IMG/VR virus record: IMGVR_UViG_2061766007_000288
Origin: an uncultured virus (IMG/VR IMGVR_UViG_2061766007_000288)
Lineage: Duplodnaviria; Heunggongvirae; Uroviricota; Caudoviricetes
Length of the DNA: 43,006 bases
Strand: one strand, 5' to 3'
Part shown: positions 1 through 43,006 of the stretch, one piece after another
Numbering within the stretch: the stretch's first letter is position 1
Layout: the number at the start of each line of letters is the position of its first letter
Notes under the pieces: model-generated
The model's database searches: none
Seen by the model: the letters and a program-made list of their open reading frames with translations, nothing else
Told to the model about the DNA's origin: nothing
Made by a program: the position numbers and the translations under genes

Positions 1-1
1 C

Positions 2-445
2 GAGACGCTCGTTGGTATTCGGCACGGTGATGCGGAATACATGGTCGATGGTACGCGCCGGGTTGACCCATTCGTACATCCACTTGCACATGACGGCGCT
101 CTCGATGAAGATCGTCTTGTCTTTATACTTCCGGTCAAAGGTGAAATCGCAGAATATCTGCCCAAGCGCCGAACGCAGAGGGTACTGGACAAGGTTCATG
201 AGGAAGTCATAGACAGTCCCATCCTTCAATGCGAGGTCACGCACTTCCTGTGACAGGGAACCGAACGCATCGATTGCATCCGGGCCCCAGATGGACGTGA
301 CAGTACCGTACACGCTAGGGTTGCTCTTGTAGATAACCTTCATCAAGTTGTCCGTGTTGATGACCGGGTAGCCCATCTTCCTGAGTTCTTCGGCCACACT
401 GCTCTTCCCAGAGCCGATATTTCCACAAATGATACCGATTTTCAT
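2..445 (-). CDS. coaE: Dephospho-CoA kinase-like P-loop kinase (runs off window edge)
   Basis: Manual translation MKIGIICGNIGSGKSSVAEELRKMGYPVINTDNL...IFIESA; N-terminal Walker A in CoaE-type context. Confidence 0.75.
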   Translation of the reverse strand, partial: MKIGIICGNIGSGKSSVAEELRKMGYPVINTDNLMKVIYKSNPSVYGTVTSIWGPDAIDAFGSLSQEVRDLALKDGTVYDFLMNLVQYPLRSALGQIFCDFTFDRKYKDKTIFIESAVMCKWMYEWVNPARTIDHVFRITVPNTNERL

Positions 446-480
446 ATGTTGCATTCCCCTTGCATAACATTCATATACCG

Positions 481-508
481 AATATAGCAATATAAATAAA
501 AATGGCAA
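481..508 (-). promoter_or_regulatory. Sigma70-like promoter TTGCCA-N16-TATATT (extended -10 TGC)
   Basis: Recurrent motif upstream of many genes in the window. Confidence 0.7.
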
Positions 509-551
509 CCGATGACTGAACACCGGTCGCCATCCAAAAAGAAAGAAATGA

Positions 552-797
552 TTACTTCTTCTTGGCCTTGAGGTCAGCCACGGTAGCCTGCAACTTGGCA
601 ATCTTTTCGTTTGCCTTGGCAATCTTGGTTGCGAAACCCTGGGCAGCCTTGGCAGCCTTGGCGTTGGCGGAGGCGAGGGACTTGGCGAGCTTGCTGTTTT
701 CAGCAGTGAGCTTCTTGATGGTGGCCTTGGATTCCTTGTCGGCAGTGCACGTTGCGGTGCAAGTCTTGGCAGCAGTAACAACAGCGTTCTTTTTCAT
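552..797 (-). CDS. Small Lys/Ala-rich coiled-coil protein (81 aa)
   Basis: AAAAGGAATAAAATG start, biased codon usage, MKKNAVVTAAK...LKAKKK. Confidence 0.7.
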   Translation of the reverse strand: MKKNAVVTAAKTCTATCTADKESKATIKKLTAENSKLAKSLASANAKAAKAAQGFATKIAKANEKIAKLQATVADLKAKKK

Positions 798-844
798 TTT
801 ATTCCTTTTGTGGCAGAACACCACAGTGATGGGTTTTATTTTAT

Positions 845-1185
845 GAAGGGCCGTTGTCGGGGCAAGAACTAACCCATTGTGAGTGGGTGAGAGGAGCCCC
901 GGCGCTGGCCCTTTTGGGGAACCCGAACTTAATCGGGTAATGCAGGGATTTCTCCCTGTGGGTGGTCATCGACAATGTTAGGAAGGCTTGTCGTGCCCGC
1001 AGCACTGTCCCTACCCATCAGGACTGTTTAACCACAAGCGGCAGAGCGGGGGACTTGACCGTACATCCCAGGGTGCCATGACCTTCCTAACGTAGTTCAG
1101 CGGTTTTGCCGCATCACCGAGTCTAATCAACTATGAAATCAAAGTTGCCTCCAATTTCACCAGGTTTCCCCGTTGGGTAGTTGAT
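845..1185 (-). mobile_element. Non-autonomous IS200/IS605 (IscB-family) element carrying only the omega-RNA and a terminal hairpin
   Basis: Omega-RNA scaffold followed by long hairpin 846-913; no iscB or tnpA ORF. Confidence 0.55.
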
Positions 1186-1205
1186 TTTTATCCTTTGGTT
1201 TAGGC
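920..1205 (-). ncRNA. HEARO/IscB-type omega-RNA with putative 20-nt 5' guide
   Basis: Minus strand: ATCAACTACCC...TAGTTGATTAGACTCGG...AACTACGTTAGGAAGG...CACCCTGGGATG...CAAGTCCCCCGCTCTG...TTAAACAG...CAGTG...CCTTCCTAACATTGTCGATG; recognised omega-RNA motif order with long-range stems. Confidence 0.8.
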
Positions 1206-1211
1206 ATAGAA

Positions 1212-1240
1212 AATATAGCAATAAATTAACAAGTTGGCAA
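1212..1240 (-). promoter_or_regulatory. Promoter TTGCCA-N17-TATATT driving the omega-RNA
   Basis: Same recurrent motif, -10 box about 26 nt upstream of the scaffold. Confidence 0.7.
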
Positions 1241-1266
1241 CAGTTATCCACAAAATGCCAACAAAA

Positions 1267-1341
1267 TGCCGACGGCCAGGTTCGAACTGGCATGTGTCCG
1301 CTTAGAAGGCGGATGAACTAAATCCATTATTCTACGCCGGC
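1267..1341 (-). tRNA. tRNA-Arg(TCT)
   Basis: Cloverleaf, loop CTTCTAA. Confidence 0.9.
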
Positions 1342-1348
1342 TGAAAGA

Positions 1349-1678
1349 CTAGGCCTTTGCCGGTCTCAACACGAACTGATGCCTGGAATCCGCCCAGACA
1401 GTGGAAGGGGACGTGCCGCTGTAACCGCGGATGTCCACCGTGGAATGTCCGTCGGAGTAGGTGAATACATCGGTGGTGCCATGCTGATTGACGGCGCCAT
1501 CGGCGAAAAGGGTGAAGCCGAACTCGGAAGGGCCACCTGCGACCTCGCCGCCCTGGCCCCTGAGCCATTCCTTGGCGGCATCGAAATCGCCACCGGTCGC
1601 TTCCAGGGCCTGCTTACAGAGCAACATGCTCACCTGGGTCGCCTTGCGCAATTCGTTTATCTGTGCCACCGTAACCAT
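1349..1678 (-). CDS. EF-Ts N-terminal-domain protein fused to an unknown C-terminal domain
   Basis: VTVAQINELRKATQVSMLLCKQALEATGGDFDAAKEWLR resembles the EF-Ts N-domain; AAAGGA RBS. Confidence 0.8.
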   Translation of the reverse strand: MVTVAQINELRKATQVSMLLCKQALEATGGDFDAAKEWLRGQGGEVAGGPSEFGFTLFADGAVNQHGTTDVFTYSDGHSTVDIRGYSGTSPSTVWADSRHQFVLRPAKA

Positions 1679-1723
1679 AATGTATCCTTTGTTTAATAAT
1701 AGTGCGACATTCCGGATGACGTA

Positions 1724-1798
1724 GGGTATCAGACAAGACTTGAACTTGCAACGGCTGGTTCCACAAACCAGGGCTCCACCGATTGAGCTACTGACACC
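1724..1798 (-). tRNA. tRNA-His(GTG)
   Basis: Cloverleaf, loop TTGTGGA. Confidence 0.9.
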
Positions 1799-1804
1799 AT
1801 GTAG

Positions 1805-1889
1805 AAGAGAGTACAGGATTCGAACCTGTGGGCCCGAAGACCGTCACGTTAGCACCGTGATGCAATAAGCCAGACTCTGCCAACTCTCC
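1805..1889 (-). tRNA. tRNA-Ser(GCT)
   Basis: Long variable arm, loop GTGCTAA. Confidence 0.85.
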
Positions 1890-1893
1890 ATAA

Positions 1894-1966
1894 CGCCTAC
1901 TGAGTGGTTCGAACACCCGACCCCCTGATTACGAAACAGGCGCTCTTCCAACTGAGCTAAGTAGGC
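1894..1966 (-). tRNA. tRNA-Thr(CGT)
   Basis: Cloverleaf, loop TTCGTAA. Confidence 0.9.
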
Positions 1967-1973
1967 AATTTAA

Positions 1974-2046
1974 TCAGCGTGAGTGGGAACGATCCACCGA
2001 CCTCATGCTCCCGAAGCATGCGCTCTACCAGCTGAGCTACACACTG
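1974..2046 (-). tRNA. tRNA-Pro(CGG)
   Basis: Loop TTCGGGA; T-loop ATCG. Confidence 0.88.
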
Positions 2047-2052
2047 ATTTAG

Positions 2053-2134
2053 CGGAAGCGGAGGGACTCGAACCCCCAAATCTTTCGACCGGCAGATTTC
2101 AAGTCTGCTCCACCACCAGTTGTGGGACGCTTCC
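2053..2134 (-). tRNA. tRNA-Ser(TGA)
   Basis: Loop CTTGAAA, long variable arm. Confidence 0.88.
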
Positions 2135-2138
2135 ATAG

Positions 2139-2225
2139 CGGAAGCAGCAGGACTTGAACCTACATGAGGAACTTCCTCACCACCGGGTTCGAGCCGGGGG
2201 CCTTACCAATTAGGTCTATGCTTCC
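2139..2225 (-). tRNA. tRNA-Ser(CGA)
   Basis: Loop CTCGAAC, long variable arm. Confidence 0.88.
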
Positions 2226-2233
2226 AAAGTTCG

Positions 2234-2320
2234 CGGAAATGGGAGGGCTCGAACCTCCATGCAGCTTTCGCCACCACGCTCCTTTCCAAGGAGGGCCAAT
2301 ACCAGTTATGGGACATTTCC
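2234..2320 (-). tRNA. tRNA-Ser(GGA)
   Basis: Loop TTGGAAA, long variable arm. Confidence 0.88.
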
Positions 2321-2325
2321 AAAAA

Positions 2326-2398
2326 TGCCAGGTGTGAGAGTCGAACTCACTTTCTCGGGGTTTCAGTCCGGTCCATTCCCACGATTGGATGCCCTGGC
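2326..2398 (-). tRNA. Atypical tRNA-Phe(GAA), possibly pseudo
   Basis: Acceptor and T arm intact, loop CTGAAAC, weak anticodon stem, C8. Confidence 0.6.
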
Positions 2399-2405
2399 GA
2401 GATTT

Positions 2406-3224
2406 TTATTTATATACACCAATTAAATTTCTATCCGGCTTAAATGATTGTTTGCTTACAGAACACGACGAAAAGATTGGTATAAATTTATGAAAAATAA
2501 CACGCATACGACTTCTTGCTCTATTTTTACGACGAGAAAAGTCTGACAATGAATTACAATCGCTACTATGATACTCATCCCACAATTCACGGGCATGCTG
2601 TATTGACTGTTCAGCCTTTTCGTGCTGATGAATCATGGGTTGTTTGCGTTTTGGATTTGTTAAAAATTTGGGTGGCCGACATAACCCATTTCCCTTGTAT
2701 AAATATAAAATTGATTGTGTTTGACCATTATATACATACCTCCCAGGAACCCAATGATGGTCATCCGGCTGCTGTGCAAATAATTTTGACTCGCCGGTAG
2801 AATAATTGGTGTACCATTTGTTGCCATAATTTGAATTATTGCTCCCGCGTTGCAATGATGAAGTCATTTTTCCAATAATCCTAGCATATCTTGTACGCAA
2901 ATGTTCGTATGCCCTAGCAAATATATACCGTTCATGAAATTCGCCCGTCGCTCGCATATTCCAAAATGCGCATACCATTTTATTGTGTTCCTGTGTTCCA
3001 GCAGGATAGATTTTAGTCAATAACCAATGACATATAAAGTGCTCACGGGCAGTTAGCAACGCCCTATTAGCAATAACATCCAAACCACCCAAGGAGCGAG
3101 GTAATATATGATGTTCTTCAAAATAATGCCCATTGCGTTTTTGCTGTCGCCGATCATGATATTCGGCCTTTGCACGCAATACAATACTTGCATATATTTT
3201 ACAATAATCCATGTTACTTCCCAT
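2406..3224 (-). CDS. HNH homing endonuclease
   Basis: EEHHILPRSLGG...N...LTAREHFICHWLL motif; AT-rich insert within tRNA array. Confidence 0.85.
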   Translation of the reverse strand: MGSNMDYCKIYASIVLRAKAEYHDRRQQKRNGHYFEEHHILPRSLGGLDVIANRALLTAREHFICHWLLTKIYPAGTQEHNKMVCAFWNMRATGEFHERYIFARAYEHLRTRYARIIGKMTSSLQRGSNNSNYGNKWYTNYSTGESKLFAQQPDDHHWVPGRYVYNGQTQSILYLYKGNGLCRPPKFLTNPKRKQPMIHQHEKAEQSIQHARELWDEYHSSDCNSLSDFSRRKNRARSRMRVIFHKFIPIFSSCSVSKQSFKPDRNLIGVYK

Positions 3225-3231
3225 TTAATAG

Positions 3232-3315
3232 AGCACTTAGCAGGACTCGGACCTGCGAAGGGATTACCCAGCAGATTTGCAGTCTGCTTCCTTTGCCGCT
3301 CGGATTCATAAGTGC
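3232..3315 (-). tRNA. Atypical tRNA-Cys(GCA) with long variable arm
   Basis: Loop CTGCAAA, U73, variable hairpin GGG-TAAT-CCC. Confidence 0.8.
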
Positions 3316-3319
3316 ATTT

Positions 3320-3619
3320 TTAATAATCCATTACAAAAAGTGGTTCGGCCTTATTCAACTTGTTCAGCCGTTCAATCAGCATCTCGATCGCTTGTCTAGC
3401 TGTGCCATGCGGCAAAAACAAATTCTTTTCATATTCATCCAGTGGTTTTGCATTATCCGACCATGAAAATAATGAAGCAACACCATTACGGGGAGTGTAC
3501 TCGATGCCACGGAAGTAATCATCAAACCCGTCACACTTTTCACAATCAGTCGATGCTATTAGATGATAGACTGCGCCAGAACTATATTCTACACGAAACG
3601 CTATGCTTTCCGATATCAT
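3320..3619 (-). CDS. Hypothetical protein (99 aa) within tRNA array
   Basis: GGAGGA RBS, MISESIAFRVEYSSG...; fills gap between tRNAs. Confidence 0.7.
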   Translation of the reverse strand: MISESIAFRVEYSSGAVYHLIASTDCEKCDGFDDYFRGIEYTPRNGVASLFSWSDNAKPLDEYEKNLFLPHGTARQAIEMLIERLNKLNKAEPLFVMDY

Positions 3620-3653
3620 AATTCCTCCTGGAATTCCACAGCGTAAAACTATA

Positions 3654-3737
3654 TCCCGAGGACAGGACTCGAACCTGCACGCCCTTCCGGGCACCTGCTC
3701 CTAAGGCAGGCGCGTCTACCAATTCCGCCACCTCGGG
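3654..3737 (-). tRNA. tRNA-Leu(TAG)
   Basis: Loop CTTAGGA, long arm. Confidence 0.92.
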
Positions 3738-3740
3738 GAA

Positions 3741-3813
3741 TTGGGCTGGCTGGACTTGAACCAACAACATCAAGACTCAAAATCTTGCGTGCTACCAATT
3801 GCACCACGGCCCA
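3741..3813 (-). tRNA. tRNA-Gln(TTG)
   Basis: Loop TTTTGAG. Confidence 0.9.
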
Positions 3814-3817
3814 ATAG

Positions 3818-3890
3818 TAGCCCCTCCGAGGCTCGAACTCGGGTGCCGGGATTGAGAATCCCGTGACTTAAACCACTGGTCTAAAGGGCC
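3818..3890 (-). tRNA. tRNA-Glu(CTC)
   Basis: Loop TTCTCAA. Confidence 0.9.
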
Positions 3891-3895
3891 ATAAG

Positions 3896-3979
3896 TCGGC
3901 ACAGAGGGAATCGAACCCTCACGACCTTTCGGCCATCAGAACCTGAATCTGACGAGGCTACCAGTTACTCCACATGCCG
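3896..3979 (-). tRNA. tRNA-Leu(CAG)
   Basis: Loop TTCAGGT, long arm. Confidence 0.9.
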
Positions 3980-3983
3980 TTAG

Positions 3984-4068
3984 TCGCTCAAGTGGGAGTC
4001 GAACCCACATGCCCTTTCGGACAGCGCATTTTGAGTGCGCCGCGTATCACCAATTCCGCCACAGAGCG
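3984..4068 (-). tRNA. tRNA-Leu(CAA)
   Basis: Loop CTCAAAA, long arm. Confidence 0.9.
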
Positions 4069-4076
4069 ATAAATAG

Positions 4077-4147
4077 AGCGCCTATCCGGTCACGATCCGG
4101 AACCAACTGCTTGGAGGGCAGTGATGCAGCCATTACACCATAGGCGC
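4077..4147 (-). tRNA. tRNA-Gly(TCC)
   Basis: Loop CCTCCAA (C33); T-loop ATCG. Confidence 0.85.
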
Positions 4148-4151
4148 GTAA

Positions 4152-4228
4152 TGCGGGCAGCGGGACTCGAACCCGCGACCCATAGATTAAAAGTCTATTG
4201 CTCTAAAAACCGACTGAGCTATACCCGC
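4152..4228 (-). tRNA. tRNA-Lys(TTT)
   Basis: Loop CTTTTAA. Confidence 0.92.
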
Positions 4229-4265
4229 GAAGTGCAGTTGGAAGAGCAATGGCCAACTGCTACCA

Positions 4266-4298
4266 TCATAATCGGGTGCGTTTCAAAATCTTTTTCAT
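4266..4298 (-). CDS. Minigene MKKILKRTRL
   Basis: AAGGAG RBS; positional homologue at 5861-5884. Confidence 0.5.
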   Translation of the reverse strand: MKKILKRTRL

Positions 4299-4314
4299 TG
4301 TTTTTACTCCTTAG

Positions 4315-4387
4315 TCGCCAGAGTGGGACTCGAACCCACAGATGACCGGGTTTAAGCCAGTTGTCTCTGCCATTCGACTACCTGGCG
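4315..4387 (-). tRNA. tRNA with TAA anticodon (Leu) and short variable loop
   Basis: Loop CTTAAAC, 5-nt variable loop. Confidence 0.8.
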
Positions 4388-4400
4388 TTGGTTTGCTTAG

Positions 4401-4483
4401 TCTCGATGGCTGGACTTGAACCATGCACTCTGTTACGAACCAGCCCCTCAAGCTGGCGGGTCTACCAATTCCCCCACATCGAG
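4401..4483 (-). tRNA. tRNA-Leu(GAG)
   Basis: Loop TTGAGGG. Confidence 0.9.
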
Positions 4484-4487
4484 ATAG

Positions 4488-4563
4488 TTGCCCGTGATGG
4501 ATTTGGACCACCGTGAGAATCCCGCGTTCAGAGCGCGGCGCCTTACCACTTGGCTAACGGGCA
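4488..4563 (-). tRNA. tRNA-Gln(CTG)
   Basis: Loop CTCTGAA; T-loop TCC. Confidence 0.85.
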
Positions 4564-4566
4564 ATA

Positions 4567-4639
4567 AGCGGCATACGAGGATCGGACTCGTGGCCTCAAC
4601 CATGGCAAGGTTGCGCTCTCCCAGCTGAGCTAATGCCGC
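4567..4639 (-). tRNA. tRNA-Gly(GCC)
   Basis: Loop TTGCCAT. Confidence 0.9.
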
Positions 4640-4653
4640 ATAATAAATTGTAG

Positions 4654-4739
4654 TGCCGGTTGATGGATTCGGACCACCGAAAGTTCGTACGAACGGGAGG
4701 GTTACAGCCTCCAGCCATTGACCACTAGGCGAAACCGGC
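4654..4739 (-). tRNA. tRNA-Tyr(GTA)
   Basis: Loop CTGTAAC, long arm. Confidence 0.88.
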
Positions 4740-4743
4740 ATAG

Positions 4744-4816
4744 CTCCACCTCCTGGACTCGAACCAGGGACCATGCGATTAACAGTCGCACGCTCTACCA
4801 ACTGAGCTAAGGTGGA
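4744..4816 (-). tRNA. tRNA-Asn(GTT)
   Basis: Loop CTGTTAA. Confidence 0.93.
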
Positions 4817-4827
4817 ATAAAGAATAG

Positions 4828-4916
4828 TGGGTTGGGTAGGAGTCGAACCTACAATGTTTACCCAAAGGGCCCAGATTTACAGTCTGGTGCGACACCGCCA
4901 TCGTCGCGGCCAACCC
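4828..4916 (-). tRNA. tRNA-Tyr(GTA), atypical D arm
   Basis: Loop CTGTAAA; C8; 5-bp D stem. Confidence 0.83.
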
Positions 4917-4928
4917 ATAATTTGTTAG

Positions 4929-5002
4929 CAGGGACAGAGAGATTCGAACTCCCGACACGCGGTTTTGGAGACCGCCGTTCTACCGGACTGAACTACATCC
5001 CT
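4929..5002 (-). tRNA. tRNA-Trp(CCA)
   Basis: Loop CTCCAAA. Confidence 0.92.
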
Positions 5003-5021
5003 ATAATTTCAAAGTCGATAA

Positions 5022-5095
5022 CGGGACCAACGGGGGTCGAACCCGTGATTTCCAGCGTGACAAGCTGGTGTCCTAGCCAACTAGACGATGGTCCC
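5022..5095 (-). tRNA. tRNA-Asp(GTC)
   Basis: Loop TTGTCAC. Confidence 0.92.
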
Positions 5096-5099
5096 ATAG

Positions 5100-5174
5100 T
5101 TGCGGAGGAAGGATTTGAACCTTCGACCAACGGATTATGATTCCGCTGCTCTGACCGGGCTGAGCTACACCGCA
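5100..5174 (-). tRNA. tRNA with CAT anticodon (Met; initiator/elongator/Ile2 not resolved)
   Basis: Loop ATCATAA. Confidence 0.85.
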
Positions 5175-5186
5175 ATAATTTGTTCG

Positions 5187-5262
5187 TGCACCATCAAGGA
5201 CTCGAACCTTGGACCCGATGCTTAAGAGGCAACTGCTCTGGAACCAACTGAGCTAATGATGC
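5187..5262 (-). tRNA. tRNA-Lys(CTT)
   Basis: Loop CTCTTAA. Confidence 0.9.
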
Positions 5263-5266
5263 ATAG

Positions 5267-5339
5267 TGGCGCCACCGGGATTCGAACCCGAGTTCCAGGA
5301 ATGAAAATCCTGTGTCCTTGGCCTCTAGACGATAGCGCC
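5267..5339 (-). tRNA. tRNA-Glu(TTC)
   Basis: Loop TTTTCAT. Confidence 0.9.
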
Positions 5340-5494
5340 GTNNNNNNNNNNAAAACTTTACTTGACATCCCTTGATACTGAGTCTTTGATTATGGTGAGT
5401 GACCCAATGGTTCCTCAATGTCTCACGCGGACCTCACGGTTTACTTCCCCTACAATGCCAAGTTTCACATCGGGAAACACATGACCAGCCTTAG

Positions 5495-5579
5495 TCCCGC
5501 AAGCCGGGATCGAACCGGCACGCATATTCCAGCACCGGATTTTGAGGCCGGCGTGTCTACCAAATTCCACCACAGCGGG
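5495..5579 (-). tRNA. tRNA-Leu(CAA)
   Basis: Loop CTCAAAA, long arm (second variant). Confidence 0.9.
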
Positions 5580-5586
5580 ATAATAG

Positions 5587-5671
5587 TCGGCACAGAGGGA
5601 TTCGAACCCATCACGTACAAACGTACACTGCGCCCTGAACGCAGCGCGGCTACCAGTTACGCCACATGCCG
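5587..5671 (-). tRNA. tRNA-Leu(CAG)
   Basis: Loop TTCAGGG, long arm. Confidence 0.88.
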
Positions 5672-5680
5672 ATAAGTTAA

Positions 5681-5751
5681 AGCGCCTATCCGGGGTCGAA
5701 CCGGAACCAACTGCTTGGAGGGCAGTGATGCAGCCAATACACCATAGGCGC
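5681..5751 (-). tRNA. tRNA-Gly(TCC)
   Basis: Loop CCTCCAA (C33). Confidence 0.87.
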
Positions 5752-5755
5752 ATAA

Positions 5756-5828
5756 TGCGGGCGACGAGTTTCGAACTCGCAGCCCCCGGATTAAAAGTCC
5801 GGTGCTCGACCAGTTGAGCTTCGCCCGC
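5756..5828 (-). tRNA. tRNA-Lys(TTT)
   Basis: Loop CTTTTAA; A8. Confidence 0.88.
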
Positions 5829-5860
5829 AGGCTGTCGCAACTGGACGGCAGTTGCCACCT

Positions 5861-5884
5861 TTATAATCGTTTCTGTTTCTTCAT
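5861..5884 (-). CDS. Minigene MKKQKRL
   Basis: AGGAG RBS; positional homologue of 4266-4298. Confidence 0.5.
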   Translation of the reverse strand: MKKQKRL

Positions 5885-5899
5885 AGTTGCATTCTCCTA

Positions 5900-5985
5900 T
5901 CGGCGATATGGGACTCGAACCCATATGCACATTTCGTGCTTCGGATTTTAAGTCCGAATTGTCTTTCCAGTTCCAGCAATCGCCG
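5900..5985 (-). tRNA. tRNA-Leu(TAA)
   Basis: Loop CTTAAAA, long arm. Confidence 0.87.
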
Positions 5986-5998
5986 GATTGTTGTTTAG

Positions 5999-6084
5999 TC
6001 TCGATGGCTGGACTCGAACCATGCACGCATATTTCAGCACCAGCCCCTCAAGCTGGCGGGTCTACCAAATTTCCCCACATCGAG
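5999..6084 (-). tRNA. tRNA-Leu(GAG)
   Basis: Loop TTGAGGG. Confidence 0.9.
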
Positions 6085-6088
6085 ATAG

Positions 6089-6150
6089 TTGCCCGTGATG
6101 GATTTGGACCACCGTGAGAATCNNNNNNNNNNGGACTTGGCTAACGGGCA
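6089..6150 (-). tRNA. tRNA-Gln(CTG) interrupted by assembly gap
   Basis: Ends match 4488-4563; anticodon lies in the N-run. Confidence 0.7.
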
Positions 6151-6153
6151 ATA

Positions 6154-6226
6154 AGCGGCATACGAGGTTCGAACTCGTGACCTCAACCATGGCAAGGTTG
6201 CGCTCTACCAACTGAGCTAATGCCGC
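6154..6226 (-). tRNA. tRNA-Gly(GCC)
   Basis: Loop TTGCCAT. Confidence 0.92.
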
Positions 6227-6240
6227 ATAATAAATTGTAG

Positions 6241-6326
6241 TGCCGGGTGATGGATTCGAACCACCGAAAGTTCGCGAGAACGGGAGGGTTACGGCCTCCA
6301 GCCATTGGCCACTAGGCGAACCCGGC
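6241..6326 (-). tRNA. tRNA-Tyr(GTA)
   Basis: Loop CCGTAAC (C33), long arm. Confidence 0.85.
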
Positions 6327-6330
6327 ATAG

Positions 6331-6403
6331 CTCCACCTCCTGGATTCGAACCAGGAACCTGACGGTTAACAGCCGCCTGCTCTACCAGTTGAGCTAAGGT
6401 GGA
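6331..6403 (-). tRNA. tRNA-Asn(GTT)
   Basis: Loop CTGTTAA. Confidence 0.92.
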
Positions 6404-6414
6404 ATAAAGAATAG

Positions 6415-6503
6415 TGGGTTGGGTAGGATTCGGACCTACAATGTTGACCCTAAGGGACCGGATTTACAGTCCGGCGCGACACCACCATCGCCGCAGCCAA
6501 CCC
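6415..6503 (-). tRNA. tRNA-Tyr(GTA), atypical D arm
   Basis: Loop CTGTAAA; homologue of 4828-4916. Confidence 0.83.
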
Positions 6504-6516
6504 ATAGAATTTTTCG

Positions 6517-6589
6517 CAGGGACTGAGAGATTCGGACTCCCGACATGCAGTTTTGGAGACTGCCGTTCTTCCAGCTGAACTAAATCCCT
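6517..6589 (-). tRNA. tRNA-Trp(CCA)
   Basis: Loop CTCCAAA. Confidence 0.9.
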
Positions 6590-6596
6590 ATATTCG

Positions 6597-6671
6597 TACT
6601 CGAAGAGGGAGTCGAACCCCCGACCCACTGCTTGTAAGGCAGTCGCTCTGAACCAACTGAGCTACACGAGT
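6597..6671 (-). tRNA. tRNA-Val(TAC)
   Basis: Loop CTTACAA. Confidence 0.9.
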
Positions 6672-6675
6672 ATAA

Positions 6676-6749
6676 CGAGAGCGGCGGGGTTCGAACCCGC
6701 GAATGGCGGTTAGACAGACCGCTGTGTTGAGCCTCTTCACCACGCCCCC
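6676..6749 (-). tRNA. tRNA-Asp(GTC)
   Basis: Loop CTGTCTA, G73. Confidence 0.87.
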
Positions 6750-6761
6750 AAAATGTTTAAC

Positions 6762-6858
6762 GCAGCCCCCGGTGCTTTAGGTTCTTATGTTGTTTCGGCG
6801 CTTTGTACCGACCGACCTTAACTTTGTCGGAGCCGGCATTCTTTAACTGCCGGGCTGC
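6762..6858 (-). ncRNA. Unassigned multibranch structured RNA in tRNA array
   Basis: Closing stem GCAGCC/GGCTGC enclosing three hairpins. Confidence 0.5.
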
Positions 6859-6862
6859 ATCG

Positions 6863-6937
6863 TTGCGGAAGAAGGATTTGAACCTTCGACCAACGGATTA
6901 TGATTCCGCTGCTCTGACCGGGCTGAGCTACACCGCA
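6863..6937 (-). tRNA. tRNA with CAT anticodon (Met)
   Basis: Near-identical to 5100-5174. Confidence 0.85.
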
Positions 6938-6949
6938 ATAATTTGTTCG

Positions 6950-7021
6950 TGCTCCTACCTGGGCTCGAACCAGGATCCACAGATTAAGAGTCTGCTCGTC
7001 TAGCCATTGACATATAGAAGC
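6950..7021 (-). tRNA. tRNA-Lys(CTT)
   Basis: Loop CTCTTAA. Confidence 0.88.
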
Positions 7022-7025
7022 ATAG

Positions 7026-7099
7026 TCCTCACCCCTGAACTCGAATCAGGAACCTCTACCTTATCAGAGTAGCTATCTAACCAATTGATATAGATGAGG
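7026..7099 (-). tRNA. tRNA-Ile(GAT)
   Basis: Loop CTGATAA. Confidence 0.88.
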
Positions 7100-7100
7100 A

Positions 7101-7158
7101 TGGTGGAGCACGATGCAGCCTAGGCTGCTTCCCGGCAAAGCCGGATGGATACTGCCCC
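7101..7158 (-). ncRNA. 58-nt tRNA-like mini-RNA with alanine identity elements
   Basis: GGGGCA/TGCTCC stem with G3-U70, A73 and encoded CCA; two internal hairpins. Confidence 0.55.
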
Positions 7159-7171
7159 AAAATCCATTTAG

Positions 7172-7245
7172 TAGGACCTCCGGGTGTCGATCCCGGTTCC
7201 CCGCCGTGAAAGGGCGATGAACTAGCCAGCGTATTCTAAGGTCCC
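7172..7245 (-). tRNA. tRNA-Glu(TTC)
   Basis: Loop CTTTCAC; T-loop ATCG. Confidence 0.87.
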
Positions 7246-7252
7246 AAATTCG

Positions 7253-7330
7253 TAGTCACTGAGAGATTCGAACTCCCGACCCCCGCGTTCGTAGCACGGT
7301 GCTCTTAAATTCCATCTGAGCTAAGTGACC
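7253..7330 (-). tRNA. tRNA-Arg(ACG)
   Basis: Loop CTACGAA. Confidence 0.9.
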
Positions 7331-7345
7331 ATATTTTAAAAACTA

Positions 7346-8116
7346 TTATTTCCCTTCATATTTGCCGTATTTTGATTCCCATTTCATAATACGCTGCTGC
7401 AATTCTTCGAGAGTAATCGATGATTTCTTATTCTTTGAAACATTATCCACATACAACATTAACTGGCAATTTGCTGGATGTGCAATTATTTCGGGCAACA
7501 CTTTATTATCAAACCCAGATTTAACACTGTACATGTGATCCCGTGTGACACCGGAAGGATTATTCTTCTTATTTTTGGGACTGTACCATCCATATTGCTT
7601 AACCAGGCTAAAATCAAACTCATCCGGATAATTTTGCAATGCAAATTTGAACATACATGCTTGTCTATACTGCCTATAAGTACCACGAAATTCATCATTC
7701 ACGACATGTTGATTAAACCGGTGTCTGCACTCAGCAGAGCAGAAACGCCTATGACTGGAATGACCGATTGAAATTAGCTTTCCACAACATTTACAAATTA
7801 TTGGGGGCAATGCAATCCGTTGTCCATTCACAAACTTCTTGCCAGTCAGAGTAGCACTAACCTTTGCCTTAGTTTCATCGGTACGGATGCGAGAGTTTGC
7901 ACAACTACGCGAACAGAACCTAGGTAACCTATTCTTATCCAAGTCAATTTGCTTTATCATTTTATGAAACGGTTGACGGCAATGTTCACATATTGCAGTA
8001 CATTCAACCAAACGTGCATTTCGCTCTCCTATACGCCGCCACGTTTCATGTGATTTTTCCCAACCAAGTTTGATATTCCGTCGGTTTGCCGCCAATTTCT
8101 TTTCACTAATAGCCAT
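7346..8116 (-). CDS. Putative HNH-type homing endonuclease with Zn-ribbon and NUMOD3-like motifs
   Basis: CxxC...FCSxxC repeats, RTDETKAKVS motif, C-terminal TRDH...HPANCQLM...N; AT-rich. Confidence 0.75.
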   Translation of the reverse strand: MAISEKKLAANRRNIKLGWEKSHETWRRIGERNARLVECTAICEHCRQPFHKMIKQIDLDKNRLPRFCSRSCANSRIRTDETKAKVSATLTGKKFVNGQRIALPPIICKCCGKLISIGHSSHRRFCSAECRHRFNQHVVNDEFRGTYRQYRQACMFKFALQNYPDEFDFSLVKQYGWYSPKNKKNNPSGVTRDHMYSVKSGFDNKVLPEIIAHPANCQLMLYVDNVSKNKKSSITLEELQQRIMKWESKYGKYEGK

Positions 8117-8202
8117 TACACTCTCCAACATCTTCCATTATAATATAGCTTATACTTGACAGCAAATGTAGATGGTTCGATATAAAAATCTATCCAAAAT
8201 AG

Positions 8203-8274
8203 TGGAACCGGTGGAAATCGAATCCACCCACCCGGCTTGCAAGGCCAGGTCGCCTCCTTGGAACATGCGGCCCC
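8203..8274 (-). tRNA. tRNA-Ala(TGC)
   Basis: Loop CTTGCAA, G3-U70, C8, weak D stem. Confidence 0.85.
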
Positions 8275-8284
8275 AAATGTTTAC

Positions 8285-8357
8285 TGGACCCTACGAGGAA
8301 CGATCTCGTCACACCTACCTTGCGAAGGTAGGTCGCCACCAAGGAACATGAGAGCCC
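8285..8357 (-). tRNA. tRNA-Ala(CGC)
   Basis: Loop TTCGCAA, G3-U70, C8. Confidence 0.85.
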
Positions 8358-8416
8358 AAATTTTAAAGTCATCCGAAATGTCAATCTGCTAACCGGCTTC
8401 ACGAGCCGGTCGTTAG

Positions 8417-8489
8417 TGGAACCCTAGGAAATCGAATCCTACCCATCGATCCTGCCAGGATCAATCGCCTCCTTGGAACATGGGGCCCC
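8417..8489 (-). tRNA. tRNA-Ala(GGC)
   Basis: Loop CTGGCAG, G3-U70, C8. Confidence 0.83.
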
Positions 8490-8506
8490 ATATGCGGCGG
8501 TTAATT

Positions 8507-8541
8507 AAAAAACCAGGTTGCTCTTTCGTTGCAACCTGGTT
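8507..8541 (-). terminator. Intrinsic terminator (attenuator) immediately upstream of the first tRNA
   Basis: AACCAGGTTGC-N9-GCAACCTGGTT then T-run. Confidence 0.8.
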
Positions 8542-8569
8542 CCTTATCAACCCAACCTAAAAGGAATTT

Positions 8570-8671
8570 TTACCAGTGCAACGGCCCCAATTTCTTGGCG
8601 CAACCGAGATTACGTTCTGCGGCGGCAAAACTAATCGTGCGATAATCCAAGTGTGACAGTTGCTGTTTCAT
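8570..8671 (-). CDS. Putative leader peptide of the tRNA operon (33 aa)
   Basis: MKQQLSHLDYRTISFAAAERNLGCAKKLGPLHW; last codons overlap an antiterminator strand. Confidence 0.65.
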   Translation of the reverse strand: MKQQLSHLDYRTISFAAAERNLGCAKKLGPLHW

Positions 8672-8779
8672 AGTAAAATTTTCTCTTACGACATATTGTT
8701 TATATGAATGTTAGAAATAAAATGATGGATTTTCAAGGGTAAAATGCAACTTTTTATGTAAAAAGAAGTTTACATTTAT

Positions 8780-9625
8780 TTACGCTTCGGTCAAGTGGGT
8801 CGAAAAGTCCGGGTGTGCGGACTTGTAGACCGGTTCCAGTTCATCCAGTTTCCCGGTGAGCCACTGGATATTGTCCCCATTGAACCACGTCTGGTGCTTG
8901 GTCACATCGTTGTCATCATGCACCTTCGTCCACGATGTGCGCACGATTACCTTCGGTGCGCCCTCCGGCAACCCCAGGGGACCGCTGATGCTAATGAACA
9001 GATAATGTGAATCGTCGATATTGAAGTTGGCGCGGTACTTCTCGATGGCATCCACATCTCGGGAGATGAACGACTTGGCCGGATCCGCGTTCGCAATTAC
9101 ATTGAGTATCTTGTCCCGCAGTTTCGATGTGAACCTGTGGTACTTGCCGAACTCGTAGATGTGGTTCTTCTCCACGTAGTCAGAATAGAGCGCATCAAAG
9201 AACTCCTCGGCCCTGGCCTTCGACATCTTGCCGGCTGCCCTGCACTGGCTGCGGAAATACTTCTTGAACCCCGCTGCATCCATGTTGCATGTCGGGCATG
9301 CGTCCACGACATGCCACCCGAAATCTTGAATCGGAATGAACCCGGCCATTTTGAGCATCACCGTAAGGTGAATGTACCGATCGTCCATCGGCTGCCCAGT
9401 AATGTCATAGAGTGGCATGTGGTTGCCAATCCAGTTCAACAACTTGTTGAACGGGGTGCACAGGAAATGCCATGGCCTCCTGAACAGCGTGTAATACAGG
9501 CTCGGCTTGATGAGCAGGACATTGCGCGTATATGTGGTGTCTGCATACTTGGCGAGTTGATCCTTGGACATCCTGATGCAATCGTCCATCTCAGCCAGCG
9601 TCTTGACATATTCTTCCATGGTCAT
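8780..9625 (-). CDS. Hypothetical protein (281 aa)
   Basis: Long ORF with GGAG RBS. Confidence 0.75.
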   Translation of the reverse strand: MTMEEYVKTLAEMDDCIRMSKDQLAKYADTTYTRNVLLIKPSLYYTLFRRPWHFLCTPFNKLLNWIGNHMPLYDITGQPMDDRYIHLTVMLKMAGFIPIQDFGWHVVDACPTCNMDAAGFKKYFRSQCRAAGKMSKARAEEFFDALYSDYVEKNHIYEFGKYHRFTSKLRDKILNVIANADPAKSFISRDVDAIEKYRANFNIDDSHYLFISISGPLGLPEGAPKVIVRTSWTKVHDDNDVTKHQTWFNGDNIQWLTGKLDELEPVYKSAHPDFSTHLTEA

Positions 9626-9705
9626 AAAAATAACTCCGGTTACTATCCGGGGTAAAACTATTCTATAATCCGCTACGAAACGGCTTTTATGCTACTCGTA
9701 GCGGC

Positions 9706-10095
9706 CTATGCGCGGCTTCCGAAGATAAGGCTGAACGAATTCATGAAGTCCTCGGCGCTTTCCGCATAGGAATTCTCGGGAGTGTAGGTATCGCCGGTAA
9801 GTTCGGCCTGCATCTTCTTGAACTCCCCATACGGATCACCGTTCACATCGTATCCGCGTTCACCAAGCGGTTCCAGGAACAGCGTCTGCACGTAGGCATC
9901 CAGTTCGGCCTCGTCATCGTTGCTGAACCGGGCGCTATTGTCAAACGAGTTCAATCGTTCAAGGATAAGGTTATGGCCGTACACCGGGTTATCCATAGCC
10001 ATTCGGTTGAACATTGTCACTGCATCGGCACCGGGTTCCTTGACCGCCTCTGCCCTTCCACCGAAGACAATCATGTTCGGCGCATCAGCTGACAT
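9706..10095 (-). CDS. Hypothetical acidic protein (129 aa)
   Basis: Start overlaps upstream stop (TAATG). Confidence 0.75.
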   Translation of the reverse strand: MSADAPNMIVFGGRAEAVKEPGADAVTMFNRMAMDNPVYGHNLILERLNSFDNSARFSNDDEAELDAYVQTLFLEPLGERGYDVNGDPYGEFKKMQAELTGDTYTPENSYAESAEDFMNSFSLIFGSRA

Positions 10096-11048
10096 TACCA
10101 GTTCCCCTTGCCATAAAATGCATCAAGGTCCCAATCGTAGCAGTCATCGGTCGGCAGTATGTACTTGGCACCTACGCCGGAAGCATTCCCGAGGTCATTG
10201 CGGGTAAAGTCATTGTCAAAGAAAGACTTGCCGAGCTTGAAGTATTTTCCGGTTACGGTGGAGAATACTTCCGTTCCGTCGTTACTGACATACCAGCCAA
10301 TTTTCAACGGTTCATGCGTTTTCGGGTTAGTTTCCTTTTCCACGTCAGCAAGCGGAACACTTTTGAAATGTGGACCATAGATCCCAGGTTTCTCCTTGTA
10401 GTCCACATACTTCCAACCTTTCTTGTTCCCGATATTCTGACCGCTCAGGTTCCACTGGGCAACCTGGTTGATTACCTCATCGGCGTTATGCGCCTCCTGG
10501 ACATACTCATGGGCAGTCTGTTTTAAGTCCTGCGCAGCATCGACTGCCTTAGAGGCACCAACTGCCCCGCCTGCGCCAAGGGCGGCTCCGATTGCCAGGG
10601 CAATCGCATGTTTCTTTACATAGTCGGAAATAGAACCGGCAACACTTTCAGCAACCATTGGAAACTGATATTTTTCAAGTGTGCCGTCATCATTTGATGA
10701 CGTATAATGAACCGGTTCCACATATGACGGTTTCGGCGGAACGGCCAGTGCATCGCCATACAACTTGGCTGCAACAGTTTTTGCAGAAACCCCACATTCG
10801 AATGCATTGAATACATAGTCACTATTCTGCTTGAATGCCTCGTTGACTGCATATTCGGTGACATCTTTACCCATTTCCAGCATCATCGTGCGAAACTCGG
10901 TCCCAACATTTATCATATAGGCATTAAGCGTCGTGTCCATACCGATGTCAGCATCCATCATCTCATCAGCTGCGGCTTCACACAGACTACGCTTGCCGCT
11001 TTCAACGGCCAATGATTCAAGAGTTTCGATGTATTTTGTAATATGCAC
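10095..11048 (-). CDS. Hypothetical protein with central hydrophobic Ala/Gly segment; possible virion protein
   Basis: ORF preceded by TATAAACT motif. Confidence 0.7.
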   Translation of the reverse strand: MHITKYIETLESLAVESGKRSLCEAAADEMMDADIGMDTTLNAYMINVGTEFRTMMLEMGKDVTEYAVNEAFKQNSDYVFNAFECGVSAKTVAAKLYGDALAVPPKPSYVEPVHYTSSNDDGTLEKYQFPMVAESVAGSISDYVKKHAIALAIGAALGAGGAVGASKAVDAAQDLKQTAHEYVQEAHNADEVINQVAQWNLSGQNIGNKKGWKYVDYKEKPGIYGPHFKSVPLADVEKETNPKTHEPLKIGWYVSNDGTEVFSTVTGKYFKLGKSFFDNDFTRNDLGNASGVGAKYILPTDDCYDWDLDAFYGKGNW

Positions 11049-11078
11049 GATAAACCGTCCCTTATTGTATCAAGGAAC

Positions 11079-11086
11079 AGTTTATA
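11079..11086 (-). promoter_or_regulatory. TATAAACT putative late-type promoter
   Basis: Exact repeats at 27166-27173 and 38007-38014 upstream of minus-strand genes. Confidence 0.5.
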
Positions 11087-11144
11087 AGGTTACAGTTGAA
11101 CTTCGATACCATACTTATCGATGGCCTTGATATCTAAAATTCCT

Positions 11145-11303
11145 TTATCGCTTCATAGAGGTAAAGTCGGATGACCGGTAGCAGTCATTCGTTGGAGCAG
11201 AACTTGTATCGGTTGAACACCCGACTACAATGTAAGTCATGATGACTACGGCGATAGCGACTATCCACATGATGTGTGGCCACATAGAGTATGGAAATCT
11301 CAT
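11145..11303 (-). CDS. Small putative lipoprotein (52 aa)
   Basis: MRFPYSMWPHIMWIVAIAVVIMTYIVVGC...; ATGA overlap with upstream gene; lipobox-like VVGC. Confidence 0.55.
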   Translation of the reverse strand: MRFPYSMWPHIMWIVAIAVVIMTYIVVGCSTDTSSAPTNDCYRSSDFTSMKR

Positions 11304-11831
11304 ATCCCCTCCGGTGGTTCATGTTCCACCTTGTGTAGTTCAACTTCCCCCACCTTGCGCATGTCCTCAATGTCGCTCAAAGTGACATCCACCTCCAACT
11401 GTTTGGTGGTATGCTGGTTCAGCTTGACGTACTTGATAGGAACCGCGGTGAATGTTATCACCGAGCCCGGTTCCAACTGTTCGCACCATGGGCCGACCCG
11501 GACCCAGACATGGTCGCAAATCTGGATATGGCGCTCATCCATNNNNNNNNNNCATGTCCTCGATGTCGCTCAAAGTGACATCCACCTCCAACTGCTTGGT
11601 GGTATGCTGGTTCAGCTTGACGTACTTGATAGGAACCGCGGTGAACGTTATCACCGAGCCCGGTTCCAACTGTTCGCACCATGGACCGACCCGGACCCAG
11701 ACATGGTCGCAAATCTGGATATGGCGCTCATCCATGATGGTATAGAGCAGGGCAAATTTCCCATAGCAGTCCACCTTGATGAATGTCGCCTGGTATCCAT
11801 GACGTTCCATTGTCTGTCCGAGGTTCCTCAT
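11300..11831 (-). CDS. Hypothetical protein (~112 aa), duplicated across an assembly gap
   Basis: Two overlapping allelic reads of DHVWVRVG...FTAVPIKY either side of the N-run. Confidence 0.7.
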
Positions 11832-11835
11832 GCCA

Positions 11836-14072
<2,237 letters not shown>

Positions 14073-14078
14073 ACCCCG

Positions 14079-14107
14079 AATATAGCATATTTTGCCCCGG
14101 ATGGCAA
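14079..14107 (-). promoter_or_regulatory. Promoter TTGCCA-N17-TATATT, 6 nt before ligA ATG (leaderless)
   Basis: Motif match, same arrangement in second variant 19701-19729. Confidence 0.7.
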
Positions 14108-14109
14108 CC

Positions 14110-14137
14110 AAAAACGGCCCGGAACGAGTCCGGGCCG
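14110..14137 (-). terminator. Intrinsic terminator
   Basis: CGGCCCGGA/TCCGGGCCG hairpin plus T-run. Confidence 0.75.
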
Positions 14138-14155
14138 CCTTCCCTCCCCAACAGT

Positions 14156-15493
14156 CTAACGCTGGATGCCCATCAAATTCACGGAACCCTTGGAGACCAC
14201 CTTCTTGCCGTCCGTAATAAAAACGTAACTTTCGGCAGGGTAGCTACTATGGAGCTTGTTCACAGCATATTCGTTAGGACCAATCATGCTGGCGTTCAAG
14301 TAAACCGGCGTATTCGTGCCAGAAAGGGACATTTCACCGCCAATGTGCCAGTGGCCCATGATAACGGCATCGAAATTCTGGTATTCGTCGGCAGAAAACA
14401 TGCCCTTGTCCTTGAAGTTGTCGCGGACAACCGTAGAGAACGGGGAAACGAAGGCTCCACCGCCCTTATAACGGTCTCCATGTTCGAGTTTCCAGCGCTG
14501 CTGGCCAACTTTCGTAAACTCGACCACGGAATCGGTCAATTTCATGGACACATTCTTCGGGGATTCCGGCATGTCGTAGTATTTCTTCATGAAACCATAG
14601 AGAATATACTCGTAGGAATCCTTGCCCTTGTTCTTGAACTGGTACTTGTCGGTGTTACGGGCATGGTTTCCGACCACACAGGAGATGGTAATCTTCTTGT
14701 ACAGCTTGGAATATGCATTGATCAGCCCGGTAATGAAGCTGAAATAGTCCAGAACGCAGTCAGTAATCACCTGCTGGTTCGTTTCACGGAGTTCCGCGTG
14801 GATATTTCCCGAGAAAATGTCACCGAGCATGAAGATATGGAGTTCATCACAGCCATAGATGGAGGCGAACTCGTAATTCTTCTTGAAAAGGAGCTCATGG
14901 CGCTTCTTGGAAATCTCCATATTATAATTGTTGATGCCGTTGATGCCGCGGCCATCCACATATTCGCCATAATGCACGTCAGAAATCGGCAAGATGTTGT
15001 AGAACTTACCCTCGACATTCCCCTTCGGCGCCTTGGTGATATTGAGATTAACGGTGTAAGGCTTCACGCGCGTCACCGATTCGCCCATCGCGTCGATAAT
15101 TTCCTGGGCGATGAACTTCTGGATCTTGGCTTCACTCAGTTCCTTCTGGACATTGGCCATGTCCTTGCGGAGAATGGCGAGTTGTCCTTCGGAAGCACGC
15201 TGGACGACGGATTCGAGGTCATCGGCAGCAATATCCCCGTCGTTTTCGGCTTCGCTCTTCATGCGGTTCCGCTGCTTGCGGACATTGGAACGGAAAGCGT
15301 CTTCGGAGTCGGACACCCATCCAAGGCCTCTGAGGGTCATATAGAACGGGTAGACCTTATTGCAGTCCAGCTTGTAGAGTTTGAGGAGTTTTTCGACCGG
15401 CGGAAGGTCGGTCTTGGCGTAACGAGTGTCCGGGGTCGGTTTTCCAATCAACTTCAGGAGCTTCTTGGAATCTACGGTTTCTTGTTTGCTCAT
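14156..15493 (-). CDS. Calcineurin-like metallophosphoesterase with N-terminal coiled coil
   Basis: SDVHYG, LGD, GNH, EHGD, GHWH motifs. Confidence 0.88.
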   Translation of the reverse strand: MSKQETVDSKKLLKLIGKPTPDTRYAKTDLPPVEKLLKLYKLDCNKVYPFYMTLRGLGWVSDSEDAFRSNVRKQRNRMKSEAENDGDIAADDLESVVQRASEGQLAILRKDMANVQKELSEAKIQKFIAQEIIDAMGESVTRVKPYTVNLNITKAPKGNVEGKFYNILPISDVHYGEYVDGRGINGINNYNMEISKKRHELLFKKNYEFASIYGCDELHIFMLGDIFSGNIHAELRETNQQVITDCVLDYFSFITGLINAYSKLYKKITISCVVGNHARNTDKYQFKNKGKDSYEYILYGFMKKYYDMPESPKNVSMKLTDSVVEFTKVGQQRWKLEHGDRYKGGGAFVSPFSTVVRDNFKDKGMFSADEYQNFDAVIMGHWHIGGEMSLSGTNTPVYLNASMIGPNEYAVNKLHSSYPAESYVFITDGKKVVSKGSVNLMGIQR

Positions 15494-15628
15494 AGTGTTT
15501 ATTGGTTGTTGATAAGTTGTTTCTTTGTAGTAGAAAAACTAACATATTATTTTTATATTGTCAACTATTTTGTGATATTTTTCTTTAAAAAATTTGAAAC
15601 ACATAAAATTTTTGCTATATTGTCTGAT

Positions 15629-16522
15629 ATGAAGACATTATTGGTAATTGTTTCAAAAAACCAGCAGCAATACGCTGAAAAAATGAACGAGGCGCTCGGC
15701 AACTTGTCTGTACAGCCCGATGGTGTCCTTGTAATACTCGAACGTCCATCGCCAGCCGAAATAAACATTTCAAAACGGGCATATACCAATCCACTAGTAA
15801 CAATATTCGTATCATCATCGTTACCCAAATTTATTGGACGCCCGCAGATGAACTTTCATGTCCCATACTTTTGTGCCGCCCATGCACGTAATCTGGGAGT
15901 GCATTATGCTATTGAGCATAGTTATGAAGCAATAATCTTCATTGATGGCGACTGCTATCCGGAAGTCAATTTGGTCAAATCACATAAGCAACTGTTGGAG
16001 TCAGACGACCCAACCATTACAGTTGGAAGACGATGTGAGGCTAAATATGCATGGCATGACCAACGAGAGAAAGACGACATATATCCAATACCAATATTCA
16101 ACAAGCCCGGTCGTATTACACGTGAAGCGTTCTTCGTTGATTCCGGTGTCGTTTGGACATGCAACATGGGAATAAACCGTAAAGCTCTCGACTTGTTAAT
16201 CTCAACCAATAAAACACTATATGGACGAGAAGAACTCTGTTCTTCCGATTTCTGCGGAACCTGGGGCGGCGAAGACGGATTCATAGGCCTAGAAGCCCTC
16301 TATTTGGATATTACCGTACTTCCTATTTGTGAAGCAAACAGCGGAGTTCGCCACAACGAACATCCGAGACCTCTTGACAAGTATGACCATGAGACTTTCA
16401 TTAAATATCTCGAAGAAAAACGAGAAGAACTCATTTATCTCATGCAAGCAAACGGCATTCCCTGCCCACGATTCGTGCCGAAAGACATTATTGTAGGGAA
16501 TCGGGAGTGGATAAAGAAATGA
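15629..16522 (+). CDS. Glycosyltransferase family 2-like
   Basis: ARNLG, FIDGDC, WGGED motifs. Confidence 0.85.
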   Translation: MKTLLVIVSKNQQQYAEKMNEALGNLSVQPDGVLVILERPSPAEINISKRAYTNPLVTIFVSSSLPKFIGRPQMNFHVPYFCAAHARNLGVHYAIEHSYEAIIFIDGDCYPEVNLVKSHKQLLESDDPTITVGRRCEAKYAWHDQREKDDIYPIPIFNKPGRITREAFFVDSGVVWTCNMGINRKALDLLISTNKTLYGREELCSSDFCGTWGGEDGFIGLEALYLDITVLPICEANSGVRHNEHPRPLDKYDHETFIKYLEEKREELIYLMQANGIPCPRFVPKDIIVGNREWIKK

Positions 16523-16854
16523 CCGTGACAAAGGAATATTTAGAATACAAAAAAATTCCGGAGAAATTCCCCGAAATTAAACGTTTCATGGCATTTTGCG
16601 AAAGTACGGGTCAACCGGCTACATATCATGACGACCCTGGGTTCATAGGTATATGTCTTTATGATTTGAATGGCCATCCGATTACCAAGTTCGGTGAATA
16701 TACCATGTGTTATGACACTACGGCAAAAAAGTATCTCGTTCTCGGTAACAGCGACGTGGAAAACGGTATGTCAGCACTCGCCAGCATTGTCAGTAAATTT
16801 AAGCAGAAAGAAGACGTGGAACTCATTGATTCCCTGGGCAGCGGGCTATTCTAA
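16519..16854 (+). CDS. Hypothetical protein
   Basis: ATGA overlap; conserved in variant 22139-22474. Confidence 0.75.
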   Translation: MTVTKEYLEYKKIPEKFPEIKRFMAFCESTGQPATYHDDPGFIGICLYDLNGHPITKFGEYTMCYDTTAKKYLVLGNSDVENGMSALASIVSKFKQKEDVELIDSLGSGLF

Positions 16855-17900
16855 AGTATCCACCCGATAAATGCAATAATTATGGCAACTATTGCAATGA
16901 CCGATGCGATGTTTGGACTTCTATCTCGCTTCAAATTCTCAGCCACCACGTTTCCCAGTTGTAGCCTGAGACCATCGAGCCGTTCGTTTATTGAATTATA
17001 TTTCAAGTTCACCGTTTCCAATTCGCAACGGATACCTTCCCCGCATACGTTGGCAGTATCAGCCATACTGGACCTAAATTTGTCCATTGTCTGTTCCAAC
17101 TTTTCTACCCGATCCTCATTCGCATTGAGCCGTTTTAGTGCTCCGTTCTGCACATCAAGTGCACGTTGGAACAATGACATTTGCACATAACTTTTCAATG
17201 CATGAGATACATACTTAGTAACCTCTTGCATCACCTCATCGGCATCGATATCATCCTCGTAGGTATTGTCAAATCCGGAAAGGCTATCATCCTTTACCAA
17301 TAATCCACCCTTGACAAAATCGAGTACCTTCTCGATTGCTGCCACGTCATCATCGGATGCCGGTTCAGAAACATTGGAATCCATCTCGTCACATATGCGG
17401 TTAAGCTCATCATCCATTTCCGATTCGGACAGCATCAATTCATCAGTAGGCTCGTAAATCATGATATCAAATCCGCTTTCCGTTTCACTCTTTGGCATAA
17501 ATGCATTAATTTCGGAAAGACGCCATTTACGGAATGTAAAATCAGCATTACGTTTATGTGGAGCCGCCACAACCAGTCTATGACAGTCGCATGTATCCAA
17601 TATAATCGGAAGCGTAGATTCCGTTGCAAAAATGGTACATGGCCAGGAATCTTCATCCTTGGACGCTACTTCACAAAAAATCTTAATGGTGCGTTCGTTC
17701 TTCATTGCAGCAATCTTTGGGCACACCACACCGATATATCCTGATGCGGCATTCATCATCGATTCCATGAATATGCCAGCACTTCCGGATACTTCAACCA
17801 CGATCCGTGGGTCACTTATAAGATCCTGCCGATAAAAAATATTCTGTTCAATAATATGGCCATCGCCATCCACTGCGATTATAACGTTCAAATCCATCAT
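16851..17900 (-). CDS. Protein with degenerate DHFR-like N-domain, coiled coil and C-terminal TM anchor
   Basis: Conserved in both variants; hydrophobic C-terminus. Confidence 0.7.
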   Translation of the reverse strand: MMDLNVIIAVDGDGHIIEQNIFYRQDLISDPRIVVEVSGSAGIFMESMMNAASGYIGVVCPKIAAMKNERTIKIFCEVASKDEDSWPCTIFATESTLPIILDTCDCHRLVVAAPHKRNADFTFRKWRLSEINAFMPKSETESGFDIMIYEPTDELMLSESEMDDELNRICDEMDSNVSEPASDDDVAAIEKVLDFVKGGLLVKDDSLSGFDNTYEDDIDADEVMQEVTKYVSHALKSYVQMSLFQRALDVQNGALKRLNANEDRVEKLEQTMDKFRSSMADTANVCGEGIRCELETVNLKYNSINERLDGLRLQLGNVVAENLKRDRSPNIASVIAIVAIIIAFIGWIL

Positions 17901-17909
17901 GCCATAAAA

Positions 17910-18341
17910 CTACTTCAAGTCACTCCTGAACGTGACATAAGATAGCTTAAAGACATCGACCTTGCTGTCCTTGTCGGGTACACCCTGCCCAACCGGTATA
18001 AACCGTATATTATCGAACCCGCCAACCGTATCAGCGGTGGCCATAAGTATCTTCCCGTACCTGGTATCGGGAACAGAAAATTCTACTTTAAGGATAGTCC
18101 CATCAATGTTGGCCCCTACTGAACGGGCCATCGCATGACCCTTCCATGGTTCATCCGGGCGAACACCCTTCTTCGTGCGCTCGGGCAAAGCCAAGTCCTC
18201 TACCGTGCAGCCATTGGCAGTAATCTGCGCATAGGCCGAGAGAACAGCAGTCTCGGTAAAACGAATTCCTCCGATCGTATCGACCGCGGAATCCATTATC
18301 TCGGCAGTGAACCGGGCAAGTTCCTTCTTCTTATTTGCCAT
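17910..18341 (-). CDS. Hypothetical protein, possible degenerate prohead-protease (gp21-like) fold
   Basis: DTRYGKIL...GQG...FKLSYV pattern. Confidence 0.6.
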   Translation of the reverse strand: MANKKKELARFTAEIMDSAVDTIGGIRFTETAVLSAYAQITANGCTVEDLALPERTKKGVRPDEPWKGHAMARSVGANIDGTILKVEFSVPDTRYGKILMATADTVGGFDNIRFIPVGQGVPDKDSKVDVFKLSYVTFRSDLK

Positions 18342-18624
18342 CTCCTCTCCACTTAACCAACAGGTCGTTCATACCGACCCGTTCCATAGTGCGTTCAAGG
18401 GCAAGGCGTCTACGGTTCCAGTAGTCACTCACATTGCGGAGCAGGAGGCGAACCTCCGGCCCAATTTTGGAATCATTGATTACACCGGCAGCGTCGTCAT
18501 ACATTCGACGGCAGAACTTCCATTCCGCTTCCAGTTTCGTCGTATCCCCCAACAGTATTTGCCATATTCTAGCCTGTTGGTCCGAAAACGACTTCTTGAT
18601 TGCTTCGATCTTCTGTAATTCCAT
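18331..18624 (-). CDS. Hypothetical helical protein (97 aa)
   Basis: Conserved in variant 23992-24285. Confidence 0.75.
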   Translation of the reverse strand: MELQKIEAIKKSFSDQQARIWQILLGDTTKLEAEWKFCRRMYDDAAGVINDSKIGPEVRLLLRNVSDYWNRRRLALERTMERVGMNDLLVKWRGDGK

Positions 18625-19393
18625 ACTTCTTTTTCCCTTCCTCAGTGAGGAGTTCGGCTTCAAATGCCTTCGTGAGAAGTTCCTTGTTTTCATCTGCGCG
18701 GGCAATCAGGACAGGGGCATTCTGCAACAGGTATGCCGCCTCGTTGGCCAGGTCCTTGCACTTAAACACCTTGTAGGTCGGTTCAAGTTCACTGAACCAG
18801 CACAGGTACAGGTTCTTGATTGGAATGCCGGTCTCTTCTTCAAAAATGCGCTTGTAGCAATGCAACTGCAACGAATACTCGGTGAGCTTGCACTTGTCCA
18901 AATGGGAGCATGGGGGTTCCAGGTTAAAGTCCGAACAAGTATCAAATTCGGAGTTGGTCTTCCAGTCCCAAATCTCGAAACCGCCGGACTTCACATTGTA
19001 GAAAATCTGGTCAATCATCCCACACACATTGTACTTCGGACTGCCGATGACAAGTTCCGAACGCACCCGGTGCATCTTGCCCTCGATGTCGTTGATGAAC
19101 TGTCTAACCTTTGGAATAATTGCGGAATACAACGGCTTAACCGGATCGCCCGGCATAAGGGCTTTTAGAGCAGGATACTTCTTGAAATCCTTGGCGAATT
19201 CATTGAACACGATATCCTGTGGATACGGCTGCACTTTGTTGGCAAGTGAAGTCTCAATGTACTTGTGCACGGCAGAACCCTTGGCACGGGAGATGAGGTT
19301 GTTCCGCTTCCACTGCAGGAGTAAATCGTCAGCATTTACCTTCTGCTTCTTAGCGGATTGCAACGCCACCTTCTTCTCGATGAACGGCGGGGG
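18569..19393 (-). CDS. PD-(D/E)XK exonuclease (partial, gap at 5' end)
   Basis: GSAVH, SE, GMID, DWKT, YSLQLHCY. Confidence 0.85.
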   Translation of the reverse strand, partial: PPPFIEKKVALQSAKKQKVNADDLLLQWKRNNLISRAKGSAVHKYIETSLANKVQPYPQDIVFNEFAKDFKKYPALKALMPGDPVKPLYSAIIPKVRQFINDIEGKMHRVRSELVIGSPKYNVCGMIDQIFYNVKSGGFEIWDWKTNSEFDTCSDFNLEPPCSHLDKCKLTEYSLQLHCYKRIFEEETGIPIKNLYLCWFSELEPTYKVFKCKDLANEAAYLLQNAPVLIARADENKELLTKAFEAELLTEEGKKKYGITEDRSNQEVVFGPTG

Positions 19394-19403
19394 NNNNNNN
19401 NNN

Positions 19404-19694
19404 ACGTATCATTTCGGTGCACCATTGATTGGCTTCATCAATGCCGTTCGAGTTGGAAATGGAGATCATGGGGATTTCATGTTTCACCTTCCGGAACCCT
19501 TCGGCACCATCTTCCACATGGCGAGTAGGCGAATTATCGAGGATGAATGCCGGATTTGCAGCTTCAAATTCCTTAAGCTGGATATATTTCTTGTCATAAA
19601 CATCGTCCGTGACGATAGAATTACCGGCGGAATAGGCCTTTGCCCATTCATTGAGAGTTTCCACTAGGGATACGTATTCATTAAAATCAATCAT
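19404..19694 (-). CDS. ligA: LigA N-terminal fragment (second variant, gap-truncated)
   Basis: Protein nearly identical to the N-terminus starting at 14072. Confidence 0.85.
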
Positions 19695-19778
19695 ACCCTG
19701 AATATAGCATAAATTGGCCCTGATGGCAACAAAAAACGGCCCGGAACTAGCCCGGGCCGCATCTCTCTCCTCACCAAT

Positions 19779-21116
19779 TTATCGCTGGATGCCCATCAGG
19801 TTCACGGAACCCTTGGAAACCACCTTCTTGCCATCCGTAATGAAGACATAACTTTCGGCAGGGTAGCTACTATGGAGCTTGTTCACTGCATATTCGTTCG
19901 GCCCAATCATGCTGGCGTTGAGATATACCGGCGTATTGGTACCAACAAGGGACATTTCGCCACCAATATGCCAGTGACCCATAATTACAGCATCAAAATT
20001 CTGGAATTCATCAGCCGAGAACATCCCCTTGTCCTTGAAGTTGTCACGAACGACCGTAGAGAACGGGGAAACGAATGCGCTACCGCCCTTATAACGGTCG
20101 CCATGTTCAAGTTTCCAGCGCTGCTGGCCAACTTTTGTGAACTCGACCACGGAATCGGTCAATTTCATGGACACATTCTTCGGAGATTCCGGCATGTCAT
20201 AGTATTTCTTCATGAAACCATAGAGAATATACTCGTAAGAATCCTTACCCTTGTTCTTAAACTGATACTTGTCAGTGTTGCGGGCATGGTTTCCGACCAC
20301 ACAGGAGATGGTAATCTTCTTATAGAGCTTCGAGTAAGCGTTAATCAACCCCGTAATGAAGCTGAAATAGTCCAGAACGCAGTCAGTAATCACCTGCTGG
20401 TTAGTTTCTCGAAGTTCAGCATGAATATTACCGGAAAAGATGTCACCAAGCATGAAAATATGGAGTTCATCACAGCCATATATGGAAGCAAACTCATAAT
20501 TCTTCTTGAAAAGAAGCTCATGGCGCTTCTTGGAGATTTCCATATTATAGTTGTTGAGGCCATTGATTGCACGACCATCCACAAATTCACCATAATGCAC
20601 GTCGGAAATAGGCAAAATGTTGAAGAACTTGCCATCAACATTTCCCTTCGGGACCTTAGTCACATTGAGCGTAATGGGATACGGCTTCACATGCTTCACA
20701 GATTCGCTCATCGCATCAATGATTTCCTGCGCAATGAACTTCTGAATCTTGGCTTCGTTCAATTCCTTCTGAACATTAGCCATGTCCTTGCGGAGAATGG
20801 CAAGCTGGCCTTCGGAAGCCTGATGCACGATAGATTCAAGATCATCGACTGCAATGTCGCCATCATTTTCCGCCGCACTCTTCATGCGGTTTCTCTGCTT
20901 GCGGACATTTGAACGGAATGCATCTTCCGAATCAGTCACCCACCCAAGACCCCTGAGGGTCGTGTAAAATGGATAGACCTTGTTACAGTCAAGCTTGTAG
21001 ATGTTGAGGAGTTTTTCAACCGGTGGGAGATCGGTCTTGTTGTAATGAGTGCCCGGGGTCGGTTTTCCAATCGCCTTGAGGAGCTTCTTGGAATCTACGG
21101 TTTCTTGTTTGCTCAT
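19779..21116 (-). CDS. Metallophosphoesterase (second variant)
   Basis: Same length and motifs as 14156-15493. Confidence 0.88.
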   Translation of the reverse strand: MSKQETVDSKKLLKAIGKPTPGTHYNKTDLPPVEKLLNIYKLDCNKVYPFYTTLRGLGWVTDSEDAFRSNVRKQRNRMKSAAENDGDIAVDDLESIVHQASEGQLAILRKDMANVQKELNEAKIQKFIAQEIIDAMSESVKHVKPYPITLNVTKVPKGNVDGKFFNILPISDVHYGEFVDGRAINGLNNYNMEISKKRHELLFKKNYEFASIYGCDELHIFMLGDIFSGNIHAELRETNQQVITDCVLDYFSFITGLINAYSKLYKKITISCVVGNHARNTDKYQFKNKGKDSYEYILYGFMKKYYDMPESPKNVSMKLTDSVVEFTKVGQQRWKLEHGDRYKGGSAFVSPFSTVVRDNFKDKGMFSADEFQNFDAVIMGHWHIGGEMSLVGTNTPVYLNASMIGPNEYAVNKLHSSYPAESYVFITDGKKVVSKGSVNLMGIQR

Positions 21117-21248
21117 AGTTTACTGGTTGTTGATAAGTTGTTTCTTTATGGTAGAAAACTAACATATTATTTTTCGCGTGTCAACCTTTTTGCTTCATTT
21201 TTATTTAAAAATTACGAGAATCATAAAATTTTTGCTATATTGAATACC

Positions 21249-22142
21249 ATGAAGACATTATTGGTAATCGTTTCCAAAGACCAACAGCAATATGCCGAGA
21301 AAATGAACGAGTTGATCGGCAAATTATCGGTACAGCCTGACGGTGTACTCGTTGTGCTCGACCGTCCATCGCTCGCCGAAATCAACGCCACCAAGCAAGC
21401 ATATACAAACAAGCTAACAACCGTACTTGTGTCATCATCATTGCCTGAATTCGTCGGGCGTCCACAAATGAACTTTCATGTACCGTATTTCTGTGCAGGG
21501 CATGTGAGAAACTTAGCGGCAAAATACGCCATTCAGAATGAATATGACGCCATAATCTTTATAGATGGCGACTGCTATCCCGACACAGACTTAATCAAGG
21601 CACATGCGGAATTGCTAGAATCCGATGAACCTATCGTGACTGTCGGGAAGCGGTGTGAAGCAAAATATGCCTGGCATGACCAACGCGAAAAGGACCCAAA
21701 CTACCCTATACCAATATTTGAAAAATGCGATCGGATTACAAAGGAAGCATTCTTCGTTGATTCCGGTGTCCTCTGGACATGCAACATGGGCATCAACCGT
21801 AAAGCTCTGGATTTCTTATCCTCCATAAACAAGATGCTGTATGGACGAGAAGAATTTTGTATGTCGGATTTTTGCGGAACGTGGGGCGGGGAAGACGGCT
21901 TCATTGGTCTTGAGGCATTATATCTTGACATTGCCGTTATGCCGGTATGTGTGCCAAATAGCGGAGTATTGCACAATGAGCATCCACGACCGCATGACAA
22001 ATACGACCATGAAACTTTTATAAGCTATCTTGAAGAAAAGCGTGAAGAGCTTCTATACCTATTGAAGGCAAATGGAATCGATTGTCCACGCTATACGCCC
22101 AAAGATATTATAGTCGGCAACAGGGAATGGATAGCCAAATGA
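21249..22142 (+). CDS. Glycosyltransferase family 2-like (second variant)
   Basis: FIDGDC, WGGED. Confidence 0.85.
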   Translation: MKTLLVIVSKDQQQYAEKMNELIGKLSVQPDGVLVVLDRPSLAEINATKQAYTNKLTTVLVSSSLPEFVGRPQMNFHVPYFCAGHVRNLAAKYAIQNEYDAIIFIDGDCYPDTDLIKAHAELLESDEPIVTVGKRCEAKYAWHDQREKDPNYPIPIFEKCDRITKEAFFVDSGVLWTCNMGINRKALDFLSSINKMLYGREEFCMSDFCGTWGGEDGFIGLEALYLDIAVMPVCVPNSGVLHNEHPRPHDKYDHETFISYLEEKREELLYLLKANGIDCPRYTPKDIIVGNREWIAK

Positions 22143-22474
22143 CAGTGACGAAAGAATATTTCGAGTATAAAAAGTATCCAGACAGGTTTCCTGCACTTAA
22201 ACGCTTCATGGCGTTCTGCATGAATCTAAAGCAGTCGGTTACATATCACGATGATCCGGGCTTTATCGGCATCTGCATCTATGACACAAAAGACCATCCG
22301 ATTACCAAGTACGGAAAATATACGATGTGCTACGACACTACTGCCAAGAAGGCGCTCGTGCTAGGAAGTCCTGATTGGGAAATCGGCATGTCCATGCTTT
22401 CAGGCATCATCAATAATTTCTCCCAGAAAGAGGATGAAGAACTCATCGACTCTCTGGGTGCAAACATTGGCTAA
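22139..22474 (+). CDS. Hypothetical protein (second variant)
   Basis: Homologue of 16519-16854. Confidence 0.75.
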   Translation: MTVTKEYFEYKKYPDRFPALKRFMAFCMNLKQSVTYHDDPGFIGICIYDTKDHPITKYGKYTMCYDTTAKKALVLGSPDWEIGMSMLSGIINNFSQKEDEELIDSLGANIG

Positions 22475-23526
22475 GCGAACAATCCTGCTATTGCAATAAT
22501 CAATGCAACTATTGATATGGCTATCGGCAACGCGGTAGCCTTTCTATCATTCATCACATTTTCCCTGATTACATTTCCTAGCTGAGTCTGGAGGCCGTCA
22601 AGCCGTTCGTTTATCGAATTGTATTTTAAGTTTACAGCTTCCAATTCACACCTGACGCCTTCGCTGCATACATTGTTTGTGTCAGCCATGCTGGATCTAA
22701 ACTTGTCCATGCTCTGCTGCAACGAAGACACCTGTTCCTCGGTTTTATTCAGCCGTTTAAGGGCGCCATTCTGCACGTCAAGCGACCGCTGAAATAGCGG
22801 CATCTGTACAAATCCCCTCAGAATGTTGGTTACATACTTAGTCACGTCCCTCATTACTTCATCCGAATCAAGGTCAGTTTCATAAGTATTGTCAAACCCC
22901 GAGGTAGTATCGTCACCATTGACCAGCAGGCCACCCTTGACAAATTCGAGAACCTTCTCGATGGCAGCGGCATCCTCGTCAGATGGCGGTTCAGACACTT
23001 CCGAATCCATCTCGCCACAGATGCGGTCAAGCTCGTCATCCAGTTCACTTTCCGACACCATTAAATCTTCAGTCGGCTCATATATCATGATATCATAGCC
23101 GGTTTCGTTTTCAACCTTCGGTGTAAAGGAATTCGTTTCGGCAAGACGCCACTTTCTGTATGTAAAGTCAGCATTTCGTTTACTAGGTGCAGCGACCACA
23201 AGACGATGGCATTCGCACGCATCAAGAACAATGGGGAGAGTGCTCTCGGTAGCGAATACAGTACATGGCCACGTATCCTCATCCTTCCCAGCGGCTTCGC
23301 AGAAAATCTTAAGTGTCCGGTCGTTCTTCATTGCCGCAATCTTCGGACAAACAATCCCAATATATTCAGAGGCGGATTCCATCATGGGTTCCATGAATAT
23401 GCCTGCACTCCCGGAAACCTCGACAACCACTCTAGGATCGCTTACCAATTTCCGGTCATGGAAAATATTCTTTTCAATAATACGGCCATCGCCATCAACA
23501 GCAATTATAACACTCAGATCTATCAT
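22471..23526 (-). CDS. DHFR-like/coiled-coil/TM protein (second variant)
   Basis: Homologue of 16851-17900. Confidence 0.7.
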   Translation of the reverse strand: MIDLSVIIAVDGDGRIIEKNIFHDRKLVSDPRVVVEVSGSAGIFMEPMMESASEYIGIVCPKIAAMKNDRTLKIFCEAAGKDEDTWPCTVFATESTLPIVLDACECHRLVVAAPSKRNADFTYRKWRLAETNSFTPKVENETGYDIMIYEPTEDLMVSESELDDELDRICGEMDSEVSEPPSDEDAAAIEKVLEFVKGGLLVNGDDTTSGFDNTYETDLDSDEVMRDVTKYVTNILRGFVQMPLFQRSLDVQNGALKRLNKTEEQVSSLQQSMDKFRSSMADTNNVCSEGVRCELEAVNLKYNSINERLDGLQTQLGNVIRENVMNDRKATALPIAISIVALIIAIAGLFA

Positions 23527-23535
23527 ACCGCTAAA

Positions 23536-23971
23536 CTACTTCAAGTCGCTCTTAAACGTGACATAGGACAGCTTGAACGCATCCACCACGCCATCATTAT
23601 CAGCTTTCGCCTGCCCAGCCGGTATGAACCTAATCTTGTCAAATCCACCCACTGTATCGGCGGGNNNNNNNNNNGGTCGGTTCATATATCATGATATCAT
23701 AGCCGGTTTCGTTTTCAACCTTCGGCGTAAAGGAATTCGTTTCGGCAAGGCGCCACTTTCTGTATGTAAAGTCGGCATTTCGTTTACTGGGTGCAGCGAC
23801 CACAAGACGATGGCATTCGCACGCATCAAGGACAATGGGGAGAGTGCTCTCGGTAGCGAATACCGTACACGGCCACGTATCCTCATCTTTCCCAGCGGCT
23901 TCGCAGAAAATCTTAAGTGTTCGGTCGTTCTTCATTGCCGCAATCTTCGGACAAACAATCCCAATATATTC
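23536..23971 (-). other. Gap-bounded fragments: 3' end of the gp21-like gene and a third allele of part of 22471-23526
   Basis: Sequence repeats neighbouring genes between N-runs. Confidence 0.75.
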
Positions 23972-23991
23972 NNNNNNNNNNAAGCTCTTTC

Positions 23992-24285
23992 TTACTTGCC
24001 ATCGCTCCTCCACTTAACCAGCAGGTCATTCATGCCAACACGTTCAAGTGTGCGTTCAAGCGCCAGTCGCCTGCGATTCCAGTAGTCGCTCACGTTACGA
24101 AGCAACAGGCGGACTTCCGGGCCAATTTTAGGGTCGTTGATTATCTTCGCAGCATCGTCATACACCCTGCGGCAAGATTTCCACTCAGCTTCAAGCTTCT
24201 TGGTATCACTCAGCAGGAGTTCCCACACCCGCTTCTGTTCCTCCGAGAACGACTTCTTGATTGCTTCTATCTTCTGTAAGTCCAT
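23992..24285 (-). CDS. Hypothetical helical protein (second variant)
   Basis: Homologue of 18331-18624. Confidence 0.75.
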   Translation of the reverse strand: MDLQKIEAIKKSFSEEQKRVWELLLSDTKKLEAEWKSCRRVYDDAAKIINDPKIGPEVRLLLRNVSDYWNRRRLALERTLERVGMNDLLVKWRSDGK

Positions 24286-25174
24286 ATTTCTTTCTTCCTT
24301 CCGGTGTCGATATTTCAGCTTCAAACGCTTTGGTCAGACGATTCTTCTTTTCTTCGGCATTTGCAATAAGCGTCGATGCGTTCTGCAAAAGATAGGCAGC
24401 CTCACTGGCCAAGTCCTTGCACTTGAACACCTTGTAAGTCGGTTCCGCTTCGCTAAACCAGCACAGGTAAAGGTTCTTGATAGGAATGCCCGTCTCTTCC
24501 TCAAAGATGCGCTTATAGCAGTGCAGTTGCAACGAATACTCAGTAAGCTTGCATTTATCCAAGTGACTGCATGGCGCTTCCAGGTGAAAATCCGACCTCA
24601 CGTCAAACTCGGTATTGGTCTTCCAGTCCCAGATTTCGAACCCTCCCGACTTGACATTGTAGAAAATCTGGTCAATCATCCCGCAAACCATGTATTTCGG
24701 ACTGCCGATGACAAGTTCGGAACGCACACGGTGCATCTTGCCCTCGATGTCCGCAATAAACTGTTTAACCTTCGGAATGATTCCGTTATACAAAGGCTTT
24801 ACCGGGTCGCCTGGCATGATTTCCATAAGCCCAGGAAACTTCTTGAAGTCCTTGTTAAATTCATTGAACACAATATCCTTTGGATATGGCTGCACCTTGT
24901 TGGCGAGCGAAGTTTCAATGAACTTATGGACTGCAGACCCCTTGGCACGGGAAATAAGGTTATTGCGCTTCCATTCCAGTAGCAGCTTGTTTGGATCCAC
25001 CTTCTGCTTCATCGCGGACTGAAGCACAACCTTCTGTTCAATAAACGGAGGCGTCACGGAACCAGTCACTTTTGTAACCGATACCGTCTTCTGGCCATTC
25101 ATGGTATAGCTGTGCCAATCATCATCGAAGGCAATCTTGTTGAATACGCTTGTCTTTTCGAAAAAATCAAACAT
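24206..25174 (-). CDS. PD-(D/E)XK exonuclease (complete)
   Basis: HSY...SVT, GSAVH, GMID, DWKT, LQL motifs. Confidence 0.88.
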   Translation of the reverse strand: MFDFFEKTSVFNKIAFDDDWHSYTMNGQKTVSVTKVTGSVTPPFIEQKVVLQSAMKQKVDPNKLLLEWKRNNLISRAKGSAVHKFIETSLANKVQPYPKDIVFNEFNKDFKKFPGLMEIMPGDPVKPLYNGIIPKVKQFIADIEGKMHRVRSELVIGSPKYMVCGMIDQIFYNVKSGGFEIWDWKTNTEFDVRSDFHLEAPCSHLDKCKLTEYSLQLHCYKRIFEEETGIPIKNLYLCWFSEAEPTYKVFKCKDLASEAAYLLQNASTLIANAEEKKNRLTKAFEAEISTPEGRKKYGLTEDRSNQEVVLGGTEAGVGTPAE

Positions 25175-25175
25175 C

Positions 25176-25724
25176 TTATTCCTGTAGTTCTGGTGTCCAT
25201 TTCAATAGGTGGATATACCGGCAAGCCACTTTGTAACCCGGAGGAGCCACCGGGATTGCATTCTTGTACTTTGGGCCAAGTATATGGTCCCAACACTCTT
25301 CGAGTGCGTCCTTCAAGGTATCCTCAAGCGTACAGCTGATAACGGCAGCAGCGATTTCATCACTGTCCATCTTGCGACGTTTCTGCTTAGGCATACCCGG
25401 TATCGGTGGTGCGTCCTCGATAATGAAGTCCGGATATTCCGCCTTCAGCCAAGCTTTCCATGCCGAAGCAACATTCTTCGGGAGGTTGTATGGGAACGGA
25501 CAGGTATCCTTCCCTTCTGCGGCATCTTCGGCAACTGACATATTCTTGACGAACGTAGGAATGTACGGGATGATAATCGACGGAACCAGTACACGAATGC
25601 GGGCAGAATAATGCTTCGTCGGTTGCGGCTGAGGCATGTCGTATTTCAAGTCCTTCAGGATGTACTGGACAGTGAAATCGGATATCTTTACGGCAAGCTC
25701 GGTTTCGTCACTGTCTAGCTTCAT
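25176..25724 (-). CDS. Hypothetical protein (182 aa)
   Basis: Tightly packed in operon, ATGA overlap. Confidence 0.75.
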   Translation of the reverse strand: MKLDSDETELAVKISDFTVQYILKDLKYDMPQPQPTKHYSARIRVLVPSIIIPYIPTFVKNMSVAEDAAEGKDTCPFPYNLPKNVASAWKAWLKAEYPDFIIEDAPPIPGMPKQKRRKMDSDEIAAAVISCTLEDTLKDALEECWDHILGPKYKNAIPVAPPGYKVACRYIHLLKWTPELQE

Positions 25725-26548
25725 GGCACAAGCTCCAGCAGTTGTTTCTTGGAAATATGCGACACCGTAAACAATGCATCAAACGTATGGAGTACCCCGT
25801 CAAGCCGTTCCATGTGCATCGGGTGGGAGCTAAACCGAAGTTCCTTTTCCGAAATTTCGTGTGCCCACATCAATCCAATAATGTTCATCACCGAGGAGAC
25901 AGCACCCTGCGCACCTAGACAGCACGACTGGAGGACAGCGGATGCCCAGGAATCAGCCTGACGCTCGTCATTGCGGGATATGCTGAGATTCATATCCTGT
26001 CCTTCATACGGTGCATGTCCGAGGCAGACGTGGCCGCATTCATGGGCTATGACCGACATGAGAATCGTCTTCGCGTACATCCGAGAAACTTCTTCCTGCA
26101 CACTGTCTTCATTCAGATGGAACTTGTCCCACAGTCTGAGCAAGAAATCCGTTCCGACACAGCCCATTATGGCTGAATTGCGCATCCATTTCAGCATGAC
26201 ACGAGCCTTTCGCGTGCTTCCGGTACGGTCAAGAATCGCAATAACCACCGCCAATGCACTTATCCAGTCAAGCATACCCTGGAATACTACCACCCGGTAC
26301 TTTTGTGGAATGAAATGCTTCGCCTTTTCGGGATCGGCTGGAATCTGTTCCTTGATTTCTTCCTCGGTCATCCGGGATGCATAAGCATTTACCGAAAGGT
26401 TGCCCCTAAGTTCAACCCGTGTTTCCATAGCCAGACGGGCCAGGTGGTCCCGCCGAACCTGTACCAAATCGGAATTGCAAATCGCATTGAATGCAGATGC
26501 AATATCCTGTTCACTTAAATGATAGGCCGTTCCATTCCAATTCGACAT
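25721..26548 (-). CDS. M48-like zinc metallopeptidase
   Basis: AHECGH...GH, ERQAD, SSHP...ERL. Confidence 0.8.
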   Translation of the reverse strand: MSNWNGTAYHLSEQDIASAFNAICNSDLVQVRRDHLARLAMETRVELRGNLSVNAYASRMTEEEIKEQIPADPEKAKHFIPQKYRVVVFQGMLDWISALAVVIAILDRTGSTRKARVMLKWMRNSAIMGCVGTDFLLRLWDKFHLNEDSVQEEVSRMYAKTILMSVIAHECGHVCLGHAPYEGQDMNLSISRNDERQADSWASAVLQSCCLGAQGAVSSVMNIIGLMWAHEISEKELRFSSHPMHMERLDGVLHTFDALFTVSHISKKQLLELVP

Positions 26549-26793
26549 GCTGCAATCCCCTTGTCGCTAAGGTACTTGTAGATTTTAAGAGAAAGACCGG
26601 CCTTGCCGGTTTCCTTCACAAGCATTCGCTTGATATCACGCATGCGGGATACCCTTAACCAGGTATTCCATTCCTCGTCTGTCATGTCACCACGGATTAC
26701 AGTCGTAATTCCAGGTATGGTTGACTTGAAATCTGGGACCACGACATAGCCGTCGCGAAAATCCTCAGGTAAACTCTCTTTAAGATCTGCCAT
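26515..26793 (-). CDS. Hypothetical protein
   Basis: AAGGAAG RBS and upstream TGCTATATT. Confidence 0.65.
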   Translation of the reverse strand: MADLKESLPEDFRDGYVVVPDFKSTIPGITTVIRGDMTDEEWNTWLRVSRMRDIKRMLVKETGKAGLSLKIYKYLSDKGIAACRIGMERPII

Positions 26794-26859
26794 AATAAAA
26801 ACTCTTCCTTGGCTATATTGTAAATATAGCAATATTTTTATTAAAATTATTACAAAACA

Positions 26860-27159
26860 CTAAAAACTCGCACCATTGTCCGAGTTATTAAACCAGAAAT
26901 TTGGTGCATCCATACCCTCGCTTCCAGAAATGTCGCCCCTGGCGCCACTGGAAAACGGGGAATATCGAGGACCATTGTTCGGAATGTCAAAGCCATCCGG
27001 GATAAATCCGTTGGCTATGTACCCACGTGTCCCGTCCGCGTATAGAACGAGCCGCCCAGTTCCATCAGGAGTGTCGATGTAATCGACTATCTTGGCAATC
27101 CCGTACCGTTCTTCGGGCGGGCAGCATGGAAATGGAGGAGGTAATGGCGGTCTTTGCAT
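26860..27159 (-). CDS. Hypothetical Pro/Gly-rich protein
   Basis: Preceded by TATAAACT. Confidence 0.6.
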   Translation of the reverse strand: MQRPPLPPPFPCCPPEERYGIAKIVDYIDTPDGTGRLVLYADGTRGYIANGFIPDGFDIPNNGPRYSPFSSGARGDISGSEGMDAPNFWFNNSDNGASF

Positions 27160-27266
27160 GACTGAAGTTTATAATCATTCTCGCCAGCTTAGCGCCAAGC
27201 AAAACCAATTTGATGACATGTGCAATATTTTTGATACGATTCATGCACATAATGTAGCATCTTGGC

Positions 27267-28037
27267 TTATGCATGGCAACTTTCATTTCTCATCGCCTTT
27301 CCCAGCCGTCTGAGCTGTTCGGCACGGTCGGATGGGCACCATCGGTCGATGACCTTCGCACACAAGCCCATCTTGAAATTGTTGTCCACCGGCAAGTCAA
27401 TCAGCAGCTGACCGGCCTTAGGGGTAAATCCGGGAATAAGCTCACTCATCGGGATTGGGGTAGCATTCACAATGATATCCATCGGTTCGAACGCGATTGC
27501 CTCATATGTCGTACCCTCGACCGCACAGGTGACCTTGCCAACCTGTTCGGCAATGGCATCTATAGCCAGCTCGATATCGATTGCAGTATCGGACTTTCCG
27601 CGGCTCACCAGGTTCAGATATACGCAGACTGGATAAAGAGCCATTGCAGCTGCCTTTGCCATGCGTCCGGTGCCGAGGACGGCAGCCATCACATCAGACT
27701 TTCCGAACAGAAACGGCATGATGGTATCAACAAGCATGTCGTATGCAGAATCGTTGCCACACACGGTACCGACTTCATTGTTCCAGAAAATCGTGTCGGC
27801 AAACCCGGTTGGGGTCTTGGTGAAGCTTTGCCATCCAGCGGCATCGTCGGCCAATTTAGGTTCCGGAAGGTACAGACCCCCTACATACCTATGCTCAACC
27901 AAGGACAAGAAATCCCATATATGCGTATGTTCAGAAAGTCCAATGGATCGAATATTGTCACAGGATAGCTGTTTAAAGAAGGCGGTATCCGGGCCTTCCT
28001 TAGACAGATTGAGGATCATGTACAACGGTTCCTGCAT
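27267..28037 (-). CDS. Degenerate shikimate-dehydrogenase-like Rossmann protein
   Basis: VLGTGRMAKA, DIIVNATPIPM, DTI...G.N motifs. Confidence 0.7.
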   Translation of the reverse strand: MQEPLYMILNLSKEGPDTAFFKQLSCDNIRSIGLSEHTHIWDFLSLVEHRYVGGLYLPEPKLADDAAGWQSFTKTPTGFADTIFWNNEVGTVCGNDSAYDMLVDTIMPFLFGKSDVMAAVLGTGRMAKAAAMALYPVCVYLNLVSRGKSDTAIDIELAIDAIAEQVGKVTCAVEGTTYEAIAFEPMDIIVNATPIPMSELIPGFTPKAGQLLIDLPVDNNFKMGLCAKVIDRWCPSDRAEQLRRLGKAMRNESCHA

Positions 28038-28045
28038 GGCGTCTC

Positions 28046-28792
28046 CTACGGATGTGGAATACGGACGATTTCACGCTTGAACTGGTTACGACCGGCCATA
28101 GCATTAATCTTGGCGGCAGCTTCCGGGTCAATCGGCTTGTTGGCGAGGTAATCTTCAATCTGGGCGTAGGTAATGCCAAGGGATTCTTCGTCAGTCTTGC
28201 CGCTAAGGCCATCACTAGGAGCCTTGAACACAAGCCGTTCCGGAAGACCCATAAACTTGCCCAGTTCGCATACCTCGCGCTTCGTGAGGATGGACAATGG
28301 AGCAAAGTCACCTGCCAAGTCACCCCATAGGGTGCAATAGCCTACGAGTGCTTCACAGCGGTTCCCGGTGCAGCACACGCGACCGTTAATCGGCTGACCA
28401 TTCTCATCTACAGACTGGGCAATGGCATAAAGCGTAGCCATGCGCAGGCGAGGGCGGAGATTCAGCTTAGCCTGTTCAGAACCACTGAAGCCAGGGATAA
28501 TCTTGGCCATCTGGGCATTGACTTCGCCAATATTCACTTCGTAAGTACGAGTGATTCCGGCAGCAGCCGCTGCATCATAGGCATCCTGGATATCCGGCTG
28601 GTAACCGCATGGCATGAAAACACCGATGACGTTTTCCGGGCCAACCGCTTCAACCGCGAAACGGCCAGCAACTGTAGAATCCGCGCCACCAGACATGCCA
28701 AGAATGACAGTCTTGCCACCACTATTCTTGACATAATCCCTAATCCAGCCAACAATGTGGTCATGGATCTTGACCAGTTCTTCTTTTTGCAT
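28046..28792 (-). CDS. nadE: NH3-dependent NAD+ synthetase
   Basis: LGMSGGADS, NLRPRLRM, TGNRCE..VGYCTLWGD, KAPSDGL, TDEESLG. Confidence 0.93.
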   Translation of the reverse strand: MQKEELVKIHDHIVGWIRDYVKNSGGKTVILGMSGGADSTVAGRFAVEAVGPENVIGVFMPCGYQPDIQDAYDAAAAAGITRTYEVNIGEVNAQMAKIIPGFSGSEQAKLNLRPRLRMATLYAIAQSVDENGQPINGRVCCTGNRCEALVGYCTLWGDLAGDFAPLSILTKREVCELGKFMGLPERLVFKAPSDGLSGKTDEESLGITYAQIEDYLANKPIDPEAAAKINAMAGRNQFKREIVRIPHP

Positions 28793-28872
28793 ATTCACCT
28801 CTTTAAGGTTTTTTCAAAATATAGTAAAAAATACTAGTTTTTATGTATGAAAATCAAATAAAGGGCCACTTT

Positions 28873-29241
28873 ATGGTAACATTAGAAGAATTAAAGAAAA
28901 TTTCTGACATGCCGCTTATTGAACGCAGCTTTTACGCCAAACTTGAAGAAGCGAAGAAGGTAGCGCTCACTACCAACAGTCGCAGCATAGAACTCAATGT
29001 CATGAAGCTCAGTTTCTTCAAGGAGCAAGTCGCAGAACTACTCAAGGAACAATTCGACATAGATGAAATGTACAAGAGCCAGTATGAACAGGTGAAAATG
29101 TTCAAGGATGCCGGATTTACCGTCACTGAGGAAGACCCGGCACCCGCTATCATTACATCGATAGGCGAAGATTCGAAAAGCAAACTCCAGCGAGAATTTG
29201 AAAGCCGATACCTTGAAAAGAAAGTCACAGTTTCCTGGTGA
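28873..29241 (+). CDS. Hypothetical protein
   Basis: ORF followed by hairpin 29245-29270; start uncertain. Confidence 0.7.
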   Translation: MVTLEELKKISDMPLIERSFYAKLEEAKKVALTTNSRSIELNVMKLSFFKEQVAELLKEQFDIDEMYKSQYEQVKMFKDAGFTVTEEDPAPAIITSIGEDSKSKLQREFESRYLEKKVTVSW

Positions 29242-29272
29242 ATAAAAGAGGCCGGTCATCCGGCCCCTTTCG

Positions 29273-30598
29273 CTATTCTTCATCGCCATCCACACAGAAG
29301 TTCTTTCGAGCAACTTCCCTGGATTGTTTCAAGGCATCGATTCCCACCTTGAACTCGTCATAGTTGTAGCTATCCTTCGCATCATGCTTTACGCGCATCA
29401 TTACGGTAAGGTTCTTGATATCGGCAACGGACGCGCTCAAATCAACCAATTCAGTTGCAACGTCTTCCAATACATCGGCATCAATACTATACCCATTCTT
29501 CTTGCCATAACGGCACAGAAGTTCCTTGGTCATATTGACATCAGGCGTATTGATAGGCACGACTTCATCGATTCGTTCCGGACGACCCATAATCGTGCTA
29601 TTCACGTTCTTCGGGTTGTTTACGGTAGAGAACAGGATTACCGGCACATCCGATTTATTGAGTGCAGAGAAGAATCCAAGAAACTCGCCCACATTGTCGC
29701 TGCCCTTCCGCTTGATATCAAGCTGGTCAAGGTCATCGAACAAAATTGCGCACTTTGATGTCATTTTAGTGGTAAGGAGAACCTTTCCAAGCATAGTGCC
29801 CATCATGCGCTTATCAAGCGAGCAACGCACGAGAGTGTACCCGTCATTGCACAATTCGGTCATCAAGTGTTCGCACATGCCGGTCTTTCCGGTACCCGGA
29901 GGACCCACAAGGGCATAGGAACGGGTCATATTCAACGCGGAGACTCGCTGGCATTCCTTGCGAAGACGCGTCAATTCAGCCGACTGCACCCAGCAATCAT
30001 TGTCGCCACCGGTAAAGAAACTGTCGTTGTTGGCAACCATGATCTTGCTCTGGTCCACATAAAAATGATACTTGTGGTAATCAAGACGACGATAAATCGC
30101 CATAATCGCATGCTCAATGGTACGGTATTCCGACTCGACGTATCCCTTCACGTATGCGGCATGCTCAACAAGCGTCTTCGAAACAAACGACCCGCCGGTA
30201 GATGCCTGGGTACTACCCATCGACACATGGTCCGTAATTGGATTGTCGCTATCGCGCTCGGTATCCAAGGAAATTGTGTAATACACATCCTCAACCAATT
30301 CGCCAGCCTTGTTATAGCTCTTGCAATGAAGCAACGTGATGATATTATCCTTCGTGATAATCGTACCATCACTGTTCATTATCGGGTCTTCACCAATAAA
30401 ACCTACCCGTTCAATGGTCACCTTGGATACATAATCATCGCCAGATGGACGGTAGGTGATAGTGTCATGGTCCTTCACCTTTGACAACAAGTAGATAAGG
30501 ATATCGGAAAGAGGGAGGTAGCCCGAAGCCGTAGTTGAATAATTGTCACAGAGGGGAATATCCACCTTGAACCGGTTGGCAATTTCCTTCCAGAACAG
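29273..30598 (-). CDS. AAA+ ATPase (C-terminal part; N-terminus at 33320-33796)
   Basis: GPPGTGKT Walker A, LFDDLD Walker B, RPERID arginine finger. Confidence 0.85.
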   Translation of the reverse strand: MFWKEIANRFKVDIPLCDNYSTTASGYLPLSDILIYLLSKVKDHDTITYRPSGDDYVSKVTIERVGFIGEDPIMNSDGTIITKDNIITLLHCKSYNKAGELVEDVYYTISLDTERDSDNPITDHVSMGSTQASTGGSFVSKTLVEHAAYVKGYVESEYRTIEHAIMAIYRRLDYHKYHFYVDQSKIMVANNDSFFTGGDNDCWVQSAELTRLRKECQRVSALNMTRSYALVGPPGTGKTGMCEHLMTELCNDGYTLVRCSLDKRMMGTMLGKVLLTTKMTSKCAILFDDLDQLDIKRKGSDNVGEFLGFFSALNKSDVPVILFSTVNNPKNVNSTIMGRPERIDEVVPINTPDVNMTKELLCRYGKKNGYSIDADVLEDVATELVDLSASVADIKNLTVMMRVKHDAKDSYNYDEFKVGIDALKQSREVARKNFCVDGDEE

Positions 30599-30608
30599 NN
30601 NNNNNNNN

Positions 30609-32983
30609 TGCCAACCGTGACAAGGTTCTTGCGACCAAGAAGGCGATTATCAAGAACATGCCTCTTCTGAACACGGTGCGCGAAATTACAGATGACAAGT
30701 ACACTTCACTGAACACGTCGAATATCCTCCGTGACAACGCCAATGAATGTGGCGCAACGCCGGCTGGCGCGTATGGCAAGATTGCGTCTGAGACGAACAA
30801 GATGTACAACCTGTTGAATAACATCAACGAGAAGTATTCCCAGATGCATAAGGATGGCTACCTGCACATCCATGACCTCAACATGTACAACTTGACCTTC
30901 AACTGCCTCTTCGCCCCTATTGGCAAGCTGCTGTCCACTGGTTTCGATTCCGGCACGGGCTTCATTCGTCGTGCGCATTCTGTCCAGAGTGCTGCTGCGC
31001 TTACCGCAGTGATTTTCCAGCTTCAATCCAATCAGCAGTATGGCGGCATTGCATGTGATAACTTTGACTTTGACCTTGCCCCGTCAGTTGATGAAAGTTT
31101 CCGTACCCATCTCGGCGTTAGGCTAAACGATTATTACGAAGACACTGGTGATGAAAAGTTCAAGGACTTTGCCGGTGATCCGGAAAAGGACGAAGATAAG
31201 GAACGCTGGCGCAAGCTTCTTTCCGATGTCACCATGAACAAGCCGATTTGCCATTACACCGACCGTTTCCCCAAGAAATGTCTTGAAAAGGCTATCAAGT
31301 ACACTAACATTGAAACCCATCAGGCTATGGAAGCTCTTGTCCACAACCTGAACTCCTTGCAGAGCCGGTCCGGAAACCAGGTCCCATTCTCATCAATCAA
31401 CTTTGGCCTTGATACATCCAACTGCGGACGAATGGTCAGCCATAACTTGATGCGTGCTCAGTACGAAGGTATGGGCGACGGGCTTACGCCGATATTCCCG
31501 ATTTTGATTTTCAAGCTCATGAAGGGCTACACCAAGTATGAAGGCGACCCGAACTATGACTTGTATCTTCAGGCAATCGAATGTCTCTGCCGTCGTTTCT
31601 ACCCGAACTTCGTCCGCGTTGATTCATCCTTCAACCGCCCATACATTAGATATGAATACAAGGAAGTTGAGGATGCAAACCCGACGTTCAAGTACCGTGG
31701 CAGAAACGAAGATTTTGAATTCGGCAACGGCGACTACAAATCTGGTGAAGTAACTGCATTTGAATATGATGCGGGTAACGGCGACTATTGGGAAGTTGTG
31801 TCCAAGACTGGCGAAAAGCTTAAGATTCGCAAGATTGTCCCTAACTCCACCATCGCTACAATGGGATGCCGCACCAGGGTCATTGGCAATATCAACGGTC
31901 CGGAACAGACTACCGCCCGCGGCAACTTTGCGTTCCATACGCTCAACTTGCCGCGAATTGCGATAGAGGCTCATATCAAGAGCAAGAACGAGGAAACCCG
32001 TAAGCAGATCTTCTTCGAGAAGCTCGACGAGTTGCTTGCCTGCGCAAGGGAAAGCCTCCTTGATAGATACAACTTCATCTGTAATAGCAAGACCTATGAA
32101 AACTTCCCGTTCACGATGCAACAGGGGCTTTACCTGACATCCGATGACAAGGAACATCTCTTGACCGATTCTATTGCGGAAGTGATGAAGCAGTCTACAT
32201 TGTCCATTGGCTATATTGGCATTGCCGAAGTCGTTACTCTCCTTACGGGCAAGACCTTCGGTATTGACCATGACATCGATGACTTTGCGCTTTCCATCGT
32301 GAAGCACATCCGCGAGTTCTGTGATAAGACCCAGAAGGAAACTCACCTCAACTGGTCTTGTTTCGCCACTCCGGCAGAAGCCGTCGCTGGTCGCTTTGCT
32401 TCCATCGACAAGAATAAGTTCTGCAAGGAAATCATCGAGGGACCGGATACCACACAGGATGGGTGGGGTGACGACGATGACTTTATTACTGGTTGCGAAG
32501 GCCATCCTAACCCGAAGATGACCGATGACGACTATGTTACCGGTTGCGAATGCGCTCATCCGTCCGCACGCAAGAAGAAGGTTCGTTTGGTCGGTGTCAA
32601 GGGTCTCGAAGATGTTGACCTCATGAAGATTTTTGGCAAGGGTTACTACACCAACAGCCACATGATGTACTTCTCTTTGGATACGACTCTCGAAAACAAG
32701 ATTAATACCGAGGCTCCGTTCCACAAGATTACGAACGCCGGGCACATCTTCTACTACAAGGTTGATGGTGACCCGACGAAGAATACTGCCGCAGTAAAGG
32801 CCTGCATTGACGCAATGTACGAAGGCGACCTTGGATATTTCACAATCACGTTCAACCAGGATACGTGCTTGAAGTGTGGATTCCATGGCATCATNNNNNN
32901 NNNNCGGCGCACCGAAAAAGACGATTTTGAAGTCGTGGAATGACGGCAAGCTTGCTGAACTTAACGATAGGCACAATATCTGA
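30609..32983 (+). CDS. nrdD: Anaerobic (class III) ribonucleotide reductase, 5'-truncated and gap-split
   Basis: HIHDL..Y..TFNC, QQYGG, QVPFSSINFG, MGCRT, TLNLPR, TPAE, YYTNS; C-terminus WNDGKLAELNDRH after gap. Confidence 0.95.
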
Positions 32984-33309
32984 TGAACTACAGCAAGATT
33001 GATCCGATGTCAATAGTCGATGGGGAAGGCCTTAGGGTCTCCCTTTTCGTCTCCGGTTGCCGCAACCACTGCAAGGGGTGCTTTAATCCAGAGACCTGGA
33101 ACTTTTCCTATGGCAAGGAATTCGACGCTATTGCCGAGAATGAGGTGCTTGAAGCATGCCGGCCATCCTATATTGCCGGGCTGACTGTACTTGGTGGTGA
33201 ACCGTTTGAGCCCGAGAATCAGTGGGGTCTCTTGCCATTCCTTTCCAAGTTCAAGGAAAAGTATCCTGACAAGTCTCTGTGGATGTTTACCGGCTATGTG
33301 TTGGATAAG
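32983..33309 (+). CDS. nrdG: NrdD activating enzyme (5' part)
   Basis: DGEGLRVSLFVSGCRNHCKGCFNPETW radical SAM motif. Confidence 0.93.
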
Positions 33310-33319
33310 NNNNNNNNNN

Positions 33320-33796
33320 AATGGCGTCATGATCCTTCACCTTTGACAACAGGTAGATAAGGATATCGGAAAGAGGGAGGTAGCCCGAAGCCGTAGTCGA
33401 ATAATTGTCGCAGAGGGGAATATCCACCTTGAACCGGTTGGCAATTTCCTTCCAGAACAGAATGTCGCCACGATTTTCCACGGACGTGCTCGGAATGATG
33501 TTCATGTAGATATCATCAAGCACCGAATATAATGCGATTGCGTTTCGTGCGGCGGAAACAGCCTGCACCCCGAAAGATTCCTTTGGCTTGTTTTCCCAGA
33601 GGGTAAGCAGCAGTTCGGTACCCGTAGTCGCCAACGGTAACAATTTCTTCGCGTTGATGTGGGTGACCTGGTTGAATAGTTTTTTGTAGTCTATGCCATC
33701 TGGGGTGATAAAATCCGTCGAAATTCTCGGAATATCCTTGGAAATCGACGTGAGGATATCCCAAAATTTTCCGCGTGGGGATACGTCGTTTGACAT
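33320..33796 (-). CDS. N-terminal part of the AAA+ ATPase
   Basis: Shares DIPLCDNYSTTASGY... with 29273-30598. Confidence 0.8.
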
Positions 33797-33813
33797 TTAT
33801 TAGTCCGTTCTTG

Positions 33814-33990
33814 TTAGGTGTTAATAGTTTCGAGTTCCTTACCGGGGTTGCATTGCAACACAGGCATGTCCTGGGGGTTAAGGATATTCTTCGGCTGTTT
33901 TAATGCCGAGAATTTAGCCTTCATGCGAGGGATTTCATACCCCACTATAAGGCCGTACAGTACAAGTTGAAGGCATTTTGAAGCTGTCAT
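33814..33990 (-). CDS. Small leaderless hypothetical protein (58 aa)
   Basis: TGCTATATT-N6-ATG; MTASKCLQLVLYGLIVGYEI... Confidence 0.45.
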   Translation of the reverse strand: MTASKCLQLVLYGLIVGYEIPRMKAKFSALKQPKNILNPQDMPVLQCNPGKELETINT

Positions 33991-34060
33991 ATTCGAAATA
34001 TAGCAAAAAAACTTCTAGTTGCGTGGTTGATGGGTTAAATTTTTGAAATAGTTTTTCGGC

Positions 34061-34336
34061 ATGATAGTACGGATTCCAAATGAACCTTATGTTAACATAA
34101 TCGAGCTTGCGTGGATTTTCATCAAGCGCGAATTCTTCACGACCATGGAATTCTTGGAATTCTACGATCAGGAAGACCGAACATGGAACGGCAGGGCAAT
34201 ATGGTGGTACATCATCGCGCTCACCATAATGTCGGTATTCCTGTGCGGGTTCACCCATTACATACCGGCAATACTATTCTCGGCGTTGGCCACAGGGACA
34301 TTCACCCGATTCTTGCAGGTATCAAAATGGAAATAA
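34061..34336 (+). CDS. Small membrane protein
   Basis: Two hydrophobic segments. Confidence 0.6.
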   Translation: MIVRIPNEPYVNIIELAWIFIKREFFTTMEFLEFYDQEDRTWNGRAIWWYIIALTIMSVFLCGFTHYIPAILFSALATGTFTRFLQVSKWK

Positions 34337-34617
34337 AGGACCCCCAGAAGCTAGCCGAGTACATCACGCGCATGCACCAAAATCCGAATATCCTGGTGCG
34401 AATACAGGATGATGGAACCATCGACTTGCTGTTCAGTGAGCTAAAACAGCTGGAACCGGCAATAGAGAGCGTCAAATGCCCCTATTGCGATATCAAGATC
34501 CGCGAACACCAGCCACAGTTGGAAGACACCATTCGCGGAATGTACTTGCGATGCCCCGAATGCAACCAGAGGTTCTTCATCCACCTATTCGTCCCATTTG
34601 GCGGAACTCCGGCTTAG
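34327..34617 (+). CDS. Zinc-ribbon protein
   Basis: MEIKDPQK...CPYC...CPEC. Confidence 0.7.
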   Translation: MEIKDPQKLAEYITRMHQNPNILVRIQDDGTIDLLFSELKQLEPAIESVKCPYCDIKIREHQPQLEDTIRGMYLRCPECNQRFFIHLFVPFGGTPA

Positions 34618-35345
34618 AGATACGTGGACAAGGTTCCGTTGACGAACCGACAGCACTTTCTCCAGAACTTGAACAGTTCCCTATCGACCTGTGGAACATC
34701 GCCGCGTTCGCATTTGCTTAACGCTTCCTCGCGATACATCATTATAACTACCGCAAGGCGGGTATATTTAAGGAACCTGGTAAATCTACGGGTTCCTTTA
34801 TCATATCGCCCAGGTATCCTAGATTTACGGACCTTATCACGGTTGTCACAATCCTTGCTCGAACAGAACAAACGGCGATACCCCATGTCGGTAAGGTCCA
34901 TAAGCTGGGTAGACTGGATGTAAACCTTAGTTTCCAAGGACGAAGTCCATGCCGGGCGATATACATTAGTGCCAATGGACAGTCGCCAAAGGCTCGTCAG
35001 GTAATACAACGGACGGCCAGCTGCCTTGACATATTCGGCAACCTTGTATTTCTTGTAATTGGTCCTGAAATACACGGTATAGATACCCTCGACGGCACCA
35101 TATCGATATGCGCTCGGAGTTATCTTCCTTTCAATGCAGATGTTTTCTTCATCAATATTGATGCCGATTGATTCCAGAAGCCTTTCTTCGGAACTGTAAG
35201 TCGGCATATGGTAGCAATCGGACTTCTTTCGCCAGTCCCATTTCTTGGTGAGTTCAGGCATGTTGATATCCGTCCTGATTTCGCCACCATCACTGACGAA
35301 CGAAATGAGCTTCGGACTATGATCCCAAAGTTCTGATGTTTCCAT
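34614..35345 (-). CDS. Hypothetical protein (243 aa)
   Basis: TAATG overlap with upstream gene. Confidence 0.7.
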   Translation of the reverse strand: METSELWDHSPKLISFVSDGGEIRTDINMPELTKKWDWRKKSDCYHMPTYSSEERLLESIGINIDEENICIERKITPSAYRYGAVEGIYTVYFRTNYKKYKVAEYVKAAGRPLYYLTSLWRLSIGTNVYRPAWTSSLETKVYIQSTQLMDLTDMGYRRLFCSSKDCDNRDKVRKSRIPGRYDKGTRRFTRFLKYTRLAVVIMMYREEALSKCERGDVPQVDRELFKFWRKCCRFVNGTLSTYL

Positions 35346-35587
35346 TAGCGCCTCATAAAGTTATAGACCGCGTTGTCCCCAAGCTTTTTCCACATGTCAT
35401 TCTTGAGGATGTTTTCGATGGTTTCCGGTATGTACTGTAACGGGCATTCGGTAATGCACCCATCCATGTAATTACGGGCACTCCTTTCGGAAACAACACA
35501 GGCCCCGTTGATTACCGGATAAAACATGCGGACCTGTTCCTGGCGGTTGTTCCCCTCATAAGCATGAATATTCAGGATAATCTTGGA
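35345..35587 (-). CDS. C-terminal part of glycosyltransferase-like protein (N-part at 42245)
   Basis: SKIILNIHAYEGNNRQ shared with 42245-42804. Confidence 0.75.
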   Translation of the reverse strand, partial: SKIILNIHAYEGNNRQEQVRMFYPVINGACVVSERSARNYMDGCITECPLQYIPETIENILKNDMWKKLGDNAVYNFMRR

Positions 35588-35597
35588 NNNNNNNNNN

Positions 35598-35979
35598 TGG
35601 TCCCATAGAGGTGAACGAGGTAATCGAGGCGTGCAGACCGTCATATGTCGCCGGACTCACTATTCTGGGCGGGGAACCGTTTGAACCGGAGAACCAGGCG
35701 GGACTCATTGCCTTGATTGGAAAGTTCAAGGATACCTATCCGGCGAAAAACCTATGGATGTTTACTGGCTATATCCTGGAAAATGACCTTTTGCCTGGAC
35801 AGCGCAAGCATGTGGACGTGATAACCGACCGCATTCTTGATGCAGTCGATGTTCTGGTGGATGGCCCGTTCATGCTGGATAAGCGGGACATATCCCTTAA
35901 ATACCGCGGAAGCTCGAATCAGCGAGTTCTATCTAGGGAAGAAATCAGAAATTTGAGGTCTAGCGCAATTTCTGGATGA
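35598..35979 (+). CDS. nrdG: NrdG 3' part (second variant)
   Basis: GLTILGGEP, DVLVDGPF, YRGSSNQR. Confidence 0.9.
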
Positions 35980-36526
35980 TTTCCATGATTTTATTGTGAA
36001 TGTCGGGTGGACAGGGGAGTTCTTCCAGTTCTTTCAGCGCTTCGTTCAATGCGAAAGCGCTGCTTTTGTTATAAGAGCGTTCGACAAATACCCGGTGCTT
36101 GGCCGTGATGGCATCAAGCAGGTCGTTTGGACTGGCGATGGATATCGGAGTGGGTGTTTCATCGCCAAATGACATTTTCAGGCTAACTGGGCGAGCCCCC
36201 ATCGGTCCTTCGGACACGGCCNNNNNNNNNNGTCAAGCAGGTCGTTTGGGCTGGCGATGGATATCGGAGTGGGTGCTTCATCGCCAAATGACATTTTCAG
36301 GTTGACTGGTCGAGCCCCCATCGGTCCTTCGGATACTGCCAGTTCAATTTTTCCATACAGTTCCCCGGCAGCATACTCGCCAAGCACTTTGAAATATGTA
36401 GTATCGGCACTTTTGTAGCCTTGAACCGGCTGTCCAAGGGTGATGTTTGGCGTTGTTTCGACGATAAAGGATAACGCCTCTGCTAATTTGTAGCTGATTC
36501 CGGCAATGAGTTGTTCTTTGGTCATG
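35960..36526 (-). CDS. Hypothetical protein, duplicated across gap
   Basis: Overlapping allelic reads SEGPMGARPV... Confidence 0.65.
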
Positions 36527-36783
36527 AATTTGCCCACTTTTTTCATAAAATTAGTCCTTTTATCATTGAATGGAGTAGTTTACCATTAGTAAAACATGAC
36601 GCAACATCCAGTATTTTAACCNNNNNNNNNNTTCTGCTAATTTGTAGCTGATTCCGGCAATGAGTTGTTCTTTGGTCATGACTTTGCCCACTTTTTTCAT
36701 AAAATTAGTCCTTTTTATCATTGAAGGGAGTAGTTTACCATTAGTAAAACATGACGCAACATCCAGTATTTTAACCGGAGATA

Positions 36784-37341
36784 ATGCAAATGCGATCTCG
36801 TGATGAAATTAAAGAATTTTTGAGAGGAATTCCTCAGAAAAGTACGCTTGTTGAACAGGCGATAACCTTTGCACGGTTTGCACATGATGGCCAGAAGGAT
36901 AAAGGCGGTGCTCCGTATTTTGAACACCCTGAACGCGTCGCTGCCAGAGTGGCTGATGCATACGAGGATGACAAGCTTACCGCGATTGCGTACCTCCATG
37001 ATACGGTCGAGGATGGTGGATTCACTGTTTCTGACTTAAAAATGTTCTTCCCGGAAGTGGTGTGGAAGGTCGTTGACGTATTGACTCGCGGAAAGACTAC
37101 CCCTCGCGAAGAATACATTGAAGCGGTTGCAAAGAATTACCTTGCAGCCAGGGTGAAGGTGTGTGACCTCGAAGACAACATCGACCTTGGGCGCATACCG
37201 AATCCGACCCAGAAGGATTATGACCGTAGGGACAGGTACCTTTCCGAATACCGTAAACTACAGGAAGCAATCGTTGACTGGGAGAAACGACTTCCCGCAT
37301 CAGAACTTGAAACGGATTTCTATGCGGAATACTACTGCTAA
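36784..37341 (+). CDS. RelA/SpoT-type HD hydrolase (small alarmone hydrolase/MESH1-like)
   Basis: AHDGQ.DK.G.PY..HP, LHDTVED, VK..D..DN. Confidence 0.85.
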   Translation: MQMRSRDEIKEFLRGIPQKSTLVEQAITFARFAHDGQKDKGGAPYFEHPERVAARVADAYEDDKLTAIAYLHDTVEDGGFTVSDLKMFFPEVVWKVVDVLTRGKTTPREEYIEAVAKNYLAARVKVCDLEDNIDLGRIPNPTQKDYDRRDRYLSEYRKLQEAIVDWEKRLPASELETDFYAEYYC

Positions 37342-37342
37342 C

Positions 37343-37370
37343 AAAAATGCCGCCAAACAGGCGGCATTTT
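37343..37370. terminator. Bidirectional intrinsic terminator
   Basis: AAAAATGCCGCC-N5-GGCGGCATTTT between convergent genes. Confidence 0.8.
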
Positions 37371-37389
37371 CCGTATATACGGAATAAGA

Positions 37390-37989
37390 CTATTGTTCGC
37401 CCTGCGGTTGTTCCGCATCGGCATTCTTGGATTTGGCTTCTTCGGCTTTCTTGCCGACATCCGTCGCAGCCATGATGATGGTCTTGACGACCCTGAGGGC
37501 ATCTTCCTTTTGCATAGCCGCATATCCTTTCTTGGACATGTACTTTGATATTGCTGAGGCAACTGGCTTTACCATATCCTGTGCGGTTGGTGCCTTTCCA
37601 CCGGCGGTCTGTTTCATCTGCTGGCCAACTTCTCGAATTTTCTCGGGGTATTTCAGTTTGGTAAGTTCAGCGATGAGTGCATCCGCATTAATCGAAGCTG
37701 CCTGTGGCTGGGCGTTTACGTTTTTAGGTGCTTCTTCGTCAGTGGATTGTTCATCCTCAGGCGGCTGTTCAGATTCGGGTGCATCGCCACCATCTTCCGG
37801 AGGCATACCGCCATCTTCACCACCAAGGTCATCTCCAATTTCGTTACCCAGTTCGTTCAGTTCTTCCAGTTCACCATCTTCTTCCCCTTCGAATATGGCG
37901 TGATATGCTGCGTAGGCGGATTCATACACCGCTCGTGCGGTGCCTGTGGAAACAGAAGCTAGATTATGTAGGCGATTGGACATGTTCAT
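37390..37989 (-). CDS. Acidic low-complexity hypothetical protein, possible virion internal protein
   Basis: GAGG RBS, TATAAACT upstream. Confidence 0.7.
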   Translation of the reverse strand: MNMSNRLHNLASVSTGTARAVYESAYAAYHAIFEGEEDGELEELNELGNEIGDDLGGEDGGMPPEDGGDAPESEQPPEDEQSTDEEAPKNVNAQPQAASINADALIAELTKLKYPEKIREVGQQMKQTAGGKAPTAQDMVKPVASAISKYMSKKGYAAMQKEDALRVVKTIIMAATDVGKKAEEAKSKNADAEQPQGEQ

Positions 37990-38021
37990 GATATTACCTC
38001 GGTCATAGTTTATAGTATCGG

Positions 38022-38049
38022 TTGCCATTTTAGGTATTTTTGCTATATT
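38022..38049 (+). promoter_or_regulatory. Promoter TTGCCA-N16-TATATT, 6 nt before helicase ATG
   Basis: Motif match. Confidence 0.7.
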
Positions 38050-38055
38050 TCTCGC

Positions 38056-38621
38056 ATGGATCTCCAAAAGCTGTTTGATGAATTATCGCATAAAGACTCT
38101 GCCGCATCTGAGAACTCGCGTGTTGACACTAATGGCGCGGCTGTTGATGCGATTTCCGCTATTGAAGTTGAACCTAAGGATGATGCTGTTAACGAATGCA
38201 TGACGGAAGATCCGCCACCGCCTCCCCCTAAGGGAGAGATGGTTGCTGAAAAGATATTTGAGCCGGCGCCTGATATATTTAAATTGTTTGATTCTGAAAC
38301 CAAAGAAATGGAAGAAATCAAGGAGCCGGAAGAAACATCGAAAGAATCTGCACCGAAGCAGAAACTCTTGACCAAGGATGATTTGACCGAGGACCAGAAG
38401 TCGGCTTTGGAATATATCAATTCCTTCATGGAGAGCGATTGCCGCCAGATGGTGCTCTGTGGCCCGGCTGGTACTGGTAAGACCTCCTTGGTGAATGTTC
38501 TTCTTGATGAATTGGACAAGAAAAACATATCGTACGTGTGTACTGCGCCAACCAACAAGGCTGTTGAAGTCATTGCAAAGCGCACTAATCGTCAGTTTGA
38601 CCGTACCATTTATTCTCTTTG
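38056..38621 (+). CDS. SF1B (Dda/RecD-like) helicase, N-terminal part
   Basis: LTEDQ, GPAGTGKT, TAPTNKA. Confidence 0.85.
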
Positions 38622-38631
38622 NNNNNNNNNN

Positions 38632-39291
38632 CATCTTTTCAATGACCGAATTGCCCGCAGTATCAAAGGAGTTAATCTGGGTAAAGAACTGTTCAGCCTT
38701 TTCTTTGCTCACCCCATTGTCATGTACAAGAGCAAAATACAGAGTACCAACTGTTTTCGGGGTCATTGCATGGGATTCCGTAATACAACGCATGGCAACA
38801 CGGGCTGCATCGTCATAGTCTGCCGGGCGGGTATTATATTCTTCAAGCACGGCGGACGGAGTGAGACGGCGATCCTTGAGAGCAAGGTGTCCACAATTGC
38901 GGAACTCATTCATGCCATTGATAATACCAGTGATGACAGTATGATACTGAACGCCGGACATCTGCAATACCTGCGTACCGGTACGGACACGACCGCAGTC
39001 AATGGTATCAAAAGTATCACGCGGAACGTCGCTATTGACGAGAGTCTGGAACGGGCATCCAGCCTGAATACACGCCATGAGGCGATGCTGTCCATCAAGA
39101 ACATAGCCATTTTCATCAAGCTTGATTGATTCGCTATTCAACTTCCAACGGTCACTACGCATCTCGTTTGCATAGATTTCAACGGTTCTGGAACTAGTCT
39201 TGCGGTTAAGAACACCGGCAGCCTTCGTGCGTTCGAGGAGTTCCTTTGCGTATTCCGGAGTGATGATTTTGATTTTGGATTTTAGTGTCAT
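38632..39291 (-). CDS. ParB-like DGQHR-motif protein (gap-truncated)
   Basis: ITPEYA..LL, NR, LDGQHRL; probable C-terminus IRSWNAY...LKSK at 41093-41328. Confidence 0.75.
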
Positions 39292-39356
39292 GATGTTTTT
39301 GTTCCTTTTTAGTTTTTGATAACCTAAATGTAGCACCTTTTTAGCAATTTGCCAAC

Positions 39357-39563
39357 TTATGCCTGTTCAGGCTGTTCTGTTTCAGTGTTCTTCTTACCCT
39401 TTGGCTTCTTTCCCTGAAGTGTGGGGTCATCAAAGAATACCATGTAGTACGACTGAAAACCAGTTGCCGTATACGTAATCTGAACTTCGCTTGGCTTTAA
39501 CCCAGATTTGTTCAGAAATTTATCGACATCTTCAACCCCTTTGCATTTGACATGTGTTATCAT
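39357..39563 (-). CDS. Small hypothetical protein (68 aa)
   Basis: GAGGT RBS; promoter TTGCCA-N17-TACATT at 39591-39619. Confidence 0.7.
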   Translation of the reverse strand: MITHVKCKGVEDVDKFLNKSGLKPSEVQITYTATGFQSYYMVFFDDPTLQGKKPKGKKNTETEQPEQA

Positions 39564-39619
39564 GTTTTACCTCATTTTGTTGTTACTACGAATGTAGCAA
39601 ATACATAACAAGGTGGCAA

Positions 39620-40606
39620 CTAGTCAAGAACATGCAATTCCTTGGCTGCACGTGTAAATGCAGTGTATTTCAATTTGTTGCGCAAAATAACGTCAGAACA
39701 TACATTCATGTCACGTTCAACTACAAAGGCATTTTGTACAGTAGTACCTTGCGCCTTATATACTGTCATGGCATAGATATAGCCAACATACATAAAGTTA
39801 TTTTTAAGCTTGTTGTATGGCTCCCAAGCTTCTTTCTTGGTGTACTTATGCCGCCCCATCTGGCCAAGCTCTTTGGCTCGTTCACGGCATTCAGCAGCAA
39901 GGTCAGCCTTCAACTTATTCAGTTTTTCCTGTTCGGATGGCTTAACTACGTAGGCCGTACATTGCTTGCGATGTCCAGGAAGTGCACGGAAATTGACCAC
40001 GGTCAACTTGTAGCACCCAATATGATATGCCGGATCTCCATCAGGCATGTCTACCACATTGAGGACCTTTACACGTTCCTCCATGCTGTAAACCTGCTCT
40101 TCATCATAGCGAACCCTCCCACGCCTGTCAGTCTTGTTCATCCTGCGGTAACCCCTGGCGATGCGCAATTCTTCACCTTCTACATATTCAGCTTCTACAC
40201 CAGGATATCTATGACGGCGAATACATTTATTGAGCGCATCCACGGAAATATTGCGATACGCAATCGCAAGCGCGTAGTCGGTATCTTCCTTGTAAGCATC
40301 GGAAGTGAAGTATTCGTACACTTTCGACATAAACTCACTGCGTTCAGTGTAGAAGTAGATACCACCGGATTCACCAACCTCAGTAACATGGTCAAAATAA
40401 TCGCCTGGCTGGGTGATATGCTGGCGCATCATGGTGACAGTGCGCATAATCGGGTTATCAAGTGCCGTACGCATCACCTTGCTAAGCATGAAGCCATATT
40501 TCAGATTGAATACAGGAGACTGCAACAGTCCACGGTTGCTATCTTCCACAGCAGGGATCTGGCACGGGTCACCCACATAGATAACCTTTATGTAACTAAA
40601 TTCAAC
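39620..40606 (-). CDS. SF1B helicase, C-terminal part (misoriented contig)
   Basis: VGDPCQIPAV, AYRN, YAMTVYKAQGTT, YTAFTRA. Confidence 0.85.
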   Translation of the reverse strand, partial: VEFSYIKVIYVGDPCQIPAVEDSNRGLLQSPVFNLKYGFMLSKVMRTALDNPIMRTVTMMRQHITQPGDYFDHVTEVGESGGIYFYTERSEFMSKVYEYFTSDAYKEDTDYALAIAYRNISVDALNKCIRRHRYPGVEAEYVEGEELRIARGYRRMNKTDRRGRVRYDEEQVYSMEERVKVLNVVDMPDGDPAYHIGCYKLTVVNFRALPGHRKQCTAYVVKPSEQEKLNKLKADLAAECRERAKELGQMGRHKYTKKEAWEPYNKLKNNFMYVGYIYAMTVYKAQGTTVQNAFVVERDMNVCSDVILRNKLKYTAFTRAAKELHVLD

Positions 40607-40785
40607 NNNNNNNNNNNNNNNNNNNNNNNNNNNNNNNNNNNNNNNNNNNNNNNNNNNCAAGTGCGGATTCGCCGTTACGCTCCAGATACGGTTCCTTGTC
40701 ATCAAGGTCAACAAGCTTCAATCCACAAAGAGAATAAATGGTACGGTCAAACTGACGATTAGTGCGCTTTGCAATNNNNNNNNNN

Positions 40786-41082
40786 AAATCCGTCAGGAAA
40801 TCCGCCCGTGTACCGTCTTGGTAACCCGCCGAAGGATGGTATCACTACGGCAACAGTTCGTTTGATGGGCGAAAACGGCGAACAGCTTGGTGTGGTGACA
40901 AGTGCGGAAGCTCGCAAGATTGCCGAGGAACGCGGTCTTGACATTATCGTCGTAGCTGTCAACCAGGACCCGCAAGTTGCACGCCTTGGCGACCGTGGCA
41001 AGTATGAATACGAGCAGAAGAAAAAGAAGCGTGAAATGGAAAAGAAGAACCGTGCAGCAGCCAAGGCTACCGAAGTCAAGGA
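40786..41082 (+). other. Allelic fragment of the IF3-like gene
   Basis: Near-identical to about 41707-42002, bounded by N-runs. Confidence 0.8.
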
Positions 41083-41390
41083 NNNNNNNNNNTGTTGCTT
41101 ACGTGATTCGTTCCTGGAATGCCTATGTGTCCGGAACCAAGGCGCCACGTTTTAGTGAACATGATGCTGATGTCATGCCTACTTTCTTGAAGAGCAAGTA
41201 ATGATACCANNNNNNNNNNCGTTGCTTACGTGATTCGTTCCTGGAATGCCTATGTGTCCGGAACCAAGGCACCACGTTTTAGTGAACATGATGCCGATGT
41301 CATGCCTACTTTCTTGAAGAGTAAGTAATGATACCATAGCAATTTTGTTGCCATAAGGACCGCCGGGGCCGCAGGGCTCCGGTGGTTTTG

Positions 41391-41419
41391 TTGCCACCCG
41401 AATCACAAAATACTACATT
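41391..41419 (+). promoter_or_regulatory. Promoter TTGCCA-N17-TACATT for the IF3 operon
   Basis: Motif match just after hairpin terminator 41359-41389. Confidence 0.65.
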
Positions 41420-41425
41420 TGGCAT

Positions 41426-41566
41426 ATGGAATATCAGAAACTATTAGCATTCGTCCACCCAACGGACATTGAAAGCCTACAGCGATGGGCAAAGATTTTA
41501 CTCAATTCCTGTTATGACAGGGTTTCTCCAAAATCAGATTTCAAACTCTACGAGGTAAAGAAATAA
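41426..41566 (+). CDS. Small leaderless protein (46 aa)
   Basis: MEYQKLLAFVHPTDIESLQRW...; ATG 6 nt after -10; stop 1 nt before infC. Confidence 0.55.
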   Translation: MEYQKLLAFVHPTDIESLQRWAKILLNSCYDRVSPKSDFKLYEVKK

Positions 41567-41567
41567 T

Positions 41568-42248
41568 ATGGGATTCAAGAACAATTTCTACATCTCCGCA
41601 TCGACAATCATGCTGATTGGCGAAGATGGAAAACCTATGGGCACCATGAACCCAGGCAAGGCTAAGGCGATTGCCAATGACCGAGACCTTCCACTGGTTT
41701 GTGTCAATCCGTCAGGAAATCCGCCTGTGTACCGTCTTGGTAACCCGCCGAAGGATGGTATCACTACGGCAACGGTTCGTTTGATGGGCGAAAACGGCGA
41801 ACAGCTTGGCGTGGTGACAAGTGCGGAAGCTCGCAAGATTGCCGAGGAACGCGGCCTTGACATTATCGTCGTGGCTGCCAACCAGGACCCGCAGGTTGCG
41901 CGTCTTGGCGACCGTGGCAAGTATGAATACGAGCAGAAGAAAAAGAAGCGCGAAATGGAAAAGAAGAACCGTGCAGCAGCCAAGGCTACCGAAGTCAAGG
42001 ATCTCCGTTTCCCGTGCAACGGTGGCGATGCTGACCGTGAACGCATCTTGAAGCAGGGTGATGAATTCATGGAACAGGGTCATCCGGTAAACTTCTGCAT
42101 TCGCTTCCCGGGTCGTAAGGTTTCTCACTGCGACGATGTGATTGAGCGTACCAAGGAAGAAATGGCCACGACTTTGATTCACGGAGCAATCTCGAAGATT
42201 AGCCGTGCTGGCAACAGTTTCACTATCTCCTGCATGCCAAAGAAATGA
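41568..42248 (+). CDS. infC: Translation initiation factor IF3-like with duplicated N-terminal domain
   Basis: Two IF3-N repeats, GKYEYEQKKK linker, IF3-C (EVKDLRF...GHPV...RFPGR...MPKK). Confidence 0.88.
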   Translation: MGFKNNFYISASTIMLIGEDGKPMGTMNPGKAKAIANDRDLPLVCVNPSGNPPVYRLGNPPKDGITTATVRLMGENGEQLGVVTSAEARKIAEERGLDIIVVAANQDPQVARLGDRGKYEYEQKKKKREMEKKNRAAAKATEVKDLRFPCNGGDADRERILKQGDEFMEQGHPVNFCIRFPGRKVSHCDDVIERTKEEMATTLIHGAISKISRAGNSFTISCMPKK

Positions 42249-42804
42249 TTATTGAAGCTACAAACCGTTTTGTCTTTACAGAAGTTGCCCGCATGCTGAA
42301 GGAAGAGTGCGGTGGCCGGCCTGAATTTGCCGACACTGTATTCATCCTCGGGCATGTAGATTCTCGTTGTACCCTGTCAGGTATGCGCAAGAAGTATCCG
42401 AACAAGAAACTCGTTGTATACCAGTTGGAACAGATGTATGACGGGTGCAAGTACGCCAACCAGCATGTATTCGAATGGCTTCACGGTGCAGACGAGGTAT
42501 GGGACTATGACTTGGACAATATCGACTGGCTTGCCAAGAAGGGCATTCGTACTTCATTCCATCCGATGCATTACGCAAGCACTCTGCGCGATGTGCCGTC
42601 CTTGGAAAAGGACGTTGATGTGCTGTTCTATGGGTATCTGACCGATCGACGTTCCAAGCTGCTTACTCAGATTGCCAATGCCGGCTGCAACAAGTGGGCG
42701 ACGACAATCACTATGGGCATCTATGGACAGGAACTTGCCAAATGGATAGCCAGATCCAAGATTATCCTGAATATTCATGCTTATGAGGGGAACAACCGCC
42801 AGGA
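42245..42804 (+). CDS. Glycosyltransferase-like (GT-B/CgeB-like) protein, N-part; allelic fragment 42815-43006
   Basis: ADEVWDYD, KDVDVLFYG..T.RR, SKIILNIH. Confidence 0.72.
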
Positions 42805-43006
42805 NNNNNNNNNNTGTTGATGTGCTGTTCTATGGGTATTTGACCGATCGACGTTCCAAGTTGCTTACTCAGATTGCCAATGCCGGCTGCAACAAGTGGG
42901 CGACTACAATCACCATGGGCATCTATGGGCAGGAACTTGCCAAATGGATAGCCAGGTCCAAGATTATCCTGAATATTCATGCTTATGAGGGGAACAACCG
43001 CCAGGA

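Follow-up and report, generated by a model that had tools for sequence, protein, structure and literature searches.

What is a 58-nt unit with the acceptor end of an alanine tRNA, a ready-encoded CCA and no part that could read a codon doing among the tRNA genes of a phage, and is it kept because it can be charged with alanine? The question is raised by an uncultured virus (IMG/VR record IMGVR_UViG_2061766007_000288), of which the whole stretch analysed, 43,006 nucleotides, is called the window below. An earlier note, made from the letters alone, described an armless mini-RNA with a complete alanine identity set, and proposed that it serves as a decoy, a non-ribosomal alanine donor or a tmRNA-like rescue factor.

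The unit and its fold

The elements of the slot are the following:
7101..7158, minus strand: the 58-nt mini-RNA unit (RNA position p = 7159 - coordinate), from its sequence, its fold and its match to model R1
7153..7158, minus strand: 5' strand of the acceptor-like stem (positions 1-6), with G3 at 7156 (A in haplotype iii)
7105..7110, minus strand: 3' strand of the acceptor-like stem (positions 49-54), with the U that pairs with G3 at 7107
7101..7104, minus strand: A73-like discriminator (7104) and encoded CCA (7103-7101), identical in 9/9 copies
7145..7152, minus strand: unpaired 8-nt linker (positions 7-14), starting G-U-A, from the fold and direct reading
7132..7144, minus strand: hairpin 1 (positions 15-27), 5 bp with a UUU loop, invariant, from the fold
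7112..7131, minus strand: hairpin 2 (positions 28-47), 7 pairs with an A/A mismatch and a CUAG loop, from the fold
7159..7170, minus strand: 12-nt leader between tRNA-Glu and the unit, identical in 9/9 copies, with U at -1
7100..7100, minus strand: single T between CCA and the first base of tRNA-Ile, by direct reading
7171..7245, minus strand: tRNA-Glu(ttc), the upstream neighbour, without encoded CCA, trailer CTA (ARAGORN, Rfam)
7025..7099, minus strand: tRNA-Ile(gat), the downstream neighbour, without encoded CCA, trailer CTA (ARAGORN, Rfam)

The unit is the reverse complement of 7101-7158, and the anatomy given in the earlier note (an armless 58-nt unit in the slot between tRNA-Glu and tRNA-Ile, a 6-bp acceptor-like stem with G3-U70, A73 and CCA, and two hairpins with neither a T loop nor a 7-nt anticodon loop) was borne out by sequence and fold. 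In the minimum-energy fold, a three-way junction, the closing stem has 6 bp (G1-C, G2-C, G3.U, G4-C, C5-G, A6-U); hairpin 2 has 5 bp closed by a 4-nt loop plus two more pairs past the A/A mismatch, and adjoins the acceptor 3' strand in the manner of a T arm, while the loop of hairpin 1 is 3 nt long. The unit is non-decoding, having neither an anticodon loop nor any other codon-reading part. Direct reading of the linker finds U8-A9, the same letters that the array tRNAs carry after their acceptor stems. The minus-strand fold reaches -26.4 kcal/mol (z = -2.16; 6/200 shuffles were equally stable), and the plus strand of the unit folds at chance level (z = -0.94). In the precursor, AUGG of the leader is able to pair with CCAU at the 3' end of the unit; this 3' end would be set by the 5' processing site of tRNA-Ile.

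Fit to the tRNA array and candidate identities

ARAGORN called 47 tRNA genes in the window, all on the minus strand like the unit, and 0/47 encode CCA, as the earlier note had said of the neighbouring genes. The triplet after the discriminator is CTA in 26, CGA in 7 and some other triplet in 14, usually followed by T and then by the next gene. The 3' end of the unit, A-CCA-T, fits this array rule (N73-C-N-A-T-next gene) with the middle base C as the sole deviation; it is an encoded NCCA one base ahead of the next tRNA, in an array whose tRNAs lack CCA. The base at -1 is T (U) in 35 of the 47 window tRNAs, and likewise in the unit. The same CTA/CGA rule was found in seven array stretches of the related records G001, G003, G011, G015, G023 and G031, where, among 214 tRNAs, just one CCA ends within 0-2 nt of a following tRNA, that of the G001 copy of the unit; no further CCA-ended unit of this kind was found in the arrays of these six relatives. 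The bare descriptor of a 6-bp stem followed by N and CCA matched the window 95 times, against 70.6 +/- 8.4 times in shuffles, so that this motif is common and not unusual alone; the unit stands above chance because of its place, its strand, its fit to the spacing rules of the array and its conservation. The encoded CCA differs by one transition from the array-wide CTA trailer, and could be neutral.

We compared the unit with known RNA classes and with other kinds of element. It was left uncalled by ARAGORN, and a scan of the slot against Rfam at E <= 10 returned no family for it, with the four neighbouring tRNAs scoring 40-62 bits. It is not a tRNA, given no match to RF00005 at E <= 10, no ARAGORN call and loops of only 3 and 4 nt; nor is it a tmRNA, since no tmRNA family matched it at E <= 10 (against 106 bits for the phage's real tmRNA), it lacks both T arm and T loop, and its alanine-type acceptor is broken to A3-U70 in 2/9 contigs. 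A 15-codon open reading frame runs from the ATG of the leader to a TAG in the loop of hairpin 2; no ribosome-binding site is visible upstream, and of the variants described below one is synonymous in this frame, one changes Ala to Thr and one lies outside it; a coding role was rejected. The palindrome of hairpin 2 was rejected as a conserved DNA site, being broken in the G.U haplotype, and a promoter or terminator role was rejected as well, no promoter-like or terminator-like site being found in or beside the unit on the minus strand. Judged by title and abstract, none of the papers returned by literature searches describes a phage gene for a CCA-ended minihelix.

Bacterial AlaRS is described as reading four acceptor-stem determinants, A73, G2-C71, G3.U70 and G4-C69 (PMC9976931). 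The window copy carries all four in a regular helix, as a minihelix-Ala does, so that its alanine identity set is complete for bacteria, as the earlier note had held, and charging of this copy is biochemically plausible.

Homologues, haplotypes and variation

With the D arm of tRNA-Ile as anchor, a metagenome scan found 9 loci. In eight of them the unit immediately precedes tRNA-Ile and has the same 12-nt leader; the ninth is an unrelated array. These 8 loci and the window make up the 9 contigs of the copy set, in which L009 is the same contig as the record G001. A single copy, with one full-length R1 match (92-93 bits), is found in the window, in each of the loci and in the whole G001 record. 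Three haplotypes are found:
Haplotype i: pair 3:70 is G3.U70 and the variable hairpin-2 pair is G-C (window, L006, L007, L013)
Haplotype ii: pair 3:70 is G3.U70 and the variable hairpin-2 pair is G.U (L008, L010, L011)
Haplotype iii: pair 3:70 is A3-U70 and the variable hairpin-2 pair is A-U (L005 and L009, i.e., G001)

The haplotypes differ at three sites only, and every difference keeps base pairing, with standard pairs in 54/54 pair cells. One hairpin-2 pair (7125/7118) has changed on both sides, between G-C and A-U via a G.U intermediate; since this intermediate is valid only in minus-strand RNA, it supports a minus-strand RNA fold. Under a null of three random transitions, all three fall in stems and stay compatible with p = 0.041, and one pair is hit on both sides and stays compatible with p = 0.022. 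The covariation shuffle control reached the observed value in 340/500 shuffles, and is uninformative with only three sequences; the covariation evidence is thin because all copies are at least 95% identical. Judged from these alignments, support for a selected fold is real but modest.

The earlier note also took it that homologues would keep both G3-U70 and ACCA. The second half holds, ACCA being kept in 9/9 copies; the first does not, since G3.U70 is found in 7/9 and A3-U70 in 2/9 (L005, L009), so that the identity pair 3:70 is not conserved among the homologues. The unit has three variable sites in 58, and the adjacent tRNA-Ile one in 75. In four of the unit-bearing loci the upstream tRNA-Glu is an unrelated allele, with leader and unit unchanged; the block leader-unit-Ile-Lys-Met is nearly unchanged while the alleles of tRNA-Arg, Asp and Val also vary.

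Comparison of L005-L013 with window positions 6500-7350 shows the arrays to be mosaics, in which otherwise near-identical arrays have exchanged tRNA-Arg, Glu, Asp, Val and Tyr genes for unrelated alleles. G001 and L005, the lineage with the A3-U70 mini-RNA, carry an additional tRNA-Ala(tgc) immediately behind tRNA-Ile.

Distribution and origin

The nearest record to the window is G001, a 203-kb virus contig, whose terminase has relatives in the thousands, the largest of their contigs reaching 466 kb. The runs that contain the stretch come from bovine and sheep gut, other gut and bioreactor metagenomes (11 studies). These habitats and the terminase relatives point to a giant rumen-type phage.

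A search of 37 related virus records with model R1 found no true copy of the unit; many of these records are fragments, in which absence is weak evidence, and two weak matches (E 0.06 and 0.5) were rejected, neither lying near a tRNA. The informative absences are the syntenic Glu-Ile junctions without the unit in G003 (terminase 79% identical; 3-nt spacer) and G011 (terminase 64% identical; 7-nt spacer). A 19-mer scan of the GTDB species-representative bacterial genomes gave 27 loci, all of them chance matches scoring 13-31 bits with R1 from the shared word (against 92-93 bits for true copies), and no copy of the unit. Exact-word scans of IMG/VR with parts of the unit matched only G001, a scan with the anticodon arm of tRNA-Ile added only an unrelated phage, and protein-anchored scans with the neighbouring ORFs found nothing.

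Presence and absence were also seen in sequencing runs. An identical unit with G3.U70 is present in a 30.7-kb DNA contig of run X5. A 217-nt contig from X18, a sheep RNA library, has it as well and spans tRNA-Lys, tRNA-Ile, the unit and the leader; in X20, a size-fractionated RNA library, the unit is covered in part only. In the RNA library of run X15, two contigs match the window in tRNA-Ile up to 7101 and in tRNA-Glu from 7169 and then diverge from it; their loose ends overlap by 14 letters, which gives a Glu-9 nt-Ile junction without the unit. There appears, then, to be a near-identical haplotype in X15 with the same Glu and Ile genes that lacks the unit. The contigs from these RNA libraries (X15, X18, X20) are of low depth and speak to presence only, their ends and uncovered parts being silent on processing, and a contig that bridges several genes could stem from a precursor or from DNA. 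Because the unit appears absent from the X15 haplotype and is absent from the syntenic junctions of the relatives, it is dispensable.

No parent tRNA was detected: the best local score among 194 array tRNAs was 22, against 20.2 +/- 2.0 for shuffles. Three more specific sources were rejected, namely kinship of hairpin 1 with the anticodon arm of the G001 tRNA-Ala(tgc), a resemblance below chance level; a copy of a neighbour's acceptor stem, the stems of Glu, unit and Ile all being different; and a deletion derivative of the phage tmRNA, whose acceptor strands differ. Judged by these sequence comparisons, the unit is a recent, lineage-restricted, dispensable cassette for which no source could be traced.

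Proposed role and alternative explanations

We give first place, with a probability of about 0.45, to a tentative reading: the unit would be a gene-like cassette of recent origin, its product a small structured RNA mimicking the acceptor end of tRNA, and alanylation would probably not be the selected function. That the unit is gene-like and co-transcribed is suggested by its fit to the array grammar, its strand-specific fold, its pair-preserving variation and its retention across mosaic arrays. It would be transcribed within the minus-strand transcript of the array. RNase P would cut before G1, given the U at -1, the acceptor-like helix and the 3' RCCA, and would cut again at the first base of tRNA-Ile, one nucleotide past the CCA, leaving an end ...ACCA-U that a single exonuclease trimming step would turn into a ready-made CCA end. 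The mini-RNA would in this way be independent of the CCA-adding enzyme, which every true tRNA of the array, lacking CCA, would require. The mature 58-nt RNA, with its acceptor helix stacked on the T-arm-like hairpin 2 and ending in ACCA, may act through the acceptor-CCA end, mimicking tRNA or competing with it for proteins that recognise tRNA 3' ends.

RNase P is reported to process non-tRNA substrates, including phage regulatory RNAs (PMC4919922). At the level of sequence the unit has 6 bp abutting a further 7 pairs, ACCA and the U at -1; the acceptor helix on hairpin 2, the RCCA and the U at -1 would together supply what a minimal RNase P substrate needs. The lack of a T loop that could aid substrate binding weighs against maturation by RNase P.

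On established biochemistry, haplotypes i and ii are likely to be charged in vitro by AlaRS. The change from G3.U70 to A3-U70 is reported to abolish alanylation by the insect and human enzymes (PMC9976931). Since haplotype iii has A3-U70 with the rest of the unit intact, charging with alanine is probably incidental, or dispensable, rather than what is selected for; a change from G.U to A-U is also what selection on helix stability alone would permit.

The reading ranked second is that the unit is a functionless remnant or filler, either a decayed tRNA gene or an imported fragment, whose hairpins are tolerated and leave the processing of the neighbours undisturbed. We regard this as possible and on the whole unlikely. 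The very narrow distribution and the presence/absence polymorphism are what it predicts, as is the denser variation (3/58, against 1/75 in tRNA-Ile); the CCA is one mutation away from the CTA of the array, U8-A9 past the stem hints at tRNA ancestry, and cassettes come and go in mosaic arrays of this kind. A remnant does not lead one to expect, however, that all three changes keep pairs, with a two-step compensatory change among them, or that leader and unit stay unchanged across arrays with different flanking tRNA alleles, and the 194 array tRNAs hold no detectable parent.

Third in rank comes the view of the earlier note that the RNA is kept because it is alanine-charged, serving as a decoy that AlaRS or EF-Tu would bind, as a donor of alanine outside the ribosome or as a rescue factor, a view we consider improbable. 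Minihelices are reportedly charged by AlaRS, a result ascribed to Francklyn and Schimmel in 1989. The window copy has every bacterial acceptor-stem determinant, the encoded CCA is invariant, and G3.U70 is present in 7/9 contigs and in the X5 and X18 contigs besides. In its most developed form, which we hold to be no more probable, this view makes the unit a natural alanine-accepting minihelix of a giant rumen phage, its CCA ready-made, that would be charged by the host AlaRS and serve as a non-decoding alanyl-RNA or an acceptor-end decoy; its targets might be, for example, host factors, defence toxins that act on tRNA 3' ends, or trans-translation, with which it might compete, and the A3-U70 haplotype would then be a loss-of-charging variant. 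Against selection for charging stand that same haplotype (A3-U70 in 2/9 copies with the remainder intact, a change that abolishes alanylation in the cited systems) and the dispensability of the unit; selection on helix stability would, besides, be enough to permit the step from G.U to A-U. The lineage, moreover, already has three to four normal tRNA-Ala genes and a full tmRNA, and no phage AlaRS was found in the 5 records searched.

An antisense role would make the unit an RNA matured by RNase P like C4 of P1/P7, in which the stem and the CCA are a mere processing handle and the loops and linker pair with a target; we think this very unlikely. Phage regulatory RNAs matured by RNase P do provide a precedent (PMC4919922), and AUGGAU in the leader of the unit is the complement of the linker's 6-nt AUCCAU. 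The loops are merely 3 and 4 nt long, however, and a search of the 43-kb window in both orientations, the unit itself and the self-complement of hairpin 2 set aside, gave nothing better than 11 nt with E = 0.4, which is chance level.

Rescue by a tmRNA-like molecule, as suggested in the earlier note, finds little support, the unit having no T arm and no tmRNA model match in a lineage with a full tmRNA, and its only in-frame "tag-like" ending turning Ala to Thr in the A3 haplotype. The least probable reading of all, which we would barely entertain, is that of a CDS-less analogue of tmRNA, consisting of the tRNA-like domain (TLD) only, that would titrate SmpB away and shut off trans-translation in the host, on the model proposed for mycobacteriophage DS6A: it draws on the alanine-type acceptor end with ACCA, on a TLD-only phage tmRNA that is on record, with a similar molecule described as inhibiting tmRNA "whether or not chargeable" (PMC4131195), an inhibition that would tolerate A3-U70, and on the precedent of CDS-less plastid forms of ~65 bp (PMC11915505), but the unit lacks a T arm and T loop, matches no Rfam tmRNA at E <= 10 and has acceptor strands unlike those of the phage's own tmRNA, and the full, tagged tmRNA of the clade would also be hit by a blocker of trans-translation.

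Comparison with known systems

Among known systems, the unit would function most like a minihelix. With the synthetic minihelix-Ala and microhelix-Ala it shares G3.U70, G2-C71, G4-C69, A73, a CCA helix stacked on a second helix and the lack of an anticodon. It differs from the minihelix in being natural and phage-encoded, in having an extra hairpin and an 8-nt linker in place of the D and anticodon arms, in the 4-nt loop of its T-like hairpin, and in a natural haplotype with A3-U70. The DS6A TLD-only and ~65-bp plastid tmRNAs are, as reported, also non-decoding, alanine-type tRNA-like RNAs without a tag message, and that of DS6A is phage-borne as well; the unit, in contrast, is 58 nt long without a T arm, T loop or tmRNA model match, and its lineage also has a normal tmRNA.

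RNAC and RNAD of T4 are located in the tRNA region of that phage and have tRNA-like ends. They are described as stable RNAs "of yet unknown functions" (PMC9697503), and are likened to the unit by description, as small non-tRNA RNAs among phage tRNA genes; the T4 RNAs are much longer. With pre-C4 RNA of P1/P7 and pre-4.5S RNA the unit has in common an RCCA-ended helix able to recruit RNase P, and C4 is a phage RNA too (PMC4919922); unlike for C4, no target complementarity was found for the unit.

Should the RNA be produced and matured in this way, the laboratory minihelix would have a natural counterpart, phages would be deploying bare tRNA acceptor ends as tools of their own, and the unit would point to a class of small phage RNAs, so far undescribed, that make use of tRNA processing. 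With G3.U70 and A3-U70 both occurring in nature, the haplotypes lend themselves to a test of how important alanine charging is. Were the unit only a remnant, it would still document how cassettes enter and leave mosaic phage tRNA arrays.

Other elements of the array and its relatives

Full-length tmRNA genes are present in G001 (L119:1501-1861; 106 bits, tag ANNAYACRMAA) and in G003 (L118:1501-1859; 112 bits, tag ANDAFACRMAA), and each array has three or four ordinary tRNA-Ala genes.

In the array at 1267-8489 of the window, C-T-A or C-G-A follows the discriminator in 33/47 tRNAs, and CCA never does; the rule extends to relatives with terminase identity down to ~53% (array stretches L122 and L124-L129), and the phage tmRNA likewise ends with CGA. 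This looks like a clade-wide 3'-trailer rule, and is perhaps tied to a CCA-adding enzyme of the phage's own: a protein of that family was found in 4 of the 5 records searched (G001, G003, G011 and G009), with which the CCA-less tRNA genes of the lineage fit.

A second non-tRNA unit of ~100 nt lies at 6751-6861 (minus strand), in the slot between tRNA-Met and tRNA-Asp. It begins right past the CGAT trailer of tRNA-Met; a 7-bp stem closes it around three inner hairpins, it lacks a T loop, and Rfam does not match it. The six letters of its closing inverted repeat recur in hairpin 2 of the 58-nt unit. It is conserved in 8 loci, where five sites vary, and is missing from G003 and G011; in L006 and L013 it is followed by an insertion of ~870 nt.

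The window has two runs of ten N (scaffold gaps), one at 5342-5351 and one inside 6085-6153 that breaks tRNA-Gln(ctg). Similar array blocks at 4076-5339 and 5494-7245 flank the first gap, whereas L007 and L008 have just one block; misassembly or the joining of two strains may account for the apparent duplication. A HEARO RNA (RF02033, 118 bits) borders the tRNA array on its low-coordinate side (958-1185, minus strand), and homing-endonuclease-like ORFs (phrog_655; HNH-related phrogs) lie within the array at 2406-3224 and 7346-8131 (minus strand), the latter splitting tRNA-Ala(ggc) off from the rest of the array.

The tRNA slots of relatives also hold tRNA-like units of 120-200 nt, at L124:3366-3492 (G003), L125:7249-7428 (reverse strand, G011) and L125:6634-6847. 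They received no ARAGORN call and no Rfam match at E <= 0.01, and neither the window nor G001 has a homologue of them. Two combine G3.U70, A73 and a canonical T arm with long irregular inserts; units of 120 nt and 160 nt were seen in G003 and G011.

What the first reader, a model, noticed from the sequence alone, without database searches (positions are those of the whole stretch)
8507..8704. Candidate pan-amino-acid translational attenuator controlling a phage tRNA operon
Seen, minus strand: a TATAAAC motif (8698-8704), a 33-codon ORF MKQQLSHLDYRTISFAAAERNLGCAKKLGPLHW (8570-8671), then an 11-bp terminator with T-run (8507-8541) 17 nt before the first tRNA. The peptide has 19 of 20 amino acids (no Val) and 27 distinct codons, including both Gln, both Lys and three Leu codons; 17 amino acids occur in the first 24 codons. 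Its 3' end can pair with the terminator's 5' arm: CGTTGCA (8577-83) with TGCAACG (8527-33), CTGG with CCAG, and TTCCTT with AAGGAA. This helix is mutually exclusive with the terminator. Established: trp/his-type attenuators use this geometry but sense one amino acid through repeated codons. Inference: a ribosome reaching the stop codon masks the antiterminator and keeps the operon off, while stalling on almost any depleted or cleaved tRNA allows read-through. The phage would then induce replacement tRNAs on demand, e.g. against anticodon-nuclease defences. An Ala-specific alternative (GCC GCC GCA run before three tRNA-Ala genes) is also possible. I do not know of a described example.
Basis: partly seen in the sequence, partly recalled or inferred. 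Interest (0 to 1): 0.93.

Follow-up and report, generated by a model that had tools for sequence, protein, structure and literature searches.

The report
Leader-peptide attenuator before phage tRNA array
A short translated leader and a switchable terminator sit in front of a huge phage's block of tRNA genes, built like the classic trp/his attenuators but apparently set to turn on tRNA genes when the tRNAs they encode run short.

Summary
On the minus strand lie a sigma-70-like promoter, a 33-codon ORF (8671-8570), an 11-bp terminator with a U6 tail (8541-8507) and, 17 nt on, the first of 47 tRNA genes.

The attenuator reading holds up in comparison. Five relatives from four sequence-divergent lineages keep promoter, Shine-Dalgarno site, open frame, terminator and tRNA array. 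The peptide itself drifts (pN/pS 0.28-1.04).

In every one, once the terminator's 3' arm is withheld, its 5' arm pairs with the last codons of the ORF. The helices differ in sequence between lineages and are stronger than in shuffles.

Leader codons track the tRNAs downstream:
- In one relative, 82% of leader codons are read by its own array against 48% in its genes.
- A second, unrelated leader before a second array matches that array (69% against 34%) and not the first.
- In an unrelated 635-kb phage, each of seven tRNA clusters has its own best-matching leader (best of 5040 assignments), and an eighth unit precedes an asparagine-tRNA ligase gene.

"Pan-amino-acid" is therefore the special case of a nearly complete array. 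Ala codons are the most conserved signal. Nothing was tested at the bench. Eight literature searches found no described example.

The parts
8708..8736 (-). sigma-70-like promoter (TTGAAA, 17 nt, TAACAT)
   Evidence: It is the only match in the window to the -35 word plus TATAAA pattern (0 expected). The -35 and -10 are kept in relatives.
8698..8704 (-). TATAAAC motif at the predicted transcription start
   Evidence: It is present in G001, L005, L134 and L136, and with one extra A in L006. Its role is inferred.
8683..8687 (-). Shine-Dalgarno-like purine run, 11 nt before the ATG
   Evidence: Relatives have a stronger AAGGA-type site 8-11 nt before their ATG.
8570..8671 (-). 33-codon leader ORF with stop codon
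   Evidence: The frame is open in 7 of 7 leaders examined and both other frames are closed in all. pN/pS is 0.28-1.04. L006 has an in-frame insertion of one Ala codon.
8618..8626 (-). three consecutive Ala codons (codons 16-18) in the loop of the apical hairpin
   Evidence: The run is 4 codons in L006, 3 in L134, and broken in G001.
8659..8678 (-). region 1: 5' UTR end, start codon and first codons, paired with region 2 in the full-length fold
   Evidence: Pair table. A like closure appears in the folds of G001, L006, L005 and L112 and of L136.
8572..8583 (-). region 2: antiterminator 5' strand, made of the last four codons and the first base of the stop codon
   Evidence: fold with the 3' arm withheld; shuffles.
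8527..8541 (-). region 3: terminator 5' arm (8541-8531) plus the first loop bases used by the antiterminator
8507..8521 (-). region 4: terminator 3' arm (8521-8511) and U6 tail (8512-8507)
   Evidence: -20.6 kcal/mol.
8416..8489 (-). first gene behind the terminator: aberrant tRNA-Ala (GGC)
   Evidence: ARAGORN. Not found by Rfam's tRNA model.
8202..8357 (-). two further Ala-like tRNA copies (about 8357-8284 and 8275-8202). Anticodons CGC and TGC were read by eye.
   Evidence: sequence; BLAST to phage tRNA-Ala genes at 8275-8202; weak tRNA-Sec hit at 8274-8204.
1267..7330 (-). remaining 46 tRNA genes of the array, interrupted by two endonuclease-like ORFs
500..535 (-). terminator after the last tRNA. 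Apart from the leader terminator it is the only strong hairpin on this strand in or beside the array.

Best explanation
This is a leader-peptide transcription attenuator of the trp/his type placed in front of a phage tRNA operon.

How it would work:
- Host RNA polymerase starts at the promoter (8736-8708) and a ribosome translates the 33-codon leader.
- If the ribosome runs to the stop codon, it covers the last four codons (region 2). The terminator (regions 3:4) then forms and transcription ends 17 nt before the first tRNA.
- If nothing is translated, region 2 is held by the start of the ORF (region 1) and the terminator also forms.
- If the ribosome stalls earlier in the ORF for lack of a charged tRNA, region 2 pairs with the terminator's 5' arm and the polymerase reads into the array.

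The codons of the leader are drawn from those that the array's own tRNAs read. The array would therefore be switched on when its products are short and off when they suffice. With a nearly complete array the leader looks 'pan-amino-acid'. Ala codons, matching the Ala tRNAs that open the array, are the most conserved part of the signal.

Shown: the anatomy, its conservation, the alternative pairings and the codon match. Inferred: translation, stalling, and regulated read-through.
For: (1) Anatomy in the window.

(2) Relatives. Six further sequences of the window type or related types were found, of which L002 and L078 hold only part of the leader: G001/L004, L006, L112, L002, L078. Three more diverged lineages were found through the ligase gene: L005, L134, L136, with ligase 64-70% identical. 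In all of them promoter, SD, ORF, terminator and tRNA array follow in the same order. L005 keeps this arrangement although the three upstream genes have no match there.

(3) Translation rather than peptide.
- The frame is open in 7 of 7 leaders and the other two frames are closed in all.
- pN/pS is 0.28, 1.04 and 0.48.
- There is one in-frame codon insertion.

(4) Antiterminator.
- With the 3' arm withheld, the minimum-energy fold pairs 8 of 10 bases of the 5' arm (6 of 10 in L134 and L136, where the helix runs on into the loop) with the last codons of the ORF. This holds in 7 of 7 first-array leaders.
- The helices are 10-12 bp and differ in sequence between lineages.
- Energies are -18 to -28.5 kcal/mol against -20.6 to -28.4 for the terminators.
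- Shuffles that match both energy and arm pairing: 0, 0, 4 and 1 of 400; 0 and 0 of 400.

(5) Codon match to the own array.
- G002/L005: 37 of 45 leader codons against 48% in its ORFs. 0 of 50,000 and 0 of 30,000 windows reach this.
- G004: 30 of 35 against 67% (p 0.014).
- Window: 31 of 33 against 80% (p 0.028). Counting the Ala-like copies it is 32 of 33 against 83%.
- A second leader, unrelated in sequence, before a 13-tRNA second array in G005: 24 of 35 codons against 34%, and 28 of 35 residues against 45%. 0 of 50,000 windows reach either. The six first-array leaders score 20-33% on that set.

(6) Out-of-sample test in the unrelated phage LR745206.1.
- Seven units of short ORF, terminator and tRNA cluster were found.
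- The own leader is the best match for 7 of 7 clusters.
- The true pairing has the highest score of all 5040 assignments, at residue level and at codon level.
- The 5' arm pairs with the ORF's 3' part in 7 of 7 units. Shuffles matching both measures: 0 of 300 in five units, 1 and 14 of 300 in the other two.
- An eighth unit, whose 16-residue leader has 3 Asn and 2 Arg, precedes an asparagine-tRNA ligase gene.

(7) One unit. The leader terminator and a terminator after the last tRNA are the only strong hairpins in or beside the arrays of the window, G006 and G005.

(8) Contigs from RNA libraries run across the terminator into the first tRNA. This is weak support.
Against: - There is no direct evidence of translation, of stalling or of regulated termination. 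The RNA-library evidence is contigs only. They cannot show ends or levels and may be DNA carry-over.
- In the window itself the codon match is only modest (p about 0.02-0.04), because the array reads 47-49 of 61 codons.
- In G006, G003 and G005 the match is not significant as ARAGORN calls the tRNAs (p 0.09, 0.16, 0.74).
- Val is absent from the leader although tRNA-Val is in the array. Val is 1 of 148 residues in four pooled leaders against 7.4% in proteins.
- The SD in the window is weak and 11 nt from the ATG.
- For the second-array leader the antiterminator is much weaker than the terminator (-19.5 against -30.9 kcal/mol) and 13 of 400 shuffles match it.
- In LR745206.1 region 2 lies 10-35 nt before the stop in most units. 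A ribosome parked at the stop would then not always cover it.
- Promoter-like sites inside the array were not excluded: 5418-5389, 3132-3103 and 3038-3010.
- The window-type sequences are close relatives. The independent lineages number about four, plus the second array and the unrelated phage.
- The codon-match idea was formed on these data. Only the LR745206.1 test came after the hypothesis.
Confidence: 0.68

Rival explanations
1. An alanine-specific attenuator. The leader senses only charged tRNA-Ala through its Ala codons, and it controls an array that always opens with Ala tRNAs. The rest of the leader's composition is incidental.
For: - Ala is 31 of 148 residues (21%) in four pooled leaders against 7.1% in the phages' proteins.
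- L005 has 11 of 45, L134 8 of 35 and L136 8 of 35, each with p <= 0.003.
- Runs of 3-4 Ala codons occur in the window, L006 and L134. L006 gained one more Ala codon in frame.
- The arrays open with 2-4 Ala tRNAs in every lineage. In L005 the order is Phe then Ala.
Against: - In the window type the Ala count is not enriched (4 of 33, p 0.20), and G001 breaks the run.
- Ala alone does not explain that the G002 leader is also rich in Phe, Tyr, Asn and Gln codons that match its first tRNAs.
- It does not explain why the second-array leader has no Ala at all yet matches its own array.
- It does not explain the seven cluster-specific leaders of LR745206.1.
Confidence: 0.2
2. An ordinary small gene with its own terminator. 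The peptide has a function of its own. The tRNAs are made by leaky read-through, by a phage antitermination factor or from internal promoters, and translation has no role in the decision.
For: - A strong terminator right after a small ORF is common gene anatomy.
- Promoter-like sites exist inside the array.
- Some residues are kept among L005, L134 and L136.
- pN/pS is 0.28 for window against G001.
Against: - The peptide sequence is barely conserved between lineages, and pN/pS reaches 1.04.
- No Pfam-type function can be assigned to 33 residues.
- This reading does not explain a conserved, sequence-variable pairing between the last codons and the terminator's 5' arm.
- It does not explain leader composition that follows the downstream tRNAs in unrelated units.
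Confidence: 0.08
3. A structured non-coding RNA (a small stable RNA or a processing signal of the tRNA precursor) whose open frame is incidental.
For: - The leader folds far better than shuffles (z -4.46).
- Several substitutions fall in loops or turn G-U pairs into A-U pairs.
- Phage tRNA regions are known to carry small stable RNAs, as annotated in T5.
Against: - An ATG with an SD at the same place, and a frame open in 7 of 7 leaders while both other frames are closed.
- A 3-nt insertion.
- Codon content, not just base content, tracks the array.
- No Rfam family matches at E <= 1.
Confidence: 0.04

Closest known systems
Leader-peptide transcription attenuators of amino-acid operons (trp, his, leu, thr, ilvGMEDA, pheA of enterobacteria; from established knowledge, not from a call)
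   Same: - Promoter, short translated leader, intrinsic terminator and a mutually exclusive antiterminator.
- A further pairing that holds the antiterminator strand when nothing is translated.
- Regulatory codons that name the product of the genes behind.
- thr and ilv leaders already sense more than one amino acid.
   Different: - The regulated genes are tRNA genes, not biosynthetic enzymes.
- In the window up to 19 amino acids are sampled, mostly once each, instead of a run of one codon.
- The element is viral.
- There is no sequence or Rfam match to any known leader.
pheST (pheM leader) attenuator of phenylalanyl-tRNA synthetase in E. coli (recalled; the term search found only a pheL paper)
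   Same: An attenuator that controls a component of the decoding machinery, rather than amino-acid synthesis, by the supply of the cognate charged tRNA. The Asn/Arg-rich leader before the asparagine-tRNA ligase gene in LR745206.1 is of exactly this kind.
   Different: pheM controls a synthetase, not tRNA genes, and it senses one amino acid.
T-box riboswitches
   Same: Terminator/antiterminator switches that report the charging state of a specific tRNA.
   Different: T-boxes bind uncharged tRNA directly and need no translation. No specifier or T-box sequence was found here: Rfam gave no match at E <= 1. The element here depends on an ORF.
tRNA region of phage T5: promoters, small ORFs, stable RNAs and tRNA genes interleaved
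   Same: Annotated promoters followed by small hypothetical CDS directly before tRNA genes. One CDS has a stretch rich in Trp, Glu, Tyr and Phe ahead of tRNA Tyr-Glu-Trp-Phe, and one has 5 Cys of 42 residues ahead of tRNA-Cys.
   Different: I saw no terminator/antiterminator pair between these CDS and the tRNAs, and the CDS are longer (42-91 residues). This is a lead only.

Membership tests
Leader-peptide (ribosome-mediated) transcription attenuator | Short ORF with start codon and ribosome-binding site just downstream of a promoter | tested here: met
   Kept in all relatives that hold the whole leader.
Leader-peptide (ribosome-mediated) transcription attenuator | Intrinsic terminator between the leader ORF and the regulated genes | tested here: met
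   11 bp, U6 tail, -20.6 kcal/mol, 17 nt before the first tRNA.
Leader-peptide (ribosome-mediated) transcription attenuator | Antiterminator pairing that excludes the terminator and that a ribosome at the end of the ORF would mask | tested here: met
   Present in 7 of 7 first-array leaders with different helix sequences. It lies on the last 3-4 codons. Shuffle controls are given in the For line.
Leader-peptide (ribosome-mediated) transcription attenuator | Pairing of the antiterminator strand with an upstream segment when the leader is not translated (1:2) | tested here: inconclusive
   Seen in the minimum-energy folds of the window, L112, G001, L006 and L005 and of L136, but not of L134. No separate significance test was made.
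Leader-peptide (ribosome-mediated) transcription attenuator | Regulatory codons in the leader that correspond to the product of the regulated genes | tested here: met
   Strong in G002, in the G005 second array and in LR745206.1. Modest in the window (31-32 of 33 against 80-83%).
Leader-peptide (ribosome-mediated) transcription attenuator | Read-through rises when the cognate charged tRNA is limiting and depends on leader translation | not testable with these tools
   Needs reporter, Term-seq or Ribo-seq work. The RNA-library contigs cannot show it.
Known Rfam leader families (His, Trp, Thr, Leu leaders and the like) and T-box | Match to the family's covariance model | tested here: not met
   No match in 8490-8720 at E <= 1 against 4227 families.

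The most novel reading that the evidence does not exclude
Huge phages run a demand-driven tRNA supply. Each tRNA cluster, and at least one phage aminoacyl-tRNA synthetase gene, carries its own leader-peptide attenuator, written in the very codons that the cluster's tRNAs read. The phage would then make a given set of tRNAs only while ribosomes are stalling for want of them. The window's 33-codon, 19-amino-acid leader is the limiting case of this rule: one sensor for a nearly complete set of 47 tRNA genes. The rule holds in two unrelated phage lineages whose promoters are of different types (the promoter typing of the second lineage is by eye only), so it may be general among tRNA-rich phages.
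Probability: 0.6. Interest if true: 0.92.

Novelty: new variant of a known kind. Interest (0 to 1): 0.88.

Why it matters
How phages regulate their own tRNA genes is essentially unknown. The arrays are usually treated as constitutive cargo that fixes codon-usage mismatch or replaces tRNAs lost to host shut-off or defence.

A leader written in the array's own codons would give a simple feedback loop that measures decoding capacity directly. It would extend ribosome-mediated attenuation from amino-acid and synthetase operons to tRNA genes themselves.

It also gives a practical rule. The composition of a short ORF before a terminator predicts which tRNAs lie behind it, and which tRNAs the phage finds limiting in its host. 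Finally, it offers compact, codon-specific sensors for synthetic biology.

The claim is directly testable with reporter fusions.

Tried and rejected
- The protein upstream of the leader (8780-9625) found no relative in viral contigs or in named phages.
- DNA search of 8100-9700 against named phages hit only tRNA-Ala genes. The ligase finds nothing above 35% identity among named phages, so there is no cultured relative.
- An exact 24-mer of the ORF found nothing in viral contigs although G001 carries it. I cannot explain that.
- The promoter-plus-ORF-start pattern gave 8 stretches in viral contigs, 6 of them unrelated and without tRNAs.
Only 3 were related: L112, L078 and L054, the last being the L005 contig.
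- MAFFT did not put the diverged leaders into structural register (alignment A4). I therefore did not use the count of structure pairs or a covariance model and compared the helices sequence by sequence.
- Relatives of the second-array leader are nearly identical, so they give no covariation.
- Read laying returned contigs only, with no starts, ends or levels.
- T5 was examined as a possible cultured model. Composition hints were seen but no terminator/antiterminator pair, so it is not counted as support.
- The conserved TTGACA word after the first tRNA-Ala was considered as an internal promoter. I set this aside because the spacing to the A/T-rich hexamer is 13-16 nt and a start there would fall inside the next tRNA. 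This was judged by eye.

Full report
**What is there.** On the minus strand, one search shows the following, in order:
- the end of a 281-codon gene (stop at 8780);
- an A/T-rich spacer with a sigma-70-like promoter at 8736-8708;
- the TATAAAC word at 8704-8698, at the expected start site;
- a purine-rich ribosome-binding site at 8687-8683;
- an ATG at 8671 and a 33-codon frame ending in TAA at 8572-8570;
- a 29-nt spacer;
- an 11-bp G+C-rich hairpin with a 9-nt loop (8541-8511) and six U (8512-8507).

Seventeen bases further on, ARAGORN places the first of 47 tRNA genes, all on this strand, from 8489 down to 1267. Every coordinate and count in the finding is right. The consensus scan reports no terminator here only because it allows loops of at most 8. 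The window holds 231 masked bases and has 48% G+C.

**Is it more than chance.**
- The leader folds at -70 kcal/mol against -49.6 +/- 4.6 for 200 shuffles (z -4.46).
- Nineteen kinds of amino acid in 33 residues is reached by 0.32% of 33-residue windows of the window's own long ORFs, and by 0.97% of random draws.
The last four codons pair with the terminator's 5' arm and the first loop bases, at -20.0 kcal/mol against -20.6 for the terminator.
- In 400 shuffles of the upstream part the arm often finds some partner (138 of 400). None combines that pairing with the observed energy.

**Relatives.**
- Named phages hold no relative: the ligase is at most 35% identical.
- The sequencing runs that hold this stretch are from animal guts, mainly cattle.
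- The nearest held record, G001 (203 kb, estimated 52% complete), keeps the whole unit. The leader is better conserved there than the end of the gene before it.
- Further copies came from a terminator word (L002), from the ligase gene 3 kb upstream (L006, L005) and from a metagenome scan (L112, L078).
- The L005 ligase led to L134 and L136.
- L005 shares none of the three genes that lie between ligase and leader in the window. Yet it has the same order of promoter, TATAAAC, SD, a 45-codon ORF, terminator and tRNA array. The unit therefore travels with the array, not with the upstream genes.

**The frame is kept, the peptide is not.**
- All seven leaders examined are open from an ATG behind an SD, and both other frames are closed in every one.
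- L006 carries an in-frame insertion of one more Ala codon.
- pN/pS is 0.28 (window against G001), 1.04 (window against L006) and 0.48 (L134 against L136).
- Between the window type and the L005 group only the first few residues are alike.

This is what is expected when translation matters but the product does not.

**The antiterminator is kept with changing sequence.**
- In L005 the last codons form a 10-bp helix with the terminator's 5' arm.
- In L134 and L136 a 12-bp helix uses the arm's 3' half and the loop. The loop sequence has changed together with the ORF end.
- In the window type the helix is 7 + 5 bp.
- In all seven the 5' strand ends within two bases of the stop codon.
- Energies (-18.1 to -28.5 kcal/mol) are close to those of the terminators (-20.6 to -28.4).
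- Shuffles that reach both the energy and the arm pairing number 0, 0, 4 and 1 of 400 (window, L005, L006, G001), and 0 and 0 of 400 (L134, L136).
- In the full-length folds the start of the ORF, including the SD and ATG, pairs with this same strand in most copies. This supplies the third pairing of the classic scheme.

**What the leader senses.** High diversity as such is not conserved: 17, 18, 15, 17 and 14 kinds in G001, L006, L134, L136 and L005. Two other things are.

First, Ala. It makes up 31 of 148 pooled residues against 7.1% in the phages' proteins. It is significant in L005, L134 and L136, and is present as a run of three or four codons in the window, L006 and L134. Every array opens with Ala tRNAs.

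Second, the leader's codons are those that the array's own tRNAs read.
- The clearest case is G002 (L005), whose 22 tRNAs read only 30 codons: 37 of 45 leader codons against 48% of codons in its genes. No window out of 50,000 reaches that.
- G004 gives 30 of 35 against 67% (p 0.014).
- The window gives 31 of 33 against 80% (p 0.028), or 32 of 33 against 83% with the Ala-like copies counted.
- G006, G003 and G005 are not significant as called: p 0.09, 0.16 and 0.74.

**A second, independent leader.** G005 has a second compact array of 13 tRNAs (Trp, Gly, Gly, Lys, Met, Ile, Lys, Asp, Arg, Pro, Pro, Thr, Thr). Before it lie a promoter, an SD, a 35-codon ORF unrelated in sequence to the first leader, and a 12-bp terminator.
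- Twenty-eight of its 35 residues and 24 of its 35 codons belong to the array's set, against 45% and 34% in the genome's genes. 0 of 50,000 windows reach either figure.
- The six first-array leaders score only 20-33% on that codon set.
- The second leader scores 14% on the set of G002's first eleven tRNAs, where G002's own leader scores 67%.
- Its last three codons again pair with the terminator's 5' arm, though more weakly (13 of 400 shuffles).

**An out-of-sample test.** After forming this idea I looked at LR745206.1, a 635-kb uncultured phage of different base composition that had matched only a tRNA. It has 61 tRNA hits in several clusters.

A mechanical scan for U-tailed hairpins outside tRNAs gave 11 hairpins in five loci.
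- Seven lie 5-100 nt before a tRNA cluster, and each has an ATG ORF of 16-38 codons ending 17-33 nt upstream.
- One lies before protein genes.
- Three are elsewhere.

The fraction of each leader's residues that belong to its own cluster is 0.30, 0.48, 0.78, 0.20, 0.47, 0.26 and 0.35. Other leaders on the same clusters average 0.05, 0.11, 0.47, 0.02, 0.02, 0.05 and 0.14. The own leader is the best for 7 of 7 clusters, and the true pairing scores highest of all 5040 possible pairings, at residue level and at codon level. The terminator's 5' arm pairs with the 3' part of the ORF in all seven.

The eighth unit has a leader with three Asn and two Arg among 16 residues. It stands before a gene that NCBIfam names asparagine-tRNA ligase, above both curated cut-offs, followed by a truncated ORF with a weak arginine-tRNA ligase hit. 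That is the known logic of synthetase attenuators, and it ties these units to the classic mechanism.

**One unit or several.** In the window, G006 and G005 the only strong hairpins in or beside the arrays are the leader terminator and one after the last tRNA (window 535-500). Promoter-like matches inside the array are not more frequent than in shuffles (14 against 8.4 +/- 3.1). Three do lie in gaps on the right strand, so internal starts are not excluded. RNA-library contigs from two studies run from the upstream gene or the leader across the terminator into the first tRNA. This is compatible with read-through but proves nothing.

**Comparison and novelty.** The element works like the trp/his/leu/thr/ilv leaders and meets each structural criterion of that class that I could test. 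It matches no Rfam family. It differs in what it controls (tRNA genes), in sampling many codons, and in being viral.

Eight full-text searches found no description of a leader-peptide attenuator before tRNA genes. They combined leader peptide, attenuation, attenuator, terminator, tRNA operon, tRNA array, tRNA gene cluster, phage tRNA, viral tRNA, phage-encoded tRNA and huge phages. I saw search listings and abstract starts only and read no paper. The library lacks most subscription journals, so the older T4 and T5 literature was not covered.

**Verdict.** 'Pan-amino-acid' is best read as 'written in the codons of the array behind it'. The mechanism remains inferred.

Noticed in passing
window 8489-8202 (minus strand): The three Ala-like tRNA copies behind the terminator have an aberrant D-arm region. 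ARAGORN calls one, and Rfam's tRNA model calls none at E <= 1. The same aberrant type opens the arrays of L006 and L134, while G001, L002, L112 and L136 have canonical tRNA-Ala genes at that place.
   Followed up: partly
window 8400-8358 (minus strand), and the same spacer in G001, L002, L006, L112, L134: The spacer after the first tRNA-Ala is conserved: a 7-bp hairpin followed by a TTGACA word and an A/T-rich hexamer that abuts the next tRNA. The spacing (13-16 nt) and position argue against a normal promoter. Its role is unexplained.
   Followed up: partly
window 7346-8131 and 2406-3224 (minus strand): Two ORFs (261 and 272 residues) interrupt the tRNA array. The second has an HNH-like motif by eye. 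The first has only a sub-threshold zinc-finger hit. G001's array lacks both, so they look like mobile endonuclease insertions.
   Followed up: partly
window about 7245-5494 and 5339-3895 (minus strand): The order of tRNA genes (Glu, Lys, Met, Asp, Trp, Tyr, Asn, Tyr, Gly, Leu, Leu, Lys, Gly, Leu, Leu) occurs twice. This suggests a tandem duplication of a block of about 15 tRNAs that G001 has only once.
   Followed up: no
L142:1093-1451 and L143:1698-2058: Relatives G005 and G006 encode a tmRNA with an 11-residue tag among scattered tRNA genes.
   Followed up: no
L131:1991-3897: In G002 the tRNA array is split by two minus-strand ORFs of 438 and 195 residues. By eye they look like a TnpB-type protein and a serine recombinase, that is an IS607-like element. 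They were not scanned against families.
   Followed up: no
L150:3276-3379 and L154:223-1999: In LR745206.1 a leader-plus-terminator unit with Asn and Arg codons precedes a phage asparagine-tRNA ligase gene and a probable arginine-tRNA ligase gene.
   Followed up: yes
L153 (phage T5, record 28000-36000): T5's annotated small CDS between promoters and tRNA genes include T5.072, which has a stretch rich in Trp, Glu, Tyr and Phe ahead of tRNA Tyr-Glu-Trp-Phe, and T5.070, which has 5 Cys of 42 residues and ends 5 nt before tRNA-Cys. No terminator/antiterminator pair was seen. It is a possible cultured model to examine.
   Followed up: partly
L006:11263-14412: In L006 the homologue of the gene before the leader is split into two matching parts about 3.1 kb apart, which suggests an insertion.
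   Followed up: no
L112:~520-532: In L112 the leader is identical to the window's, but the terminator's 3' arm carries a G-to-T change that weakens the hairpin from -20.6 to -13.9 kcal/mol.
   Followed up: no
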